A stretch of DNA of 64,000 bases, taken from contig JBFWWG010000003.1 in the NCBI GenBank assembly GCA_050246315.1, forward strand, positions 32,001-96,000, given 5' to 3'. The position numbers were made by a program, and so were the translations under genes. Shown piece after piece: positions 1-64,000 of this stretch. The DNA is from Nitrospiraceae bacterium. Its GTDB lineage: Bacteria; Nitrospirota; Nitrospiria; Nitrospirales; Nitrospiraceae. Every line of letters starts with the position of its first letter. Position 1 is the first letter of the stretch. The notes under the pieces were generated by a model. The model ran no database searches and was not told the origin of the DNA. It saw only the letters and a list, made by a program, of their open reading frames with translations.

Positions 1-1097
1 CGATCCTTGTCTACCGAGGGCGGGATGATCGAGGCATAGAACTCATCCGCCTCGCGCTTGCGGTCCGCGACCATCCGTTCGTAGCGATCGCCGAAGGGGG
101 CGCTGCTCTTGGAGCCGGCGGTTTCGCTCGGCGCCACGCTGCTCAGGCGCAAACGGATGACCGTGGATTGACCGGCTTCGATCGCGAGATGATAGTGCGC
201 GGCCGCTTTGGTCCCCGTGCGGTAGGGGTTGACGGCGTCGGCCTTCCCATGGACCAGGAAATTGTTGATTCCGTCTTTGACATAGGGCGTCCGATTGGCC
301 GCGTTAAAGAGGCGCTGCATATTGCTCTCGTTCTCGGTGAACAACAGCGGCACGTCACCCTCACAGTACAGGTATCTGTCTCCCAGCTCGGGATGCGATG
401 CGGCCATAACGCTGACACGAGGGGGACCCGCTGCCTGTTCCATGTCCGGCTTGACGGCATTCTGCGACCATGACCAGGTGTTCCGAAACCAGAGGGTCGG
501 CAGCACATGCAACGCAGCCCGCTCCGGGCCGCGGTTGTGCACCGTAATCTTGACGAGCACCTCTTCCGGATCTTCTTTGACATACTCCACGAAGACATCG
601 AAGTACCGGTCCTCGTCGAAGATGCCGGTATCCAGCAACTCGTATTCCATTTCCTCTCTGGTCCGCGCCCGATTGCCTTTCACGAGATCCTCGTAAGGAA
701 AGGCGGCTTGCGGATACTTATAGAGGTACTTCATGTAGGAATGCGTCGGCGTGCTGTCCAGGTAGAAATAGTACTCCTTCACGTCCTCGCCGTGGTTCCC
801 TTCGCTGTTGGTCAGGCCGAACAGCCGCTCCTTGAGAATCGGGTCCTTGCCGTTCCAGAGGGCCAGCGCGAAGCAGAGCCGTTGCTTGTCGTCTGAAAAC
901 CCGGCCAGGCCGTCCTCCCCCCAGCGATAGGCTCTGGATCTGGCCTGATCGTGGGTAAAATAGTCCCAGGCATTCCCGTCGTGGCTGTAATCCTCCCGAA
1001 CCGTCCCCCATTGCCGCTCGCTCAGATAGGGCCCCCATTTGCGCCATGGGACATTTTCTTCACGAGCTGCATCCAATCGCTTGGCTTCCTCGGTCAT
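1..1097 (-). CDS. MGH1-like / GH63-type glucosidase, N-terminal part (continues beyond the left edge)
   Basis: Frame read by hand from ATG 1097 (AAGGAGG RBS upstream): [38 protein letters not shown]...[31 protein letters not shown]...[10 protein letters not shown]...EADEFY. Absent from the ORF track, consistent with no stop inside the window. Confidence 0.85.
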
Positions 1098-1465
1098 GAC
1101 CTACCTCCTTGGTCCTGGTGCCCCACGACAACCCGGTGCACCGACGGCCGATCCCGTCTCACTCCGGGCCGACTTGCGCATTCTACTTGTCCATCCGAAC
1201 AACTGCTACTGTCAGTTTTGACAGTCTGTTCCGCAGGTTCTGAGCTCGCGACCTCGGGTAGTTTCCCTCCCTGCCAAGAGAGGCAACCAGGGGGAGGACC
1301 GAATCGACAGCCAACTCCGACGCCTCCTCATGGCATCAGCTTTGAACGAAGCGTCAGGGGTTGTTCGAGCGCATCCGCGCCATGCGCACATCGACAGAAT
1401 GGCGATCAGCCGTGAGGAGACGGCATCGTCATGTTTGCGCTTCTGTGAAATATCTCCTTGGATCG

Positions 1466-1599
1466 AGCAGGTTGCGGAAAGACCTTCCGTTCATCCTTCG
1501 AGGGCCTCAGGACGAACGGAGCGGTCGTTGAATACAATGGGATTTTCCGATCCTGCCGAGCCTGTCGAACCACACACAGCGAGTTTTCCGCAGGCTGCT
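1466..1599. mobile_element. MITE/REP-like palindromic element, family B
   Basis: Terminal IRs AGCAGGTTGCGGAAA / TTTCCGCAGGCTGCT (13/15); internal CTTCGA-CTCAG-CGAACGG core; its reverse complement aligns along its length with 41839-41974. Confidence 0.7.
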
Positions 1600-1644
1600 G
1601 GAGATGGATCGTGAGCGAGTAAGGGACAGGTAGCCGTCATCGAG

Positions 1645-1660
1645 TGGCATGTGTTTTGAA
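1645..1660 (+). promoter_or_regulatory. Possible sigma-54 (-24/-12) promoter
   Basis: TGGCAT-N5-TTGAA about 95 nt upstream of the DUF2235 start; correct spacing but GA instead of GC at -12. Confidence 0.3.
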
Positions 1661-1754
1661 TGGCAGGAAGACGAACGGAGGGTTTGATCACCGACATTTG
1701 GCAGGCGATAGAGGTCAACGCACAAGACACAGGCTCTGACGAGGGAGGGCAGAC

Positions 1755-2909
1755 ATGGCGAAGACGATCGTGTTTTGCGCCGACGGAACCTGGAACAATC
1801 CATACGAGGACGAAACCGCTGATCATCCGGCGGATCCGACGAATGTCTATAAGCTCTTCCTTTGTCTCGCCGGCTCGCTCTCGTACGATTCTTTGCTGAA
1901 TGCCGATGAACAGGAAAAGACACTCGCCGAGAATGGGCGGACTCGACAGGTTGCCAAGTACCTTCACGGCGTTGGAGATTCGCGCAACCCTATCAACAAG
2001 CTCCTGGGAGGCGCATTTGGCGCAGGAATTATTTCTCGCATCGTGCGAGGCTATACGTTTATTTCCAGGAATTACGCGCCGGGCGACGATATCGTCATCG
2101 TCGGGTTCAGCCGCGGCGCCTATACGGCACGGGCCTTGGCCGGCTTGATTGCGTCACAAGGCCTGCTGAGCCCGCAGATCACAGGCGATCGAGAACGGGC
2201 CTACCGATGCGGCGCTGAAACGTGGTATCGCTACCGCCAGACGACGATGGCCAAGCCATCCGGCCTTGCCCATCTGGCTGAAATCGTGAGCGATCTTCCG
2301 GCCTTTGTCTCCAGCCGCTCACTCAAGGATGGAGACTTCACCGCAATCGACCGCATCGCCTCCGTTGCGGTCTGGGACACCGTGGGGGCCATGGGATTTC
2401 CGGATTATGAGGGCAGGGGCAATCGCGTGGACGCCTTTAAGTTTGTGAATACCCAATTGAGTCGGAAAGTGGACCATGGGTTCCATGCGGTGGCACTGGA
2501 TGAACGACGCGATGATTTTAAGCCGACGCTGTGGGATCCTGCGACCAATGTCGTCCAGCTCCTCTTTCCCGGCGCCCACGCGGATGTCGGAGGAGGGTAC
2601 CCCACCGCTCATGGCGAGAGCGGCCTGTCGGACGGCGCCCTGAAATGGATGATTGCGAACCTCGCCCAGATCGGTGTGAACGTCTTACCGTCTCCTCCTT
2701 GTTCGATCAATCCCGATCCGCAAGGCACGGCTCATCAGCCATGGGCGCACGCGCCATGGAATCTCCCGGGCATCTCATTAGGACCGAGAAGTTTCCCTGC
2801 CGGCATGAAACAAGACCCCTCGATCGCAGCACGCATGGCGGCAATCTCGGCCGTCGCCGAGCCGGGAGCACCCCCGATGCCATACCGGCCGACGAATCTT
2901 CCAGTCTAG
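1755..2909 (+). CDS. DUF2235 (Tle1-like) alpha/beta hydrolase
   Basis: Motifs IVFCADGTWN, YLHGVG, GFSRGA nucleophile elbow, VWDTVG, HAVALDERR, FPGAHADVGGGY; GGAGG RBS. Confidence 0.9.
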   Translation: MAKTIVFCADGTWNNPYEDETADHPADPTNVYKLFLCLAGSLSYDSLLNADEQEKTLAENGRTRQVAKYLHGVGDSRNPINKLLGGAFGAGIISRIVRGYTFISRNYAPGDDIVIVGFSRGAYTARALAGLIASQGLLSPQITGDRERAYRCGAETWYRYRQTTMAKPSGLAHLAEIVSDLPAFVSSRSLKDGDFTAIDRIASVAVWDTVGAMGFPDYEGRGNRVDAFKFVNTQLSRKVDHGFHAVALDERRDDFKPTLWDPATNVVQLLFPGAHADVGGGYPTAHGESGLSDGALKWMIANLAQIGVNVLPSPPCSINPDPQGTAHQPWAHAPWNLPGISLGPRSFPAGMKQDPSIAARMAAISAVAEPGAPPMPYRPTNLPV

Positions 2910-2958
2910 CCCCGCTGTTCCGCTCGTGCCTCCGATCAGGAAGACCTAGCCCTCCCTT

Positions 2959-2998
2959 CGATCACCCTGTCATCCCTACGATCACCCTGTCATCCCTT
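2959..2998. repeat. 20-bp tandem duplication
   Basis: CGATCACCCTGTCATCCCT(A/T) twice, adjacent. Confidence 0.85.
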
Positions 2999-3400
2999 AC
3001 ATTTCGTGCCTCATCCGCTCGTTCATGAATAGTGCACACTGCTGAGGACGTCGGAGCCGATCGCCCAGACGCAGTCGATGCCAAGAACAATCCGACATTC
3101 GTGTTAACACCCGCCTGGATGGCACAGAAAATTGTGTTGTGAAACCGACGGTCTATATGCTACTTGCTAGCCCGTAATAGATAGAATGACAGGTCCTGTT
3201 GTGCATACGAAGCGCCTGCCTGACGCTGGTCTCTACTCGAACAGGATCTCGGAGGGCGGGAGCCCTTTCATCTGAACCTGAACACGTGAGATCATTCATC
3301 CTAAAACCGTTGATTTTGTCCGACAAGTTGTTGCGTCCGAATCATTCTTTGGCCGCTCCGTCGCTGCAAGAAGTGCGACCGAACCAAACCAGCAACTGAA

Positions 3401-4918
3401 ATGGTCCAATTGATTCCCAACGGCCATTCACAGAAGGCCAGTCTCGATAGAGTACTCGTTCATGGCATCGCCTGGGCCGGCGGGATGCGATGGCTGGCCC
3501 AAGGTATCGCCTGGCTCTCTTCACTCATTATCGTCCGCCTGCTCCAACCGGAGGATTACGGTTTGGTGGCGATGGCTGGAACCTACCTGGCACTCGTTCA
3601 ATTGACCTTTGAATTTGGTCTCGGTGCGACAGTGTTGACCAGACCGCTGGACAAGATTCAGCTCGCCCAGATCAACAGTTTTTGCGCCCTGCTCGGCCTT
3701 GGCGGATTTCTCCTTTCTTTGATGGTTTCGGTTCCCATCGCCTTGTTTTTCGATGCCCCTGAATTGCGTTGGGTCGTGGTTGTGATGAGCGTGTCTCTTC
3801 TGCTCTCGGCATTTCGCACCGTTCCATATGCGCTCCTTGAGCGGGAGTTGCGTTTCAAATTCCTTGCAGTGCTGGAGACGGCCCAAGCCTTGATCCAGGC
3901 GTTCTGCATGATATTGTTCGCTTTTTTTGGATTCGGCTATTGGACTCTCGTCTTCGGCGGACTGATCGGCGGGGCGCTGTCAACCGTAGTTGTCGTCATC
4001 AAACACCCCTGCGCCTTCGCTTGGCCCTCCCGACAATCTCTGAGCGGCGGCGCGTTGACATTCGGCTGGCAAGTTCTCGCATCCCGGCTCTCATGGTACG
4101 TGCAAACCCAATCACACTTTCTGATCGGCGGACACCTCTTCGGAACGGCCGCCCTCGGCGCCTACTCGGTCGCATGGTCGCTCGCCAGTTTGCCCGTTGA
4201 AAAGGTCACCGCGTTTGTTGGACGTGTGAGCTTTCCATTTTTCGCCTCCATTCAGAATGATTCCGCCTCGCTGCGGCGCTATTATCTCGGACTGACTGAA
4301 AGCCTCGGCTTGGCGACTTTCGGACCGGCGGTGGGGTTAGCCGTCGTGGCGGAAGAATTTGTTGCCATCGTCCTTGGTGACAAGTGGCTCGGCGCTGTTC
4401 TTCCTCTTCAACTCTTGGCCCTTTCGGCCACCTTCCGATCAATAGACCCGATGCTGGCCCAGCTTCTCTTTGTTCGAAGCGAGGCGGGCTATTACATGCG
4501 CGTCATGATTGTCGCGGCAGTCGCTCTGGTAGGATCATTCGCTTTTCTGAGTCAATGGGGTATTGCCGGGCTCGCCGCCGTCTGGATTGTGGTCTACCCG
4601 TTGACCACTCTGCCGGTGTATCGGCGTGTGTTCCACAGCCTCGAGCTTTCTTGGAAGGAGTTTCTCAAGGCGCTTCAGCCCGCACTCAATGCCTCACTCA
4701 TCATGGCCGTTGTCACGATGGGGTTGAAACTGATCCTTCCAGTGGATTGGCCGATGACGCTTCGGCTGGCGACTGAAGTGCTTACAGGAGGCACCGCTTA
4801 TCTGGGTACCCTCCTGTTGTTCTATGGCGACCGTCTTGCCGCCTTCCGCAACTATGCCGGTTCCTTTCGTAGCCAGCCTATGACCATGCTGCCTGTCGAC
4901 ACGAAACATCCGACATAG
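3401..4918 (+). CDS. wzx: Wzx/WzxC-like polysaccharide flippase (MOP superfamily)
   Basis: About 12-14 hydrophobic helices; RLLQPEDYGLVAM, GFGYWTLVFG and ALGAYSVAWSL motifs typical of WzxC-type proteins. Confidence 0.85.
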   Translation: MVQLIPNGHSQKASLDRVLVHGIAWAGGMRWLAQGIAWLSSLIIVRLLQPEDYGLVAMAGTYLALVQLTFEFGLGATVLTRPLDKIQLAQINSFCALLGLGGFLLSLMVSVPIALFFDAPELRWVVVVMSVSLLLSAFRTVPYALLERELRFKFLAVLETAQALIQAFCMILFAFFGFGYWTLVFGGLIGGALSTVVVVIKHPCAFAWPSRQSLSGGALTFGWQVLASRLSWYVQTQSHFLIGGHLFGTAALGAYSVAWSLASLPVEKVTAFVGRVSFPFFASIQNDSASLRRYYLGLTESLGLATFGPAVGLAVVAEEFVAIVLGDKWLGAVLPLQLLALSATFRSIDPMLAQLLFVRSEAGYYMRVMIVAAVALVGSFAFLSQWGIAGLAAVWIVVYPLTTLPVYRRVFHSLELSWKEFLKALQPALNASLIMAVVTMGLKLILPVDWPMTLRLATEVLTGGTAYLGTLLLFYGDRLAAFRNYAGSFRSQPMTMLPVDTKHPT

Positions 4919-5218
4919 CGAGAAAGGGAATTTTCTCCTCCGGTCGCGCGACCAACAGATTGCCACATGGAGATTGCCGCAGGGCGATGGCGGCGGGTCG
5001 TCGAACCCTTGGCTCTGGCGGTGATCCAGAATGAACGTGCGTAGCCCTTGTATCCGACCGGAAAGACAGACTCGATCGCCGACTCCCGGAAACCGAGCGG
5101 GGGGAGTTTCTCTCTGACTCACGGGCGTCTCCCTCCCTTGGTATTGTGAGCGCCCCTGACCATCAAGGGTTGGGCCGAGGCCGCACCACGATCGACACGC
5201 GAATTCAGACCGGGGACG

Positions 5219-7075
5219 ATGCAACAAAGCAACCAGCCAGAGCACCCTGTCGTGATCATCGGCGCCGGCCCGGCCGGGCTCACAGCGGCGTACCAGCTTG
5301 CCAAGGCCGGTGTCCGGTCCATCGTCCTGGAGAAAGATTCGATGGTCGGCGGGATATCGAGAACCGTTAAATACAAGGGCTACCATTTTGATATTGGAGG
5401 ACACCGTTTTTTCACCAAGGTTCAGGCTGTTGAGAATCTTTGGCGAGAGATGCTTCCTGAGCAGGACTTCCTGCACCGTCAAAGGTTGTCGCGCATCTAC
5501 TACAACCGCAAATTCTTTTTTTATCCGCTCCGGCCTGGTAATGCACTATGGGGACTGGGCCTGTGGAACAGCTTGCTCATCGGCATCAGTTATCTGTGGG
5601 CGCAACTGTTTCCTCAGACTCCAGAGGATAACTTCGAGCGGTGGGTCTCCAATCGGTTCGGCAAACAGCTCTACCGAACCTTTTTCAAGACCTACACGGA
5701 AAAGGTGTGGGGGCTGCCCGCCGACCAAATCGCGGCCGAATGGGCCGCGCAGAGAATTAAGGGGTTGTCATTGCTGGTCGCGGTCAGAAATGCCCTCCTC
5801 AAACAGGACTCGAAAGGCCAGAATGTGGTGAAGACCTTGATCGATTCCTTCCATTATCCCAAGCGCGGCCCGGGGATGATGTGGGAGAACACTGCGGAAC
5901 TGCTTGAGAAAGAAGGCAGCCGCGTCCGTCTGGAGGTTGCGGTCGAACGGATTCATTGGACTCACAATCAGGTGAGGGAAATCGAGATCAAGAGCGGGGG
6001 CGAACGTGAACTTCTGGAGGGCACACACTTCATCAGTAGTATGCCGATTCGGGAACTGATTCAAAAGCTCGACCCGCCTGCGCCGGAGCACGTACTCCAG
6101 GCAGCCGAGCGCCTTCACTATCGAGATTTCCTGACCGTCGCCCTCATCATCAACAAAGACGACCTGTTTCCCGATAATTGGATCTATATCCACGATCCAC
6201 AGGTTCGGGTCGGCCGAATTCAGAATTTCAAGAATTGGAGTCCTCACATGGTTCCCGACCCAACCAAGACCTGTTTGGGACTCGAATACTTCTGCTTCGA
6301 AGGCGATGGATTGTGGACCATGGCCGACAAGGATCTGATCGAACTTGCCAAGGAAGAGCTCGAAGCCATTGGCCTATCCCAGGGGAACGATATCGAGGAT
6401 GGGATGGTGGTCAGAATGCCGAAAGCCTATCCTGTCTATGACGGAACCTACCGCGAAGCCCTGGACCAGATTCGGCGGTTCCTGGAGCGATTTGAAAACC
6501 TTCAAGTCGTCGGTCGAAACGGGATGCATAAATACAACAACCAGGACCATTCTATGTTTACGGCCATGCTCGCCGTTGAGAACATCCTCGGTGCCAGACA
6601 TGATCTCTGGATGGTGAATACCGAGCAGGAGTACCACGAAGAGACCGTCAGCCGGGTGGTAACGCCCAGGTCTCAGATCGAAGCTCTGACGGCGACACAG
6701 CCGCGCGTTCCATTGCCGGCCGTGTCTTCCGTGAGCGATAGTCTGATTTCGACCTTCGCGAAGATGGACAAGCTCGCCTTTGCGACGGCCGTGGGATCCG
6801 TTTCAGGATTGGTGACATTCATGGCGACATTGTGGCTGGTGCTCAAGAGCGGGAGTCCGGTTGGGCCACATCTGGAGCTCCTGCAACAGTTCTTTGCGGG
6901 TTATACGGTGACGGTCGAAGGGGCGTTCGTCGGGTTGGCCTATAGTTTCTTCTGGGCTTTCTTATGGGGATGGTTGTTTGCGTATCTCCGGAATCTATCC
7001 CTTGGATTTGTCGTCTACCGAGCGAAGCGGAAGGTGGAAATGTTGACCTTCCGGGAGTTCTTGGACCATTTTTAA
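5219..7075 (+). CDS. FAD-dependent oxidoreductase (UDP-galactopyranose mutase/HemY-like) with a C-terminal membrane domain
   Basis: IIGAGPAGLTAA Rossmann motif, DIGGHRFFTK, YTEKVWG, GRNGMHKYNNQDHSM; last ~110 aa hydrophobic. Confidence 0.8.
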   Translation: MQQSNQPEHPVVIIGAGPAGLTAAYQLAKAGVRSIVLEKDSMVGGISRTVKYKGYHFDIGGHRFFTKVQAVENLWREMLPEQDFLHRQRLSRIYYNRKFFFYPLRPGNALWGLGLWNSLLIGISYLWAQLFPQTPEDNFERWVSNRFGKQLYRTFFKTYTEKVWGLPADQIAAEWAAQRIKGLSLLVAVRNALLKQDSKGQNVVKTLIDSFHYPKRGPGMMWENTAELLEKEGSRVRLEVAVERIHWTHNQVREIEIKSGGERELLEGTHFISSMPIRELIQKLDPPAPEHVLQAAERLHYRDFLTVALIINKDDLFPDNWIYIHDPQVRVGRIQNFKNWSPHMVPDPTKTCLGLEYFCFEGDGLWTMADKDLIELAKEELEAIGLSQGNDIEDGMVVRMPKAYPVYDGTYREALDQIRRFLERFENLQVVGRNGMHKYNNQDHSMFTAMLAVENILGARHDLWMVNTEQEYHEETVSRVVTPRSQIEALTATQPRVPLPAVSSVSDSLISTFAKMDKLAFATAVGSVSGLVTFMATLWLVLKSGSPVGPHLELLQQFFAGYTVTVEGAFVGLAYSFFWAFLWGWLFAYLRNLSLGFVVYRAKRKVEMLTFREFLDHF

Positions 7076-7103
7076 TAATCTCGCTCGATCGGGAGATTGC
7101 ACC

Positions 7104-7433
7104 ATGCGAAGCTGGACGTCATCAGAGGACGAGAAATTATTCAGCGCGATCCTTCGGTTGAACAGCAAGGTGTTCGGGTTGGTGTTGGGGCTTCTGATCG
7201 GATCGATGATCTTCGTTGCGACCAATTGGCTCGTGATCAAGGGCGGCCATGTAACACCGGAAGGCGAGCATGTGGTCGGACCTCATCTGCAACTCCTCAG
7301 CCAATTCTTTATCGGGTATCGTGTGTCCTTCGTGGGAAGTCTGATCGGATTTGCCTATGGCTTCGCCCTCGGCACGCTGGGAGGCGCGCTCGTCGGATGG
7401 ATTTACAACAGAATCGTCGATCTTCGAAATTGA
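7104..7433 (+). CDS. 109-aa membrane protein, paralog of the C-terminal domain of the upstream oxidoreductase
   Basis: FVATNWLVIKGG...VGPHLQLLSQFFIGYRVS..G..IGFAYGF aligns with FMATLWLVLKSG..VGPHLELLQQFFAGYTVT..G..VGLAYSF; GGGAG RBS. Confidence 0.8.
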   Translation: MRSWTSSEDEKLFSAILRLNSKVFGLVLGLLIGSMIFVATNWLVIKGGHVTPEGEHVVGPHLQLLSQFFIGYRVSFVGSLIGFAYGFALGTLGGALVGWIYNRIVDLRN

Positions 7434-7453
7434 ACACACGCACCGGTACGGCG

Positions 7454-8497
7454 ATGAAATTCGGTCTCATCGGAGCCGGTTGTATCGGCCAGATTCGTGC
7501 ACGGGCACTGGCCAACCTCACCAATTGCTCGCTCGTGGCCATCGCCGATACCGATCCGGTGAGAGCGGGGGCGGTACCGAGAGCGAACGAGATCCACATA
7601 TTGACGGATTATCGGAGCCTCTTGGCCTGCGATGATGTGCAGGCCGTCATCGTTTCCACACCCCCTCAGTTCCACGAAGAGATCGTCATCGCCGCGCTCC
7701 AATCCGGCAAACACGTTCTCTGTGAAAAGCCATTGGGCAACACCGTCGATGCCTGCCGGCGAATGGTCGATGTTTCACGAAGATCGGGGATGACACTCGC
7801 GACAGGGTTTAATCACCGCTACTTTCCTCCGATCCGATATCTCAAGCATGCTATCGACACGGGCCTCATAGGAGAATTGGATCATGTCCGGGCCTTTGCC
7901 GGACACACCGGTCTGTCCGAGTTCAGGAACTCATGGGAGCACGACAAGAAGATCATCGGCGGCGGGGCGTTAATGGACGTCGGCATTCATCTCATCGATT
8001 TGGTTCGCTATCTCTTAGGGGAGGTCGACGAGGTGTACGGATTCGCCTCCAACCGAATCTGGAACTTGGAGAACTCCGAGGATAACGGTATCGCGCTGCT
8101 GCGAAGCCCGCAGGGCAAGCCGGCCATCCTGCAGGCCACATGGACCGAATGGAAGGGATACAGATTTTATCTCGAAGCGTATGGTGACAAGGGTATGGTT
8201 CGGGCCTACTACGCACCGATGATGAATCTCCTGGTTCATCAGGAACGGCCGGGAGCGCCTCGGAAAAGAACTATGCGGTTTTATCCCATGACGATGCTGA
8301 GGGAGAAAGTGTTCGGATGGCAATCGTCGGTCATTCGGATGTTCCAGGAAGAACTCACAGATTTCGTCCGTCTGACCAGGGGAGAAAAGACCGAGGTGGC
8401 GGATGGTTTTGCAGGATTTCGGGCTGTTGAAATTGCGCATGCGGTCTACCGTAGTAGTGAAGCCCATACCGCAATTCGCCTAACGGACCGCTGCTAG
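7454..8497 (+). CDS. Gfo/Idh/MocA family NAD(P)-dependent oxidoreductase
   Basis: MKFGLIGAGCIG, GKHVLCEKP, GFNHRY, GGGALMDVGIH; start moved to ATG 7454. Confidence 0.9.
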   Translation: MKFGLIGAGCIGQIRARALANLTNCSLVAIADTDPVRAGAVPRANEIHILTDYRSLLACDDVQAVIVSTPPQFHEEIVIAALQSGKHVLCEKPLGNTVDACRRMVDVSRRSGMTLATGFNHRYFPPIRYLKHAIDTGLIGELDHVRAFAGHTGLSEFRNSWEHDKKIIGGGALMDVGIHLIDLVRYLLGEVDEVYGFASNRIWNLENSEDNGIALLRSPQGKPAILQATWTEWKGYRFYLEAYGDKGMVRAYYAPMMNLLVHQERPGAPRKRTMRFYPMTMLREKVFGWQSSVIRMFQEELTDFVRLTRGEKTEVADGFAGFRAVEIAHAVYRSSEAHTAIRLTDRC

Positions 8498-8518
8498 CGT
8501 CCGATGTGTTGGATGCCT

Positions 8519-9499
8519 ATGACCACCCACCACCCCGCCGTCACGGACTTCAAGACAAAGGACGCGTCAAGCTACAACGCCGTCGCACAGAGCTTTGACC
8601 GCCTCGTGGCTCACTTGTCCGCTCCGATCGCAGCTCGACTCGTGGAACTTGCCAAACTCGGTCCAGAGGAGCGCGTGCTGGACGTTGGGACAGGAACCGG
8701 AATCGTCGCGCTTCACGCGGCCCGGATGGGGCCGTCCGGGAAGGTCACCGGCGTTGACTTGTCTGCAGGCATGCTTGCAGTGGCAAGACGGAATGCGACA
8801 CGGGGAGGGATGGCGGGACGCGTCGAGTTTCGACGGATGGATGCGGAATCGCTGGCATTCGCGAATGCCTCCTTTCACGCGGTTGTCTCTTTGTTCGCCT
8901 TGCGTCACTTCCCACATCCGGAAACCGCCTTGAGAGAAATGCACCGAGTGCTCCGTCCCGATGGTCGCTTGGTTCTTGCGGTTGGAAGCGGCGCGCCGTG
9001 GCTGTCTGTGCGGGGAGTCGTCCACCGGTTGAAGCTCTTGCCTCAACTCTTGCGTCGCCTCCAAGGGAAGCAACTCGTCGCGTGCGCATTTCTTGACGGC
9101 CTCGTCGAATCGTATATCCCGACTTCACGCAAGGCCGAGGAAGCCGCCTGGACACAAGGGCATAGGCCGATGACACAATCAGTCCCCGCGCTTCTTCGAG
9201 ACGCTGGATTTCAGGATGTTCGCTGGGAGTGGCGAGGACAGCAAACCATCGTCACCACCGCAGAAGAATTTTGGGAGCTCCAAACGACGTTGTCTTCCCT
9301 GTCGAGAAAACGTCTGGCCGAAGCCTCACCCGAGGTCGTGGAGCGTGTGCGGCAGAAATTTATGACCACCTGTCGCGAGGTCGTGTCGCATGGCGGCGAG
9401 CTGGTCTATCCGTCGGGAGCACTCGTGGTGTCGGCTCGCCGGCCTCAAGACGGATCGCTTCGCGAGCCACCACAAGAACGTCGTTGTCCGCAGGGGTAA
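8519..9499 (+). CDS. Class I SAM-dependent methyltransferase (UbiE-like fold)
   Basis: VLDVGTGTG, GVDLSAGML, MDAESL, ALREMHRVLRPDG; start uncertain (8504-8519). Confidence 0.85.
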   Translation: MTTHHPAVTDFKTKDASSYNAVAQSFDRLVAHLSAPIAARLVELAKLGPEERVLDVGTGTGIVALHAARMGPSGKVTGVDLSAGMLAVARRNATRGGMAGRVEFRRMDAESLAFANASFHAVVSLFALRHFPHPETALREMHRVLRPDGRLVLAVGSGAPWLSVRGVVHRLKLLPQLLRRLQGKQLVACAFLDGLVESYIPTSRKAEEAAWTQGHRPMTQSVPALLRDAGFQDVRWEWRGQQTIVTTAEEFWELQTTLSSLSRKRLAEASPEVVERVRQKFMTTCREVVSHGGELVYPSGALVVSARRPQDGSLREPPQERRCPQG

Positions 9500-9537
9500 C
9501 CTCGGATGTCTCCACGGGGAGAGGTCTGGTGCGCGTG

Positions 9538-10206
9538 ATGAGCAAGAGACCAGCGCAGCAGCTTGCGATTGCAGGCGTCAGCCTCGCTCTGACGATTGGA
9601 TTATTTTTTGTCGTGCAATCCAAGGACTCCATCTTTCGATGGAGCATGGCGTCGGGGTACACCGGACTCGCGCTGTTAGGCACCTCGCTCGTCATCGGCC
9701 CATGGAACGTGATTCGAGGGGCTCCCAATCCGATCAGCACCCACTTGCGCCGGGATATAGGGATCTGGGGAGGAGTGGTCGGCCTCGTGCATACCGTGCT
9801 GGGTTTGCAGGTACATATGAGGGGAAAGTTCTGGCTCTACTTTATCTTTTCTCCGGAGGAGTCTCATCGAATTCCCCTGCGATACGATCTCTTTGGGTTT
9901 GCCAATTACACCGGCTTGGCGGTCGCGATGATCCTGTTGCTCCTCCTGAGCTTATCAAATGACTCCTCGCTGATCCGCCTCGGCCTTCATCGCTGGAAAG
10001 CTCTTCAGCGCTGGAACTACGCGGGGTTTCTTCTGTTGGTGCTCCACGGCGCAGCCTATCAGTTTATTGAGAAAAGAGGCCCGGGCTTTATCGTCCTCTT
10101 CGCCATATCGGTCCTCCTGGTCTGCGCATTCCAAGTCTCGGGATTCCGAGCGATCCGGAAGGAAAAGCGCGTTGCATTACCCGGCTCCCTTGCGTCCAGA
10201 GATTGA
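9538..10206 (+). CDS. Ferric-reductase-like transmembrane protein (MsrQ/YedZ-like)
   Basis: About 6 TM; SGY..L...SL.IGP, LRRDIGIW, LSND.S...LG..RWKALQRWNY......LH; start at ATG 9538 uncertain. Confidence 0.7.
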   Translation: MSKRPAQQLAIAGVSLALTIGLFFVVQSKDSIFRWSMASGYTGLALLGTSLVIGPWNVIRGAPNPISTHLRRDIGIWGGVVGLVHTVLGLQVHMRGKFWLYFIFSPEESHRIPLRYDLFGFANYTGLAVAMILLLLLSLSNDSSLIRLGLHRWKALQRWNYAGFLLLVLHGAAYQFIEKRGPGFIVLFAISVLLVCAFQVSGFRAIRKEKRVALPGSLASRD

Positions 10207-10349
10207 CTGTATCGAGAGCGGCCGCCGTGCTCGGGGTCGGCCGTTGCGTGCGAAACAGCGATGCACCCTGTTCACCGCCTCCGAGCCCAATCCATACTCG
10301 TGCGGGAAGCGTGAACGGCACTCATGGAGAACCCGTTAGTCATGTACCG

Positions 10350-11579
10350 ATGAAGATCTTAGTATTATCACGAAACTACCCCAACAACGTGATCGCCGGG
10401 TTAGGCTTATGGGTCAAACGTCTCGTGGACGCGTGCGCGAAGAGCTGCGAACTGAAAGTGATCTCGCCGGTCCCCTATGTACCTCCGTTTGCCCGGTCCG
10501 ATTATTACGCCCGCTTTCGAGCAATTGTTCGGTCTTGCCAGGCACACGGCACCGAAGTGTTCTATCCTCGTTTTCTCGCGGGGCCCGCTCAAGTGTTTTA
10601 TTCCACCGAAGCGCTTCGGTATTACCTGGGCATTCGCGCACTCGTTGAGAGGATTCACAAAACCTTTCCCTTTGGACTGATTCATGCTCATTTTGGATTT
10701 CCCGATGGCGTTGTGGCCGCCTGGTTGGGCAAGCAATACGGAATTCCGGTTGTCGTCACCCAACATGCGCTTTGGCGGCCCAACCGGATGGAGAAGATGC
10801 ACTGGGTTCGTCGACAGGCCATGTGGGCCGTCCGGAACAGTGTGTTTCAGATCGCCGTCAGCAGTTCGGTAAAACGAAGCATGGAACATTTCATGGGTGA
10901 CCTCGATCAAGTTCGAGTCATCCCGGTAGGGGTGGACGGCTCGATCTTCCACCCCGTCGCAACCGACACTCGGGATGTCCACCAGATCCTGTACGTAGGC
11001 TTCCCCAACTACAATAAGGGCGTTGATCTGCTGTTGCAGGCGATGACACAGGTCTCACGACGACACCCCAAGGCCCGTTTGGTGTTGGTCGGCGGGAGCT
11101 TCTACAAGGATACCAACAAACAGGAGCAACACCTTCGTGCCATGACCGAGAAGATGGGCCTTCAGGAGCGCGTCGTCTTCGCCGGTCATAGACCCCCCGA
11201 GGAAGTGGCCCAGTTCATGAGGCGCAGCGCTCTGCTTGTCCTACCCAGCCGCGCCGAAAGTTTTGGGGCGGTACTGGTGGAAGCGCTGGCCAGCGGAATT
11301 CCTGTTGTGGCAACACGCTGTGGCGGGCCAGAAGACATCGTGACCGATGAGGTTGGAACCTTGGTTGCTACCGAGGACGATCACGCCTTAGCACTGGCGA
11401 TAGAGAGGGTGCTCTCGCAGTTGACCGCCTATCACCCTGACCGGCTACGAGCCTATGCACTGGAGCACTTTTCGTGGAACCGCATCGCCGCAGAAACGCA
11501 CGCGCTCTACGATGAGGCCCTGGCGATGGGCCGGAGGGAGGAGTGCGCCCGGGCGGTTTCCAACGGTCTGCTCGGCTAA
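10350..11579 (+). CDS. Glycosyltransferase family 4
   Basis: IHAHFGFPDG, KGVDLLLQA, AESFGAVLVEALASG (EX7E). Confidence 0.9.
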   Translation: MKILVLSRNYPNNVIAGLGLWVKRLVDACAKSCELKVISPVPYVPPFARSDYYARFRAIVRSCQAHGTEVFYPRFLAGPAQVFYSTEALRYYLGIRALVERIHKTFPFGLIHAHFGFPDGVVAAWLGKQYGIPVVVTQHALWRPNRMEKMHWVRRQAMWAVRNSVFQIAVSSSVKRSMEHFMGDLDQVRVIPVGVDGSIFHPVATDTRDVHQILYVGFPNYNKGVDLLLQAMTQVSRRHPKARLVLVGGSFYKDTNKQEQHLRAMTEKMGLQERVVFAGHRPPEEVAQFMRRSALLVLPSRAESFGAVLVEALASGIPVVATRCGGPEDIVTDEVGTLVATEDDHALALAIERVLSQLTAYHPDRLRAYALEHFSWNRIAAETHALYDEALAMGRREECARAVSNGLLG

Positions 11580-11651
11580 TCTCATGCTGCGCCCATGCGT
11601 CCCAGAGCCACCGCGGGTCGAAGACGGTGGCCTGCCTTGTCGGAGTCGCTG

Positions 11652-12761
11652 ATGGAGTTGGCGATCAATGGCCTCCGCCTGATGGGAAGACGTTACGGAG
11701 TAGGCCGGTACATTGAATACCTCCTGCGTCACTGGAGCGTGACGGATCATCCCTTCGCGCGGATCGTTGTCTATACACCGGGTCCGGTGGATTTGAGTCC
11801 CTGGCCGTTCGCCACGATCGAACATCGGATCGTGCCGACCGGCGGTTCCTCTGGCTATTGGGAACAAGTGGTGTTGGCGAGGCTTCGCCAAAAGCACGAC
11901 ATTCTATTTTGTCCGAGCTATGTCATCCCCATTATGGGCGCCGGGAAAACAGTGGTGACCCACCTGGGCTCATACGAGGCGCTGCCGTCGGCTTTTCCTC
12001 TCTTAGAACGATGGAAGAGCCGGTTGCTTTACCAACTGAGCGCCAAACGAGCCGATCATGTGATCACCGTATCAGAGTCGTCCAAGCGAGACATCGTGCG
12101 TTTCTATGACATTCCCCCCGCGAAGGTGAGTGTGATCTACCTTGGCGTCGATCCCTTGTTCAGACCCATCACGGAAGCGGATCTCTTGGCCTCGACACGG
12201 AAGCGGTTTTTCGGCGTCGATCGCCCGTACATTCTCTTTGTCGGGAAACTATCGGCCCGACGCCACATTCCCGAACTCATCGCGGCGTACGGTTCACTCA
12301 GGCGCACCCGGATGATTCCACATGGCCTGCTGCTCGTCGGATCTGATACGATTGGCCAAAACATCCCCCAGCTCGCACAGATGCACGGCGTATCCAAGGA
12401 TCTCGTTCATCAGGACTTTGCGTCCCACGAAGAACTGGTTCGGATCTACAATGCCGCGGACCTCTTCATCTATCCTTCCTCCTACGAAGGATTCGGGATT
12501 CCGGTGCTAGAGGCCATGGCTTGCGGTGTTCCGACCATCACATTGAGAAACTCTTCCTTCCTCGAATTTGCAGCCGACACCGTGTACTTAGCTCGCGACG
12601 GAGGTGCGCAGGAACTGTCCGAGGCCATCGAGCGCGTGCTGGATTCACAGGAGTTGCGAACAAAAATGAAGACGACCGGGCCAGTACAAGCGCAACGGTT
12701 CGGCTGGGCCTCGATTGCAAGACAGACCATGGCGGTCCTGACCGGCGTGGCAAACCCATGA
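11652..12761 (+). CDS. Glycosyltransferase family 4
   Basis: GVGRY, VITVSESSKRD, YEGFGIPVLEAMACG; start 11595 or 11652. Confidence 0.9.
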   Translation: MELAINGLRLMGRRYGVGRYIEYLLRHWSVTDHPFARIVVYTPGPVDLSPWPFATIEHRIVPTGGSSGYWEQVVLARLRQKHDILFCPSYVIPIMGAGKTVVTHLGSYEALPSAFPLLERWKSRLLYQLSAKRADHVITVSESSKRDIVRFYDIPPAKVSVIYLGVDPLFRPITEADLLASTRKRFFGVDRPYILFVGKLSARRHIPELIAAYGSLRRTRMIPHGLLLVGSDTIGQNIPQLAQMHGVSKDLVHQDFASHEELVRIYNAADLFIYPSSYEGFGIPVLEAMACGVPTITLRNSSFLEFAADTVYLARDGGAQELSEAIERVLDSQELRTKMKTTGPVQAQRFGWASIARQTMAVLTGVANP

Positions 12762-12770
12762 GGCACGAAG

Positions 12771-14357
12771 ATGAGCACGAGCGATAGCGGCGACGTTTCG
12801 GTCCGAGTACCGCTCCAGCACGCCGTCCCCGAACGGCAATTCGTCCGATTCAAGCGGATCATCCTCGTGAACCCCCCAAGTCCACCTGGATATGTCGCCA
12901 ATCGTGACTCCATGGGAGGATTTGGACAACTCTTTCCCTCGGGGGCTCCGGTCTTCCCCGCGTTAGACTTCGCCTACCTTGCAAGTTACCTGTGGGACAA
13001 GGGTCTCCGGATTGACGTGATCGAGAGCCAAGGACTGGACCTGACAACCGATCAGCTCGTGGCACGGATCACCGACATCGTCCGCGAAGACCCGGCGCCA
13101 CAAGTCCTGGTGGTTGCGCGAATTTCCGCTCCGTCGCTCGATTGGGATTTGTCCATTTTGGCGGAGATCAGGGCTGCCGTGCCGGGGAGCACCGCGGCCG
13201 TCTACGGTCCGGTCGTCCCACATGTCCTGCATCGTCTCCGAGAAGAACCCTGTCTCGATTACCTACTCCAAGGCGAACCGGACGAGACCGTGGTTGAACT
13301 GGCGAACGGTCTGCCGGAGGAAGGCATTCTCGGACTCAGCTACCGCTCAGGAGAATCCTGGAGGAGTTCCCCGGCACGACCCTTTTTGAAAGAGTTGGAT
13401 CAACTTCCTTTCCCGAAATGGGAATTGTTGCCATATCGCCGGTACACCCTTCCGAAATCCTCCACGACAGCGGCCCTTCCCTTTCTGCCGATGATCACGT
13501 CACGCGGTTGTCCCTACGGATGCCACTACTGCCCATACCCTGTCGCGCAAGGACTGCCGTGGCGTTACCGATCGCCGCAGAATGTCGTCGATGAAATCGA
13601 GCATCTCGTCAACGATCTGGGCATCCGGTACATATTGTTCCGAGATCCCATGTTTTCCATGAAGCAGAGTCGCGTCCGCGAGATCTGCGGCGAGATTCTT
13701 CGTCGCCGCCTCGCGTTGAAGTGGAAATGCGAAACACGGCCGGATTGCCTCGATGAAGAAACGGTCAAAGCGATGGCCGCAGCGGGATGCGATGGCATCA
13801 ATTTCGGTGTGGAGAGTGTCGAGGTCGAAATTCAATCCGGCGTCGGGCGAAAACCGATCCCAAAAGAAAGGATCATCGAGATGACCGCCCTTTGCCGAAG
13901 GCACGGCATCAAGACATTTTGCTTCTTTATCATCGGTCTGCCTGGCGATACGCGGCACACGATTCTCAATACAGTGGAATTCGCCGTCCGCTTGCGGTCC
14001 AACTGGGTGCAGTTCACGGCGGCCACGCCGTTTATCGGGACGAAACTTCGCGAATGGGCCGTCGGCCAAGGATTGGTCACCGCATCAGAATATGCGTATG
14101 TCAACAGCCATGAAGCCACTGTCGGGAACGGGAGTCTCTCCAAACAGGAGGTGGAGGCCCTTCACCGTTTCGCCAAATTTTTTGAGCGCTATCTGATCAA
14201 TCGATTCGGGATCTTGAAGGACGACAATCGACGAGATGCGGTCTACCGTCTCGCCCATCAATCTGCCGATTGGGTCACGGCCGTCGTGGCCAGGGCGGCA
14301 TTCGCCATGGGTCGTCGTTGGCTGGAACGTACCGCTTCTCCCTTACGCGGGTCGTGA
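12771..14357 (+). CDS. B12-binding-domain radical SAM enzyme
   Basis: N-terminal ILVNPP...P.LDFAYLAS cobalamin-binding-type domain, GEP, TSRGCPYGCHYC (CxxxCxxC), FGVES, FFIIGLPGDT. Confidence 0.85.
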   Translation: MSTSDSGDVSVRVPLQHAVPERQFVRFKRIILVNPPSPPGYVANRDSMGGFGQLFPSGAPVFPALDFAYLASYLWDKGLRIDVIESQGLDLTTDQLVARITDIVREDPAPQVLVVARISAPSLDWDLSILAEIRAAVPGSTAAVYGPVVPHVLHRLREEPCLDYLLQGEPDETVVELANGLPEEGILGLSYRSGESWRSSPARPFLKELDQLPFPKWELLPYRRYTLPKSSTTAALPFLPMITSRGCPYGCHYCPYPVAQGLPWRYRSPQNVVDEIEHLVNDLGIRYILFRDPMFSMKQSRVREICGEILRRRLALKWKCETRPDCLDEETVKAMAAAGCDGINFGVESVEVEIQSGVGRKPIPKERIIEMTALCRRHGIKTFCFFIIGLPGDTRHTILNTVEFAVRLRSNWVQFTAATPFIGTKLREWAVGQGLVTASEYAYVNSHEATVGNGSLSKQEVEALHRFAKFFERYLINRFGILKDDNRRDAVYRLAHQSADWVTAVVARAAFAMGRRWLERTASPLRGS

Positions 14358-14388
14358 CGCGATGCGTGCGTTCGGTGGCTGATCAGCC

Positions 14389-15366
14389 ATGCCCATGACC
14401 ATTCTCGTAACCGGGGCCACTGGATTCTTAGGATCTCATCTGGTCCAGCGTCTTGTGGAGGAGGGGCATCGTGTCAAAATTCTCACCCGACCTGGTTCCT
14501 TGTCGGGTGTCCGACGAAACCTTCGCGTGGAAGCGATCACCGGGGATGTGACCAACCAGCGTGAGACGTCCGAGGCGATTCATGGATGTGACGTGGTCAT
14601 TCACGCCGCCGCCAATCTCAGCTATTGGGGAAACGATCGTTCTGTCCTGGAACAGGTGAACGTTGAAGGTACGCGAAACGTGGTCCACGCGTGTCGCCTG
14701 AACGGAGTGACGCGGCTCATTCATGTCAGTTCTGTGGCTGCCATCGGTATTCCCGATTCACCCGAGCACCCGGCGGGCGAAGAGTTTCTCTTTAATCTCG
14801 AAGGAAAGAGCCTGCCGTATCACCTTTCCAAGCACAAGGCCGAGCAAATCGTTCTCGATGAAGTGAATCGAGGGCTCGATGCCGTGATCGTGAATCCCGC
14901 CTCCATCTTTGGACCGTACCGGACGACCTATCGCGGAGCCGACATGCTTCGAAAAGTCCGACAGACGAGAATCGTCCCATACTTCACGGGCGGGATCTGT
15001 GTGGTTCATGTCGATGATGTCGTCAGTGGGATTCAGGCTGCCTTGCGACATGGCACGATCGGCCACCGATACATTTTAGGAGGCGAGAATGTCAGTTTCC
15101 TGAGTTTGGTACAACGGACGGCGGCTGCAATGGACATTCAGCGAAGGTTCGTCCCGGTGTTTCCCTTCGTCACCGCCCTGGCAGCCTCGATTCTTGAGCC
15201 GTTGGGACGCTTGCGTGGACGCCGTCCGTCTATCACCTATGTGACTCATTATTGCGCAGGTCGCTATCATTTCTATAGTTCGGAGAAGGCTGCCCGGACA
15301 TTCGGATATGCTCCGCGGCCATTTGATTCGATTCTTCATGAATGTCTGCGGATGCGCATGTGCTGA
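14389..15366 (+). CDS. Extended SDR NAD-dependent epimerase/dehydratase (HpnA/dihydroflavonol-reductase-like)
   Basis: ILVTGATGFLGS, NVEGTRNV, YHLSK, VIVNPASIFGP, VHVDDV, RYILGGENVS. Confidence 0.85.
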   Translation: MPMTILVTGATGFLGSHLVQRLVEEGHRVKILTRPGSLSGVRRNLRVEAITGDVTNQRETSEAIHGCDVVIHAAANLSYWGNDRSVLEQVNVEGTRNVVHACRLNGVTRLIHVSSVAAIGIPDSPEHPAGEEFLFNLEGKSLPYHLSKHKAEQIVLDEVNRGLDAVIVNPASIFGPYRTTYRGADMLRKVRQTRIVPYFTGGICVVHVDDVVSGIQAALRHGTIGHRYILGGENVSFLSLVQRTAAAMDIQRRFVPVFPFVTALAASILEPLGRLRGRRPSITYVTHYCAGRYHFYSSEKAARTFGYAPRPFDSILHECLRMRMC

Positions 15367-15514
15367 AGAGGCGAGTCTGCCTCCGTGTCGTGCTGCTCCA
15401 CACGGGGCACGGCCAATTGTCCGGCGCGGCCGCAGATCGTGGTCTGGATACGGACAACACAGCTCAAGCCGATACGCGAGCCGACTTTGGAGCGCCTTAG
15501 AGAATCTCCGTCCT

Positions 15515-15729
15515 TAGCCCGCATTATGCATGGCGGTTCGTGACGAAATGGCGGAGTCGCGTGGCGAGACGGGCGCGTCGAGGCGCGAGACCCCGAAGCA
15601 TACTGGAAACAGTATGTTGAGGGGGCGAGCGGCGAGCCCGCTCGCTTTCGTGCCGAAACTTCGCACGCAGGCCTGTCGCAGCAGCAAACCCGTAATTCCA
15701 GTAGAAGCGTTCATGAATAATGCGGGTTA
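15515..15729. mobile_element. MITE, family A
   Basis: TIRs TAGCCCGCATTATGCATG / CATGAATAATGCGGGTTA (16/18); TTAG at both junctions; internal hairpins; no transposase. Confidence 0.75.
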
Positions 15730-15782
15730 GGGTTACTCATGGAGGGTTGCCACCCGCGGCTGCATAGGATCAAGGAAGCACC

Positions 15783-16895
15783 GTGAGTCTCATGACTTCG
15801 TCCTCGGCGGAAGGTAGCAGCATCGTGAGCCCGTTGTCGTCATTGCCGCTCGTGTCGATCGTTGTGCCGGTGTTCAATGGCGAGCGATACTTACGCCAAA
15901 GCCTGGACTCTCTGATGGCGCAATCCTACCCGCGATGCGAAGTACTCCTCATGGACGATGCCTCGACCGATGGCACGTCCGCGATCGTGGCCTCGTACGG
16001 AAATCGCGTGACCTCCGTCCGCCAGCCGGAGAATGTGGGTCAATTTGCCAATGTCAATGACGGCATCGCTCGTGCGAGAGGGGAATACATTGCCGTGTTT
16101 CATGCGGATGATCTGTATCATCCGACGATCGTCGAGCAAGAGGTCACCTATCTGAATCGCCATCGGGATGCGGGAGCGGTGTTCACCCTGTACGTGTTCA
16201 TCGACGAGGCCGGAAACGAATACGGGCGGCTGACCATTCCCAAGGAAGTGGCCAGTGACCGGCCGTTGCCGTATGCCTGTATCCTGAACGCGCTGCTCGA
16301 GTACAAGAACCGGTTCTTATGCGGGCCAAGCAGCATGGTTCGTGCATCGGTGTATCGAGAGATCGGGCTCTATCGTGGTCATCGGTACGGCATCGCGTCG
16401 GATCTGGACATGTGGGTGCGAATCGCGCAGAAACATTCCATCGGGATCATTCGGGAGCACCTCATGTCGTATCGCCACGGCCACGGCAATTCCACTCAGC
16501 GGCATTACCATTTGCGCACTCGGCCAGAGGGACATTTCGCCATTTTGGATGAATGCCTGGCCCATGGACCACGCGTTCCCGTCAGGGCCGAGGCATTGGC
16601 CGCCCACGAGGCACACCGGGCTGAGGATCAGATCATGTTGGCGATCAACCACTATATCCTCGGCGATCTCAAGAGTGCGACCATCCTGCTCGGTCGCATC
16701 CGACAGGGTGTCCTGCTCCGGAGCCGCAGGGTCCACCGGTTCAGGCTGGTGCTGCTCCATGTCGGCCTCAGCATCCTGGTTCGCCTTCCTCGCATTCCAC
16801 CCTTGGCGAACGCCTGTTATCGCCGTTGGCATGTCAAGACCCCGCCGACTCGTGAAGCATGCTGGAACGGCGTCTCGTTCGGATGGCCATTTTAG
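15783..16895 (+). CDS. Glycosyltransferase family 2
   Basis: VSIVVPVFNGERYL, DDASTDGT, VFHADD, SDLDMWVRI; start may be slightly downstream. Confidence 0.9.
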   Translation: MSLMTSSSAEGSSIVSPLSSLPLVSIVVPVFNGERYLRQSLDSLMAQSYPRCEVLLMDDASTDGTSAIVASYGNRVTSVRQPENVGQFANVNDGIARARGEYIAVFHADDLYHPTIVEQEVTYLNRHRDAGAVFTLYVFIDEAGNEYGRLTIPKEVASDRPLPYACILNALLEYKNRFLCGPSSMVRASVYREIGLYRGHRYGIASDLDMWVRIAQKHSIGIIREHLMSYRHGHGNSTQRHYHLRTRPEGHFAILDECLAHGPRVPVRAEALAAHEAHRAEDQIMLAINHYILGDLKSATILLGRIRQGVLLRSRRVHRFRLVLLHVGLSILVRLPRIPPLANACYRRWHVKTPPTREACWNGVSFGWPF

Positions 16896-16910
16896 AGACT
16901 GTTCAAGAGA

Positions 16911-18032
16911 GTGCCCGTGAATCAGCGCATCGCTCTCTACATCGATCCGCCGACCCACCACTTTCTCGGTGACCGGCTATTTGTGCTCGACGACGGGCGC
17001 CCGAACGGCGATCACATGAACGGACCGTACGTCTATCTGAGGGAACGGCTCGCCTCACAAGGCATCGCCGTCCATACGGCCGACCGATTGCGTGAGACTC
17101 TTACCTCGGATGCGCAGCAACAGAATGTCTATGTCTCGATGGGATACTTGGACAATTACGAGCACCTCGCCAAACGACCCGATACGGTGGTCAGCGCCTT
17201 CTTTGCGATGGAGTGCCCGATTGTCGAGCCTTCGTTGTATCGCGCACTTCATGATGTGCAGCGGCGCTTCAAGCGGATCTACTCCTGGAGCGATAGTGCG
17301 TCGTTGGAGCCGTTTGTCGGCGAGCGCCTCAAACTGGAATCGATGTGTTGGCCTCAAGCCTTCGATCGGGTGCACGACGTGTGGGGTCGGCCACGTAAGA
17401 AGTTCCTCGTGATGATCAACTCCAACAAGCTGCCGCGCCTGTATGTGCGGGAGTTGTACACGGAGCGTCTAAAGGCCGTCGAGTATTTCTCGCGCACCAA
17501 CGAAATCGAATTGTACGGGCCGGGGTGGGACGGGCCGTCGAGCCGCGTGGGAAAGACATGGGTGCCGGCAACCGTACGCCGGATCCAGCGCGAGATCGTG
17601 CGCCGCTGGCATCATATCCATCCCGATCCGCTCCTGGAGGCGGCCCGTCGTGTCTATCGTGGGCAGGCCAGCACGAAACGGGACGTCCTCAGCCAGTATA
17701 CTTTCGCCCTCTGCTTCGAGAACATGATCCTCAACGGCTGGATCACCGAGAAAATCTTCGACTGCTTCTTCGCGGGCACCGTGCCCGTCTATTGGGGTCC
17801 TCCGAATGTCACCGACTACATTCCCGTCGAGTGCTTTATCGATATGCGCCGGTTCGCCGATTATCAGGAGCTTCACGCCTTTCTGAAATCGCTCGATGAG
17901 AATACGATTCGACGATATAAGGAACACGCGCGGGATTTTCTGAGCTCGCCGCAGTTCAAGCCGTTCTCGAAAGAGGCGTTCGTGGATATCTTCCGTCGGA
18001 TCATTCGGGAAGACGCCGGAGTGGCACTCTAA
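16911..18032 (+). CDS. Glycosyltransferase family 10 (alpha-1,3/4-fucosyltransferase-like)
   Basis: YTFALCFENMILNGWITEKIFDCFFAGTVPVYWG matches the GT10 alpha3-FucT motif. Confidence 0.8.
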   Translation: MPVNQRIALYIDPPTHHFLGDRLFVLDDGRPNGDHMNGPYVYLRERLASQGIAVHTADRLRETLTSDAQQQNVYVSMGYLDNYEHLAKRPDTVVSAFFAMECPIVEPSLYRALHDVQRRFKRIYSWSDSASLEPFVGERLKLESMCWPQAFDRVHDVWGRPRKKFLVMINSNKLPRLYVRELYTERLKAVEYFSRTNEIELYGPGWDGPSSRVGKTWVPATVRRIQREIVRRWHHIHPDPLLEAARRVYRGQASTKRDVLSQYTFALCFENMILNGWITEKIFDCFFAGTVPVYWGPPNVTDYIPVECFIDMRRFADYQELHAFLKSLDENTIRRYKEHARDFLSSPQFKPFSKEAFVDIFRRIIREDAGVAL

Positions 18033-18260
18033 CCCGCATGATTCACGATGAATGCGACTGCAACCGCCGTGCGCCCCGTTGCCATCCAGGAGCAACGGGT
18101 ACCCCGGCTGCGACAAGCCATGATAGCCGAAGGTGTTGCTCCGGCGGCAACAATGAAGAGGGGCTCCGCATGGGGTACCCCTTGCTCTTCTCCATGCAAT
18201 GGGTCCAACGCTTGGCGTCTTGGCGATTTCGTCACGAATTCTCGTGGATAATGAGGGCTA
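18030..18260. mobile_element. MITE, family A; its left end overlaps the GT10 stop codon
   Basis: TIRs TAACCCGCATGATTCACGA / TCGTGGATAATGAGGGCTA (15/19); CTAA at both junctions; first ~90 nt closely match 37293 onward. Confidence 0.75.
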
Positions 18261-18300
18261 AGCCTCCTGGCGCTGTACTGTCACGGGTCTGGGAGAACGT

Positions 18301-19770
18301 ATGCTTCGGATTCTCGTTGGAATCGGGACGCTGCAAGGTCTCGCCGTACTGGTGAACTTTGCCCGAACGAAGATCACCGCGCTGTTGGTCGGCCCCGAAG
18401 GTGTCGGCATCATCAGCGTGATCGATCAATTGATTCAATTCGTCGCGCACACTTGCGCCCTCAGCCTGCCGTTTGCCGCGGTCAAGTTCTTGTCCAAGGC
18501 TCACAGCGAAGGCGGCGAGGCGTTCCGCGAAGGGTATGTTCTTTTTTTCAAGGCTCTGTTGGTGCTGAGCTCGATCGGGACGGTCGTCGCGGTAAGTTTG
18601 GCGCTCTTGCGGATCGATCTCTTTCCCAAGGAACTTACATCGTACTCCACGTTGCTCGTCGTGGGGTTTCTCGGCATTCCGGGAACCGTGTTGGCCGGGT
18701 TCTTCCCGAACGTCTTGGCGGCGGGCCAGCAACCCACCGGATCGGCTCGGTTGACCCTGTATGTCGGCATGACGGTCGCGTCGGCGAGTACGGTCGGTTT
18801 GGCGATGGGAGGGTTGCTGGGATTGTATGCGGGAAGCGCAGCCGCCGTGACGATCGTCGCCGTCGCGACGGTCGGCTATCTCCGGCAGATCCTGGGGCTG
18901 GCCGTGACACGATCCTCGGCGGCGCTCCGGGTGGGATTCCACCGCTTAGGGAACGTGGTGTCCTTCAGCATCCTGTTCTATGTCAGCGCCCTCACCTCCA
19001 CCGGGGCGCTGCTGGTCGCACGCTACGTCGTCTTGGAGAATTTCGGCGAAGCCGAGGCCGGTTTCCTCCAAGCCGGCATGGCGATCGCGCTGCTGATGAA
19101 CGTGGTGCTCAATCCCTTGAACGGATTGTTTTTGACGCCGCAAGTCAATCGGGCGAGTTCCAAGGAAGAGAAGTTCCAGACGGCGGTGGAGTTCCAAAAA
19201 CAACTGGCCATGATCCTGATGATCCTCGCGCTGCCGATGGTGCTCTTTCCGCACATCATTCTGTGGGTCGCCTTTTCATCGAAGTTTTTGGTCGTCGCGC
19301 CATACGTGTTTCTTTTCGTGCTGTGGCAGGCCTTCGTCAATCTTGGCGGCGTGTACCAGGCGCTCCTGATCGGGCTCGACGACATGGTGTCCTATACCGC
19401 CTTGACCTGTCTGGGCAACCTCCTGGCGGCCGGCGCGGTGGTGCTCCTCGCTCCGCGCTACGGCGTCGTCGGAGCGGCGATCGGATTGGCCGTGGCGAGC
19501 GCGCTTGTCTCAGTCGGGACCTTCGTCCGATTGCGACTGCGGCATGGATTTGGCTTACCCGGCACTCTGGTCTCCCTGATGAGTTACAGTCTCCTGGTCA
19601 TGTTCGCATTCGGCGTCGTCTTCAGACATGCCGGCGATTGGAACCTCACCACCGTCTTTTCGAAAATCGGGGTGGCTCTCCTCGCGGTCATGGGCCTCTT
19701 GCTCTTTTTGAATCGGAAGGACAAGCTTGCCTTGTCGGCCATCTCCCATAAGATGTGGCCCGGCACCTGA
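18301..19770 (+). CDS. Second Wzx-like flippase
   Basis: RTKITALLVGPEGVG N-terminal signature of WzxE/O-antigen flippases; about 13-14 TM; EAGFLQA in the central loop. Confidence 0.8.
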   Translation: MLRILVGIGTLQGLAVLVNFARTKITALLVGPEGVGIISVIDQLIQFVAHTCALSLPFAAVKFLSKAHSEGGEAFREGYVLFFKALLVLSSIGTVVAVSLALLRIDLFPKELTSYSTLLVVGFLGIPGTVLAGFFPNVLAAGQQPTGSARLTLYVGMTVASASTVGLAMGGLLGLYAGSAAAVTIVAVATVGYLRQILGLAVTRSSAALRVGFHRLGNVVSFSILFYVSALTSTGALLVARYVVLENFGEAEAGFLQAGMAIALLMNVVLNPLNGLFLTPQVNRASSKEEKFQTAVEFQKQLAMILMILALPMVLFPHIILWVAFSSKFLVVAPYVFLFVLWQAFVNLGGVYQALLIGLDDMVSYTALTCLGNLLAAGAVVLLAPRYGVVGAAIGLAVASALVSVGTFVRLRLRHGFGLPGTLVSLMSYSLLVMFAFGVVFRHAGDWNLTTVFSKIGVALLAVMGLLLFLNRKDKLALSAISHKMWPGT

Positions 19771-19822
19771 TGCGCGACTGCGAACGGGAACGGCGCCTGA
19801 CCGAGCGCACGAGAGAACTGGC

Positions 19823-20908
19823 ATGATGCGGGTTGCGGTGATCGGCTTAGGAGCCGTCGCCAACAATATTCACCTGCCGGCCTACCGTCGTCTGAAGGAT
19901 CGGATGACGCTCGTCGCCGGGTGCGACGTCGATCCGGTCGCGCGAGCGGCGATGGCCAAGTCCGGGGCATTTCAGGAGATCTACGATGATCCGGTCAGAA
20001 TGCTCGATCGGTCCAAGCCGGATATCGTGAGTATCTGTACGCCGCCGGCGCTGCATGTCCGCCAATGTCTTGAAGCGCTCGAACGCGGCTGCCATGTGTT
20101 TTGCGAGAAACCCCTGGCCGAGAGTCTCAGGGAGGCGGATATGATTATTGAAGCCTCCGCGCGCCTCCACCGCTCGGTTGTCGTCAATAGCCAGTTTCCG
20201 TACATGAACATGCATATGGCGGCCAAGCAGCGGATCGGGTCGCCGGAGTTCGGCCGACTACTGTTTTTGCACGCCTCGCAGACTTTTCGACCGACGGCGC
20301 AAACGGAAGCCGGATGGAGAGCCACGATGCAGCGCCGATTGTGTTTTGAGTTCGGAGTGCACGTCTTCGAACTGATCCGATATTTCTTCGATGGAACCCC
20401 GAACAGGCTGTGGGCCTTGATGCCGCGACCGCAGGTCGGGGGCGGTACGGAATCTTTGAATATCATTGCGATGGAATTTGCAGACGGACGCGCCGCTTCC
20501 ATCTTGCTGGACCGCTTGAGCAAAGGACCAGAAAGATATCTCGACATACGCCTTGACGGAGAACATGCGGCCATGACGACATCGATCGGGGGAGAACTCC
20601 GCGTCGAGGCCGGCCTCCACACGCGCCAGCGGAGACTCTTCGCAGGCTTTCATCTGGTGAAGGGCGGCAAGGCCGTTCTCCAACAGGCCGAGAGGACGGT
20701 CGTCATCGGGAAGGACGAGATGAATCCAATGGCTTCCGCCACAGCCGTCCACTTCGGAAACTTTTTGACGGCTCTTGAGACCGGCCGTCTTCCAGCGGGT
20801 ACCGCAGCGGACCACAGATCGACGCTCGCGCTGTCCCTGGCTGCGTACGACGCTGTCGAGTCGGGGAGGGCTGTGGAGATGGCTTCCTATCTGGGTCGCA
20901 CCGACTAG
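19823..20908 (+). CDS. Gfo/Idh/MocA family oxidoreductase
   Basis: RVAVIGLGAVA, SICTPPALH, HVFCEKPLA, FEFGVH. Confidence 0.85.
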   Translation: MMRVAVIGLGAVANNIHLPAYRRLKDRMTLVAGCDVDPVARAAMAKSGAFQEIYDDPVRMLDRSKPDIVSICTPPALHVRQCLEALERGCHVFCEKPLAESLREADMIIEASARLHRSVVVNSQFPYMNMHMAAKQRIGSPEFGRLLFLHASQTFRPTAQTEAGWRATMQRRLCFEFGVHVFELIRYFFDGTPNRLWALMPRPQVGGGTESLNIIAMEFADGRAASILLDRLSKGPERYLDIRLDGEHAAMTTSIGGELRVEAGLHTRQRRLFAGFHLVKGGKAVLQQAERTVVIGKDEMNPMASATAVHFGNFLTALETGRLPAGTAADHRSTLALSLAAYDAVESGRAVEMASYLGRTD

Positions 20909-20934
20909 TTGTCGGCTGTGCTTGAGGCTTGTCC

Positions 20935-21996
20935 ATGAAGGCACGATCGAACGGCGTGTCCGCTCGAGCCCAACACCCACTTCGGGTGGCTATTGTCGGT
21001 GCCGGTCTCATGGGCCGATGGCATGCCCATGCCTCCCGTAAATCAGGGGGAACTGTGGTGGCCGTTGCGGATCAGGATCCTGCTGCAGCGAGGCGACTCG
21101 CCGGACAATCCGGGTCAGTCCAGTGCTGCATGGATGTCAAGGAACTGCTCGACCAGGTGCCGTGCGAGGTGATCCATATCTGTACGCCAATGGCGAGCCA
21201 TGAAGAGATTGCCAGCTCTGCCATGGAATCAGGCAGACATGTATTGGTCGAGAAGCCTCTCACGCCGGATGCAGAGGGGACCCGACGGTTAATCCACCTG
21301 GCAGCTCGATGCGGTGTGCTCATGTGCCCGGTTCATCAGTTTGCCTTCCAGGACGGCGTACAAAAAGCGCAACGGCTGCTGAGCGCCATCGGACAGATTC
21401 TTCACATAGAAGCGACCTTTTGCTCGGCAGGCGGAGCGGGCCGCCCGGACCTTGAACTCGACGCCTTGGTGGCGGAGATTCTGCCGCACCCTTTGTCCCT
21501 GATGCAGGTGTTCCTATCGGGCCACACGATTCCGGAGAACTGGGCGGTGGTCCGTCCACGACATGGTGAATTTCGCGCCGCCACCGAGATCGAAGGCGTC
21601 ACGGCTTCGCTTGTCGTCAGCCTCCATGCCCGTCCGGCGCACTGTTCATTTCAGATCCTTGGCGCTGACGGCACGATCCATCTCGACCTGTTCCACGGAT
21701 ATGCATTTATGGAGCCGGGCTCCGTTTCCAAGGCGAGGAAGGTGCTCCGGCCCTTCGATCTGGCGGCAAGTCGATTTGCCGCGGCCTCGGTCAATCTCGC
21801 GTCGAGACTGTGCCGTCACGAGCCTGCGTACCCAGGCCTGACTCGCCTGGTTACGACGTTTTATGACGCGGTGCGGGAGGGTGGACCGCCACCAATCACC
21901 TCTGCGGCGATGGAGAATATCGCCAGAGTCCGTGACATCCTCTCCGTCGCCAAGCCGATTCCTGATGGTCCGCCCTGTGGGTCGAGAGCGGAATGA
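20935..21996 (+). CDS. Gfo/Idh/MocA family oxidoreductase
   Basis: RVAIVGAGLMG, HICTPMASH, HVLVEKPL, EILPHPLS. Confidence 0.85.
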   Translation: MKARSNGVSARAQHPLRVAIVGAGLMGRWHAHASRKSGGTVVAVADQDPAAARRLAGQSGSVQCCMDVKELLDQVPCEVIHICTPMASHEEIASSAMESGRHVLVEKPLTPDAEGTRRLIHLAARCGVLMCPVHQFAFQDGVQKAQRLLSAIGQILHIEATFCSAGGAGRPDLELDALVAEILPHPLSLMQVFLSGHTIPENWAVVRPRHGEFRAATEIEGVTASLVVSLHARPAHCSFQILGADGTIHLDLFHGYAFMEPGSVSKARKVLRPFDLAASRFAAASVNLASRLCRHEPAYPGLTRLVTTFYDAVREGGPPPITSAAMENIARVRDILSVAKPIPDGPPCGSRAE

Positions 21997-22510
21997 GAGC
22001 CCTGTGCGCACCAGGACCAGCCGATCGTCTGTTGCGAGAGCACGTGCAACGGCGGTACTTGCGATCACGGCACCGACGATCGGGGTCTTGGTCATAGGTG
22101 GAGAGGTGATGCTGCGGCTTACCGGTTACACGCCCTCTTATTTCGATGCACACGCCTCCATTCCGAGTCGGAATCCGGAACGACTTGACCAACTCAGGCC
22201 GGGATTCCATGGGCTCGGTGCCGGAGTCTCCGCGTCCTTCCACTCTATGGGATTGCGCGGAGCTGAACTCAGAACTCCAGGGGATGCTCGGGTCTTTGGT
22301 GTGCAGACGGTGGGCGAGGTGCCTGAATCGGAAAGGGCCACGTGTCCTGACGCGGTGGAGCCCTTCATCGATCCCGGACACTGCCCACAGTCGGCAGTGC
22401 CGAGACTCACCCTGCCGCGCAGCTTTACGAGAGAGTGGTCTATCAGGTTCATGTTTCGATATCGTAATGCCCCAAGCGCTCATGGGAGCGTGCGAGCCAT
22501 GGTGAGATGA
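21993..22510 (+). pseudogene. Eroded remnant of a membrane-anchored SGNH-hydrolase-like gene
   Basis: GEVMLRLTGY...LRPGF.G...SMGLRGAE resembles the N-terminus of such proteins; the GDS motif is lost (PGDARVFG); the ATGA-coupled start at 21993 is in a different frame that stops after ~35 codons. Confidence 0.5.
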
Positions 22511-22637
22511 GTCGGGATGATGACTGCACAGATGGCGGCCTCTCGTGGGATGGTAGTCCATTATCCCACCACCATAGCCATGACAGGACCTCGGCTCCAA
22601 GCAACCGGCACCGCGACCGTATTGCGAACCAGTCGTG

Positions 22638-23552
22638 ATGTCTCAACTTCATCGAGAAGGGCAAGACGAGCCTCCCGACCTGTCGGTCGTGATCGGGTCC
22701 CATAATGCACGAACCAGCATGAGAGACTGCCTGACCTCATTGCGGAAACAGCGGAACGGATGCCGTTCAGAGATTGTCGTCGTGGACAACTCAACCGATG
22801 GAACGGACGCCATTGTGTCCAAAGAATTTCCCGATGTGACGCTGATCCGTTCGTCTGCCGAGCATTGGATTCCGGAATTATGGGAGATCGGCGTGAGGGC
22901 CAGCCGAGGTTCGGTTGTCGCCCTCACGACCGCGCATTGCGTTCCGGACGAGGACTGGATGAAGGAGATCCTCGCGGCTCATCGTGACAGCACCTACGTG
23001 GGGATCGGTGGGGCCATCGAGACCGATGACTCGGCGAGCATCACGGGTTCGGCGGTGTATCTGTGCCGGTATGCGCGGTATATGCGACCGTTTGAGCCGC
23101 GCCTCATCGATGATATTCCTGCCGACAACGCGTCCTATAAGCGCTGGGCGCTGGACCGTTGCGCGGACGTGCGTGCGCGAGGCTTCTGGGAGCCTGACAT
23201 TCACGCCAAACTCATCGCGGAGGGCCATCGCCTTTGGTTGACGCCCAAGATCGGAGTGCGGCACAGAGGCTCATTCACCCTTGCGGAGTTCATGTCGCAA
23301 CGATTCTGGCATGGCCGACAATTCGGGTCTTCTCGCGCGAGGCGTCTGCCGATGCCGGTTCGCTTGGCCCACATTCTGGCGACTCCGCTCGTGCCCGTGG
23401 TGATGCTGACTCGAATCGCCCGTCAGCTCATACACAAGAGGCGACAGGTCGGACGGTTCGTCCTCGCCTCGCCCATTCTCGGCCTCTTCCTCATCAGTTG
23501 GGCGTCCGGGGAGGCGTTTGGATACCTGCGACCGTCGCCCACGCAGGCATGA
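22638..23552 (+). CDS. GT2-like glycosyltransferase with C-terminal TM helices, tandem paralog 1
   Basis: LSVVIGSHN, VVVDNSTDGT, ALTTAHC, IGGAIE, PADNASYKR, FWE, QRFWHGR, SWASGEAFGYL. Confidence 0.8.
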   Translation: MSQLHREGQDEPPDLSVVIGSHNARTSMRDCLTSLRKQRNGCRSEIVVVDNSTDGTDAIVSKEFPDVTLIRSSAEHWIPELWEIGVRASRGSVVALTTAHCVPDEDWMKEILAAHRDSTYVGIGGAIETDDSASITGSAVYLCRYARYMRPFEPRLIDDIPADNASYKRWALDRCADVRARGFWEPDIHAKLIAEGHRLWLTPKIGVRHRGSFTLAEFMSQRFWHGRQFGSSRARRLPMPVRLAHILATPLVPVVMLTRIARQLIHKRRQVGRFVLASPILGLFLISWASGEAFGYLRPSPTQA

Positions 23553-24463
23553 GGAACCTTGACGTCGTCCATCGGCCTCGGCTGTCTGTGGTTGTAGCCT
23601 GCACCTGTGAGTACCGGAATGTTCAGCCGGTCTTGGCTTCGCTTCACGGCCAAGCTGGAGCCGAAGGCGTCGAGATCATCGTGGTGGATGGCTCGGGGGG
23701 TCCGCCCACTGAGCCGACGGAGCGCGATCCCTTGCAGAGAACGATGCTCCGATTTCCCAATGGGACCCCTCTCCCCACGTTGTGGGGTGCCGGCATTGCG
23801 CAGGCGCGCGGCGATGTTATCGCCATGATGGATGCGTCTTCGGTTCCCGATGCGCAGTGGATCACCGCGACGTTGGCGGCGCACGAGTCTCCCGCCCTGG
23901 TCGTCGGCGGGGCCGTGGATCCCATTCCAGAGAGAGGTCTGGTCGATTGGGCCGCATATTTTTGCGAATACGGTCGATTCATGCGTCCCCTGAGCGCGGG
24001 GGTGGTTTCTGAACTCCCCGGAAACAATATGGCGTTCAAGCGCGCGGCCCTGGAACGGGGACGCCGCTTCGTCGAGCCCGCGTTCTGGAAGACATATTGG
24101 TGTCGGACGCTTCAGCGGGAAGGCGTGCAGCTATGCGCGGTTCCCTCCATGGTGACGTACGACGCGAAATCCTATCGGCTTCTGCCATTCCTCGTCCGGC
24201 GGTACCATCATGGACGCTGCTTTGCGGGGATGAGGAATCGAGAGATTTCGGGGATCATGCGCCTGCTGTATTTTCTGGGGACACCCCTCCTGCCGGTTGT
24301 CTCCCTCCTGAGAATCGCGAGGCCGATTCTCCAAAAGCGGCGGTACCTTCGACCGTTCTTGTTGTCGCTTCCCGCCTCGATCCTGGCCGTCGTCAGTTGG
24401 TCCGTGGGTGAGTGGTGCGGCTATCTGGCCGGACCTGGGACGAGTTGCAGGCAGGTGCAGTAA
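23549..24463 (+). CDS. GT2-like glycosyltransferase, tandem paralog 2
   Basis: ATGA overlap with paralog 1; LSVVVA, MDASS, VGGAV, DWAAYFCEY, PGNNMAFKR, FWK, HHGRCFAG, SWSVGEWCGYL. Confidence 0.8.
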   Translation: MRNLDVVHRPRLSVVVACTCEYRNVQPVLASLHGQAGAEGVEIIVVDGSGGPPTEPTERDPLQRTMLRFPNGTPLPTLWGAGIAQARGDVIAMMDASSVPDAQWITATLAAHESPALVVGGAVDPIPERGLVDWAAYFCEYGRFMRPLSAGVVSELPGNNMAFKRAALERGRRFVEPAFWKTYWCRTLQREGVQLCAVPSMVTYDAKSYRLLPFLVRRYHHGRCFAGMRNREISGIMRLLYFLGTPLLPVVSLLRIARPILQKRRYLRPFLLSLPASILAVVSWSVGEWCGYLAGPGTSCRQVQ

Positions 24464-24489
24464 GACATTCACGACGATATGGTCTCGCC

Positions 24490-25386
24490 ATGAGCCAACA
24501 CACCATTTCCGTCGTCATCGCCTGCGTCAATGGACTGCCGTCGATCCATGAATGTTTGACGGCCCTCGAGCGAGAACGCCAGGGCGTCTCTGCCGAGATC
24601 CTGGTGCTCTGCTGCTGCGGGAACACAACCGCGACGCACATCGCCACACACTTCCCGGCCTGCACATTGATCCATTTCCCCACGAGGTTGGCAATCCCGG
24701 AACTGCGCGCGATCGGAATGGCGCGCGCGACAGGGGAGATCGTCTCGATCATCGAAGATCACTGCCTCGTCGGGGAGGGATGGTTTCGCGAGATTCTCGC
24801 GGCTCACGAGAAGGGGTACGAGGCCGTCGGCGGCACGGTGACGAACGGCAGCGTCGAGCGCCTGACCGACTGGGCCGTCTTCCTCTGCGAATACAGCGGT
24901 GTCATGCCGCCCATCCCGGACGGTGAAGTCGCGGGGATCACCGGCAACAACGCGTCCTATCGAACAACCATTCTCGATCGGGTGGAGGATTCGACCAAGA
25001 GAGAATGCTGGGAACTCTTCCTCCATCAGGAACTCAGGCGGCAGGGCGTGAAGTTTCTTTCCGCGCCTTCGATCATCGTCAGTCATAAGAAGGAGTTCGG
25101 CTTCTGGTACTTCATGGCCCAGCGGTACCACTATTCTCGCTCGTTCGCTGGCATGAGAAGACAGCGTACGTCACGGCTGAACAGCCTTCTGTACGCCTGC
25201 GCGTCGCCTCTGCTTCCCGGCCTGATGCTGTGGAGGATGGCGCGTCAGGTATGGATCAAACAGCGGCATATGGAGAAATTCGTCCTGTCGCTGCCGTTGC
25301 AGGCCGCGTTCATGCTGAGCTATGCGGCGGGCGAATGCGTCGGGTATCTCTTCGGGTCCGGTGACAGCCTTCTCAAGGTCGAGTGA
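24490..25386 (+). CDS. GT2-like glycosyltransferase, tandem paralog 3
   Basis: ISVVIA, IEDHC, VGGTV, DWAVFLCEY, TGNNASYR, CWE, QRYHYSRSFAG, GECVGYL. Confidence 0.8.
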   Translation: MSQHTISVVIACVNGLPSIHECLTALERERQGVSAEILVLCCCGNTTATHIATHFPACTLIHFPTRLAIPELRAIGMARATGEIVSIIEDHCLVGEGWFREILAAHEKGYEAVGGTVTNGSVERLTDWAVFLCEYSGVMPPIPDGEVAGITGNNASYRTTILDRVEDSTKRECWELFLHQELRRQGVKFLSAPSIIVSHKKEFGFWYFMAQRYHYSRSFAGMRRQRTSRLNSLLYACASPLLPGLMLWRMARQVWIKQRHMEKFVLSLPLQAAFMLSYAAGECVGYLFGSGDSLLKVE

Positions 25387-26294
25387 CCACCATGTCGTCG
25401 TCCGGCCTCCGTCTCTCCGTCGTCGTGGCTGCGTCGCACTCGCCGGCGGAGCTGGAAGCCTGCCTGGCCTCGCTGAAAGATCAGCTCGTTGCGGGAGCGA
25501 TCGAAGTGATCGCGGTCTGTAACTACGGCGTGGAGCTCGATCAGACGACGAAGCTCCGATTTCCTTTTGCCCATCTCATCGTCGTTCCTCCTACGACCAC
25601 TGTGCCGCAACTGCGGACGCTCGGCATTCGCGCCTCGACCGGCGAGATCGTGGCGCTGCTGGAAGACAACGTGACAGTCGCCTCCACTTGGTCTGGGGCG
25701 CTGGTGAAAGGCCATGACTTTTCGCAGGCCATCGTCGGCGGACCCATCGAACGGGTCGGCCGACATCGAGCCGTCGATTGGGCGGTCTACCTCTATGAAT
25801 ATGGGAAATACATGCTGCCGGTTCCGGAAGACGAGATCACGTCTTTGCCGGGCAACAACGTCAGTTATAAACGAGCCTTGCTCGATACGATTCAGCAAGA
25901 GTGGAGAGACGGCTTGTTTGAAGCATTTCTCAACGAACGGTTGCGCGGGCAGGGATGCGTCCTTCGCCTGATTCCCGACGCGATCGCCTATCACACGAGC
26001 CGCTATCGCGTCGGAGAAGTGGTCGGGCAGTGTTATCACCACGGTCGCCATTTTGCCGGGCGACGAATGGCCGGGTCGGTGCTCCTCACTCGGCTCGGCT
26101 TTGCAGGCGCTGCAATTCTTCTCCCGCTCATCCTGCCCTTGCGGATTATTGTCCGTACAGTACGAAGGCGCCGCCACCTCGGCGCCTTGGCGGCCGCACT
26201 CCCATATTTGTCGCTCTTCTTGACGACCTGGGCATGCGGCGAATGCATCGGCTATCTCTTTGGAGAAGGGGACAGCGTCAAGCAATGGGTCTGA
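25383..26294 (+). CDS. GT2-like glycosyltransferase, tandem paralog 4
   Basis: GTGA overlap with paralog 3; LSVVVA, LEDN, VGGPIE, DWAVYLYEY, PGNNVSYKR, LFE, HHGRHFAG, TWACGECIGYL. Confidence 0.8.
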   Translation: MTTMSSSGLRLSVVVAASHSPAELEACLASLKDQLVAGAIEVIAVCNYGVELDQTTKLRFPFAHLIVVPPTTTVPQLRTLGIRASTGEIVALLEDNVTVASTWSGALVKGHDFSQAIVGGPIERVGRHRAVDWAVYLYEYGKYMLPVPEDEITSLPGNNVSYKRALLDTIQQEWRDGLFEAFLNERLRGQGCVLRLIPDAIAYHTSRYRVGEVVGQCYHHGRHFAGRRMAGSVLLTRLGFAGAAILLPLILPLRIIVRTVRRRRHLGALAAALPYLSLFLTTWACGECIGYLFGEGDSVKQWV

Positions 26295-27499
26295 CCAGTG
26301 CCGGAAGAAGGCCACGCATCGGAGTGGACGCGTGCTGTTGGTCGAATCGCCGCGGCTTCGGTCGATTCACCCGAGAATTGTTGTCGGCGCTCGTCGCTTC
26401 GGACGCAGACCGCGACTACATCTTCTTCGTAGATCAAGACACGGCGCGCACCTGCATGTTTCCTCGCGAGGCAAAAGTGGTGACTGCTTCGACCGATGTG
26501 GCACCCGCTGTCGCTGCGGCGGCGTCGGGGCGTCGCTCGCTAAAAGACATGTGGACGTTGAGCCACGCCGTAGCAAGAGAACCGATCGATCTCTTTTTCT
26601 TCCCCGCAGTCTATTCCTATTTTCCAATCATGAACCGTTGCAAGATCGTCGTCACCGTCCATGACATGATCGCCGATCACCATCCGGAGCATGTGTTTCC
26701 GAACTGGAAAGCGAAGTTCTTCTGGAAATTGAAGCAACGCGTCGCCCTCCTGCAGGCACACTCGATCCTGACCGTTTCGAATCATGCCAAGCAACAGATC
26801 GTCACCTATTTCCGGATACCGGAGTCCCGGGTGGCCACCACCACGGAAGGGCCGACTCATGCCTTCGTCCACCTCCCATTCTCCGATCGGACGGCCGAAA
26901 TCCTGTCTCGCATCGGCCTCAGAGCGGATGAACCCTTCGTGCTGTACGTCGGCGGGATCAGTCCGCACAAAAATTTGAGCGTCTTGGTCGACGCTTTTCA
27001 TCGAGTGGCGGCCGATTCATCTTTCGCCGGTCATAAATTGGTACTGGTAGGGGACTACCAAGGAGACGTCTTTTACTCCTACTACGACGCATTACGGGCA
27101 GACATCGACCGACATGGTCTTCAACCCAAGGTCATCTTCACGGGATTCGTGTCCGACCCGGAGCTCGTAGAACTCTACAATGCCGCCCAGGCGGCGGTCC
27201 TGCCGTCGCTCGAAGAGGGATTCGGGTTGCCGGCGGTAGAAGCCATGGCCTGCGGAACTCCGATCATTTGCAGTGACCGAGGGTCTTTGCCGGAAGTCGT
27301 CGGTCCAGCCGGACAATTGTTCGATCCCGGACGTCCCGACGAACTCGCGGCCGTGCTGCGTCAGGTGTTGGGGAACGAACGCCTGCGGGACAGCATGCGC
27401 GAAGCCGGCCTGCAACGATCGCAGACTTTTACCTGGGATGCCGCCGCGCAATCCACCCTGGCGCTGTTCGACCGTCTAATAGGCAGCCGGAAGCCATGA
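26285..27499 (+). CDS. Glycosyltransferase family 4
   Basis: RIGVDA...GFGRF, TVHDMI, PHKNL, EEGFGLPAVEAMACG; start set to ATG 26285. Confidence 0.9.
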   Translation: MGLTSAGRRPRIGVDACCWSNRRGFGRFTRELLSALVASDADRDYIFFVDQDTARTCMFPREAKVVTASTDVAPAVAAAASGRRSLKDMWTLSHAVAREPIDLFFFPAVYSYFPIMNRCKIVVTVHDMIADHHPEHVFPNWKAKFFWKLKQRVALLQAHSILTVSNHAKQQIVTYFRIPESRVATTTEGPTHAFVHLPFSDRTAEILSRIGLRADEPFVLYVGGISPHKNLSVLVDAFHRVAADSSFAGHKLVLVGDYQGDVFYSYYDALRADIDRHGLQPKVIFTGFVSDPELVELYNAAQAAVLPSLEEGFGLPAVEAMACGTPIICSDRGSLPEVVGPAGQLFDPGRPDELAAVLRQVLGNERLRDSMREAGLQRSQTFTWDAAAQSTLALFDRLIGSRKP

Positions 27500-28794
27500 G
27501 AACGCCGCTCCGTTTCTGCATGGTAACGACGTACTACCCTCCCTATCACTTTGGAGGAGATGGGACGTTCGTGTACCGTCTGTCCAACCTCCTGGCGGAG
27601 CACGGTCATGCCGTCGAGGTCATCCACTGTCGGGACGCCTATTATGCGGCCTGCGGAACGGAACCGACCGGCGAGTGGCCGAACCATCCTCGCGTTACCG
27701 TGCACCGATTGAAGAGTCGCGCGGGGTTCCTCTCGCCGCTGATTACGCAGCAATTCGGCGTTCCGGGTTTCAAAGCAAGACGGCTGAAACAGATTCTGAC
27801 GACCGGACAGTTCGACATCATCCATTACCACAATATTTCCCTTGTGGGTGGGCCGAAGGTGCTCGAGTATGGCGATGCCATCAAGCTCTATACCACGCAC
27901 GAGTACTGGCTCGCATGCCCGACGCATGTCCTCTTCCGCTTCAATCGAGCGGCGTGCACCAAACCGACTTGCTTCACCTGTCAGCTATCCTATCGCCGCC
28001 CTCCTCAGCTCTGGCGCTGGACCGGCATGATGGATCGCGCGCTCCGGCACATCGATGCCGTGATCTCGCCGAGCCGGTTTGCCGCGGATATCCACGCGCG
28101 CATGGTGCGAGGTCTTTCTGTGACAGTGCTCCCCATGTTTGTTCCGAAGTGTTCGGCCGGTGGGGGAGAACCGCCGCCGCCTGCAGCACTGGAAATCCGA
28201 CAGCCCTATTTCCTCTATGTGGGGCGACTCGAAAAGCTGAAGGGGCTTCAAGATGTGATTCCAGTGTTCATGCGCGATACACCCGCCGACCTTGTCGTGG
28301 TCGGCACCGGTCGGTACGAACCTGAACTGAAGCGCCGTGCAGGAGGCAGCTCACGCATCAGATTTCTCGGACCGCTGCCATTCGCCCAACTCCGTCACCT
28401 GTATGCCAAGGCCACGGCGCTGATCGTGCCATCGCTGTGCTACGAAACCTTCGGACAGGTTGTGGCCGAGGCCATCTCATTCCGCACACCCGTTATTGCG
28501 CGGGATATCGGCGCCTTGTCCGAGCTGGTGGCTGTGAGCGGAGGCGGCATTTTGTACCGAACCGAGGGTGAGTTGCGCGATGCAATCGAATCTCTTTGCA
28601 GATGTCACGACAGAAGGGATCACCTGGGAGAACGCGGCCACGCCGCGGTCTCTCAATATTGGACCGAAGATATCCATCTCGAGCAGTACTTCACGCTCAT
28701 CAGCCGAATTCAACGGAAACGGGAGGCTCAACGTCACGACGTAGCTGGTGAGGATAACTCTCCTGTCGGTTGCGACGATGATCTCCGCACATAG
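27496..28794 (+). CDS. Glycosyltransferase family 4 with a Cys-rich insertion
   Basis: YYPPYHFGGDG, HEYWLAC...C...C..C, YVGRLEKLKG, YETFGQVVAEA; ATGA overlap. Confidence 0.9.
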   Translation: MRTPLRFCMVTTYYPPYHFGGDGTFVYRLSNLLAEHGHAVEVIHCRDAYYAACGTEPTGEWPNHPRVTVHRLKSRAGFLSPLITQQFGVPGFKARRLKQILTTGQFDIIHYHNISLVGGPKVLEYGDAIKLYTTHEYWLACPTHVLFRFNRAACTKPTCFTCQLSYRRPPQLWRWTGMMDRALRHIDAVISPSRFAADIHARMVRGLSVTVLPMFVPKCSAGGGEPPPPAALEIRQPYFLYVGRLEKLKGLQDVIPVFMRDTPADLVVVGTGRYEPELKRRAGGSSRIRFLGPLPFAQLRHLYAKATALIVPSLCYETFGQVVAEAISFRTPVIARDIGALSELVAVSGGGILYRTEGELRDAIESLCRCHDRRDHLGERGHAAVSQYWTEDIHLEQYFTLISRIQRKREAQRHDVAGEDNSPVGCDDDLRT

Positions 28795-28881
28795 ACTGGC
28801 CGCCGGTGAAGGCGCACCATCCCTGCGAGTGCCTTTCACACTGGATTGACAATGGTGAACCACGGGATCGCTTTTCAGGGC

Positions 28882-30144
28882 CTATGGTGCAACCTGCGTC
28901 GTGCAGACTAACTTTTGGAACGTGGCAGCCGCCAGGGCCCTAATCGTCTCTCGATCGACCAAGTTCTCGTCCCGCACATAATCGGAAATACGACTCGCCA
29001 CTATGCGGTTGCCCAGCCGGGAGTAATGGCCCCATTGCCCGACAGTGAGCAGCGGCTCCGGCAAGGCGGGATCATATGCGACAAGAGCATCTAAGATGTC
29101 CACATAGCGCAACCCTCTCGTCTGGAGGTATTCGATCAACGGCGCGTATCGCCGAGATTGATGGTTGCCATGCCTTCTGAAATCGTCAAGGTCGGGGTAG
29201 AGGACGATCGCGGGCAGGGATCCATGTCGCAGCGCCGCGCAATAAAACTCGTCAATAATCCGTGCGGTGAGGCGGAATGCATCACCGGTAACCGCATAGG
29301 ATCCATCGCTCGTCACGATGGGGTTCAAAGCTTCCTTGACGATCTGCGTTGCGATTTTGGCCAATCGAACCGACGGCAAGCCATCGAGGGGACCTGCAAG
29401 GTAGCCTGTCTGGTAATAGTAATCCTCACCGCCGATTTCTCGCAGTACCGCGTCATCGTCGGCAACGAGGCGTTTGTAGTCGTCCACGGTCGATAGAGGA
29501 TTCCGGACTAAGGAGAGCCGATCGTTCACCAAGGTAAACCGAGGCTTGGTATAGAGGTTGTTCGCATAGGTGGGGCTGTAAAAGGGACGAAACACATTCA
29601 CGTTACGGAAAATGTTCTCGGACATAAATCCGATGATCACGATGGCCGAATTGAATGGCACTCCTTCCTGCAAATAGCGCAGATACGCCTGATCCAACCC
29701 ATAAGCTCCCATTCCAAAGTTGAGCACTTGGAAGCGAGGATCTTGCTCCTCCATCTGGTGCTCCCATGTGTCTTGGTTGTCGACTTCGCTTCCGAACGTG
29801 AATGAGTCTCCGAAGGCCGAAATGCGTATCGTTCCCAGATCTGGTTCGTGAGCGTACTCTCTCTCCGATCTGAGGCCTTGAGAGTTGATCCTCACATCCG
29901 TGGCTCGGGTATGAGGGTTCGGCGCCCAGCCGAGAGAGGGATGAAAACCGCTCAGGGGTGGGATTTCTTGAAGACGATCCTTGAGAAGAGTTTTCTGTGC
30001 ATCGGTCAGACTGCGAAGAAGGGGCGTATAGAAGATCCCCCTCGCACGAAGTAGGAGGAGCCCCATATGGGACGCGCCTTCGATACTTCCATAGACGAAG
30101 CAAACCAGAAGAACGTGAAACAGCAAAGACTTTCTTCTATCCAT
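28882..30144 (-). CDS. Membrane-anchored SGNH/GDSL-family hydrolase or O-acyltransferase
   Basis: N-terminal TM, INSQGLR, FGDSFTFG, NFGMGAYGLDQ, C-terminal GHYSRLGN. Confidence 0.8.
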   Translation of the reverse strand: MDRRKSLLFHVLLVCFVYGSIEGASHMGLLLLRARGIFYTPLLRSLTDAQKTLLKDRLQEIPPLSGFHPSLGWAPNPHTRATDVRINSQGLRSEREYAHEPDLGTIRISAFGDSFTFGSEVDNQDTWEHQMEEQDPRFQVLNFGMGAYGLDQAYLRYLQEGVPFNSAIVIIGFMSENIFRNVNVFRPFYSPTYANNLYTKPRFTLVNDRLSLVRNPLSTVDDYKRLVADDDAVLREIGGEDYYYQTGYLAGPLDGLPSVRLAKIATQIVKEALNPIVTSDGSYAVTGDAFRLTARIIDEFYCAALRHGSLPAIVLYPDLDDFRRHGNHQSRRYAPLIEYLQTRGLRYVDILDALVAYDPALPEPLLTVGQWGHYSRLGNRIVASRISDYVRDENLVDRETIRALAAATFQKLVCTTQVAP

Positions 30145-30276
30145 TGGTATATTCTAATGGCGACGCTCGTCTCGATGCATCTTCTTCACACGACCCAAAG
30201 CTGAGATCACCGGCTTGGTCATGTTCGATAAGAAGGCACCGATGAGGGCTCAACGTCCCATCGCAAGCATCTGGAC

Positions 30277-31485
30277 ATGCAGCTTCTGAGGCAAGAGATC
30301 GTCGCAACCGGGCTTGTCTTTCTTGCGATGGCCGCGTCAAGCTGTGTCGGCCCGATGCGCCCGACGACTTCGCGCGTGCAGCCGCCGCAGTTGACGGCTG
30401 AGGATCAAGATGTCTGGCAACATGCGATTGCCGCCAGCGGGGAGCGCGTGCATTTCGTATGGGGGGCCAGCGGGCTCTTCTACCGCCGCTCGCTCGACGA
30501 AGGAGAAACATGGAGCCAGGACCACCTCATCACCTCGGACGGTGAACTCCACTTGACGGATTCTCTTGCAGCGTCGGGACACAACGTGTACATCGTGTAC
30601 CTCCGTAACCTGCACCGGGAGCGCGATTGGTGCTGCGAGCGGACTTTGGGGGACATCTACCTGCGACGCTCCTCCGACGGCGGGCTAAGCTGGACACCAG
30701 AACAACGACTCACCGCTGGGGCTGGAGCCTTCCGGTTGTCGATGGCCGTCACCGACTCGCGGGTCGACTTGGTCTGGAGCGATTTTCGCAACGGCCAGTG
30801 GCAGATCTATTATCTCCGCTCCCGCGACGCCGGCGTCACCTGGAACACCGGGCAGCCAATTGTGCTCGTCGGAGAACACGATACAGGTCGTGCCCAAGTG
30901 GCAAGTGTAGGGGAGGCGATTCACATCGTCTGGTCCAACGCTCCTCACGATCACGCTCCCTGCTACACGATGCGACACTGTCCCGAGGTCTACTATCTGC
31001 AATCGATTGACGGCGGCGATACCTGGAGCCGCTTGACCCGTCTGACCTTCGATCAGCCGTTTTCAGGTCGTCCCGACATTGCCGTCATATCGGACACGGT
31101 TCTGGTGAGTTATGACGAAGACAAGGATAACAACGAGTCACACGAACAACATCTTCTACGATCCTCCGATGGCGGGAGGACCTGGGAACCGAGTGTCCGG
31201 CTTTCCACTGCACCCGGCGTCTCGGACCACGGCTCCTTGATCGCTTCCAATGGTACGGTCCATCTGGCCTGGCACGACGGGCGTGACCCGGACAATATGG
31301 AGATCTACTACCGCTACTCCACCGATCGAGGTCTCACCTGGTCGGCGGAGGAGAACCTATCCCGAGGACCGCGCATCTCAAGCACGCCGCTGCTCGCTGC
31401 GACGACGCACTACCTTCATGCCATCTGGCTCGACAGACGCACGGGAACCGATCAGGTCTGGTATCACCGGCGACACCTTCCCTAG
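30277..31485 (+). CDS. BNR/Asp-box beta-propeller protein, probable lipoprotein
   Basis: Hydrophobic N-terminus ending AASSC; six Asp-boxes: SLDEGETW, SSDGGLSW, SRDAGVTW, SIDGGDTW, SSDGGRTW, STDRGLTW. Confidence 0.8.
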   Translation: MQLLRQEIVATGLVFLAMAASSCVGPMRPTTSRVQPPQLTAEDQDVWQHAIAASGERVHFVWGASGLFYRRSLDEGETWSQDHLITSDGELHLTDSLAASGHNVYIVYLRNLHRERDWCCERTLGDIYLRRSSDGGLSWTPEQRLTAGAGAFRLSMAVTDSRVDLVWSDFRNGQWQIYYLRSRDAGVTWNTGQPIVLVGEHDTGRAQVASVGEAIHIVWSNAPHDHAPCYTMRHCPEVYYLQSIDGGDTWSRLTRLTFDQPFSGRPDIAVISDTVLVSYDEDKDNNESHEQHLLRSSDGGRTWEPSVRLSTAPGVSDHGSLIASNGTVHLAWHDGRDPDNMEIYYRYSTDRGLTWSAEENLSRGPRISSTPLLAATTHYLHAIWLDRRTGTDQVWYHRRHLP

Positions 31486-31488
31486 CCC

Positions 31489-32265
31489 ATGCCCATGGCC
31501 TACCGACTGCCGATTCTGACATATCATTCCCTCGATACCACGGGATCCGTCATCTCGACCGCTCCGATCGTGTTTCGACAGCAGATGCAGTGGTTCTATC
31601 AGCATGGCTTTGTGACGATTTCCCTCGTTCAAGCGGCACGGTTGCTGACGCTCAAACAACCGTTCCCTGAACGAACGTGCGTCCTGACGTTCGACGACGG
31701 CTACGACAACGTCTATCAGGAGGCATTTCCCGTTCTGCAACAATACGGATTCACGGCCACCGTCTTTCTGGTGACCGCTTATTGCGGCAAGACGAATGAC
31801 TGGCCCGGCCATCGGTCTCCAATCGGTGACCGCGCACTTCTCTCCTGGCCTCAGATCTCGGAAATGGCGGGTCATGGCATCACATTTGGATCGCATACCG
31901 CCACGCATCCTGACTTAGTTCGCATCTCGCGGGACCAGGCGGCACACGAATTGCGGGAATCCAAGCAGACCATTGAGGACCGTTTAGGCCGCAAGGTAGA
32001 GACCTTCGCCTATCCCTACGGCCATTACAATCGGGCGACAGTGGATCTTGTCCGCACGCATTTCAGCGTCGCCTGCTCTACGACGTTGGGCAAGGCGGCC
32101 GACTCGGATGATCCCACGCTGCTTCCGAGGATCGACATGTATTACCTGTCTTCTCATCGACTCATGGCATCGCTCCCGTCAATTAGGATGGATGCGTACT
32201 TGGCGCTGCGTGGGATCTTGCGAACCGTCAAACACACCCTGACCGATTACGCAGGTGCACGATGA
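31489..32265 (+). CDS. Polysaccharide deacetylase (NodB/CE4)
   Basis: PILTYH, LTFDDGY, GSHTATH, FAYPYG, LPRI. Confidence 0.9.
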   Translation: MPMAYRLPILTYHSLDTTGSVISTAPIVFRQQMQWFYQHGFVTISLVQAARLLTLKQPFPERTCVLTFDDGYDNVYQEAFPVLQQYGFTATVFLVTAYCGKTNDWPGHRSPIGDRALLSWPQISEMAGHGITFGSHTATHPDLVRISRDQAAHELRESKQTIEDRLGRKVETFAYPYGHYNRATVDLVRTHFSVACSTTLGKAADSDDPTLLPRIDMYYLSSHRLMASLPSIRMDAYLALRGILRTVKHTLTDYAGAR

Positions 32266-33281
32266 CTCTCCAACGCAATGCATTCTGCTGCCCTCTTTGC
32301 AAGGGGAGCCTTGGCGACGATCAGGCCTCGTATTATTGTGCGGCCTGTGAGAGACGATTTCCGGTGGTCCTGGGCATTCCCGACTTCCGAGTGTTCCCTG
32401 ATCCCTACATCGATTATGACGATGACAGAGAAAAGGCCAAGTACCTCGTCGAGCATCACGACAAGCTGGATTTCATGGGGCTCGTGAGGCTGTATTGGCA
32501 GATCACGCCGGAGGTGTCAGAGGATCGGGCGGAACGGTTCATCAGACGAACTGCCGCGCTCGTCGATAAGGGAAACGAATGCCTCAGCTTGATCGAGTCG
32601 CTGACGGGCAACGAACGGCTGTCGGGGTTCAAGAAGGTCTTGGAGATCGGATGCGGCACGGGCGGTTTTCTCGTTGCTGCAAAGCGTAAATACGAAGACG
32701 TGATCGGAGCGGACATCGCCTTTCGTTGGCTGGTTGTGGCTCGGAAACGGCTTCAGGAACTGAATGCCAATGTCCCCCTGGTGTGCTGTTGCGCGGAATT
32801 TCTGCCGTTTCCCGACCAGCGGTTTGACATCATCCTGGCCGAAGACGTGCTCGAGCACGTGAGGAGTCAAGAAGAGACGCTTGCCGAATGTCGTCGGCTG
32901 TTGACTGGGCGAGGCGTCCTATTTCTCGCCACGCCCAACCGCTTTAGTGTCACGCCGGAGCCGCACGTGCACGTGTGGGGAGTTGGGTTCATCCCTCGGA
33001 AATGGATGAATCGCTATGTGAGATTCGTGAAAGGGATTAATTACGAGCACATTCGAGTCCTCTCCTTTATGGAACTCAAGCGCATCTTGAACAGGTGCGG
33101 GCTCGACAATCATCGCATTTTGCTGCCCTCCATTTCCTCTCACGAGGCTCAATATTTCTCTCCAGTGCAACGAATGCAACTGGCGCTCTACAATGTCGTA
33201 CGGCGGATTCCCGTCGTTCGCTGGGTGCTCTACCTCTTTGGACCGTTTTTCAATGTCGTCGTCTTTGCCGACAAGAAATAG
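32262..33281 (+). CDS. Class I SAM methyltransferase with an N-terminal Trm112-like zinc finger
   Basis: CPLCKGSL...CAAC..RFPVVLGIPDF; LEIGCGTG; DVLEHV; ATPNRF; ATGA overlap. Confidence 0.85.
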   Translation: MTLQRNAFCCPLCKGSLGDDQASYYCAACERRFPVVLGIPDFRVFPDPYIDYDDDREKAKYLVEHHDKLDFMGLVRLYWQITPEVSEDRAERFIRRTAALVDKGNECLSLIESLTGNERLSGFKKVLEIGCGTGGFLVAAKRKYEDVIGADIAFRWLVVARKRLQELNANVPLVCCCAEFLPFPDQRFDIILAEDVLEHVRSQEETLAECRRLLTGRGVLFLATPNRFSVTPEPHVHVWGVGFIPRKWMNRYVRFVKGINYEHIRVLSFMELKRILNRCGLDNHRILLPSISSHEAQYFSPVQRMQLALYNVVRRIPVVRWVLYLFGPFFNVVVFADKK

Positions 33282-33303
33282 ATCGACAACCGCGCACCCT
33301 ATC

Positions 33304-34311
33304 GTGAGTCGCAGCCGATTCGTATCCGTCATTGTCCCCGTCTTTAATGGCGGTCGATTCCTCCCGCGCTGCCTGACCGCAATTCGTCAATCCTCGTGTT
33401 CATCCTACGAACTGATCGTCGTGGATAACGGTTCGACCGATGATTCAGTCGCCATCGCTCAGACACACGCGGACGTTGTTCTCCACTGCCCGGGCCCCAG
33501 CGGACCCGGGGCGGCGCGCAATGTCGGAGCGCGACACGCGGCCGGCGACATTCTCTTCTTCGTGGACGCGGACGTCGTCATCCACCCCGACGCGGTCGCT
33601 CGCGTGGCGGGTCGCTTTGCCGAGCAGCAGGGTCTTGCGGCGCTATTCGGTTCGTACGATGATAATCCCGATGCACAGAACTTCCTTTCTCAGTACAAGA
33701 ACTTGCTTCATCATTTTGTTCATCAGCACGCCAACAGCAACGCAACCACCTTTTGGGCGGGGTGCGGAGCCGTTCGCAACACCATTTTCCACGAAGCCGG
33801 AGGCTTCGATCAGGCCAAGTATCCGCATCCGTCGATTGAAGACATCGAATTGGGATTCCGCCTGCACCGCCTCGGGTACCGGATTGTGTTGGACAAGCAT
33901 CTCCAAGGTCAACACTTGAAGGAATGGCGGTTGGGCTCGCTCCTTCGGGCCGATATCCTCTATCGAGCCATTCCCTGGTCACAGCTCATTGTGGAACAGC
34001 AGGGACTCTTAAACGATCTCAATCTGAAGATCACTCAGAGAGTCAGCGCCGGGACGGCAGGGATCAGCGGGACATTGCTCGCGCTGTCGTTCTGGCAGCC
34101 CTCCCTGATGTACGGCGTGTTGCCCTTCTTGGCGTTGTTCCTGTTTCTCAACCGTGACCTCTTTGCCTTTTTCTTCCGGCGACGAAGCGTTTGGTTTGCC
34201 GCACGGGCGATTCCCTTGCACATGCTGTACCTGCTATATAGTAGTGCTACGTTCGTCCTGGTGTGGTGCCTGCACCCGGCAGTCACCAAGCGGGTGCGGG
34301 GTCGTAAGTGA
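33304..34311 (+). CDS. Glycosyltransferase family 2 with C-terminal TM helices
   Basis: VSVIVPVFN, VDNGSTD, ARN.GA, FVDAD, SIEDIELG; start set to GTG 33304. Confidence 0.88.
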   Translation: MSRSRFVSVIVPVFNGGRFLPRCLTAIRQSSCSSYELIVVDNGSTDDSVAIAQTHADVVLHCPGPSGPGAARNVGARHAAGDILFFVDADVVIHPDAVARVAGRFAEQQGLAALFGSYDDNPDAQNFLSQYKNLLHHFVHQHANSNATTFWAGCGAVRNTIFHEAGGFDQAKYPHPSIEDIELGFRLHRLGYRIVLDKHLQGQHLKEWRLGSLLRADILYRAIPWSQLIVEQQGLLNDLNLKITQRVSAGTAGISGTLLALSFWQPSLMYGVLPFLALFLFLNRDLFAFFFRRRSVWFAARAIPLHMLYLLYSSATFVLVWCLHPAVTKRVRGRK

Positions 34312-34312
34312 G

Positions 34313-34531
34313 ATGGCGATGGCGGAGCAGCGACTAACCGATGAGATTCCCTCCGATCAAGCCGCTCTGGCCAAGCCCTCTCTGAGGCTCAATGGGCAGG
34401 CGGAATGGCTGGTGCTAACTCTCTGCGCAACTTCGTTCGGGGCCTACCTGTATCTCAGCAAAGCCGCCGCTACCTACGCACACCTCTACCTCACGATGTG
34501 GCAAAAACTACAGACCCTCATCGGCGGCTGA
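34313..34531 (+). CDS. 72-aa putative single-pass membrane micro-protein
   Basis: ATG 1 nt after the upstream stop; fills the intergenic gap; hydrophobic segment WLVLTLCATSFGAYLYL. Confidence 0.5.
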   Translation: MAMAEQRLTDEIPSDQAALAKPSLRLNGQAEWLVLTLCATSFGAYLYLSKAAATYAHLYLTMWQKLQTLIGG

Positions 34532-34586
34532 CTCACTCCTTCTGCTTGAGGACGTCCGGACCAAGACACACCGAGTCTTATCAGGA

Positions 34587-36602
34587 TTGATGCCGTCCCT
34601 CATCAACATGATCTGCGTCCTGGCGACCCTCGGCCTGACCGGTCACCTGAGTCGTCGCGTCGGGGAACGCCTCCTTTCTCAGACGGGCAGAGGACTCGCT
34701 TGCGATCCGTGGATCGTCTATGGCGTCCTCTATGTATCCATTCTGTTATCCGCCGTGCAATTCATTGGAGCTGTGGCTCTGGCGACAGGCACGGCCATCG
34801 TTGACGTCAGAACCTTGACCGGGATCCTCTTCGTCGTCTGGTACATCGATAGGATGTTCGGCAGGACGATTGCGGTCGAGCGCGGATCTTCCTCCTCGTT
34901 TCTGGGTCAGGTACATCGGCATGGTCATGCCCTGCTTCCGACGAGACCATCGGCGAGAGGGACTGCGGCACTTGCCGCTGGGATCTTCGGGTTGTTCATA
35001 CTCGAGGCGGTGACCAGGCCGCCTGCCGGGTGGGATGGCCTGGTCTATCACCTTCCGCTTGCAGCCAAGTGGTTTCAAACAGGATCCCTAGCCTTTTTCT
35101 CCGAGTCATGGAAATTCCAAATGCCGTCGAACGGCAACCTCATTCCCTATGTGTTGATGTACCTCGGAAATGATCGGTTCCTCTCGTTGTCCTTCGTGCC
35201 ATTCCTGTTGCTCGGCATGCTCGCTGTCTACGGCTTCACTCGTCGTCTTGAGGTTTCTCATGATTGGTCCTTGCTCGCTGCGCTGGGATTCGGCACAACC
35301 CCGATCGCTCTCTACAATGCGTTCCATGCCTATGTCGACATGTTTCTCACATCATTCTTCTTATGCGCTCTCTATCTGTTCTTCTGGTGGTTCCAAGACC
35401 ATCAACAGAATCCACGAAGAGGGAGGCCCTTCATCACCCTGGCTGCGCTGTCCTTCGGGATAGCGCTCGGCACCAAATATATTTACGCTCCGCTGGTACT
35501 CTTCATGGTGCTGCTCTGCTGTGCCATTTCCCTTGTGTCCGAATCCAGACCGGGCATCACCCTGCTCGGCATACAACACATGATCCGAAACGGAACCAGG
35601 TTCATCGTCTGGGCGCTAGTCCCGTCATGCTTCTGGTACCTGCGCAACTTCCTTGAAACCGGCAATCCGATGCACCCCCTACGCTTCTCGGTCGGCTTAC
35701 AAGGAATCAGTGTGTCGATCAGTGCCATGCCAGAGCGGATACACTTCTTCGGACCGGAAATCCAGCATGACCAATCATGTGTCGGCTCCGGTGAACGTGA
35801 TGTGAACACCTGGCTCATGGCCCCGTGGAAGGACTGCTGGAGCGCAGCCGATCACTTTTCTGCAAATTGGGGGCTTGGTCCCGTATTCAGCACCTTCGTT
35901 CCTGTCATAACCGTCGTGGTTGTGCTTACCACGGTTGTCGCAACCCTCCAAAGACGATCGTTCCGAGACAGGTCAGTCCGTTCCGTAGCAGTCGTGTGGG
36001 TGACGCTACTCATATTTCTGGCCTATTGGTGGTTTTTTGTCTTCACCCTCTTGCGGACACTCCTGCCTGCGCTGGGGCTGCTCTTCGCGATCACGGCATA
36101 TGGACTGGCCTCGTTGTCCCAACGAGGGCAACGCACCGCATCCGCGTTATTTCTGTGCACCATGCTGGTTCATGGCTGTTTAGTGGCCGCCAAACCGCTT
36201 CAGGATCTGAGTAGTCGAGTGCACCACCGCGGTTGGTCCCGAAGCGACTACTATGAAATACCGCCGATGGTGGACAATCTGCCTCAGGGCAGTGTGATCC
36301 TGAACGCCTCTCATGAACTCAAGAACTACCCGCTGTACGGGCGACACCTTCAGAATCGAGTGGTGACCGATCGCGCTTTGCTGGAGCCGACTCTCGTGTC
36401 GCTCATTACCGACGCGTTCATCCGTAAATGGTCGATTGATTACATCTACTATGACACGAGTCAGCGTTGGACTATCAGCAGCGACGTGAAGTGCGAGGTC
36501 ATTTACGAGCGAGACCTAGACACTCCAGACAAGCAACACAAAGAACGGTTATGTCGAATCGATCGCAACCGACCCGCCCATGTCTCTCAAGAAACAGGGT
36601 AA
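34587..36602 (+). CDS. GT-C superfamily (ArnT/PMT-like) polytopic glycosyltransferase
   Basis: Many TM; WDGLVYHLP first-loop acidic motif, YVD, GIALGTK, WYLRNFLETGNP; soluble C-terminal domain. Confidence 0.75.
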   Translation: MMPSLINMICVLATLGLTGHLSRRVGERLLSQTGRGLACDPWIVYGVLYVSILLSAVQFIGAVALATGTAIVDVRTLTGILFVVWYIDRMFGRTIAVERGSSSSFLGQVHRHGHALLPTRPSARGTAALAAGIFGLFILEAVTRPPAGWDGLVYHLPLAAKWFQTGSLAFFSESWKFQMPSNGNLIPYVLMYLGNDRFLSLSFVPFLLLGMLAVYGFTRRLEVSHDWSLLAALGFGTTPIALYNAFHAYVDMFLTSFFLCALYLFFWWFQDHQQNPRRGRPFITLAALSFGIALGTKYIYAPLVLFMVLLCCAISLVSESRPGITLLGIQHMIRNGTRFIVWALVPSCFWYLRNFLETGNPMHPLRFSVGLQGISVSISAMPERIHFFGPEIQHDQSCVGSGERDVNTWLMAPWKDCWSAADHFSANWGLGPVFSTFVPVITVVVVLTTVVATLQRRSFRDRSVRSVAVVWVTLLIFLAYWWFFVFTLLRTLLPALGLLFAITAYGLASLSQRGQRTASALFLCTMLVHGCLVAAKPLQDLSSRVHHRGWSRSDYYEIPPMVDNLPQGSVILNASHELKNYPLYGRHLQNRVVTDRALLEPTLVSLITDAFIRKWSIDYIYYDTSQRWTISSDVKCEVIYERDLDTPDKQHKERLCRIDRNRPAHVSQETG

Positions 36603-36859
36603 AACCTCTTGCGCCCACGGGAAGGTCGTCGAGACGACTGGGTCTCACAAGAACCTCGCGCCCATCGAGGTGGTCTTGACGCCGGTAGACTGGAAGAAGC
36701 GGGGCCGGTCGCCGAATGCGATTGAGGACATGGGCAATCTCAGCGTCACGTCCTGGGATGAGCCACACACCAACCACACGCATGGCTCGCCGACCGATCC
36801 CGACCCGGTGCCGGCAAACAAAGAGACTAGATCCGCCGTGGCGGTCTGAGCTGTGCCCT

Positions 36860-37143
36860 TAGCCCATTGCGGCAGGAGGGCACCGGGCACCCCGATTCGC
36901 CGCTACGACGATACAAGTCGATGGCCACATTCTTCCCCGCCGCGAGATGATCGAACGCTGTGGCTCAAGCCAAGCTTGGTGTGGCAGGCGAGAGCGCCGC
37001 TCCGTCTCTCAACATGGTGCTTCAGGCGCGCATAGTTTCTTCGCCGCGGTGGTTGCCCGTCTCGTCTGGCGACTGCCGAGTACCCGCGGCGCTTTCACTG
37101 TAACGGGTGGAACACGACGAACCGTCATGAATCATGCGAGCTA
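36860..37143. mobile_element. Degenerate MITE, family A
   Basis: Right end ACGAACCGTCATGAATCATGCGAGCTA matches the reverse complement of the 15515 end; left end TTAGCCC only weakly preserved. Confidence 0.5.
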
Positions 37144-37292
37144 GGGGATCCAGAGCGAGCCGTTCCGAGGGTAGGCATCGGAGTCGAAGACGGGCCTTCA
37201 TCGATACGTGCTGTACGGAGCACAGGAGCCGGATTCACATGGCCGACCACGCTGTAGAGTATCGTACCAAGCCTTTCCTGACGACCCTCCTG

Positions 37293-37508
37293 AACCCGCA
37301 TGATTCACGATGACTTCTCCTGTAACCGTCGTGCGACCCGTTGCAGTTGAAGAGCAACGAGTGCCAAGGCTGCGACAAGGTTGGCCGCGACTGAAGGGAG
37401 CCACTTGGGCTCGCTCGCCGCTCATCCTCTTGACATGCTGTTTCACGTATGCATCGAGTTCTCGCAGCTCCGCACTGGGGTATACCCATCGCACGGACTG
37501 GGGACTAT
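37293..37508. mobile_element. MITE, family A (right end degenerate)
   Basis: AACCCGCATGATTCACGATGA...GGCTGCGACAAG aligns with 18031-18118. Confidence 0.6.
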
Positions 37509-37513
37509 GACCG

Positions 37514-37717
37514 TTCTCAGCAGGCGTGCAGGCAAATCGAGAAGTGATGGGGGAGACGAAATGCTCGCACAGCCTCCGCCGGTTTCGCCGACGAGGGCTG
37601 CTACGGGTCAGAGATGAGGATACCGTGAACGGTGCATCCCGCACATCGTGTGGCATGCACTGTTTCGCCGCCTCACTCGCTGCGGCCTCGCTTGACGTCC
37701 TTTTTGACTATCCTGCA
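37514..37717. repeat. Degenerate IS-end-like/MITE repeat, family C
   Basis: Ends in CTCGCTGCGGCCTCGCTTGACGTCCTTTTTGACTATCCTGC, recalled as a dispersed repeat type of Nitrospira-like genomes; only one copy in this window. Confidence 0.3.
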
Positions 37718-37796
37718 CGGGGCTTTTGAGATCGTCCGTAATCGCTCGGTGTGCCGACTTTCACAGGTACTCGGAAGGTTTTTTTGATAGCCTACG

Positions 37797-37952
37797 AGAA
37801 GTCATCTCCAAACCGCACGACCGTGCTTCGACGCGCTCAGCACGAACGGAGGAATATCCTGTTTTCATGAAGAGATCCGTTCGCCCTGAGCCGGTCGAAG
37901 TTTGCGATGAGTGCATCGAACCGGGTGAACGGAGAGTTTTGAAATGACTTCT
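37797..37952. mobile_element. MITE/REP-like element: family B core inside different terminal IRs
   Basis: TIRs AGAAGTCATCTCCAAAC / GTTTTGAAATGACTTCT (15/17); core CTTCGAC..GCTCAG.ACGAACGG...CCGTTCG.CCTGAGC..GTCGAAG hairpin. Confidence 0.7.
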
Positions 37953-37977
37953 AGAACAATCCGGAAGTGGGGGAAAA

Positions 37978-38053
37978 TGGTGCCGAGGGACAGAATTGAA
38001 CTGTCGACACCAGCCTTTTCAGGGCTGTGCTCTACCAACTGAGCTACCTCGGC
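37978..38053 (-). tRNA. tRNA-Phe (GAA)
   Basis: GCCGAGGTAGCTCAGTTGGTAGAGC..CT-GAA-AA..GTTCAATTC..CTCGGCACCA, 76 nt, CCA encoded. Confidence 0.97.
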
Positions 38054-38306
38054 ATTCCGGCAGGCTCGAAAGAAGTCTTAGAAACCTTGCTCATGTACCA
38101 GGATCATCGGTCAAATGCAAGTTGCAGTTTTGTCACCGCTTCTCATGCACCTTGCATGGGACTCCGTGGGATGACAGCAGCTCCCGTCCGGTCCGGTTAC
38201 ATGGCTGGCAGTGCGGTATAGCCATAATGAAACAGTGGATCTCTCCGCGGGCCTCCCTGAAGAGCGGCTACGCCTCAAAAATCTGCGGTACAGGCCAAAC
38301 AAAATA

Positions 38307-38399
38307 TGGCGGAGAGGGCGGGATTTGAACCCGCGACAAGGCTTTTGGCCCTGTGACGGTTTAGCAAACCGTTGCCTTCGGCCACTCGGCCACCTCTCC
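38307..38399 (-). tRNA. tRNA-Ser (GCT)
   Basis: GGAGAGGTGGCCGAGTGG..CGGTTT-GCT-AAACCG, long variable arm, GTTCAAATC, GCCA end; 93 nt. Confidence 0.97.
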
Positions 38400-38454
38400 A
38401 CGTCGGCCTTTCACGTGTGTGATTCGTGAATCCTTTTCAGAGATCAAGTCGGAA

Positions 38455-38491
38455 GCCGCCTATATTACCGCAGAGGTTCGAGGCCCTACAA
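38455..38491 (-). promoter_or_regulatory. Probable sigma-70 promoter of tRNA-Ser(GCT)
   Basis: TTGTAG-N18-TAATAT followed by a GC-rich GGCGGC discriminator. Confidence 0.45.
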
Positions 38492-38555
38492 GGGTTGTTC
38501 CAATGAACGCCCTGATAGTCGAGGAGCGAATCGATGCTACCGGTGCCGGGAAAAG

Positions 38556-38819
38556 CTAGACGGAGCTCTTACCGATCCGGTTCTTTCCGAAACGACACTC
38601 TCGAAGGTGGCGAATGAAATCCATCACCGGAAGGGTGTAGGCCAATGTGAGTAGAGACGAGATCCTGCGCGGAGACGGCACGGAGGTTGACTTGTCTGAA
38701 TGCGCGTCTTTTTCCACTGGTAACCGCATCGCACTGGAACGCGGCGCATATCGGACCTCGACATGGGCCGGCCGGAGCACCCCGCTCACCGCCATCATCT
38801 GCAAGGCCCGTAGCTTCAT
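38556..38819 (-). CDS. Possible small hypothetical protein (87 aa)
   Basis: Open frame co-oriented with its neighbours; no motif and no clear RBS. Confidence 0.3.
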   Translation of the reverse strand: MKLRALQMMAVSGVLRPAHVEVRYAPRSSAMRLPVEKDAHSDKSTSVPSPRRISSLLTLAYTLPVMDFIRHLRECRFGKNRIGKSSV

Positions 38820-38912
38820 TTTAGACTGTTCACGATTTCGACTGATTGGCATTGCGGGCCTCATCACACGCATCGGTCGGAATAAGCGATTCCCACCCGC
38901 CTGACGGTCGGC

Positions 38913-39146
38913 TCAGATCCACAGGATACGTTGGAGATCCTCAGTCAGATCTCGTGGTCGTTGGCAATGACTGCACCGTACATAAACAGCGCTCGTTGCG
39001 CTGCTCGACCCGCTACGAATCACCAACTGATACCGATGCCATCCGCAATGCGGGCAGGGCGTGCCGTCCAACTCGCGACGGATCGCCCCGATTCGTCCCG
39101 GATGTTTTTGCGTGCTCTGTGACCGCCGACCTACAGGTTTCTCCAC
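38913..39146 (-). CDS. 77-aa zinc-ribbon protein
   Basis: AAGGAGG RBS before GTG 39146; CPHCG...x~22...CSHC. Confidence 0.7.
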   Translation of the reverse strand: MEKPVGRRSQSTQKHPGRIGAIRRELDGTPCPHCGWHRYQLVIRSGSSSATSAVYVRCSHCQRPRDLTEDLQRILWI

Positions 39147-39383
39147 GGCAGCCTCCTTTGTGATCGTCGCCGGGATCGGATCGAAGGCTCGCGCATTGCG
39201 TAAGTCCAATACCCGGTTAGGATAGGGAGACGGACGCGAGTGTGCTATTCCGAAGAGGTAGGTAGTGTTATACCGAGGCAGGATTTCTCCTTCTTACCGA
39301 CGCGGTGAGAAGCGGAAAGGAAAGGCGGAAGGAGGAAGCCCGCGCCACACGGCGGCGGGAGACCATCTGCCGGCAGGTCCTGT

Positions 39384-39731
39384 CTAGTCTGCAACGGAAG
39401 CGGCGTAGTGTCGGCTGGCAAGACCATGAATGAGCTGACTCAGCCTGGTTCGCTCGGCCGGCTGCATGGCGAGGAATTCGACTCCGAAGGTTTGCCCTTT
39501 GACCCAACGAATCTTTACCCGATCGACGTTGATCGGCGCCGGTCGATTCGGCACCACCAGACGGAGAGCGAGCGGACTGCCGGCCTGTACCGTGACGTCG
39601 CCATCAATCCGGCACCCTCCCAGCGACATGTCGAAAATGGTGCCTCGCCCCAGGAAGGCGTCTCCCATGAAATGAACCATATACTTGGTCTGAAAACGGC
39701 TGTAATGCCGCGGAGCAAATATGGTGCTCAT
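39384..39731 (-). CDS. Stand-alone PilZ domain protein (c-di-GMP receptor)
   Basis: RHYSR (RxxxR) and DMSLGG (DxSxxG) motifs, IRW..G.TFGVEF; GGAGG RBS. Confidence 0.88.
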   Translation of the reverse strand: MSTIFAPRHYSRFQTKYMVHFMGDAFLGRGTIFDMSLGGCRIDGDVTVQAGSPLALRLVVPNRPAPINVDRVKIRWVKGQTFGVEFLAMQPAERTRLSQLIHGLASRHYAASVAD

Positions 39732-40357
39732 GGGTCCCCTCCTGTCAGCGCAGTCAGGCGCAGGATTCTACCGTGCATTCTCATCTCTTCTGGACAACGC
39801 ATCCTACCGGTTCGGCCTTGCAGAGTGCTATGCATCATTCGGCCACAGGGTTGTACTTCCGAGGGGGAGAGCGTATTCAGGCGCCTCGATGAACCTGGAT
39901 ACTGTGGGTAGTGTGGGACAGGATACCTGGTTACGCTGAGGAGTAGGGGCGGAGACGGAAAGGTGCCCCGACTCTGGTTATCAAGACCTCACCTACCTGA
40001 TTCATGACGTTTCATGAGGAAAACCGCTAAGACGCCGAGCGAGACGGCCACGCGGAGCCACGGGGAAGGAAGACGGACTTGAAACAGTAGGTCGTCCGGC
40101 CGAACATCGAGCGCCCGCTCGGATGCGGGGACCCGGCAGCCAAGATTGGCACACCGGCGCATCGGCGATAGCAGCAGAAGCGGTCATGGATACTGTGGGC
40201 TCAGCCGGCGGCTACGGCTACAGGCCCGCCGGGGCCGGTGTCACAGCAGGCCCCCAGATTCGGCGGACGCTTACCAGTATTCAGCGAGCGGTATCGGGCC
40301 AGCACAAGAGCGGGGAGAAGCTTGATCCTGGTTGTTGTGGCGCCCCACCGATCCAAA

Positions 40358-41389
40358 CTAATTCTGCTCGAAGAAATACTTAAAACTGATGTTTGGATAA
40401 ATGGCTCCGATGTCGTCTTGTCCAGCGACAGTGAACATCACTCCGATGGCGCCGACCAGTTTGGCCCCCGATTCATAACGTGAAAAAGTGTATTCAAGGC
40501 TCGGCTGAACGCCGACGAGCCAGAAGGAGGCCGGGGTCGTGTTGACGGGATGACCGTCTAATCTGCTGGCCAGTTGTTGCAGAGTCGTCACCTCAATGAG
40601 ATAGCCGAATCCGGTACGCTCATTGAGGACGTGTTCAAGCGCCAGGTGCGTGCTGATCAGATCCCCTCCGTAGACGGTCATGCCTGGTTCCGACCCCAAC
40701 CCCGGAAAATTGTACGAGTAGAACACATTGCCGGTGATCCGGAACGGTCTCAGGTTTTTCCGAAAGAGGATGCCTTCCGTCAAGGCAACGGCGTCGAAGC
40801 GGCTAGAGGGCACACGTGACAGCGGCGTGAATCCGCCGGGAATTTCTGGAGTACCGAACCAGTGGTTGGTCGGGAGGGAGAGCTTGCTATAGAAGGCAAC
40901 CGAAGGCCTCCAAGAATCCGGATCTTGCACGATAGGGCGGTACTTGAGAATCAGATTGGTGGTGCCGATCCCCGAACCTGACGTTCGTCCGTCAGGCTCC
41001 GGCGTATCGGAATGCCAGTAGAGGGCAGAGACTCCGGCGCCTACCAGCACATGGCGTGTGAGTCCGTAGTACCAAATGACGGATGGCATGACGGCATCCG
41101 GGCTGAACGGCGCAGCCACAGTCTTTAACGTCGCACTGGTCTGAAACTCGCCGGTCCCAATCATTCCTTGAACATAGGCCCGCACGTACCACTGGCCTTG
41201 CCGGGCAACATCCGCACTCGCGGTAAAGGTCGTGCCGTGAGTCGGCGGATTCCAGCCTTGACGGTACTTGGCCATTTCTTGGTCTGTCGGCACCCAGTCG
41301 AGCGCAGACACTCGCGTCCAATGGGCAAGGATGAGCAGCGCCACCAGTGTTGACCTGACGAACGCAGACCACCGGAGCTCCAGGGACAT
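40358..41389 (-). CDS. Putative outer-membrane beta-barrel (MetA-pathway/'transporter'-like)
   Basis: Signal-peptide-like N-terminus; GSGIG.T.L.LKYR, KLSLPT and amphipathic strands; aromatic-rich C-terminal strand ISFKYFF; start uncertain. Confidence 0.6.
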   Translation of the reverse strand: MSLELRWSAFVRSTLVALLILAHWTRVSALDWVPTDQEMAKYRQGWNPPTHGTTFTASADVARQGQWYVRAYVQGMIGTGEFQTSATLKTVAAPFSPDAVMPSVIWYYGLTRHVLVGAGVSALYWHSDTPEPDGRTSGSGIGTTNLILKYRPIVQDPDSWRPSVAFYSKLSLPTNHWFGTPEIPGGFTPLSRVPSSRFDAVALTEGILFRKNLRPFRITGNVFYSYNFPGLGSEPGMTVYGGDLISTHLALEHVLNERTGFGYLIEVTTLQQLASRLDGHPVNTTPASFWLVGVQPSLEYTFSRYESGAKLVGAIGVMFTVAGQDDIGAIYPNISFKYFFEQN

Positions 41390-41676
41390 CTTCTCCCAAA
41401 ACGAGTAGGGATCTGCCCCTGGATTAGGAGCTTGTCCGTCAACCAACCCACCGCAACGGAGAATTTCTGGCCTCTGACGTAACTCCTGAAGCTCAGCGGA
41501 CATGGGACACGGTCGGTATCCGACTACGGGGACGTAACCCCCGAGAAGGATCTGAGGCAGGCATCCGAACGGTCAGATCAGTGGACTCACGAGAAGCCGG
41601 TCACCGCACATATTTTACAGCGGAAGCGCCAGCCGGTTTCCATCAGGCACTTACCGCCGCTCATCTCATCGAGAGA

Positions 41677-41766
41677 TGGCGGAGGGGGCGAGATTTGAAC
41701 TCGCGGACAGGTGACCCCGTCTCCGGTTTTCAAGACCGGCCCGTTCGGCCACTCCGGCACCCCTCC
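41677..41766 (-). tRNA. tRNA-Ser (TGA)
   Basis: GGAGGGGTGCCGGAGTGG..CCGGTCT-TGA-AAACCGG, long variable arm, GTTCAAATC, GCCA end; 90 nt. Confidence 0.97.
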
Positions 41767-41838
41767 ATACCAAGCTACGCTTGCTCCGCGCGCTCTTCAG
41801 CGGTTTATCGAATCTGACGCGCGCGGAGAAAATTTCCC

Positions 41839-41974
41839 GCAAGCTGCGGAAACACTCGCTTTTTGTGCTTCGACAGACTCAGCACGATCGGAAGACACCA
41901 ATATTTTCCATGAGTGCTCCGTTCGTCCTGAGGCTCTCGAAGGATGAACGGAACGTTGTTCCACACCCTGCTAG
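41839..41974. mobile_element. MITE/REP-like palindromic element, family B
   Basis: Aligns with the reverse complement of 1466-1599, e.g. GCTCCGTTCGTCCTGAGG..CTCGAAGGATGAACGGAA; ends in CTGCTAG. Confidence 0.7.
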
Positions 41975-42045
41975 CGCTTCCTCTATTCTTGTACCAACCT
42001 TCGGTTGAATCGTCAGCGCGATGACACCCTATCGAATGGCATCCG

Positions 42046-43387
<1,342 letters not shown>

Positions 43388-43445
43388 ACCAGGCCCCGCG
43401 CCGCCCCGCTGGTTCCTGATCGGACACGTTCCCTCTCACGCAACC

Positions 43446-43475
43446 TTGACAGACCAACGGATCGAGGAACACCAT
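43446..43475 (+). promoter_or_regulatory. Probable sigma-70 promoter of the radical SAM gene
   Basis: TTGACA-N18-CACCAT ending 6 nt before GTG 43482. Confidence 0.45.
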
Positions 43476-43481
43476 AGGCCG

Positions 43482-44495
43482 GTGCGGACGATTACGAACC
43501 CGCCCAACCCCTATGAGTCGCAACATCGCGACTGGCTCGAAGCGCCGCCGGCTGTGCACGTGCAGGTCTTCGAGGACGACTCCCGAGAGATCCTGACCCG
43601 CAACGAGAGCCCGGACCTGCCGTTTCGATGGAGCGTGAATCCGTACCGGGGCTGCTTTCACGCCTGCGCGTATTGTTATGCGCGCCCGAGCCACGAATAC
43701 TGGGGCTTCGGCGCCGGTACCGATTTTGACTCGAAACTGATCATCAAGCCGGAGGCCCCGGCCCTCCTTCGCCGGACGTTCATGCGGCCATCCTGGCGGG
43801 GCGAGTTGATCGTCTTCTCCGGCAACACCGACTGCTACCAACCGCTTGAAGCGGCCTACGGTCTCACCCAATCCTGCCTGGAGGTCTGCGCAGAGTTTCA
43901 CAATCCGGTCGGCATCATCACGAAAAGCGCACTGATCCAGCGCGATCTCGACCTGCTTCGTCGCCTACGCGACGAAGCGTGGCTCCGCGTCTACGTCAGC
44001 ATCCCGTTTGCCGACGCCGAAACAGCGCGCAAGGTCGAGCCGCACGTGCCGTCCCCTGCCAAACGCCTGGCGACGGTCGAGGCGCTCGCCAAGGCGGGCA
44101 TTCCTACCGGCGTCTCGCTGGCCCCCATCATCCCGGGTCTGAACGACCAGGATATTCCCGCGCTGCTCATGCAGGCGAAGACCGCCGGTGCCGACGAAGC
44201 CTTTTACACACTGCTGCGGCTCTCGGCGAACGTGGAGCCGGTATTCTTGGAGCGTATGGCAGACGCGTTCCCGGATCGTATCGACAAGATCCGCCATCGA
44301 CTCATGGAAGTCAGAGGCGGCAGACTCTCGGACAGCCGCTTCCACTGCCGGCATGAAGGCACCGGCGCCTACTGGAACATGATCGAAAATCTCTTCACGG
44401 TCAGCGCACGGAAAGCCGGCTTCCCGGAGCCGCGCGATGTACCAATTCCACAGACCTTTCGGCGCTCGGCAGTCGGGCAAATGGCGTTGTTCTAG
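43482..44495 (+). CDS. PA0069/Rv2578c-type (SplB-related) radical SAM protein
   Basis: SPDLPFRWSVNPYRGCFHACAYCYARPSHEY, NTDCYQPLE, IITKS, APIIPGLND, C-terminal QMALF clamp-binding-like motif. Confidence 0.9.
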   Translation: MRTITNPPNPYESQHRDWLEAPPAVHVQVFEDDSREILTRNESPDLPFRWSVNPYRGCFHACAYCYARPSHEYWGFGAGTDFDSKLIIKPEAPALLRRTFMRPSWRGELIVFSGNTDCYQPLEAAYGLTQSCLEVCAEFHNPVGIITKSALIQRDLDLLRRLRDEAWLRVYVSIPFADAETARKVEPHVPSPAKRLATVEALAKAGIPTGVSLAPIIPGLNDQDIPALLMQAKTAGADEAFYTLLRLSANVEPVFLERMADAFPDRIDKIRHRLMEVRGGRLSDSRFHCRHEGTGAYWNMIENLFTVSARKAGFPEPRDVPIPQTFRRSAVGQMALF

Positions 44496-44619
44496 TTCAG
44501 TTTCACGCCGATGAGGGCCACCAGTCCGGTGATCCACGCCTCATCGCCTCCGCTCCCTCAAGGGGAGAGGCCAGGGAGAGGGAAATGCAGCAATCTTATC
44601 GCGTAGCGCAGGTGACGTG

Positions 44620-45003
44620 ATGACCCATAACCCCGGATTTCTGAAACTCGTCAATGAGACCCGCGCGCGGATTCGCGAGTGCCTGATCGACGAAGTCAAG
44701 ACCAAGCTGGATCGACACCAGCGATTCCACTTGATCGACGTGCGCGAGGACCATGAGTTCGGCAAGGATCATATCAAGGGTGCCCATCATCTGGGCAAAG
44801 GCATCCTCGAACGCGACATCGAAACCCTCATTCCTGACCGGCAGGCCGAGATCGTGCTGTACTGCGGTGGCGGTTATCGGTCAGCCTTGGCGGCAGATGC
44901 GCTTCAACACATGGGCTACACTCACGTCACCTCGATGGACGGCGGCATCCGAGCCTGGCGGGAAGCCGGATACCCGCTGGAGTCAGGGACCGGGACGAAG
45001 TGA
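44620..45003 (+). CDS. Single-domain rhodanese/sulfurtransferase
   Basis: LIDVRE..E...HI.GA, YCGGGYRS, MDGGIRAW...G.P. Confidence 0.92.
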   Translation: MTHNPGFLKLVNETRARIRECLIDEVKTKLDRHQRFHLIDVREDHEFGKDHIKGAHHLGKGILERDIETLIPDRQAEIVLYCGGGYRSALAADALQHMGYTHVTSMDGGIRAWREAGYPLESGTGTK

Positions 45004-46079
45004 TCGACCTGTCCCGCCGAGACCTGCTCGGCCGTCTCGGGTTCGGAGCCGGACTCTATGCCGCCATTGCCAGGACGCCCCGCTCGTTGCTCGGAACCCT
45101 GCTCTTCGAGCCGACGGCCCCGCTGGTCGAGCCCAAGCCGATTCCTCAAAACCCCTTCGTCAGTGGGTCTCGATCGCTCGTGGCCATCGTGCATGGCCGC
45201 GATCCGCTCACCATGCTGACGACGGGAATGGAGCAGTTGGGAGGATGGGGTCGGTTGCCGGTGCAAGGCAAGCGCGTGCTGATCAAACCCAATGTCGTGA
45301 ACGACCGGCCGCCGCCGTCCACAACCAACCCGCTGGTCGTCGAAGCCGTCATTCAATCGGTCCGATCCGCCGGGGCGGCGGAGGTCATCGTGGCGGACAG
45401 TTCCGGACTCATCCGCTTTCCGACCAAGACCAATCTCGAAGCCACCGGCATGAGGGCCGCCGCGGCACGGCAGGGCGCGACGGTCCTCGCCTTGGAGGAT
45501 CTGGACTGGGTCGGAGTGGAACCGCCGGCCGCGACGGTGCTTCGCCGATACTTTGTTTCGAAGCCGCTCTACGAGGCCGATCTGGTTATCAACGTTCCCG
45601 TGATCAAGACCCATCGGTTTGCCCATTACTCGTGCAGCCTGAAAAATTGGGTCGGGATCGTGCATCCACGCAATCGCCCGTCGGTGACCTTTCTCTCCGG
45701 CCACTGGCATGAACGGATCGCCGAGCTCAACCTGGCCGTGCATCCGCATCTCACGGTTGCCGATGGGACTAAGGTGATGATCGAAGGGGGACCGACAAGC
45801 GGCACATCAGCGCAGGCAGATTTGCTGTTGATCAGCGGGGATCGCGTGGCCCTCGACGTGGTGGCGCTGGCTCTGCTCCGGTCCTACGGGCGATGGCCGA
45901 AGATCATGGAGGGGAGTCCGTGGGAGCAACGACAGATCAAACGGGCCATCGAGTTAGGCCTCGGGGCGATCGGACCGGAGCACCTCACGTTGTCCCCAGT
46001 CTCGACCGAGGGGGAGAGCGATGCGTTCGCCCGACTCGTTGAGGGAGTACGGAAGGATATCGGAACGGGACCAGCCTAA
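45000..46079 (+). CDS. DUF362 family protein with a Tat signal
   Basis: SRRDLL twin-arginine motif; VLIKPN, ADSS, INVPVIKTH, SLKNWVG, DRVALD; GTGA overlap with the rhodanese. Confidence 0.85.
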   Translation: MIDLSRRDLLGRLGFGAGLYAAIARTPRSLLGTLLFEPTAPLVEPKPIPQNPFVSGSRSLVAIVHGRDPLTMLTTGMEQLGGWGRLPVQGKRVLIKPNVVNDRPPPSTTNPLVVEAVIQSVRSAGAAEVIVADSSGLIRFPTKTNLEATGMRAAAARQGATVLALEDLDWVGVEPPAATVLRRYFVSKPLYEADLVINVPVIKTHRFAHYSCSLKNWVGIVHPRNRPSVTFLSGHWHERIAELNLAVHPHLTVADGTKVMIEGGPTSGTSAQADLLLISGDRVALDVVALALLRSYGRWPKIMEGSPWEQRQIKRAIELGLGAIGPEHLTLSPVSTEGESDAFARLVEGVRKDIGTGPA

Positions 46080-46092
46080 ACGATAGGTCGGC

Positions 46093-46644
46093 CTACTTGT
46101 TGACTCGATCGAATTCTTTGATCACCTGATCCGTGAGATCGATCGTGTCCTTGTTGTAGATCACGATCTTGATGGTCTGCTCGCTGCCCTTGTCCACCAC
46201 CAGAGCAAAGCCGCTCTTCTCCGCCACCGTCTGGGTCGCCGAGCTGATCTTCTTCATATACTCGTCCACTAACCCCTTCTGCTTGGCGGCCAACTCCTGA
46301 TTGAATTCTTGCAGCCGCTTCTGATACTCACCGATCTTTGTGCGGAACTTTTCCTGCTTTTCCTTTTTCACGGCATCGCTCAAGGTGCTTTCCTGCTCCT
46401 TGAGCTGTTTCTCCATGCTTTTCAAATCCTCCTCATCCTGCGACAGGAGTTTTTGACGAGCCTGGGCGTATTCCTTAAGCGTATCGAGCGCGCGACGCCC
46501 GGCCTTGGTCTTCTCCAGCACGGTTTGGGGATCGACCACACCCATTTTGAAGTCCGCGGCGACAACCGGCTCAGCCGCAAGCCCTGCCACCCCGCACAGA
46601 ATCAGGATCAATGCCAAGCGTGCAATCCGATCCAGCCAGTTCAT
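46093..46644 (-). CDS. skp: OmpH/Skp periplasmic chaperone
   Basis: Signal peptide, KMGVVDPQTVL, long coiled coil, DLTDQVIK; start moved to ATG 46644. Confidence 0.88.
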   Translation of the reverse strand: MNWLDRIARLALILILCGVAGLAAEPVVAADFKMGVVDPQTVLEKTKAGRRALDTLKEYAQARQKLLSQDEEDLKSMEKQLKEQESTLSDAVKKEKQEKFRTKIGEYQKRLQEFNQELAAKQKGLVDEYMKKISSATQTVAEKSGFALVVDKGSEQTIKIVIYNKDTIDLTDQVIKEFDRVNK

Positions 46645-46706
46645 GCGCACATGCTCCTTTGTCAATGAGTTGAAGCGCGAGGCTCTCATACACAACACTG
46701 CCGGCC

Positions 46707-46736
46707 AGAATAGCGTTCGATTTTGGCCACTGTCAA
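46707..46736 (-). promoter_or_regulatory. Sigma-70 promoter of skp
   Basis: TTGACA-N18-TATTCT. Confidence 0.65.
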
Positions 46737-46771
46737 GCCGGTGACGGAGGGACCCGCAGGGACGGGGTGGA

Positions 46772-48298
46772 TTAGACGAAGTACCTGCTGGTATCGAATT
46801 GATAGGCGGCGTTGTCGACGAGTTGAACGATACTGAACCGGTATTCACCATCGTCCGTCTTCTCAGCCAAATCCAGCTCGGGACCGGCCTCGACGGGATC
46901 GCCGTTGCGGTCCGCAACCATCCGCACGACCGGCCGTTCGGCATTGTCCTTGTCTTGAGCCGGTCGTACGACTACGGCTAGCTCGTTGCTGTCCAACAGG
47001 ACCAAACTGCCGATCGGCACGATCCCGACGCAATTCACGAACAGTTTTAACAGCACCGGATCGAACGACTGGCCGCTCTTGGAAAACATGAACTGGAGCA
47101 CCTTGGCGGGGGTCAACGGTTCGCGCCGATACACGCGGGAGGACGTCATCGCGTCGTAACAGTCGGCGATTGTCACGATCCGACTGGCCACCGACTGTTT
47201 CCACTCGACGGCCAGCTTCGGATAGCCGGAAAAGTCGTAATTCATATGGTGTTCGAAGGAGGCGCCGGCCATGCGATCCGGCACCTGATGAATCCCCCTC
47301 AATTGAATCAAGGTCAGCACACCCTCGGTGGGATGCGTGCGCATGACGGCCCATTCCTCTTTCGTAAACTCGCCCGGCTTGTTCAAAACGTCGAGCGAAA
47401 TGGCGCATTTCCCCACATCGTGAAACAAGGCGGCCAATCCGAGATCCGCCAAATCGACCTTCGAGTAGCCGGCCCGATTGCCCAGCGCCATGGAGAGGAG
47501 CGCGACATTCACGGAGTGGTTGTGCGTGTACTCATCGTGGCATCGAAGCGTGGTGAGTCCCAAGAGGGTCGCCGGGTCCTGCGAGAGGAGATCCACGATA
47601 TTTTGGATCGCACGCTTCGCCTGCTTGAATCCGACCGCGCCGCCGTCACGGGCCTGCTGCATCAGGTTGCCCACGGCCCCGGCGGCCGACATGTAGGAGC
47701 TCTTCGCCGCAGCCTTTTGCTGATTGATTCCGGCCGGATTGAGAAATTTCGGATCCTCCAGCTCGATACCTCTGACGCCTTGCCCCTCCAGTTCCTGGCG
47801 CAGATCCTGGAGGGACTTCAAGGCGGGATCACCGGTGACGAAGACGTGCGCGAACCCTCGAATGTCCTTGGACTCCACCCCGTTCGAGAATGAAATCCCG
47901 CCGACCTTCCAGGCGTTCAGACTGTCGATGACACTCGAAAAGACCGCCATTTGTTGGGCGCTGACTTTCAGATGTTGGTCGCCGATGAACAGAAAGTCAT
48001 TCTGGAGGCGAAGCACCACCGCCGCACTGTGAGCCAGCGTCTTGATCAGCGTGAGCATGCCTTCCACCGGCTTGTCGAGCGCGGCATTCGTCTGACCATG
48101 AATACGGGCGGTCTTGATGAGCGCATTCAACTGGGTGACCAATTGGATTCCCAGCATCAGGATCTGCTGGTCCAGAATATCGCCGGCCTCCGAACCCCTG
48201 GCGATTTTCTGTGTCAGCGACTTTTCATGGGTCAGGAACGGCTGGCCGCCCGCTTCGGAGCTCTCCGTTTGAGGTGGGGATGTCGTGGGCTCAGGCAT
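46772..48298 (-). CDS. HD-GYP cyclic di-GMP phosphodiesterase
   Basis: DEYTHNHSVNV, LFHDVGK, HPTEG, EHH..YDFSGYP, IADCYDAMTSSRVYR, FDP. Confidence 0.92.
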   Translation of the reverse strand: MPEPTTSPPQTESSEAGGQPFLTHEKSLTQKIARGSEAGDILDQQILMLGIQLVTQLNALIKTARIHGQTNAALDKPVEGMLTLIKTLAHSAAVVLRLQNDFLFIGDQHLKVSAQQMAVFSSVIDSLNAWKVGGISFSNGVESKDIRGFAHVFVTGDPALKSLQDLRQELEGQGVRGIELEDPKFLNPAGINQQKAAAKSSYMSAAGAVGNLMQQARDGGAVGFKQAKRAIQNIVDLLSQDPATLLGLTTLRCHDEYTHNHSVNVALLSMALGNRAGYSKVDLADLGLAALFHDVGKCAISLDVLNKPGEFTKEEWAVMRTHPTEGVLTLIQLRGIHQVPDRMAGASFEHHMNYDFSGYPKLAVEWKQSVASRIVTIADCYDAMTSSRVYRREPLTPAKVLQFMFSKSGQSFDPVLLKLFVNCVGIVPIGSLVLLDSNELAVVVRPAQDKDNAERPVVRMVADRNGDPVEAGPELDLAEKTDDGEYRFSIVQLVDNAAYQFDTSRYFV

Positions 48299-48325
48299 TG
48301 GTCATACCGTTCCGACGGCCGCGCA

Positions 48326-50122
48326 TCACGCAGCCGAGGATTTGGACTTCTGTTGTTTCGCGGCCAGCACCAGGGCGTTACTGCAAGCCTGGCGCACGCT
48401 GCCGCCGCCTTTGGCTTGGCCGAACTCGAGCGCCTGCATGGCCGCCGGCGTCGCGAGTTTACCCAGCGCCTCGGCGGCCAACAGCGCAAGATCCTCCTTC
48501 TTCTTCCGGTTGGTCCAGGACCATTCCGTGAGTAGTTCCCGCCAATAGGGAACCGCCTCATCACCGCTGGTCTGGCGGACGGCTTGATAGATCGCCCGCT
48601 TCTCAGCCTGACTGCAGTCGGCAAACTGCTCGCCGGACAGGATCGGAGACCAGGTGGAGAAGGGAACCGTGTAGGGACCGTCGTTCAACAGCTTGAGTGC
48701 GGCCATGCGAACCGTTTCGTCGGGGTCGCCGACCGAACCGACAAATCTGATCCCGGACCCGTTGGGACGGAGGTGACCCAACAGGCGGATAACCTCCTTG
48801 CGGATCTGAGGATCGGGATACCGGACGATCTTTTCGACATGCTCGGCATGCCGGGGATTATTCCATCGATGGAGGATCGAGAGCAGGTGCCGTACGTAGC
48901 TCGGCCGCCGATCGGTCAGGCCGCGTAGGATCGGCTCGGGCGTCTCCCTTGCGAGCGTGACCAGCGCATCAACCACGACGGCTTGATGGCCGGGAAACTG
49001 AAGATTGGACAGTAATCCGCAGAGACCAGGCGTCGCAGCGGGCGGCATCTGGAGCAGAACCGACGGAAAGTCCCCTGTGTTCGCGTCCGCGGAGCGGTTC
49101 AGACAGGTTTCAATCTTCTTCAATTGCTCGGGAGAACCCAAATCCGAAAGGATTTGTGCCTTGCGCAATTGCTGTGCATCCGTCAGGTCGGGGCGGACCC
49201 CTTTCGACTCATGCAGGAAGCCGAGCACCCTCGTGACGATCGTCCAATTCCCTTGTTCCAGCAGCGACGCCATGACGCTTCCGAACACATCCAGACAGCG
49301 CGACAGCACCCGCTCCGATTGTTCCGAGACAAAGATCGCCGAGAGGACCTCGACCAGATAGGCGACACTGTCCCGACGGCTTTCCGCCAGAATCTCCGCC
49401 TGCAAGGCGACCATTTCCGCTTCTGTGTTCTCGAATCCGACCAGACCGGATTGAAATCGCGCCCGTTGCGAGGCGCCGGTGCCGCCGGCACCTGTCTGGG
49501 ATTTGGACAGCCGAGACGTTTCTTGGTCGATGATCTCGCGAAGCCGGCCGGGAGGGGCGCTCATGCTCCCCGCAACCTGCGGACTGAGGATATCGAGCGC
49601 CCCTGCCACCTTGGCGATTTCCTCCGCCGTCACAATGGTGATGGTGGCCAGATTTTTCGCCCAGAGCCTGGTCACGATATCATCGTCGTCTTCGTCTCCC
49701 TCCTGTCCGGTGCCCCCCCACAAGGCGCCCAGGAAAAACGCCAGGTCCTCCCGCGAGATCCCGGCCGTGATCACCAATTCCCGAATGCCGTCCGCATAGA
49801 GTTTGAATGCAAAATTCTCGCTGGTCCCCTCGGCTTCCGGTTGATAGACCGATTGGTCTTTGAAGTAGAGCTCGGACCGCTGGATCACGAATCCCAAAAA
49901 TTGGTGAGTCGCCAAATGGGATTCAACATCCCGGTACAACTGGTCGAAGAACTTCCGCGCGACGGGATTCGTCGGACCGTAGGTGCGATAGGATTTCGAG
50001 GTTTTATCGAGCAGTCGAAGGAGTTGTTTGACGGCCGCCACTTCGGGATCGACCGCTTCCGGCTCTTTCCCTTCGAGGAGTGAAGAGGCTCGGCTGCGGC
50101 CCTCCGATTTGGGCTGATCCAT
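48326..50122 (-). CDS. HEAT-repeat protein with an N-terminal domain related to that of the downstream HD-GYP
   Basis: C-terminal helical repeats (DRRPSYVR, YPDPQIRKEVIRLL, DPDETVRMAAL, AAEALGKL); N-terminal RTYGPTNP...LYADGIREL...GISREDL..F. Confidence 0.75.
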   Translation of the reverse strand: MDQPKSEGRSRASSLLEGKEPEAVDPEVAAVKQLLRLLDKTSKSYRTYGPTNPVARKFFDQLYRDVESHLATHQFLGFVIQRSELYFKDQSVYQPEAEGTSENFAFKLYADGIRELVITAGISREDLAFFLGALWGGTGQEGDEDDDDIVTRLWAKNLATITIVTAEEIAKVAGALDILSPQVAGSMSAPPGRLREIIDQETSRLSKSQTGAGGTGASQRARFQSGLVGFENTEAEMVALQAEILAESRRDSVAYLVEVLSAIFVSEQSERVLSRCLDVFGSVMASLLEQGNWTIVTRVLGFLHESKGVRPDLTDAQQLRKAQILSDLGSPEQLKKIETCLNRSADANTGDFPSVLLQMPPAATPGLCGLLSNLQFPGHQAVVVDALVTLARETPEPILRGLTDRRPSYVRHLLSILHRWNNPRHAEHVEKIVRYPDPQIRKEVIRLLGHLRPNGSGIRFVGSVGDPDETVRMAALKLLNDGPYTVPFSTWSPILSGEQFADCSQAEKRAIYQAVRQTSGDEAVPYWRELLTEWSWTNRKKKEDLALLAAEALGKLATPAAMQALEFGQAKGGGSVRQACSNALVLAAKQQKSKSSAA

Positions 50123-50319
50123 AAGCTAGTGGTACCGTGGACCCTCCGGTTCGTCAAGACATTCCACGCTCTGCGCGGGTGGGGAGTTGCCACACATTGA
50201 CCGCATCGGGGCCAGACGGAGGGATTCCACCGGTTGTCCCTTCCGACCAGGCCACGTACAATGCGCCGAGTTCCGGCGTTTCTGCATTCGAGACCGACCA
50301 CAATCCCGACCCAGCTCCA

Positions 50320-50982
50320 ATGACGCCGCCACCGCCACTCATCATCTGTTTCGGCGACAGCCTGACGGCGGGCTTCCAAACCCCCACGCCCCAACACCCC
50401 ACGGGATGCGAAACGCCCTATGGAGACCTGCTCCAAGCACGGCTGGGAGATCGAGCCAGAGTCCGGGTCAGCGGCATCTGCGGTGAATTGACGGGCGAGA
50501 TGGTCCTACGCTTCCGGCAGGACGTGCTGGCGCACCATCCGGCCCATGTCATCATCCTCGGTGGCACGAACGATCTCGGTTGGAATGCGCATCCGCAGGA
50601 GATCATGCGCAACTTGGTCAAAATGTACGAACAAGCCTTGGCCGGCGGCGCCACACCGGTCCCAGTGACGATTCCGTCCATTCGGGTGGAGGACGTCGGC
50701 GGCTCGCCCGAGGCCGCAGATTGGGTCCAGGGCCACGTGTCCCGGCGACGTCAGATCAACGGCTTGATCATAGACTATGCCTCACGCAAAGGCCTGCCCC
50801 TGATCGACCTCTTCACGGCCACCGCCGATCCCGCGACCCAACAACTGGCGGAGGTCTTCTCCAACGACGGGCTGCATCTGACGACCGCCGGCTACCGGCT
50901 CCTGGCCAACCTGGTCTATGACCAGGTGTCTGCCGACACTCGGTTGCGCGGCGGGGATTCTCCGCCTGAGGTTGAGGCATGA
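50320..50982 (+). CDS. SGNH/GDSL esterase
   Basis: ICFGDSLTAG, SGICGE, LGGTND, DGLHL; start moved to ATG 50320. Confidence 0.88.
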   Translation: MTPPPPLIICFGDSLTAGFQTPTPQHPTGCETPYGDLLQARLGDRARVRVSGICGELTGEMVLRFRQDVLAHHPAHVIILGGTNDLGWNAHPQEIMRNLVKMYEQALAGGATPVPVTIPSIRVEDVGGSPEAADWVQGHVSRRRQINGLIIDYASRKGLPLIDLFTATADPATQQLAEVFSNDGLHLTTAGYRLLANLVYDQVSADTRLRGGDSPPEVEA

Positions 50983-51299
50983 TTGCAGATGTGACCGATT
51001 GGGATTTCGATCGAATCGTCGGCGCCTCGACGATCCCGGTGTTGGTGGAATTCTGGCAGCCCGGCTGCGGGCACTGCCGGGCCTTGCTTGCGGAATTGGA
51101 AAGGCTTCAGCCGGAATTGGAAGGGCACATCACGATCCTCAAGATGAACGTGCGCGACAACCACCAGATTCCGGCCGAACTGGAGATCACCGGCTTGCCG
51201 GTGCTCGCGCTGTACGAGCAGGGGGAATTTCAGCGCTTTATCGGAGGGCTGGGGAGGAAAGAGGACATCAAGAAGCAGTTGTCGCTGGGCGCCGGCTAA
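50979..51299 (+). CDS. Thioredoxin
   Basis: PVLVEFWQPGCGHC (CxxC), cis-Pro region GLP, 106 aa; ATGA overlap. Confidence 0.9.
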   Translation: MIADVTDWDFDRIVGASTIPVLVEFWQPGCGHCRALLAELERLQPELEGHITILKMNVRDNHQIPAELEITGLPVLALYEQGEFQRFIGGLGRKEDIKKQLSLGAG

Positions 51300-52840
51300 A
51301 GGATGCGCCAACTCCGACCTTCCTTCTGAATCATCCGGTCCGCTTCGACCGGTCCCCAGGTCCCGGCCGGATATTCCGGCAGCCACCGGAGCCCCTGTTG
51401 GCTCCAGCCCTCCAGAATGTCCGTGATCCAGCCCCAAGAAGCCTCGACCGCGTCCCGCCGCATGAAGCGCGATGCATCGCCCGCCATGACATCCAGCAAC
51501 AGCCTCTCGTAGGCCTCGGGGGAGGGTTTACCGAACACGTCGGCATACTTGAAGCTCATCTCGACCGGATGGGTTTCGGTCCTCGTGCCGGGCACCCGCG
51601 AGACGATGCGCAGTGACAGTCCCTCCTCCGGCTGAATACGGAGCGCCAGCACGTTCGGCGGCTGAGGGTTCTCGGGACTGGCATTGAACAGGATCTGAGG
51701 GATGTCTTTGAACTGCACGGCCACTTCGCTGGCCCGTTTCGGGAGCGCCTTGCCGGTGCGCAGATAGAAGGGCACCCGGGACCAGCGCCAGTTTTCCACG
51801 AAACACTTCACGGCCACATAGGTCTCGGTCGTCGAACCGGGGTTCACCCCAGCCTCGCGGCGATAGCCGGGCACCTGCTCGTTGTGCCCTCGGCCTTCCG
51901 CATATTGCGCCCGAACGGTGAAGGACTCGACATCCTTCCCGCGGATCGGCCTGAGGCAGCGCAGCACCTCCATCTTGGCGTTGCGCACCACGTCGGGGTC
52001 CAGCGAGTAGGGGGGTTCCATGGCCACCAAACAGAGGAGTTGCAGCAGATGGTTCTGGATCATGTCGCGCAACGCGCCCGCTTCCTCGTAGTAGGTCGCC
52101 CTCGTGCCCACGCCTTCCGTCTCGCTCACCGTGATTTGCACGTGATCGATATACTTGTGGTTCCAGACCGGCTCGAACAGACTGTTTCCGAACCGAACGA
52201 CCATGAGATTCTGAACGGTCTCCTTTCCGAGATAGTGATCGATGCGAAATATCTGCGACTCGTCGAACACTCGTCCCGTCACCGCATTGATCTGTTTGGC
52301 CGACTGGAGATCGCGGCCCACGGGCTTCTCCACGATGATACGCGCATAGGGCGCGGTCGGGCCGGGGCGCACAGCGAGTCCGGACTGTTCCAGCCCTTCA
52401 CAGACGGTGGTGAAAGAACTGGGAGGAATGCTGAGGTAGAAGATGCGGTGGCCGGGGAGCCCGAGCCGCCGTTCGATCTCCTCCGCCCGCCGTTTGATCT
52501 GTTGGAACGTGACGGGATCGTCCGTATCGCCCGATTGATAGAAGAGATGACCGGCAAAGTCCCGCCACTTCTCGTCAATCAGAGCCTGACGGGAGAAACG
52601 CGCAATCCCTTCGCGCGCCACTTCTCGAAATTCCTCATCGGTCATCTGCTTCCGCCCCAACCCCAGAACGGCGTACGTCGCGGGGAGCAATCCATCCAGC
52701 ATGAGATTGTAGATGGCGGGGATTAGTCTCCGCCGGGCGAGGTCGCCCGAGCCGCCGAAGATCACCATCGTACAGGGCTCGACCGGGGACAATTCATTGG
52801 TTACGGCCTCGATATGAACACGTTCGGCATCAGAGGACAT
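51296..52840 (-). CDS. zwf: Glucose-6-phosphate 1-dehydrogenase
   Basis: IFGGSGDLA, IVEKP, RIDHYLGKETVQN, GALRDMIQNHL, PFYLRTGK, AYERLL. Confidence 0.98.
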   Translation of the reverse strand: MSSDAERVHIEAVTNELSPVEPCTMVIFGGSGDLARRRLIPAIYNLMLDGLLPATYAVLGLGRKQMTDEEFREVAREGIARFSRQALIDEKWRDFAGHLFYQSGDTDDPVTFQQIKRRAEEIERRLGLPGHRIFYLSIPPSSFTTVCEGLEQSGLAVRPGPTAPYARIIVEKPVGRDLQSAKQINAVTGRVFDESQIFRIDHYLGKETVQNLMVVRFGNSLFEPVWNHKYIDHVQITVSETEGVGTRATYYEEAGALRDMIQNHLLQLLCLVAMEPPYSLDPDVVRNAKMEVLRCLRPIRGKDVESFTVRAQYAEGRGHNEQVPGYRREAGVNPGSTTETYVAVKCFVENWRWSRVPFYLRTGKALPKRASEVAVQFKDIPQILFNASPENPQPPNVLALRIQPEEGLSLRIVSRVPGTRTETHPVEMSFKYADVFGKPSPEAYERLLLDVMAGDASRFMRRDAVEASWGWITDILEGWSQQGLRWLPEYPAGTWGPVEADRMIQKEGRSWRIL

Positions 52841-52867
52841 GGGACTTGGCTCCTGGAGGAAAGGGGA

Positions 52868-53761
52868 TTAACGGCGGACGGCATGTCCCCCGAACGCGTT
52901 GCGCAGCGCCGCGAGCATTTTTTCTGCGAAGGACTGTTCCTGACGGGATCGGAATCGGGTATACAGCGCCATGGTCAAGGTCGGCACCGGCACATCCTTG
53001 TCGATCGCCTCCTGAATCATCCATCGCCCCTCTCCCGAATCCTGGACGAAGCCCTTGAGTTTATCGAGCTTGGGATCGTCCTTCAGCGCGGTCGCAGCCA
53101 GTTCCAATAGCCAAGACCGTACCACGCTTCCCTGCATCCAAAGATCGGCGATGCGGCCTAAGTCCAGTTCGTACCCACTCTTGGCCATCAACTCAAAACC
53201 TTCCGCATAGCCCTGCATCATGCTGTATTCAATGCCGTTATGCACCATCTTCACATAGTGCCCCGCGCCGGGCCCGCCCACATGCGCCCAACCGTTCGGC
53301 GGCGCCAAGGTGGTGAGCACCGGTGCCAGTCGCTCGACCGCGGCCCGGTCCCCGCCGACCATCAGGCAATAGCCGTTGGCAAGACCCCAAACGCCGCCGC
53401 TGGTTCCGGCATCAATATAATGCAAACTCTTAGCTTTCAGTAAAGCATGGCGCCGCACATCGTCGTGAAAGTTGGTGTTCCCGCCGTCCACGATCGTGTC
53501 GCCCGCGGCCAGCAAGCTGGCCGTCTGTTGAATCGTCTCCTCCGTGGGAGGACCGGAGGGCACCATGATCCAGACCGTCCGCGGAGCCGCCAGCTTCGAC
53601 GCGAGATCGGCAAGGGACGTCGCGCCGACACAGCCCTGTTGCTCGGCCTGTTTGATCAAATCCGTTGCGCGGTCGTACACCACCACGCGATGCTGGTCCC
53701 GGCGCAACCGCCGGACCATGTTCATGCCCATTTTCCCGAGCCCGATGAATCCGATCTCCAT
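52868..53761 (-). CDS. gnd: 6-phosphogluconate dehydrogenase (decarboxylating, short type)
   Basis: IGLGKMG, DGGN, DAGTSGGVWG, KMVHNGIEY, DSGEGRW, LRNAFGGH; start ATG 53761. Confidence 0.96.
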   Translation of the reverse strand: MEIGFIGLGKMGMNMVRRLRRDQHRVVVYDRATDLIKQAEQQGCVGATSLADLASKLAAPRTVWIMVPSGPPTEETIQQTASLLAAGDTIVDGGNTNFHDDVRRHALLKAKSLHYIDAGTSGGVWGLANGYCLMVGGDRAAVERLAPVLTTLAPPNGWAHVGGPGAGHYVKMVHNGIEYSMMQGYAEGFELMAKSGYELDLGRIADLWMQGSVVRSWLLELAATALKDDPKLDKLKGFVQDSGEGRWMIQEAIDKDVPVPTLTMALYTRFRSRQEQSFAEKMLAALRNAFGGHAVRR

Positions 53762-53802
53762 AAATGACTCTCCTCTCGCTTGACTCAGACAAGAAACCAG
53801 AA

Positions 53803-53919
53803 CGTCAATCGACGGACGCGACACGTCAAGGGGTAATCGTCAACCGTCAACCGATCGATTTCTCGGTGCGATGCTCGATCTGGGCCGTCGTTGGACGATT
53901 GACGCTTGACGGATGACGA
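53803..53919. repeat. Inverted heptamer array (CGTCAAN units followed by TTGACG units)
   Basis: CGTCAA at 53803, 53824, 53838 and 53845 opposed by GACGATTGACGCTTGACGGATGACG; lies just 3' of the nucleotidyltransferase stop. Confidence 0.65.
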
Positions 53920-53927
53920 CAACGTGC

Positions 53928-54737
53928 CTAGTCGATGCGGGCCGGCAGCGGCACATCCTTAAACAGTAGATCCGCCAGTTGCCTCCCGAGATTGAGCTTT
54001 CCCGCCACCGTCGGCTCCACTTGGAAGCGCTCGACGAGCCCGCCGATCGCCGGGTCGCGGGAGGACAGGAACCGAATCAGGTCGGCAGGCGCCGTCGGCC
54101 AGAACCCCCGCAAACGGAAAAAAGCCTCCAGGTAGCGGTCGCCGAACAAGGCGAGGAGGTACAGGGCGGTCGCGGGCTTGCGCTGCAAATCCTCGGCTTT
54201 ACCTAAGAGGTGCAGGCACTCGGTCTTCAAACGGATCTGCTCGAAGAGGGCCACGCGCCCCGGGCCCTGCCGGAACCGTTCGGCGGCACGCTCGACCAGT
54301 TGTCCACCGACCCCGTCGTGTTCAAACAGGACTCGGGCCTTGCGCAACAGCGAGGCCAGACGCGGCGAATGATCGATCTCCTCCTCCACCAACTGCTGCC
54401 CCCGATACCGGATATCGACGATACGATCCGCGACCCGGATCAATTCATCCCGATCGGCCTCACCCTTGACGACCGCAATCAAGTCCAGATCGCTGTGGGG
54501 TGTCAACATGCGACGCGCGGCCGATCCGGTCAACAGCACGGCGATCAGGTCGCCGCCACGCTTGCCCTTCACATGCCGCAGGGCATGGGACAGGATTTCG
54601 TCGAACCCCGGCGGTTCGACACCTTCAGGCGGGTCCGGCAAATCCGGCACCGCCAGAAGCTCGGCGTTCAACTCCTGCCGGGTCGGGGCCGCGATTTCCT
54701 CGCTCCCGGATACCGCCTGTTTCACATCCTCATGCAT
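53928..54737 (-). CDS. Pol-beta-superfamily nucleotidyltransferase with a C-terminal helical domain (KNTase-like architecture)
   Basis: LLTGSAAR...HSDLDL (GS...DxD), VDI third Asp, VLFEHDG linker, then helical bundle; start moved to ATG 54737. Confidence 0.8.
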   Translation of the reverse strand: MHEDVKQAVSGSEEIAAPTRQELNAELLAVPDLPDPPEGVEPPGFDEILSHALRHVKGKRGGDLIAVLLTGSAARRMLTPHSDLDLIAVVKGEADRDELIRVADRIVDIRYRGQQLVEEEIDHSPRLASLLRKARVLFEHDGVGGQLVERAAERFRQGPGRVALFEQIRLKTECLHLLGKAEDLQRKPATALYLLALFGDRYLEAFFRLRGFWPTAPADLIRFLSSRDPAIGGLVERFQVEPTVAGKLNLGRQLADLLFKDVPLPARID

Positions 54738-54757
54738 AGTTTGAGTGGACTCACCGG

Positions 54758-54985
54758 TCAGGCGCCGGTCGCTCCTTGAATCTGAGAGGGAAGATCGGCC
54801 AACCACTGCTCAAACGGTCGGTCGGCGTCCACGATGATCTCCAATTTTCCAGAGGTCAGTTTTCTCACCAGACCGGGACTCTCGGCGGACAGAGGAATCT
54901 CGATCCACTCGCGATCCAACCCGAGGTGATCCGTCAGTTCAAGAATCCGGCTGATCTGCTGGAACGAAACGGTCTCGAACGGCAT
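54758..54985 (-). CDS. 75-aa acidic hypothetical protein
   Basis: GGAGG RBS, own promoter, 20 nt upstream of the nucleotidyltransferase start. Confidence 0.75.
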   Translation of the reverse strand: MPFETVSFQQISRILELTDHLGLDREWIEIPLSAESPGLVRKLTSGKLEIIVDADRPFEQWLADLPSQIQGATGA

Positions 54986-55009
54986 CCGGCCTCCGTAGTT
55001 TCTCTCGGC

Positions 55010-55039
55010 ATTCTAAAGATGGGATCGAAAGTGTGTCAA
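55010..55039 (-). promoter_or_regulatory. Sigma-70 promoter of the 75-aa/nucleotidyltransferase operon
   Basis: TTGACA-N18-TAGAAT. Confidence 0.7.
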
Positions 55040-55071
55040 CGAACGCACCGCGAAACAAACGCTGGGATGAT

Positions 55072-55170
55072 CGTCACGCGTCATTCGTCAAGCCTCAAAC
55101 GAAGAACGAGAGAACGAGTCGTGCGGAGGCTCGCCAGTTCTCCTCGATTGACGATTCACGATTGACGCTT
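55072..55170. repeat. Inverted heptamer array
   Basis: CGTCACG-CGTCATT-CGTCAAG ... CGATTGA-CGATTCA-CGATTGA-CG immediately 3' of the ltaE stop. Confidence 0.65.
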
Positions 55171-55171
55171 C

Positions 55172-56209
55172 TTATGACGCGAGCACCGTCGCGAACACCT
55201 CCGCGGCTCGGTCGATGTCGTCGGCCGATACATCGAGATGGGTCACGGCGCGATACGTGGTCGGCCCCACGGCATTGATCAGCACGCCGCGCTCTCTCAA
55301 CGCCGCCAGGACCTCGCTGGCTGCCCGAGACTGTTGCGGGATCTCGAACAGGACGATGTTGGTCTCGATGCGCCCCAAATCCACCTTGACGGCCGGCAAC
55401 AACCGGAGCGCGCGGGCGAGCCGCTTGGCGTTGTCGTGATCCTCCTTGAGGCGGACGAGATGGTGGTCCAGCGCATAGAGGCCGGCTGCGGCCAACACAC
55501 CCGCCTGTCGCATGGCGCCGCCGTACATGCGCCGGTAGCGCCTCAGCCGCACATGCAACTCTTCATGATTGGTGACGACCAGCGATCCGGCCGGTGCACC
55601 AAGACCTTTGGAAAGACAAAACGACACGGTGTCGAAGTACTGGGCATAGGCGGCCGCGTAAATCCCGGTCGCCGCCACTGCGTTAAAGAGCCGGGCCCCG
55701 TCGAGGTGCAGGGGAATACCTTGCGCACGGGCTAGGGCATGAATCCGCTCGATGGTCGTCAGCGAATAGATCGAGCCGCCACCCGCGTTATGCGTGTTCT
55801 CCAGGCAGATCAATCCGGTCGGCAACGTATGGGGGTCCTTCGGCCTGATGGCCGCCTGAACCTGCTCCGGCGCCAGCAAGCCGCGCTCGGTCGGAATCGT
55901 GAACAACTGCACGCCGGAGAGGGCGGCAGCGGCGCCTTGTTCGTATCGGACGATGTGGGATCGACTGTCGAGGATCACCTCATCTCCCGGCTTGGTCAGG
56001 ACGCGCACGCTCAACTGGTTCGCCATCGTCCCGGAGGGGACGAAGAGCGCGAAGGATTTTCCCAGCAGCGTCGCCGCCTTTTCTTGCAGCGTATTGACGG
56101 TCGGATCTTCCCCATACACGTCGTCGCCCACCTGGGCCTGCGCCATCGCCTCCCGCATGGCGGCCGTCGGTTTCGTCACCGTATCGCTGCGGAGGTCGAT
56201 GGTCGTCAC
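55172..56209 (-). CDS. ltaE: Low-specificity L-threonine aldolase
   Basis: [63 protein letters not shown]. Confidence 0.96.
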
Positions 56210-57447
56210 GACGGCCTGTCCTGGCCAAGCTGCGACCGGTCCTGAAATCGGTAGGCCTGACGATTCACCACGGGGAAGATCGTGAAGATCGGCGTGTTGT
56301 AGGGAATCACGGCGGACTCCACGCCGGGTAGCAGTCCCAGATGGAGATTCACGAAGTTGTAGCTCAACCCGTCCTGCCAGGGCTCTCGAAACGACTGGGC
56401 GTAGGATTCCACCTTATCGGAGGCATAGGTGCGCGTCATCAGGCCTGCCGCGCCCTGGATTCCGTACTCGGTCAGATCCGGCGCGCCTTGGATCAAGAGC
56501 GACACTACCGAGGCGTCGAACCAAACCTTGAACTTGCAACTCACTTGGATGAACGGTCCCAGCGAGCCGACATGATCGAGCACGCTGATCGGGTAGGCGA
56601 GCTCCGCCGGCACATCGGGCGGGGAGTCGTTCGGCACAAAACGAAACTCCGGTTCTTTGATGCCGGAGACGGAGACGAACCGGAGATTCGGATCATCCAA
56701 GGCCACATCCAACATCTGCCCATCGTGATAACTACAGAGCTTCCCCATTTCGTACCGGAGCGGGTAGGAGTAGCCGAGCTTCGCGTAAAAGATCCGTACA
56801 CCGCCGTCCAACGGCTCGTCCGGCGTCCGGCTGATCTTCAGGTCGAAGGGGAGCAGCAAGTGAAAGGCGTTGGTGCGCGCGCTCATGAACGGCGCGCAGG
56901 CACCGGGGAATTCCTTCTGGATGGCCGGATTGTCGGGATCGAACTTCTTGGGGGATCCGCCGAAGTGCTGCGCGGTCTTGGCCTCCTGCGGCATCCGATA
57001 CTTGGCCTGATAGTAGGCCGCAGCGCGTTTCTGGGCCAGGTCGAGGTAATACTCCGGCGCATCGGTCTCGACGATCAACACCTGCTGCTTCAAATCATGC
57101 GCGCGGGGGACGCGCATCGCTTGCGTATAGATGTCGATCTCGGCGGCCGTCCGTTGGATGTCCTGCGTCAACTGCCGGGCTAGTCCAGGCTCCCAGAACC
57201 GTGTCTTGGGAAGCAGGTCGCCGGCCTTTTGCAGACATTCGAGCTTGTGCGCGTAGCGCTTCGGCTCCGCCGCAAAGGCATCGGCCGTGGCCATATAGAG
57301 ATTGAACAGCTCCTCCGGCAGCAGACCCAGCCGCCCGAGGTCCTGCTCCCGCACAAAGGCGAGCGCCAACGGCCCGAAGGCCTCCTCCCGGCGGATGCAG
57401 AGGGTCATCAGGTAGTTGTAATGGGCGCGCGCGTCTTCCGGCGTCAT
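56206..57447 (-). CDS. Hypothetical protein: helical N-terminus plus possible DUF6065/dUTPase-like beta domain
   Basis: 413-aa ORF, GAGG RBS, GTGA overlap with ltaE; CAPFMSA...FHLLLPFDL and [13 protein letters not shown] motifs. Confidence 0.75.
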
Positions 57448-57471
57448 CGACTGAGGTGCTCCAGTTGAGGC

Positions 57472-57501
57472 ATTCTAAGAGAACCCTGCGGACGTGGACA
57501 A
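57472..57501 (-). promoter_or_regulatory. Probable sigma-70 promoter of the hypothetical-ltaE operon
   Basis: TTGTCC-N18-TAGAAT. Confidence 0.55.
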
Positions 57502-57518
57502 GCCCTTCATTCCCGAAA

Positions 57519-57628
57519 CCGCACCCTTTATTCATGAACGCTTCTGCCGCTTGGGCCCATCGCAGCAGAAGCGCAATGGGCCCAAGCACCTCGTGAACCG
57601 TTACGAACCGTCACGACTACGGTGGGCT
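57519..57628. mobile_element. Internally deleted MITE, family A
   Basis: TTATTCATGAACGCTTCT is the exact reverse complement of an 18-mer near the right end of the 15515 element; the other end CGTTACGAACCGTCACGA..GGGCT matches its left end; internal hairpin GCTTGGGCCCAT/ATGGGCCCAAGC. Confidence 0.6.
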
Positions 57629-57664
57629 CAGACGTAAGACGTGGAGGTAATCAGAGGTGAGCCG

Positions 57665-58477
57665 TCAGGAAGCGGTCGGGGTACCGGACAACATCCGGAC
57701 CTCCCGTTGCGGGAAGGGGATGTCGATCTCGGCGGCGCGAAACCGTTCGATGATCGCCTGGTTGAGTTCGGCTTGCACCGCGCCGACCTGCGGGACGGGG
57801 ACCCAAGGCTTGACTGCGATCGTAACGGACGAGTCGCCGAAGCCGGCAATGCCGATGATCGGGGCCGGATCTTTCAGCACATGCGGATGTCGCACCGTCA
57901 GCTCCCGCACAACATCGAGCGCCTTGGCCATATCCGTCTTGTAGGAGACGCCGACCGAGAGATCCAGTTGGCGGATCGTCCCGAAGTTGTGGAGGATCTC
58001 TCCCACGATCTTGCGGTTGGGGATAACGACACGGGACCGATCTGGATGAACCAGAATGGTCGAAAAGATACTGATCGTCACGACGTCCCCGTGCACACCC
58101 AGCAACGAGATATGTTCGCCGACGCGATAGGGTTTCGTAAAGATGATCGAGAGCCCGGCAACGACATTGCTCAGCACACCCTGGAGTGCAATGCCGATCC
58201 CCAAACCGGCCACGCCGAGACCGGCGAGCAGCGGCGCAATTTGCACTCCGAGTTGGTCCAGGACGGCCAAAATGGCCAGCATGAATACGAGCCCCTGGAC
58301 CACCTGAGACAACAGCCGGCGAACGGGCGGCTCCAGATCCTGACGCTCAAGGGACTTCAGCGTGAAGTTTCCGACCCGTCGCGCCACCATGGCCCCCACG
58401 ACAAGAATCGCCAAGGCTCCCAGCACGCGAAACCCGTACCGCACCAAATAATCTTGAATCAGATCCATGGTCTGCAT
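57665..58477 (-). CDS. mscS: Small-conductance mechanosensitive channel
   Basis: LAGLGVAGLGIGIALQGVLSNVVAG, KPYRVGE, VIPNRKI, VGVSY, FGDSSV, IDIPFPQREV; GGAGG RBS before ATG 58477. Confidence 0.93.
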   Translation of the reverse strand: MQTMDLIQDYLVRYGFRVLGALAILVVGAMVARRVGNFTLKSLERQDLEPPVRRLLSQVVQGLVFMLAILAVLDQLGVQIAPLLAGLGVAGLGIGIALQGVLSNVVAGLSIIFTKPYRVGEHISLLGVHGDVVTISIFSTILVHPDRSRVVIPNRKIVGEILHNFGTIRQLDLSVGVSYKTDMAKALDVVRELTVRHPHVLKDPAPIIGIAGFGDSSVTIAVKPWVPVPQVGAVQAELNQAIIERFRAAEIDIPFPQREVRMLSGTPTAS

Positions 58478-58490
58478 GAATGCGCCTCCA

Positions 58491-60386
58491 TTACCGCCCA
58501 AACAGATCCTTGAGCAGCTCCTTGCCCTGTTTCTTCAGATCCTCCGGCTTGGTCGTGCCCTGCATCAATCCTTCGACCGCCTCCTCAACCTTCTTCTCGA
58601 CCTTCTGCTTCACCTGTTCTTGCACTTTGCCGCCCAGCGCCTTCGCATCCAATTGATAGCTCGGGGCCTGGACGGTGCCGGTGATCTTCAGCGGCAGCGC
58701 GAGGCGTCCGTCCTTCAGGGCCAGCTTGACGACCGGGGTGGAGCGGGCAATCTTCTGACTGACCGCCTCCGACAGGTTGAGGTTCAGCGTCAGATTCAGC
58801 GACTGGTCGAAGCCGACCGTGCCTGCGCCGGTCGCCCGAAACTCATGACTGTCCATGAGCATCCGTTGGACGGTGATGAGGCCGCTCTTGACCGCCAGGT
58901 CCGTCTCAATGGTCGAAAACAGGGTCGCGTTGAGGTTCTCCGGCGAAATCCCGGCAACCTTCAGCAGCGTGGACACCTCCTGCATCAGATTGATCCCTTC
59001 GATCCTGCCGTCTCGCAGCGCCACACGAGCGGTACCGGCCAGCGCAGAGGCCAGGTCGGGCGCAGTGAAGCCTTGGCCTCGCAGATCGAGCGCGGCGCCC
59101 GCAGTCCCGCTCACGGTCACCCTATCGTTCCCCAGCGCTTCGAGCGCGGGTCCGAGTTGCAGTCCCTGCACCGTCGCCTTACCCGTGAACGGCGGAGCCG
59201 GAGATTCGATCGTCAAACCGGCCTGGGTCTTGACCTGACCGTTGAACAACTGAAACGAAAGATTGGACAGCCGCGCGTCCTGCCCCTTCATCTCGGCCGA
59301 GATGACCAAGTCTTTGATCTCAACCGGTTTCTTGAGCGGAAGGGCAATCGGTACATCGGCCGTGCTGATTCTGGCCGAGGTGCCGGTCACCGAGGCGCGG
59401 CCTCCCAGGATCGAGCCTCGTACATCGACCACCGACTCTCCCATCACCACAGCCAGGCTCAGGTTCGAGACTTCCGCCAACTCAAGCGGAGGCGAACCTT
59501 CCTTCGGCGGATAGGCGGCCTTCACCGAAGCCTTGAGGTCCTTCACCTGCACCGGCTTGGTCAAGGGTAAGGCCACCGGCAGGTCCGAGGACGAAATCAA
59601 GGGCGAAGCCAACCGAGCCTCGAGCAGCCCGCCGACCGCCCGGCCTTCGATGTTCAACACCACCTTGCCCACCCCCAGGTCGAAGCGGAACTGTTGCAGA
59701 TCCATTGTCTCCACGAGGGGACCGAAGGACCCGTCAAGCGTCACCGGCAACTTGAATGGTTGCAGAGTCGCAGCAAGATGAAGGGAAGGGGACTCGCCGA
59801 GATGGACGGATTCCAACAGGAATTCCAAACGGTCGATCACATATTCCGTCGGCTTGGGCGTGGATTGGTCATGATAGGTCAGCTTGCCATCGACAATCGT
59901 CACGCGGTCCACGGACAGCAAGGCCAACGCCTGCAGCGGCCCGCCGGATGGGGCGGCAGGGACTTCAGGCTTCGGCGCTTCCGGCTTGGCCGGCCCCTTC
60001 GGTCCAATGGTCGACACGTTCAGGAGCCCCTGCTTGTTCTTGAGGATCGTGATCACCGGATCACGCAGCGTGATCTCCTCCACGACGACCTTGCCGGAAA
60101 ACAGGGGCATCAGCTTGATCCCCACTTCCAACGCGGTCAGTGAGGCGAAGGGATCGGAGGAGAAGGCAGGATCGTCCATCACCATGAAGCCGGCCACACG
60201 GGCGCCGAGGCGAGGCCAGATGGTCAGACGGATATCCTTGAGCGAGATTTTGCGTCCGAGCGCCTCTTCGATCAGCGGCCGATACTGGTCCTGGTACTTG
60301 TTGAGATCGATCAGAAACGGCAGGGCGAGCACCAGCACAATCAACAGGACCAGGCCCAGCACGACTCCCAGGAAGAGTTTCATCAT
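58491..60386 (-). CDS. AsmA-family protein
   Basis: N-terminal TM, DLNKY..IE.ALGR, LMPLFSGKV, beta-rich body, C-terminal LPLKITGTVQAP. Confidence 0.85.
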   Translation of the reverse strand: MMKLFLGVVLGLVLLIVLVLALPFLIDLNKYQDQYRPLIEEALGRKISLKDIRLTIWPRLGARVAGFMVMDDPAFSSDPFASLTALEVGIKLMPLFSGKVVVEEITLRDPVITILKNKQGLLNVSTIGPKGPAKPEAPKPEVPAAPSGGPLQALALLSVDRVTIVDGKLTYHDQSTPKPTEYVIDRLEFLLESVHLGESPSLHLAATLQPFKLPVTLDGSFGPLVETMDLQQFRFDLGVGKVVLNIEGRAVGGLLEARLASPLISSSDLPVALPLTKPVQVKDLKASVKAAYPPKEGSPPLELAEVSNLSLAVVMGESVVDVRGSILGGRASVTGTSARISTADVPIALPLKKPVEIKDLVISAEMKGQDARLSNLSFQLFNGQVKTQAGLTIESPAPPFTGKATVQGLQLGPALEALGNDRVTVSGTAGAALDLRGQGFTAPDLASALAGTARVALRDGRIEGINLMQEVSTLLKVAGISPENLNATLFSTIETDLAVKSGLITVQRMLMDSHEFRATGAGTVGFDQSLNLTLNLNLSEAVSQKIARSTPVVKLALKDGRLALPLKITGTVQAPSYQLDAKALGGKVQEQVKQKVEKKVEEAVEGLMQGTTKPEDLKKQGKELLKDLFGR

Positions 60387-60586
60387 CGTCACCTCATGTG
60401 CGGAGGAGAGTATCGAAACAGGCGGGATGGGTCAATTACGACAGGATAGATTCGGCAACAGGGTGCGAGAAACCTCCCGCACCCCGGCTGACCGGATCAA
60501 CTCGTCTTGTGCGTCCGACATGCGTAGTTTCGCCGTTCCCATTCTTCATTTCCGATGCTTCCGTTCCCAGGTATCCTCTCCAGCGA

Positions 60587-61762
60587 CTACCGGGCACTGA
60601 TGCGCAGGCCGCCCGACTGAAAATGATTCGGTAACGGCATGATGCAATTCGGGTTGAAGCCCGCGGTTTTCAACGTATCAATGCTGCCCAGGACCTTTTC
60701 ATTTTTCAAGTCGATCACCGTGATGGACCCGTCGCTCATGCCTTCCAGGTTGAGCAGGCTGTTTTGAACGAAGAGGTACCGTTCATCGGGCGACAGCACC
60801 GTGTGGTGGGCGCCTGCCGCAGCAGGGATCGCCTTGAGAAACTTCGGGTGCGTCGGGTCCGAGTTGTCATACACATTGACGAATCCCGGCTTCGCCGTCG
60901 TGACGAACAACCGGTCTCCCTTCGCGTTATACAGCATCTCCAGCGGCATCCCCTGGTCGCGCGGACCAAAGTCGTCAACCTGATGGAAGCTGAACGTCTT
61001 GGTGGTCGGGTCCCAGACACCGGCCCACAACGTCGCCTCCAGCATATTGGTAATGTGCACCACGGGCGGATCGGCATTCGGCGAGAACATGATCTCGACG
61101 GGGGCCGATTTAGCAGGGGCGGGTTTTGACCCCAGCCTGTGGGTGGACAGCACCTTGCCGCTCGCAGCCTCCAACACCGTGACCGAATCGCCTTGCTCCG
61201 ACATGTCCGGCTTGACCGTGCTCGTGATCAGCAGCCGGTCGATGCCGTTGTGGATGGCGATCCCATGCGGATAGAGGATATAGGCGTCGGCCGGCTGAGC
61301 CGCGCTGACCGTCTTGATCGGCCGATCCTTCACCGCGTCGCCCATGATCACCGCACTCGACCCCATGCAGGTGAGGTACCAGGTCCGATTATCCTCCGAC
61401 ACGACGAGATCCTCGCCGACCTTGCAGTCAGGGACGTCGATGGCGCGTAGCCTGTACGGAAACTTCGTAAGGTCCATGACGTGCAGTATGCTCTTCCCCA
61501 AGGACGTAACGTAGGCCTTGGTTTTGTCGCGATTGAAAAAGATGTGATGGGCGACGAGATCGGACGGCAGCGGGATCTCCATCAGGATTTTCCCGAAATC
61601 CGACGAATCGGGATCGATCTCCATGATGGCGATTCCCTCGCGCCTGACCGGCTGATTCGGCTTACTCTCATAGTTCAGGAGGGCCAATAGTTCGGCCCAA
61701 GCCGGAGCCGCAGACGAGAGGAGCAGCACCACGGTCAGGGTGAGGAGCCGGAGCGGAGTCAT
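60587..61762 (-). CDS. Secreted YVTN/YncE-like beta-propeller (selenium-binding-protein-like)
   Basis: AAGGAGG RBS, signal peptide ending AWA; blades AHHIFFNRD..KAYV, YPHGIA, AHHTVLSPDERYLFV, DGSITVIDL. Confidence 0.75.
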   Translation of the reverse strand: MTPLRLLTLTVVLLLSSAAPAWAELLALLNYESKPNQPVRREGIAIMEIDPDSSDFGKILMEIPLPSDLVAHHIFFNRDKTKAYVTSLGKSILHVMDLTKFPYRLRAIDVPDCKVGEDLVVSEDNRTWYLTCMGSSAVIMGDAVKDRPIKTVSAAQPADAYILYPHGIAIHNGIDRLLITSTVKPDMSEQGDSVTVLEAASGKVLSTHRLGSKPAPAKSAPVEIMFSPNADPPVVHITNMLEATLWAGVWDPTTKTFSFHQVDDFGPRDQGMPLEMLYNAKGDRLFVTTAKPGFVNVYDNSDPTHPKFLKAIPAAAGAHHTVLSPDERYLFVQNSLLNLEGMSDGSITVIDLKNEKVLGSIDTLKTAGFNPNCIMPLPNHFQSGGLRISAR

Positions 61763-61988
61763 GGGAGCCTCCTTTCGGTGGGGTCGCAGGGGTTGAACCC
61801 TACTCCTTTCCCGGTGGCGCACGCAACCGCGATTTCTCATGAGGTTGGTCGGCTCCAGGGACCGGTTCCGGTTCTCTATTCCGATCCCAATGCGGCGGTC
61901 GACAGGCAAGACTTCTCGCGTGGAGTATCTTATAATTCGCCCTCGCGTTTTCCACCGCCTCGCACTCATGAACCATCCGAGGAGCCAT

Positions 61989-62714
61989 ATGAAACCACTG
62001 CATGTCGGCTCGGTCATCACCCTGGTCCTCCTTCTGTGCGGGTGCGCGGCGACAAAACAGGCTCGCACCGTCGAAAAACTGGGTTTTCTGAAGGATCTGT
62101 ATCCGATCATGACGAAGGGCGACGAGAGTGCGGGCGAGTCGCTGTTGATCTACAAGAACCCCAAGGTAGCCCTCATTCCGGCCAACACGTATACGAAGAT
62201 CTTGCTGGATCCTGTGCTGATCTTCCGCGGTCCGGAATCGAAGATGCGCGGGATCTCCCAGGCTCAGGCGCAACTCATGGCCGATACGTTTTATGCATTG
62301 ATCTACCAGGAACTGTCCAAAGACTATGAGATGGTGGATAAGCCCGGCCCGAGCACGCTGCGGGCGCAGGTCGCGATGACCCATCTCGAAGAATCCTGGC
62401 CCATGCTGGACGTCGTGTCGGCGGTCCCTGCACCGATGAATGCCTTTGCGGCTGGATCGCTGCTCAAGACCATCGCCACAGGCAAACCCGCTTTCACCGG
62501 CGAGGCAGTGATCGAAGCCAAGATCAGCGACGCTGCAACTGGCGAAATCCTGAGGGCGGGGGTGGATCGCCGGGTAGGGAAGAAGAAGCTCGATGCGGAG
62601 TCGTTCAACTCTTGGTCCGACGTGTACGAGTCGTTACGATACTGGGCGGAAAACGGCAGATATCAAATGTGCAAGGCACGGAAACATACGGACTGTCCCA
62701 AGCCCCACGCGTAG
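61989..62714 (+). CDS. DUF3313-like lipoprotein
   Basis: GAGGAG RBS, lipobox LCGC, GFLKDL, YTKILLDPV, PGPSTLR, EAKISDAATGEIL..VDRR. Confidence 0.8.
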   Translation: MKPLHVGSVITLVLLLCGCAATKQARTVEKLGFLKDLYPIMTKGDESAGESLLIYKNPKVALIPANTYTKILLDPVLIFRGPESKMRGISQAQAQLMADTFYALIYQELSKDYEMVDKPGPSTLRAQVAMTHLEESWPMLDVVSAVPAPMNAFAAGSLLKTIATGKPAFTGEAVIEAKISDAATGEILRAGVDRRVGKKKLDAESFNSWSDVYESLRYWAENGRYQMCKARKHTDCPKPHA

Positions 62715-62818
62715 TAGTTTGAAAATCTCTTCGAGTACGCGCGACCGGAACCGGGGCGATCACGAACGATATCAGAATCGCTTGACGAATGCGGCGTGAC
62801 GCCTGCCGCTTCATCTAT

Positions 62819-62846
62819 CGGCACTCAGCTCCCAGCACTCAGCACC
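62819..62846. repeat. Heptamer tandem array (CAGCACT-type), 4 units
   Basis: CGGCACT CAGCTCC CAGCACT CAGCACC. Confidence 0.6.
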
Positions 62847-62860
62847 TCTGTGTCAGACAG

Positions 62861-62981
62861 TGTGACCCCGGATGTCCCAACGGCCCGAACAGAAGACGAG
62901 CCCACCCATCGTAAGCCACTGATAAAATAGACGATCCCAGGCTCTCACCTGGTCGCTTCGCTGTGACCTCGGATGTCACAG
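62861..62981. promoter_or_regulatory. Paired palindromic operator-like sites
   Basis: TGTGACCCCGGATGTCCCA (62861) and TGTGACCTCGGATGTCACA (62962); 17/19 identical, 101 bp apart. Confidence 0.55.
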
Positions 62982-63029
62982 GCCGGCATTACAATGAGGC
63001 TGAATGAGACAATCAGATGGGAGGATGCC

Positions 63030-63464
63030 ATGGTGTCATTCTGTCTCGCAGTCCTATTCATCCTACTCGGCTCCGCTGCGTCGCAGGCCGAGGAGCTCGG
63101 CAATCTAAGCCCAAATCCTTTCGCCTTGGACTCGACCAGCAATCCATTCGGCAAAGGCAGTCCCTTCGCCCCGAACGGTATCAACAATCCCTTCAGCCCC
63201 TACGGCAGCCCCTTCAGTAACCAATCGGCGACCAATCCCTTCGCGACCGATGCCCCGCGCTTGTACGACCAACAGGGCCACTACCGCGGCAAGCTCAGCG
63301 CCAACCCCTATGATCCCGATTCGACGAGCAATCAATGCGGTCGTTACGGTTCGGCCTTCTCGCCGGATTCCCTCAACAACCAGTTCGGCGCGGGGAGCCC
63401 ATACCGCTACGATTCACCGAACAATCCGTTCGGCACCGGTTGGCGCATCGAAACAGGACGTTAA
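63030..63464 (+). CDS. Secreted Asn/Pro/Phe/Ser/Gly-rich internal-repeat protein
   Basis: GGAGG RBS, signal peptide ending SQA; two repeats G.LS.NP(F/Y)..DSTSN..G..GS.F.P...NN.F..GSP. Confidence 0.8.
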   Translation: MVSFCLAVLFILLGSAASQAEELGNLSPNPFALDSTSNPFGKGSPFAPNGINNPFSPYGSPFSNQSATNPFATDAPRLYDQQGHYRGKLSANPYDPDSTSNQCGRYGSAFSPDSLNNQFGAGSPYRYDSPNNPFGTGWRIETGR

Positions 63465-63472
63465 CGTGAAGT

Positions 63473-63549
63473 CAGTCCTCGGCACTCAGTCCTCAGTCCT
63501 CAGTCCTCAGTCCTCAGTCCTCAGTCCACAGTCCTCAGTCCACAGAACT
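63473..63549. repeat. Heptamer tandem array (CAGTCCT), 11 units
   Basis: Counted directly; variants CGGCACT, CAGTCCA, CAGAACT. Confidence 0.95.
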
Positions 63550-63567
63550 CAGAAGGGGAGGCAGACC

Positions 63568-63777
63568 ATGAAACGCTTCATCCTGGGCTGTTTGGTCGGC
63601 GGACTCTTGATGGGAGGCATCAATTCCTTGGCGGAGACGGGCAGCGTGGGCCGTTCGCCCAAGCAACAGCAATTCGACTATTTTCGACAACGGCACCAGC
63701 AGCTCGACATCCAGCGCATGCGCCAACTCATGGACCGGCAGGCGCTGGAGCGCACCCTGTATCAGAAGCCCTGTTGA
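63568..63777 (+). CDS. 69-aa secreted micro-protein
   Basis: GGGGAGG RBS, MKR + hydrophobic core + SLA signal peptide; Gln/Arg-rich helix; ends KPC. Confidence 0.7.
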   Translation: MKRFILGCLVGGLLMGGINSLAETGSVGRSPKQQQFDYFRQRHQQLDIQRMRQLMDRQALERTLYQKPC

Positions 63778-63835
63778 GTCTTCGGCACTCTCCTGACGAC
63801 AGACAGCACATCATTAAGGAGCAGAGCCTATTCTC

Positions 63836-63884
63836 TCGTACTCAGTACTCAGTACTCAGTACTCAGCACCCAGAACTCAGCACT
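63836..63884. repeat. Heptamer tandem array (CAGTACT/CAGCACT), 7 units
   Basis: TCGTACT (CAGTACT)3 CAGCACC CAGAACT CAGCACT. Confidence 0.9.
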
Positions 63885-63927
63885 ATCCGGCACACCGTAT
63901 GACGATTGACGAAAGGCCGAGGTTGCC

Positions 63928-64000
63928 ATGAGTTGGAATGAAGAAGCCCGGATTCGATGCAGCTTTCGCTTCAAATGTCCGAAGCTCTGGGATCGCCTCC
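63928..64000 (+). CDS. Start of a Cys-containing small protein (runs off the right edge)
   Basis: GAGG RBS; MSWNEEARIRCSFRFKCPKLWDRL with a CPxxW motif. Confidence 0.5.
   Translation, partial: MSWNEEARIRCSFRFKCPKLWDRL

Follow-up and report, generated by a model that had tools for sequence, protein, structure and literature searches.

A recurrent array of GT2-type paralogs with class-specific active-site residues in a Nitrospiraceae bacterium

Four coupled genes in a conserved cassette

The window analysed here is a stretch of 64,000 nucleotides from a Nitrospiraceae bacterium (GenBank assembly GCA_050246315.1, contig JBFWWG010000003.1, positions 32,001 to 96,000). It carries four tandem genes for glycosyltransferase family 2 (GT2) paralogs of about 300 residues, preceded by a spacer:

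21997-22637, no strand: spacer upstream of P1, 641 nt, no supported gene, specific to this lineage
22638-23552, + strand: P1, class A paralog, 304 aa (ORF list, start as in the preliminary description)
23549-24463, + strand: P2, class B paralog, 304 aa (ORF list, same choice of start)
24490-25386, + strand: P3, class C paralog, 298 aa (ORF list, same choice of start)
25383-26294, + strand: P4, class D paralog, 303 aa, start GTG 25383 or, alternatively, ATG 25392

The preliminary description, made from the letters of this DNA, had called the four genes (22638-26294) tandem and tightly coupled, and the open reading frames and the junctions, read base by base, agree. An ATGA overlap joins P1 to P2 (23549-23552), a GTGA overlap joins P3 to P4 (25383-25386), and a 26-nt gap lies between the P2 stop codon (TAA, 24461-24463) and the P3 start (ATG, 24490). 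Translational coupling runs from P1 through GT4b, the second of two GT4 genes that follow: GT4a has an in-frame ATG at 26285, which gives a 10-nt overlap with the end of P4, and GT4b starts at 27496, overlapping the GT4a stop codon (27497-27499). Upstream of P1, an ORF at 21863-22510 had no Pfam match.

Relatives were collected from genome_contigs with one peptide pattern; 203 of the 224 matched stretches encode them, and the best 80 of these 203 were kept, giving 74 loci, a sample that is biased by the single pattern and by its ranking by similarity to P1. Their titles name about ten phyla or classes. In total 190 family members were found in 75 sources, and among representatives at 50 % identity 3,541 have E ≤ 1e-30. 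The arrays are part of a conserved cassette. Besides two GT4s and a CE4 deacetylase it holds a canonical GT2, methyltransferases and sugar oxidoreductases, and in the window it comprises (assignments from Pfam and NCBIfam matches unless stated otherwise):

3401-4918, + strand: MOP/Wzx-type flippase at the head of the cluster (profile matches)
5219-7075, + strand: FAD-dependent oxidoreductase of the PRK07208 type (736 bits on NF005548; 27/75 sources)
7097-8497, + strand: GfoC, third Gfo/Idh/MocA oxidoreductase (12/75 sources)
8504-9499, + strand: MT1, class I SAM methyltransferase (11/75 sources)
18301-19770, + strand: polytopic membrane protein, no Pfam or NCBIfam match (7/75 sources)
19820-20908, + strand: GfoA, Gfo/Idh/MocA oxidoreductase (26/75 sources)
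20929-21996, + strand: GfoB, second Gfo/Idh/MocA oxidoreductase (22/75 sources)
26285-27499, + strand: GT4a, GT4 glycosyltransferase (56/75 sources)
27496-28794, + strand: GT4b, second GT4 glycosyltransferase (50/75 sources)
31489-32265, + strand: polysaccharide deacetylase, PF01522, CE4 type (50/75 sources)
32262-33281, + strand: MT2, class I SAM methyltransferase (25/75 sources)
33193-34311, + strand: GT2x, canonical GT2 with DAD and IED (Pfam and sequence; 36/75 sources)

The polytopic membrane protein lies directly upstream of GfoA in the window and in the Nitrospira relatives, and Wzy_C proteins occur in some of the sampled loci. Class A occurs with GfoA or GfoB in 25/42 cases against 2/27 (Fisher p 1e-5), an association that is lost in a phylogeny-aware test (7 independent pairs, median p 0.6).

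Subfamily membership and active-site classes

P2, P3 and P4 are 34, 36 and 30 % identical to P1, with 38 invariant columns in the alignment of the four, and the most distant pair, P1 and P4, still matches with a BLASTP E-value of 2e-36, far beyond chance. On Pfam PF00535 (Glycos_transf_2, cut-off 23.3 bits) P1 to P4 score 59.7, 39.4, 34.9 and 22.7 bits, P4 being the only one below the cut-off, and narrowly so. The AF2 model of P3 (pLDDT 95.7, pTM 0.92) has a GT-A fold, matching many GT2 structures with a Foldseek probability of 1.00. A family HMM gives 100-500 bits to members, 22.6 and 23.8 bits to the two other GT2s of the window and mostly 24-45 bits to the non-member GT2 ORFs of the sampled loci, and in a search of P1-P4 no NCBIfam model reached its own cut-off. 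P1-P4 belong to a distinct, unnamed GT2 subfamily, as had been proposed, and no paper turned up by a full-text literature search describes it. The best NCBIfam match of all four is MftF (TIGR03965); we rejected this identity at 54.4, 44.0, 41.7 and 25.6 bits (P1-P4) against a cut-off of 280, and there are no mycofactocin genes here. MftF works alongside the methyltransferase MftM, on whose model MT2 scores 29 bits.

All motifs quoted in the preliminary description are present in the four-paralog alignment. From P1 to P4 the DxD column reads TTAH, MDAS, IEDH and LEDN, and the xED column FWE, FWK, CWE and LFE; GT2x, the control, indeed keeps DAD and IED (FFVDADVV and SIEDIEL). Four independent alignments support this assignment of the DxD column: FLDCH of ppGalNAcT12 aligns on LLEDH, ILDCD of K4CP on viEDh, LGAD of WrtF on iEDh, and FVDAD of the window's canonical GT2 on IIEDH. 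The claim that all four paralogs lack a DxD stands for the canonical motif, replaced by T-A-H, D-A-S, E-D-H and E-D-N, but the loss was overstated, since P3 has E-D-H on the D-x-D positions, near invariant in class C and, judged from these alignments, a conservative DxH-type variant. PMC7185993 describes the Asp of the xED motif as the catalytic base in inverting GT-A enzymes. The family keeps the Glu in classes A, C and D and has Lys in B, and the next residue is, in most members, not Asp but N, S, F, P or T.

Across the 74 related loci the family splits into classes A, B, C and D, represented by P1 to P4 in this order, plus E and F. A tree built from 89 of the 182 non-redundant sequences has C, A and E as single branches (SH-aLRT 97, 96 and 100); B, D and F are each not recovered as one branch (3, 2 and 2 changes). 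By their sequences, classes A-D are ancient, and every class has a conserved active-site variant of its own. Class C has E, D and H at the DxD column in 67, 68 and 65 of 69 sequences and a C-terminal His after the last core strand in 65/69, together a predicted DxH-type metal site. Among its lone representatives, 14/14 have the full set D/EDH/H/E/E; 17/57 of those in arrays deviate, the window's P3 included, in whose lineage Cys takes the place of the beta2 Asp (VLCCCG). Class D is represented by P4, which has the C-terminal His beside its E-D-N and is missing the beta2 Asp. P1, of class A, combines VVDNST, TTAH and FWE with Arg in place of the CEY Glu and Asp-Asn in place of Asn-Asn. In P2, of class B, MDAS goes with FWK, and the Lys-for-Glu replacement pointed out in the preliminary description proves to be a conserved feature of its class (26/28). 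Residue counts on the class alignment place no C-terminal His in class B or in P2.

Could the deviating copies simply be recent duplicates losing function at random? The missing canonical DxD would fit, and nothing further does. Random decay is contradicted by classes A and C, each spanning several phyla as a supported clade, by class-specific residues that are near invariant and by ORFs that are all intact, and we regard it as extremely improbable.

Another reading is that only class C, perhaps with D, transfers sugar, and that A and B are dead scaffolds or chaperones which stabilise C or dock the oxidoreductases or methyltransferases. In A and B conservation is relaxed at the metal triad, among other columns: class A has no acidic residue at the position where DxD begins (0/45), and class B combines the missing C-terminal His with Lys for the conserved xED Glu. 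A fusion of a GfoA-type protein to class A (P0122, in a cluster of 26 sequences) would also suit a docking role, and there is a precedent for pseudo-GT-A chaperones in COSMC, a paralog without DxD and xED that serves the active C1GALT1 (PMC7185993). COSMC and C1GALT1 are, however, eukaryotic GT31 proteins, and in COSMC both motifs are gone, whereas much of the conserved core of A, B and D is kept under selection. Of the 47 columns conserved to at least 90 % in class C, A keeps 24, B 15 and D 24, against backgrounds of 11/256, 8/256 and 18/256, and the pocket of these three classes thus appears to stay under selection. Moreover, the replacements are fixed (Arg in 45/45 of A, Lys in 26/28 of B), so the ligand site looks remodelled rather than abandoned; class A keeps the beta2 Asp in 29/45, and in the Nitrospira arrays sampled (the window and L001-L004) it is A and B that keep it, whereas C has Cys. 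On balance, we find the scaffold reading distinctly unlikely.

Two known enzymes illuminate these residues. According to PMC7185993, GT27 enzymes are retaining and have DxH together with a C-terminal His that binds metal. The D-C-H of the GT27 enzyme ppGalNAcT12 aligns with E-D-H of class C; with its C-terminal His, class C would carry a putative GT27-type triad, E-x-H plus His, at aligned positions; the Asp of xED is not conserved in the family. We rejected membership of GT27, as the similarity covers only the N-terminal ~120-135 residues (E 1e-8 to 1e-6) and the proteins, of ~300 aa, have no lectin domain. In contrast to GT27, the family is bacterial, has C-terminal hydrophobic helices and has Glu, not Asp, at the first position of the metal motif. 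WrtF, a GT2 fucosyltransferase of Rhizobium tropici, has a broken DxD, G-A-D, and is active without metal (PMC12595478). Its structures (9omh etc.) are among the top sequence and fold matches of the family, and it is a precedent for active classes A and B; P1, P2 and P4 need not, then, be pseudo-enzymes. WrtF differs from the family in having no basic residue at the diphosphate, no paralog array and another C-terminal alpha-domain.

Arrays, fusions and a putative module

The family recurs in ordered arrays and as fusions with class-specific residues across the 75 sources, rather than as randomly decayed singletons, the outcome that the preliminary description would have counted against its reading. 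Array patterns are A-B-C-D (ten times, plus one with a gap), A-E-C (nine), A-C-D (five), A-B-C (three) and others; the number of paralogs ranges from 1 to 4 between lineages, and relative gene order is nearly always kept (exceptions L006, L010, L045 and L056/L059). Class C, the universal core of the family, is found in 71/75 sources and is the one class that also stands by itself; A, B, D, E and F never occur without it in uncut contexts. The four sources with no scored C are L007 (class A at a contig edge), L008 (A plus a fragment), L042 (an outlier with a canonical DAD) and L052 (cut at its 5' edge); the first three are, besides the 14 lone C proteins, the single-class sources. "Lone" may be too strong a word, because next to 9/14 of these C genes lies an upstream ORF whose match to the family profile (34-69 bits) is limited to the first ~110 positions.

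Fusions join A to C (P0121, and L010 with its ORF read through), E to C (P0164) and F to C (P0163), the domain order following the gene order, partner first and C second; three further paralog doubles are more divergent. Members are also fused to Gfo/Idh/MocA proteins (P0122, P0123, P0124 and P0176) and, for class C, to methyltransferases (P0174 and P0225) with the same Pfam domains as MT2, a likeness at the level of domains. In the AF2 model of the A-C fusion the single domains are confident (pLDDT 91.5), but pTM reaches only 0.60, with 4 alignment rows for the C half, so the packing of the domains is undefined.

This recurrence together, sometimes fused, in many phyla suggests one multi-part machine for a cell-surface sugar polymer. 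The explanation we put forward, with chances we see as about evenly balanced, is that the classes of P1-P4 form an obligate multi-paralog module, most likely a hetero-oligomer, at the core of a widespread glycan cassette; we infer the physical complex from the fusions and the co-occurrence. Each protein would have a GT-A domain and, behind it, hydrophobic helices at the C terminus, probably a membrane anchor, and the module would work with the two GT4s, the CE4 deacetylase, the canonical GT2, SAM methyltransferases, Gfo/Idh/MocA or GMC sugar oxidoreductases and the flippase. Class C (P3) would be the ancestral, metal-dependent catalytic subunit, with a predicted metal site of E-x-H and the C-terminal His. 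Class D (P4), which keeps E-D and this His, may provide another site that depends on metal. In A and B the metal ligands are gone, but much of the other conserved core is kept, and each class has a new fixed basic residue, Arg for A and Lys for B. Both would probably still bind a nucleotide sugar; they could then transfer a different sugar without metal, or else hold the substrate for oxidoreductase or methyltransferase partners.

Some observations speak against a complex. Glycan clusters often hold tandem glycosyltransferase paralogs of which each adds a single sugar on its own, neighbouring genes can also become fused when their enzymes do no more than act in sequence, and the Wzx-type flippase here and Wzy_C in some loci fit an ordinary stepwise pathway. 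The paralogs might be an assembly line with no stable complex, each independently adding one sugar of the repeat unit on a lipid carrier, the odd motifs reflecting different donors or metal-independent catalysis by A and B. We consider this possible, if somewhat doubtful. It would suit a pocket conserved in every class, the active, metal-independent WrtF with GAD for DxD (PMC12595478), a paralog number that varies by lineage, as expected if the glycan varies, and the flippase and Wzy_C genes. In some inverting GT-A families basic side chains replace the metal (PMC7185993), which would match the fixed Arg of A and Lys of B. Independent enzymes do not, on the other hand, readily account for paralog fusions that recur in several distinct class combinations, for a gene order conserved in most arrays, for partner classes that never stand without C in uncut contexts, or for class C degeneration being confined to arrays.

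Within the module reading, a bolder version, tentative and rather improbable as it stands, is a membrane hetero-oligomeric "split polymerase", in which a metal-dependent site (C, perhaps D) and one or two metal-free sites (A with Arg, B with Lys) would alternate on the same growing chain, with oxidoreductases and methyltransferases docked on or fused to particular subunits. Were it true, transfer and tailoring of a heteroglycan would take place inside one complex, for which our literature search found no description among bacterial GT2 enzymes.

Comparison with known polymerases

The idea of two different GT-A sites for one polymer is shared with bifunctional glycosaminoglycan polymerases. The N-terminal GT2 domain of K4CP (2z86/2z87) is the best PDB sequence match of class C (E 2.5e-13), and K4CP and heparosan synthase 2 (8vh8) give the best Foldseek E-values for the A-C fusion model, with both GT-A domains in order; at a TM-score of only 0.25-0.27, however, the domains are arranged differently. 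These two enzymes, which have a canonical DxD in both domains, are single soluble or peripheral chains, whereas the family consists of one to four separate genes and has C-terminal hydrophobic helices.

By whole-chain fold, the best matches to the P3 model are membrane GT2s, namely hyaluronan synthases (8smm/8smp; TMq 0.61-0.65) and PcManGT (6yv7; TMq 0.57), which, like the family, combine a GT-A domain with subsequent helices that lie at or in the membrane. We rejected a processive synthase of the cellulose, chitin or hyaluronan type, as the consensus has no QxxRW, replaced in the family by Q-R-[YF]-x-x-[GS]-R, and each family protein has two hydrophobic segments, not a multi-helix channel. 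The polyprenyl-phosphate type of GtrB and DPMS was likewise set aside (DPMS 5mlz matches the N-terminal part only, E 1.5e-6; GtrB TMq 0.45; DxD not canonical); the C-terminal helices are a feature that GtrB and DPMS share with the family.

Four coupled paralogs of a widespread subfamily

The four GT2-like paralogs of the window are arranged in tandem as follows (coordinates from the ORF listing, with the starts of the preliminary description):
22638-23552, + strand: P1 (class A)
23549-24463, + strand: P2 (class B)
24490-25386, + strand: P3 (class C)
25383-26294, + strand: P4 (class D)

Direct reading of the bases places an ATGA overlap between P1 and P2, and the P2 stop codon (TAA, 24461-24463) is followed by 26 nt and then by the P3 ATG at 24490. 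P3 and P4 are joined through a GTGA overlap (an alternative P4 start is the ATG at 25392). The in-frame ATG at 26285 of the following GT4 would give a 10-nt overlap with the end of P4, and the stop codon of this first GT4 (27497-27499) is overlapped by the start of a second one at 27496. P2-P4 are 30-36 % identical to P1, the four-paralog alignment contains 38 invariant columns, and the most distant pair matches at an E-value of 2e-36. ORFs, junctions and alignment thus bear out the earlier view of four coupled paralogs with all the motifs quoted for them. Against Pfam PF00535 (GT2, cut-off 23.3 bits) P1-P4 score 59.7, 39.4, 34.9 and 22.7 bits, and no NCBIfam model exceeds its cut-off for them, the best being MftF with 54 bits against a cut-off of 280.

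A 641-nt spacer (21997-22637) separates P1 from the second Gfo/Idh/MocA oxidoreductase gene (GfoB). Only the window and the related locus L001 have it, at 88.6 % nucleotide identity, which is below that of the flanking genes, and a promoter and terminator scan found no promoter-like or terminator-like sites in it. In another locus, L002, the stop codon of the Gfo gene abuts the class A start.

Of 8,000 candidates scored with a profile of the four paralogs, 417 proteins matched at E ≤ 1e-5; the top hit, 97 % identical to P1, carries only the name 'MAG: glycosyltransferase [Nitrospiraceae bacterium]'. Relatives are encoded in 203 of the 224 pattern-matched stretches of genome_contigs, and the best 80 of those 203 gave the 74 loci (L001-L074) considered here, a set selected with a single peptide pattern and for its similarity to P1. 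Their titles name Nitrospirota, Acidobacteriota, Chloroflexota, Gemmatimonadota, Planctomycetota, Verrucomicrobiota, Actinomycetota, Armatimonadota, Myxococcota and Alphaproteobacteria; L001 comes from a Nitrospiraceae MAG and matches P1 at 97 % identity, which makes a Nitrospiraceae genome the most likely source of the window. When all stop-to-stop ORFs of these loci and the window (75 sources) were scored with a family HMM, 190 members were found (at least 100 bits, with at least 200 profile positions covered). The two other GT2s of the window score 22.6 and 23.8 bits, and the non-member GT2 ORFs of the loci mostly 24-45. At E ≤ 1e-30, an exhaustive profile search of 1.84 billion representatives returned 3,541 proteins, or about 3,500 clusters at 50 % identity. 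The large GT2 subfamily to which P1-P4 belong has no name and recurs, in ordered arrays, in many soil and water phyla. The ESM Atlas offers no more than generic 'glycosyl transferase family 2' clusters for it, and a full-text literature search, with subscription journals and supplements outside its coverage, returned general GT-A papers and WrtF but nothing on the subfamily or the cassette. GT2 glycosyltransferases of glycan clusters are already known; this subfamily stands out by its conserved class structure, by active-site changes that complement each other and by its fusions.

Paralog classes and their active sites

A tree and a motif table split the subfamily into classes A, B, C and D, to which P1, P2, P3 and P4 belong, respectively, and two further classes, E and F. 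An IQ-TREE phylogeny of 89 of 182 non-redundant sequences has C, A and E each as a single branch (SH-aLRT 97, 96 and 100); B, D and F need 3, 2 and 2 changes on this tree, so that each of them may or may not have a single origin. The paralogs represent ancient classes, each of which conserves an active-site variant of its own.

Table. Active-site residues by class (counts of non-redundant sequences)
Class C (n=69): DxD positions E 67, D 68, H 65; C-terminal His 65; beta2 Asp 54; Glu of 'CEY' 69/69; Glu of the xED position 67/69
Class A (n=45): DxD first position T 29, I 11, none acidic, third H 23, Q 12; C-terminal His 16; beta2 Asp 29; 'CEY' Glu to Arg 45; first Asn of 'NN' to Asp 42; xED Glu retained 45
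Class B (n=28): DxD first position D 24, E 3, third T, S or Y; C-terminal His none; beta2 Asp 15; xED Glu to Lys 26
Class D (n=23): DxD positions E 23, D 23, H 14; C-terminal His 11; beta2 Asp 0
Class E (n=10): E-D-H 10; Gln at the C-terminal His position 10; Arg at the beta2 Asp position 10

The column previously taken for DxD is correct: four independent alignments put the motif there, opposite D-C-H of ppGalNAcT12, D-C-D of K4CP, G-A-D of WrtF and D-A-D of the canonical GT2 of the window, which keeps its motifs as claimed (FFVDADVV and SIEDIEL). The statement that all four paralogs lack DxD holds for the canonical motif but goes too far for P3, which keeps E-D-H on the D-x-D positions together with a C-terminal His. 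In nearly all class C proteins, Glu takes the first and His the third of these positions, and the conserved His lies beyond the last core strand. DxD, xED, G-loop and C-His are the defined core motifs of GT-A enzymes (PMC7185993), and the class C set resembles the DxH and C-His arrangement of GT27. Given this resemblance, P3 probably binds metal, and the same may hold for P4, with E-D-N and the His. In inverting GT-A enzymes the base is usually the xED Asp (PMC7185993). Since this Asp is conserved in no class, the preceding Glu alone being conserved, the mechanism could be retaining, could use the Glu as base or could involve a phosphate acceptor. Because the PDB sequence alignments all end by residue ~135, xED and the C-terminal His were assigned from the family alignment and general GT-A topology, not from structural superposition.

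A broken DxD is no proof of inactivity, since WrtF, a GT2 with G-A-D, is active without metal (PMC12595478), and in some GT-A families the metal is replaced by basic side chains (PMC7185993). One way to read the fixed Arg of class A and Lys of class B is as such substitutes. We compared the 47 columns that are at least 90 % conserved in C with 256 background columns. In A, 24 of the 47 are still conserved (20 with the same residue, 4 fixed for a different one) against 11/256 in the background; the corresponding values are 15/47 against 8/256 in B and 24/47 against 18/256 in D. The metal ligands are among the columns relaxed in A and B, as would suit a model of both as pure pseudo-enzymes, which we consider improbable given how many other columns are held. 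Judged by these columns, the site changes of A and B are remodelling under selection; random decay of the paralogs is excluded.

Class C as the putative core of a proposed multi-paralog module

Class C is present in 71 of the 75 sources, the others being L007 (A at a contig end), L008 (A and a fragment), L052 (5' end cut) and L042. It occurs alone in 14 sources, and where the context is uncut none of A, B, D, E and F does so. Among the arrays, A-B-C-D (10, plus one with a gap), A-E-C (9), A-C-D (5), A-B-C (3) and A-C (3) are the most frequent, and relative gene order is kept in most arrays, with exceptions in L006, L010, L045 and L056/L059. The preliminary description had proposed an HMM search for recurrence, and homologs indeed form ordered arrays and fusions with class-specific residues. 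L042, a Geobacter MAG, encodes a lone family-like outlier (7977-8894) with canonical I-D-A-D and none of the cassette neighbours; the ancestral state may have looked similar.

The full residue set D/EDH/H/E/E is present in every one of the 14 lone C proteins, and 17 of the 57 array C proteins deviate from it. The window and its Nitrospira relatives have Cys for the beta2 Asp in C and retain the Asp in A and B; in the window, no single paralog combines all five residues. In L019, L025 and L028 (Pyrinomonadaceae/Chloracidobacterium MAGs) C reads S/EDC/K, the His of E-D-H being replaced by Cys and the C-terminal His by Lys, and D retains E-D-H and the C-terminal His; here a different paralog seems to have taken over the 'complete' site. 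Directly upstream of 9 of the 14 lone C genes (L050, L061, L064, L066, L070-L074) lies an ORF of about 190-310 codons stop to stop, e.g. L061:7317-7994, that matches profile positions ~4-110 only (34-69 bits). Of two such ORFs searched against Pfam, one gave a weak PF00535 match and the other none. They may be truncated or very diverged partner paralogs, and the 'lone' C would then perhaps not be truly alone.

A search for longer proteins and the exhaustive search, classified with class HMMs and Pfam, yielded these fusions:
A-C: P0121 (600 aa)
A-C: L010 ORF 6996-8897, read through, with a ~45-residue Pro/Ala/Thr linker
E-C: P0164
F-C: P0163
Divergent doubles: P0165, P0170, P0243
Gfo/Idh/MocA and class A: P0122 (cluster of 26 sequences)
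Gfo and other members: P0123, P0124
Gfo/Idh/MocA followed by two family members: P0176 (1,075 aa, the largest seen)
Class I SAM methyltransferase and class C: P0174, P0225

From one fusion to the next, the closest relatives of the halves come from different lineages, a sign that fusion happened independently several times. In the A-C, E-C and F-C fusions the partner class precedes C, just as its gene does in the arrays. Both GT-A domains would stay on one side of the membrane if the C-terminal helices were monotopic or crossed it an even number of times.

The AlphaFold2 model of P3 (pLDDT 95.7, pTM 0.92, from a 148-row family alignment) has a predicted GT-A domain to about residue 200, followed by helices at 205-224, 229-257, 261-266 and 268-288. 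Hydrophobic segments near residues 230-250 and 260-285 are both clear in P1, P2 and P4; P3 has the first only. Foldseek found no close full-length relative of this model in the PDB: hyaluronan synthases (TMq 0.61-0.65) and PcManGT (0.57) come first, and TarP, WrtF, ppGalNAcTs and GtrB rank lower. The model of the A-C fusion P0121 has confident domains (pLDDT 91.5) and a disordered linker; a pTM of 0.60 does not define how the domains pack. Only 4 alignment rows covered its C half. The best Foldseek E-values of this model are to K4CP and heparosan synthase 2, two-GT2-domain polymerases that it resembles in architecture but, given TM-scores of only 0.25-0.27, not in arrangement.

The transferases of a bacterial glycan cluster are commonly taken to act independently of one another. 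An ordinary stepwise assembly line of this kind, with which the conservation of the pocket in every class agrees, is the main rival explanation; given that the partner classes are never alone where the context is uncut and are repeatedly fused to C, we think it possible but rather doubtful. The reading we prefer, to which we give about an even chance, is an obligate multi-paralog module. Class C would be its metal-dependent core, the partner classes would have remodelled sites still under selection, and the whole would probably assemble as a membrane hetero-oligomer. The subfamily is divided into fixed classes whose active-site changes complement each other, and fusions recur in it. Should the classes form one complex, they would be a bacterial case of paralog-built heteromeric GT-A machinery, and the arrays of one, two, three and four classes a natural series for the passage from homomer to heteromer and for metal loss at GT-A sites. 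Such a complex would also offer a handle on a conserved, uncharacterised surface-glycan pathway of Nitrospira, Acidobacteriota, Gemmatimonadota, Chloroflexota and others.

The surrounding cassette

Clustering of all ORFs of the 75 sources gave the following recurrent neighbours:
GT4a (26285-27499 in the window): 56/75
GT4b (27496-28794 in the window): 50/75
Polysaccharide deacetylase PF01522: 50/75
Canonical GT2: 36/75
PRK07208-type FAD oxidoreductase: 27/75
Gfo/Idh/MocA, three types: 26, 22 and 12 of 75
Methyltransferases, two types: 25 and 11 of 75
NAD epimerase/dehydratase: 21/75

Gemmatimonadota loci also contain a Wzy_C protein. Judging by the enzyme set, the product may be a heteroglycan that is methylated, has lost part of its N-acetyl groups and contains sugars that are oxidised or tailored in other ways. 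In six Gemmatimonadota loci (L061, L064, L070-L073) a GMC-family oxidoreductase lies just upstream of the lone C (e.g. L064:5022-7049), and no Gfo/Idh/MocA gene occurs within the fetched flanks.

After six near-duplicate sources were dropped, the raw counts for class A with the oxidoreductase pair GfoA/GfoB (19820-20908 and 20929-21996 in the window) were 25/42 versus 2/27. Strong as these counts are, an independent-pairs test on the C tree was not significant (7 pairs, median p 0.6), and we set this association aside; the oxidoreductases are tied to the GT2 subfamily by the fusions alone.

In the window, the cassette sits inside a + strand glycan cluster (about 3401-36602) that further includes a MOP flippase, two more GT4s and another GT2. 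Other features in and next to this cluster are:
1755-2909, +: T6SS Tle1-like phospholipase catalytic domain (PF09994, 229 bits), just upstream of the cluster
12771-15366, +: B12-binding radical SAM protein (NCBIfam HpnJ 185 bits, AprD4 177 bits, both below cut-off) adjoining an HpnA-like sugar epimerase (241 bits, below cut-off), inside the cluster
16911-18032, +: GT10 (fucosyltransferase-type) C-terminal domain protein, at one end of the cassette
34587-36602, +: 671-aa PMT-like membrane protein with a weak PMT (dolichyl-phosphate-mannose protein mannosyltransferase) match, at the other end

Downstream of the glycan cluster, an ORF-poor stretch ahead of a seryl-tRNA synthetase gene (42046-43368) carries three tRNA genes, all on the - strand: tRNA-Phe(GAA) at 37978-38053, tRNA-Ser(GCT) at 38307-38399 and tRNA-Ser(TGA) at 41677-41766.
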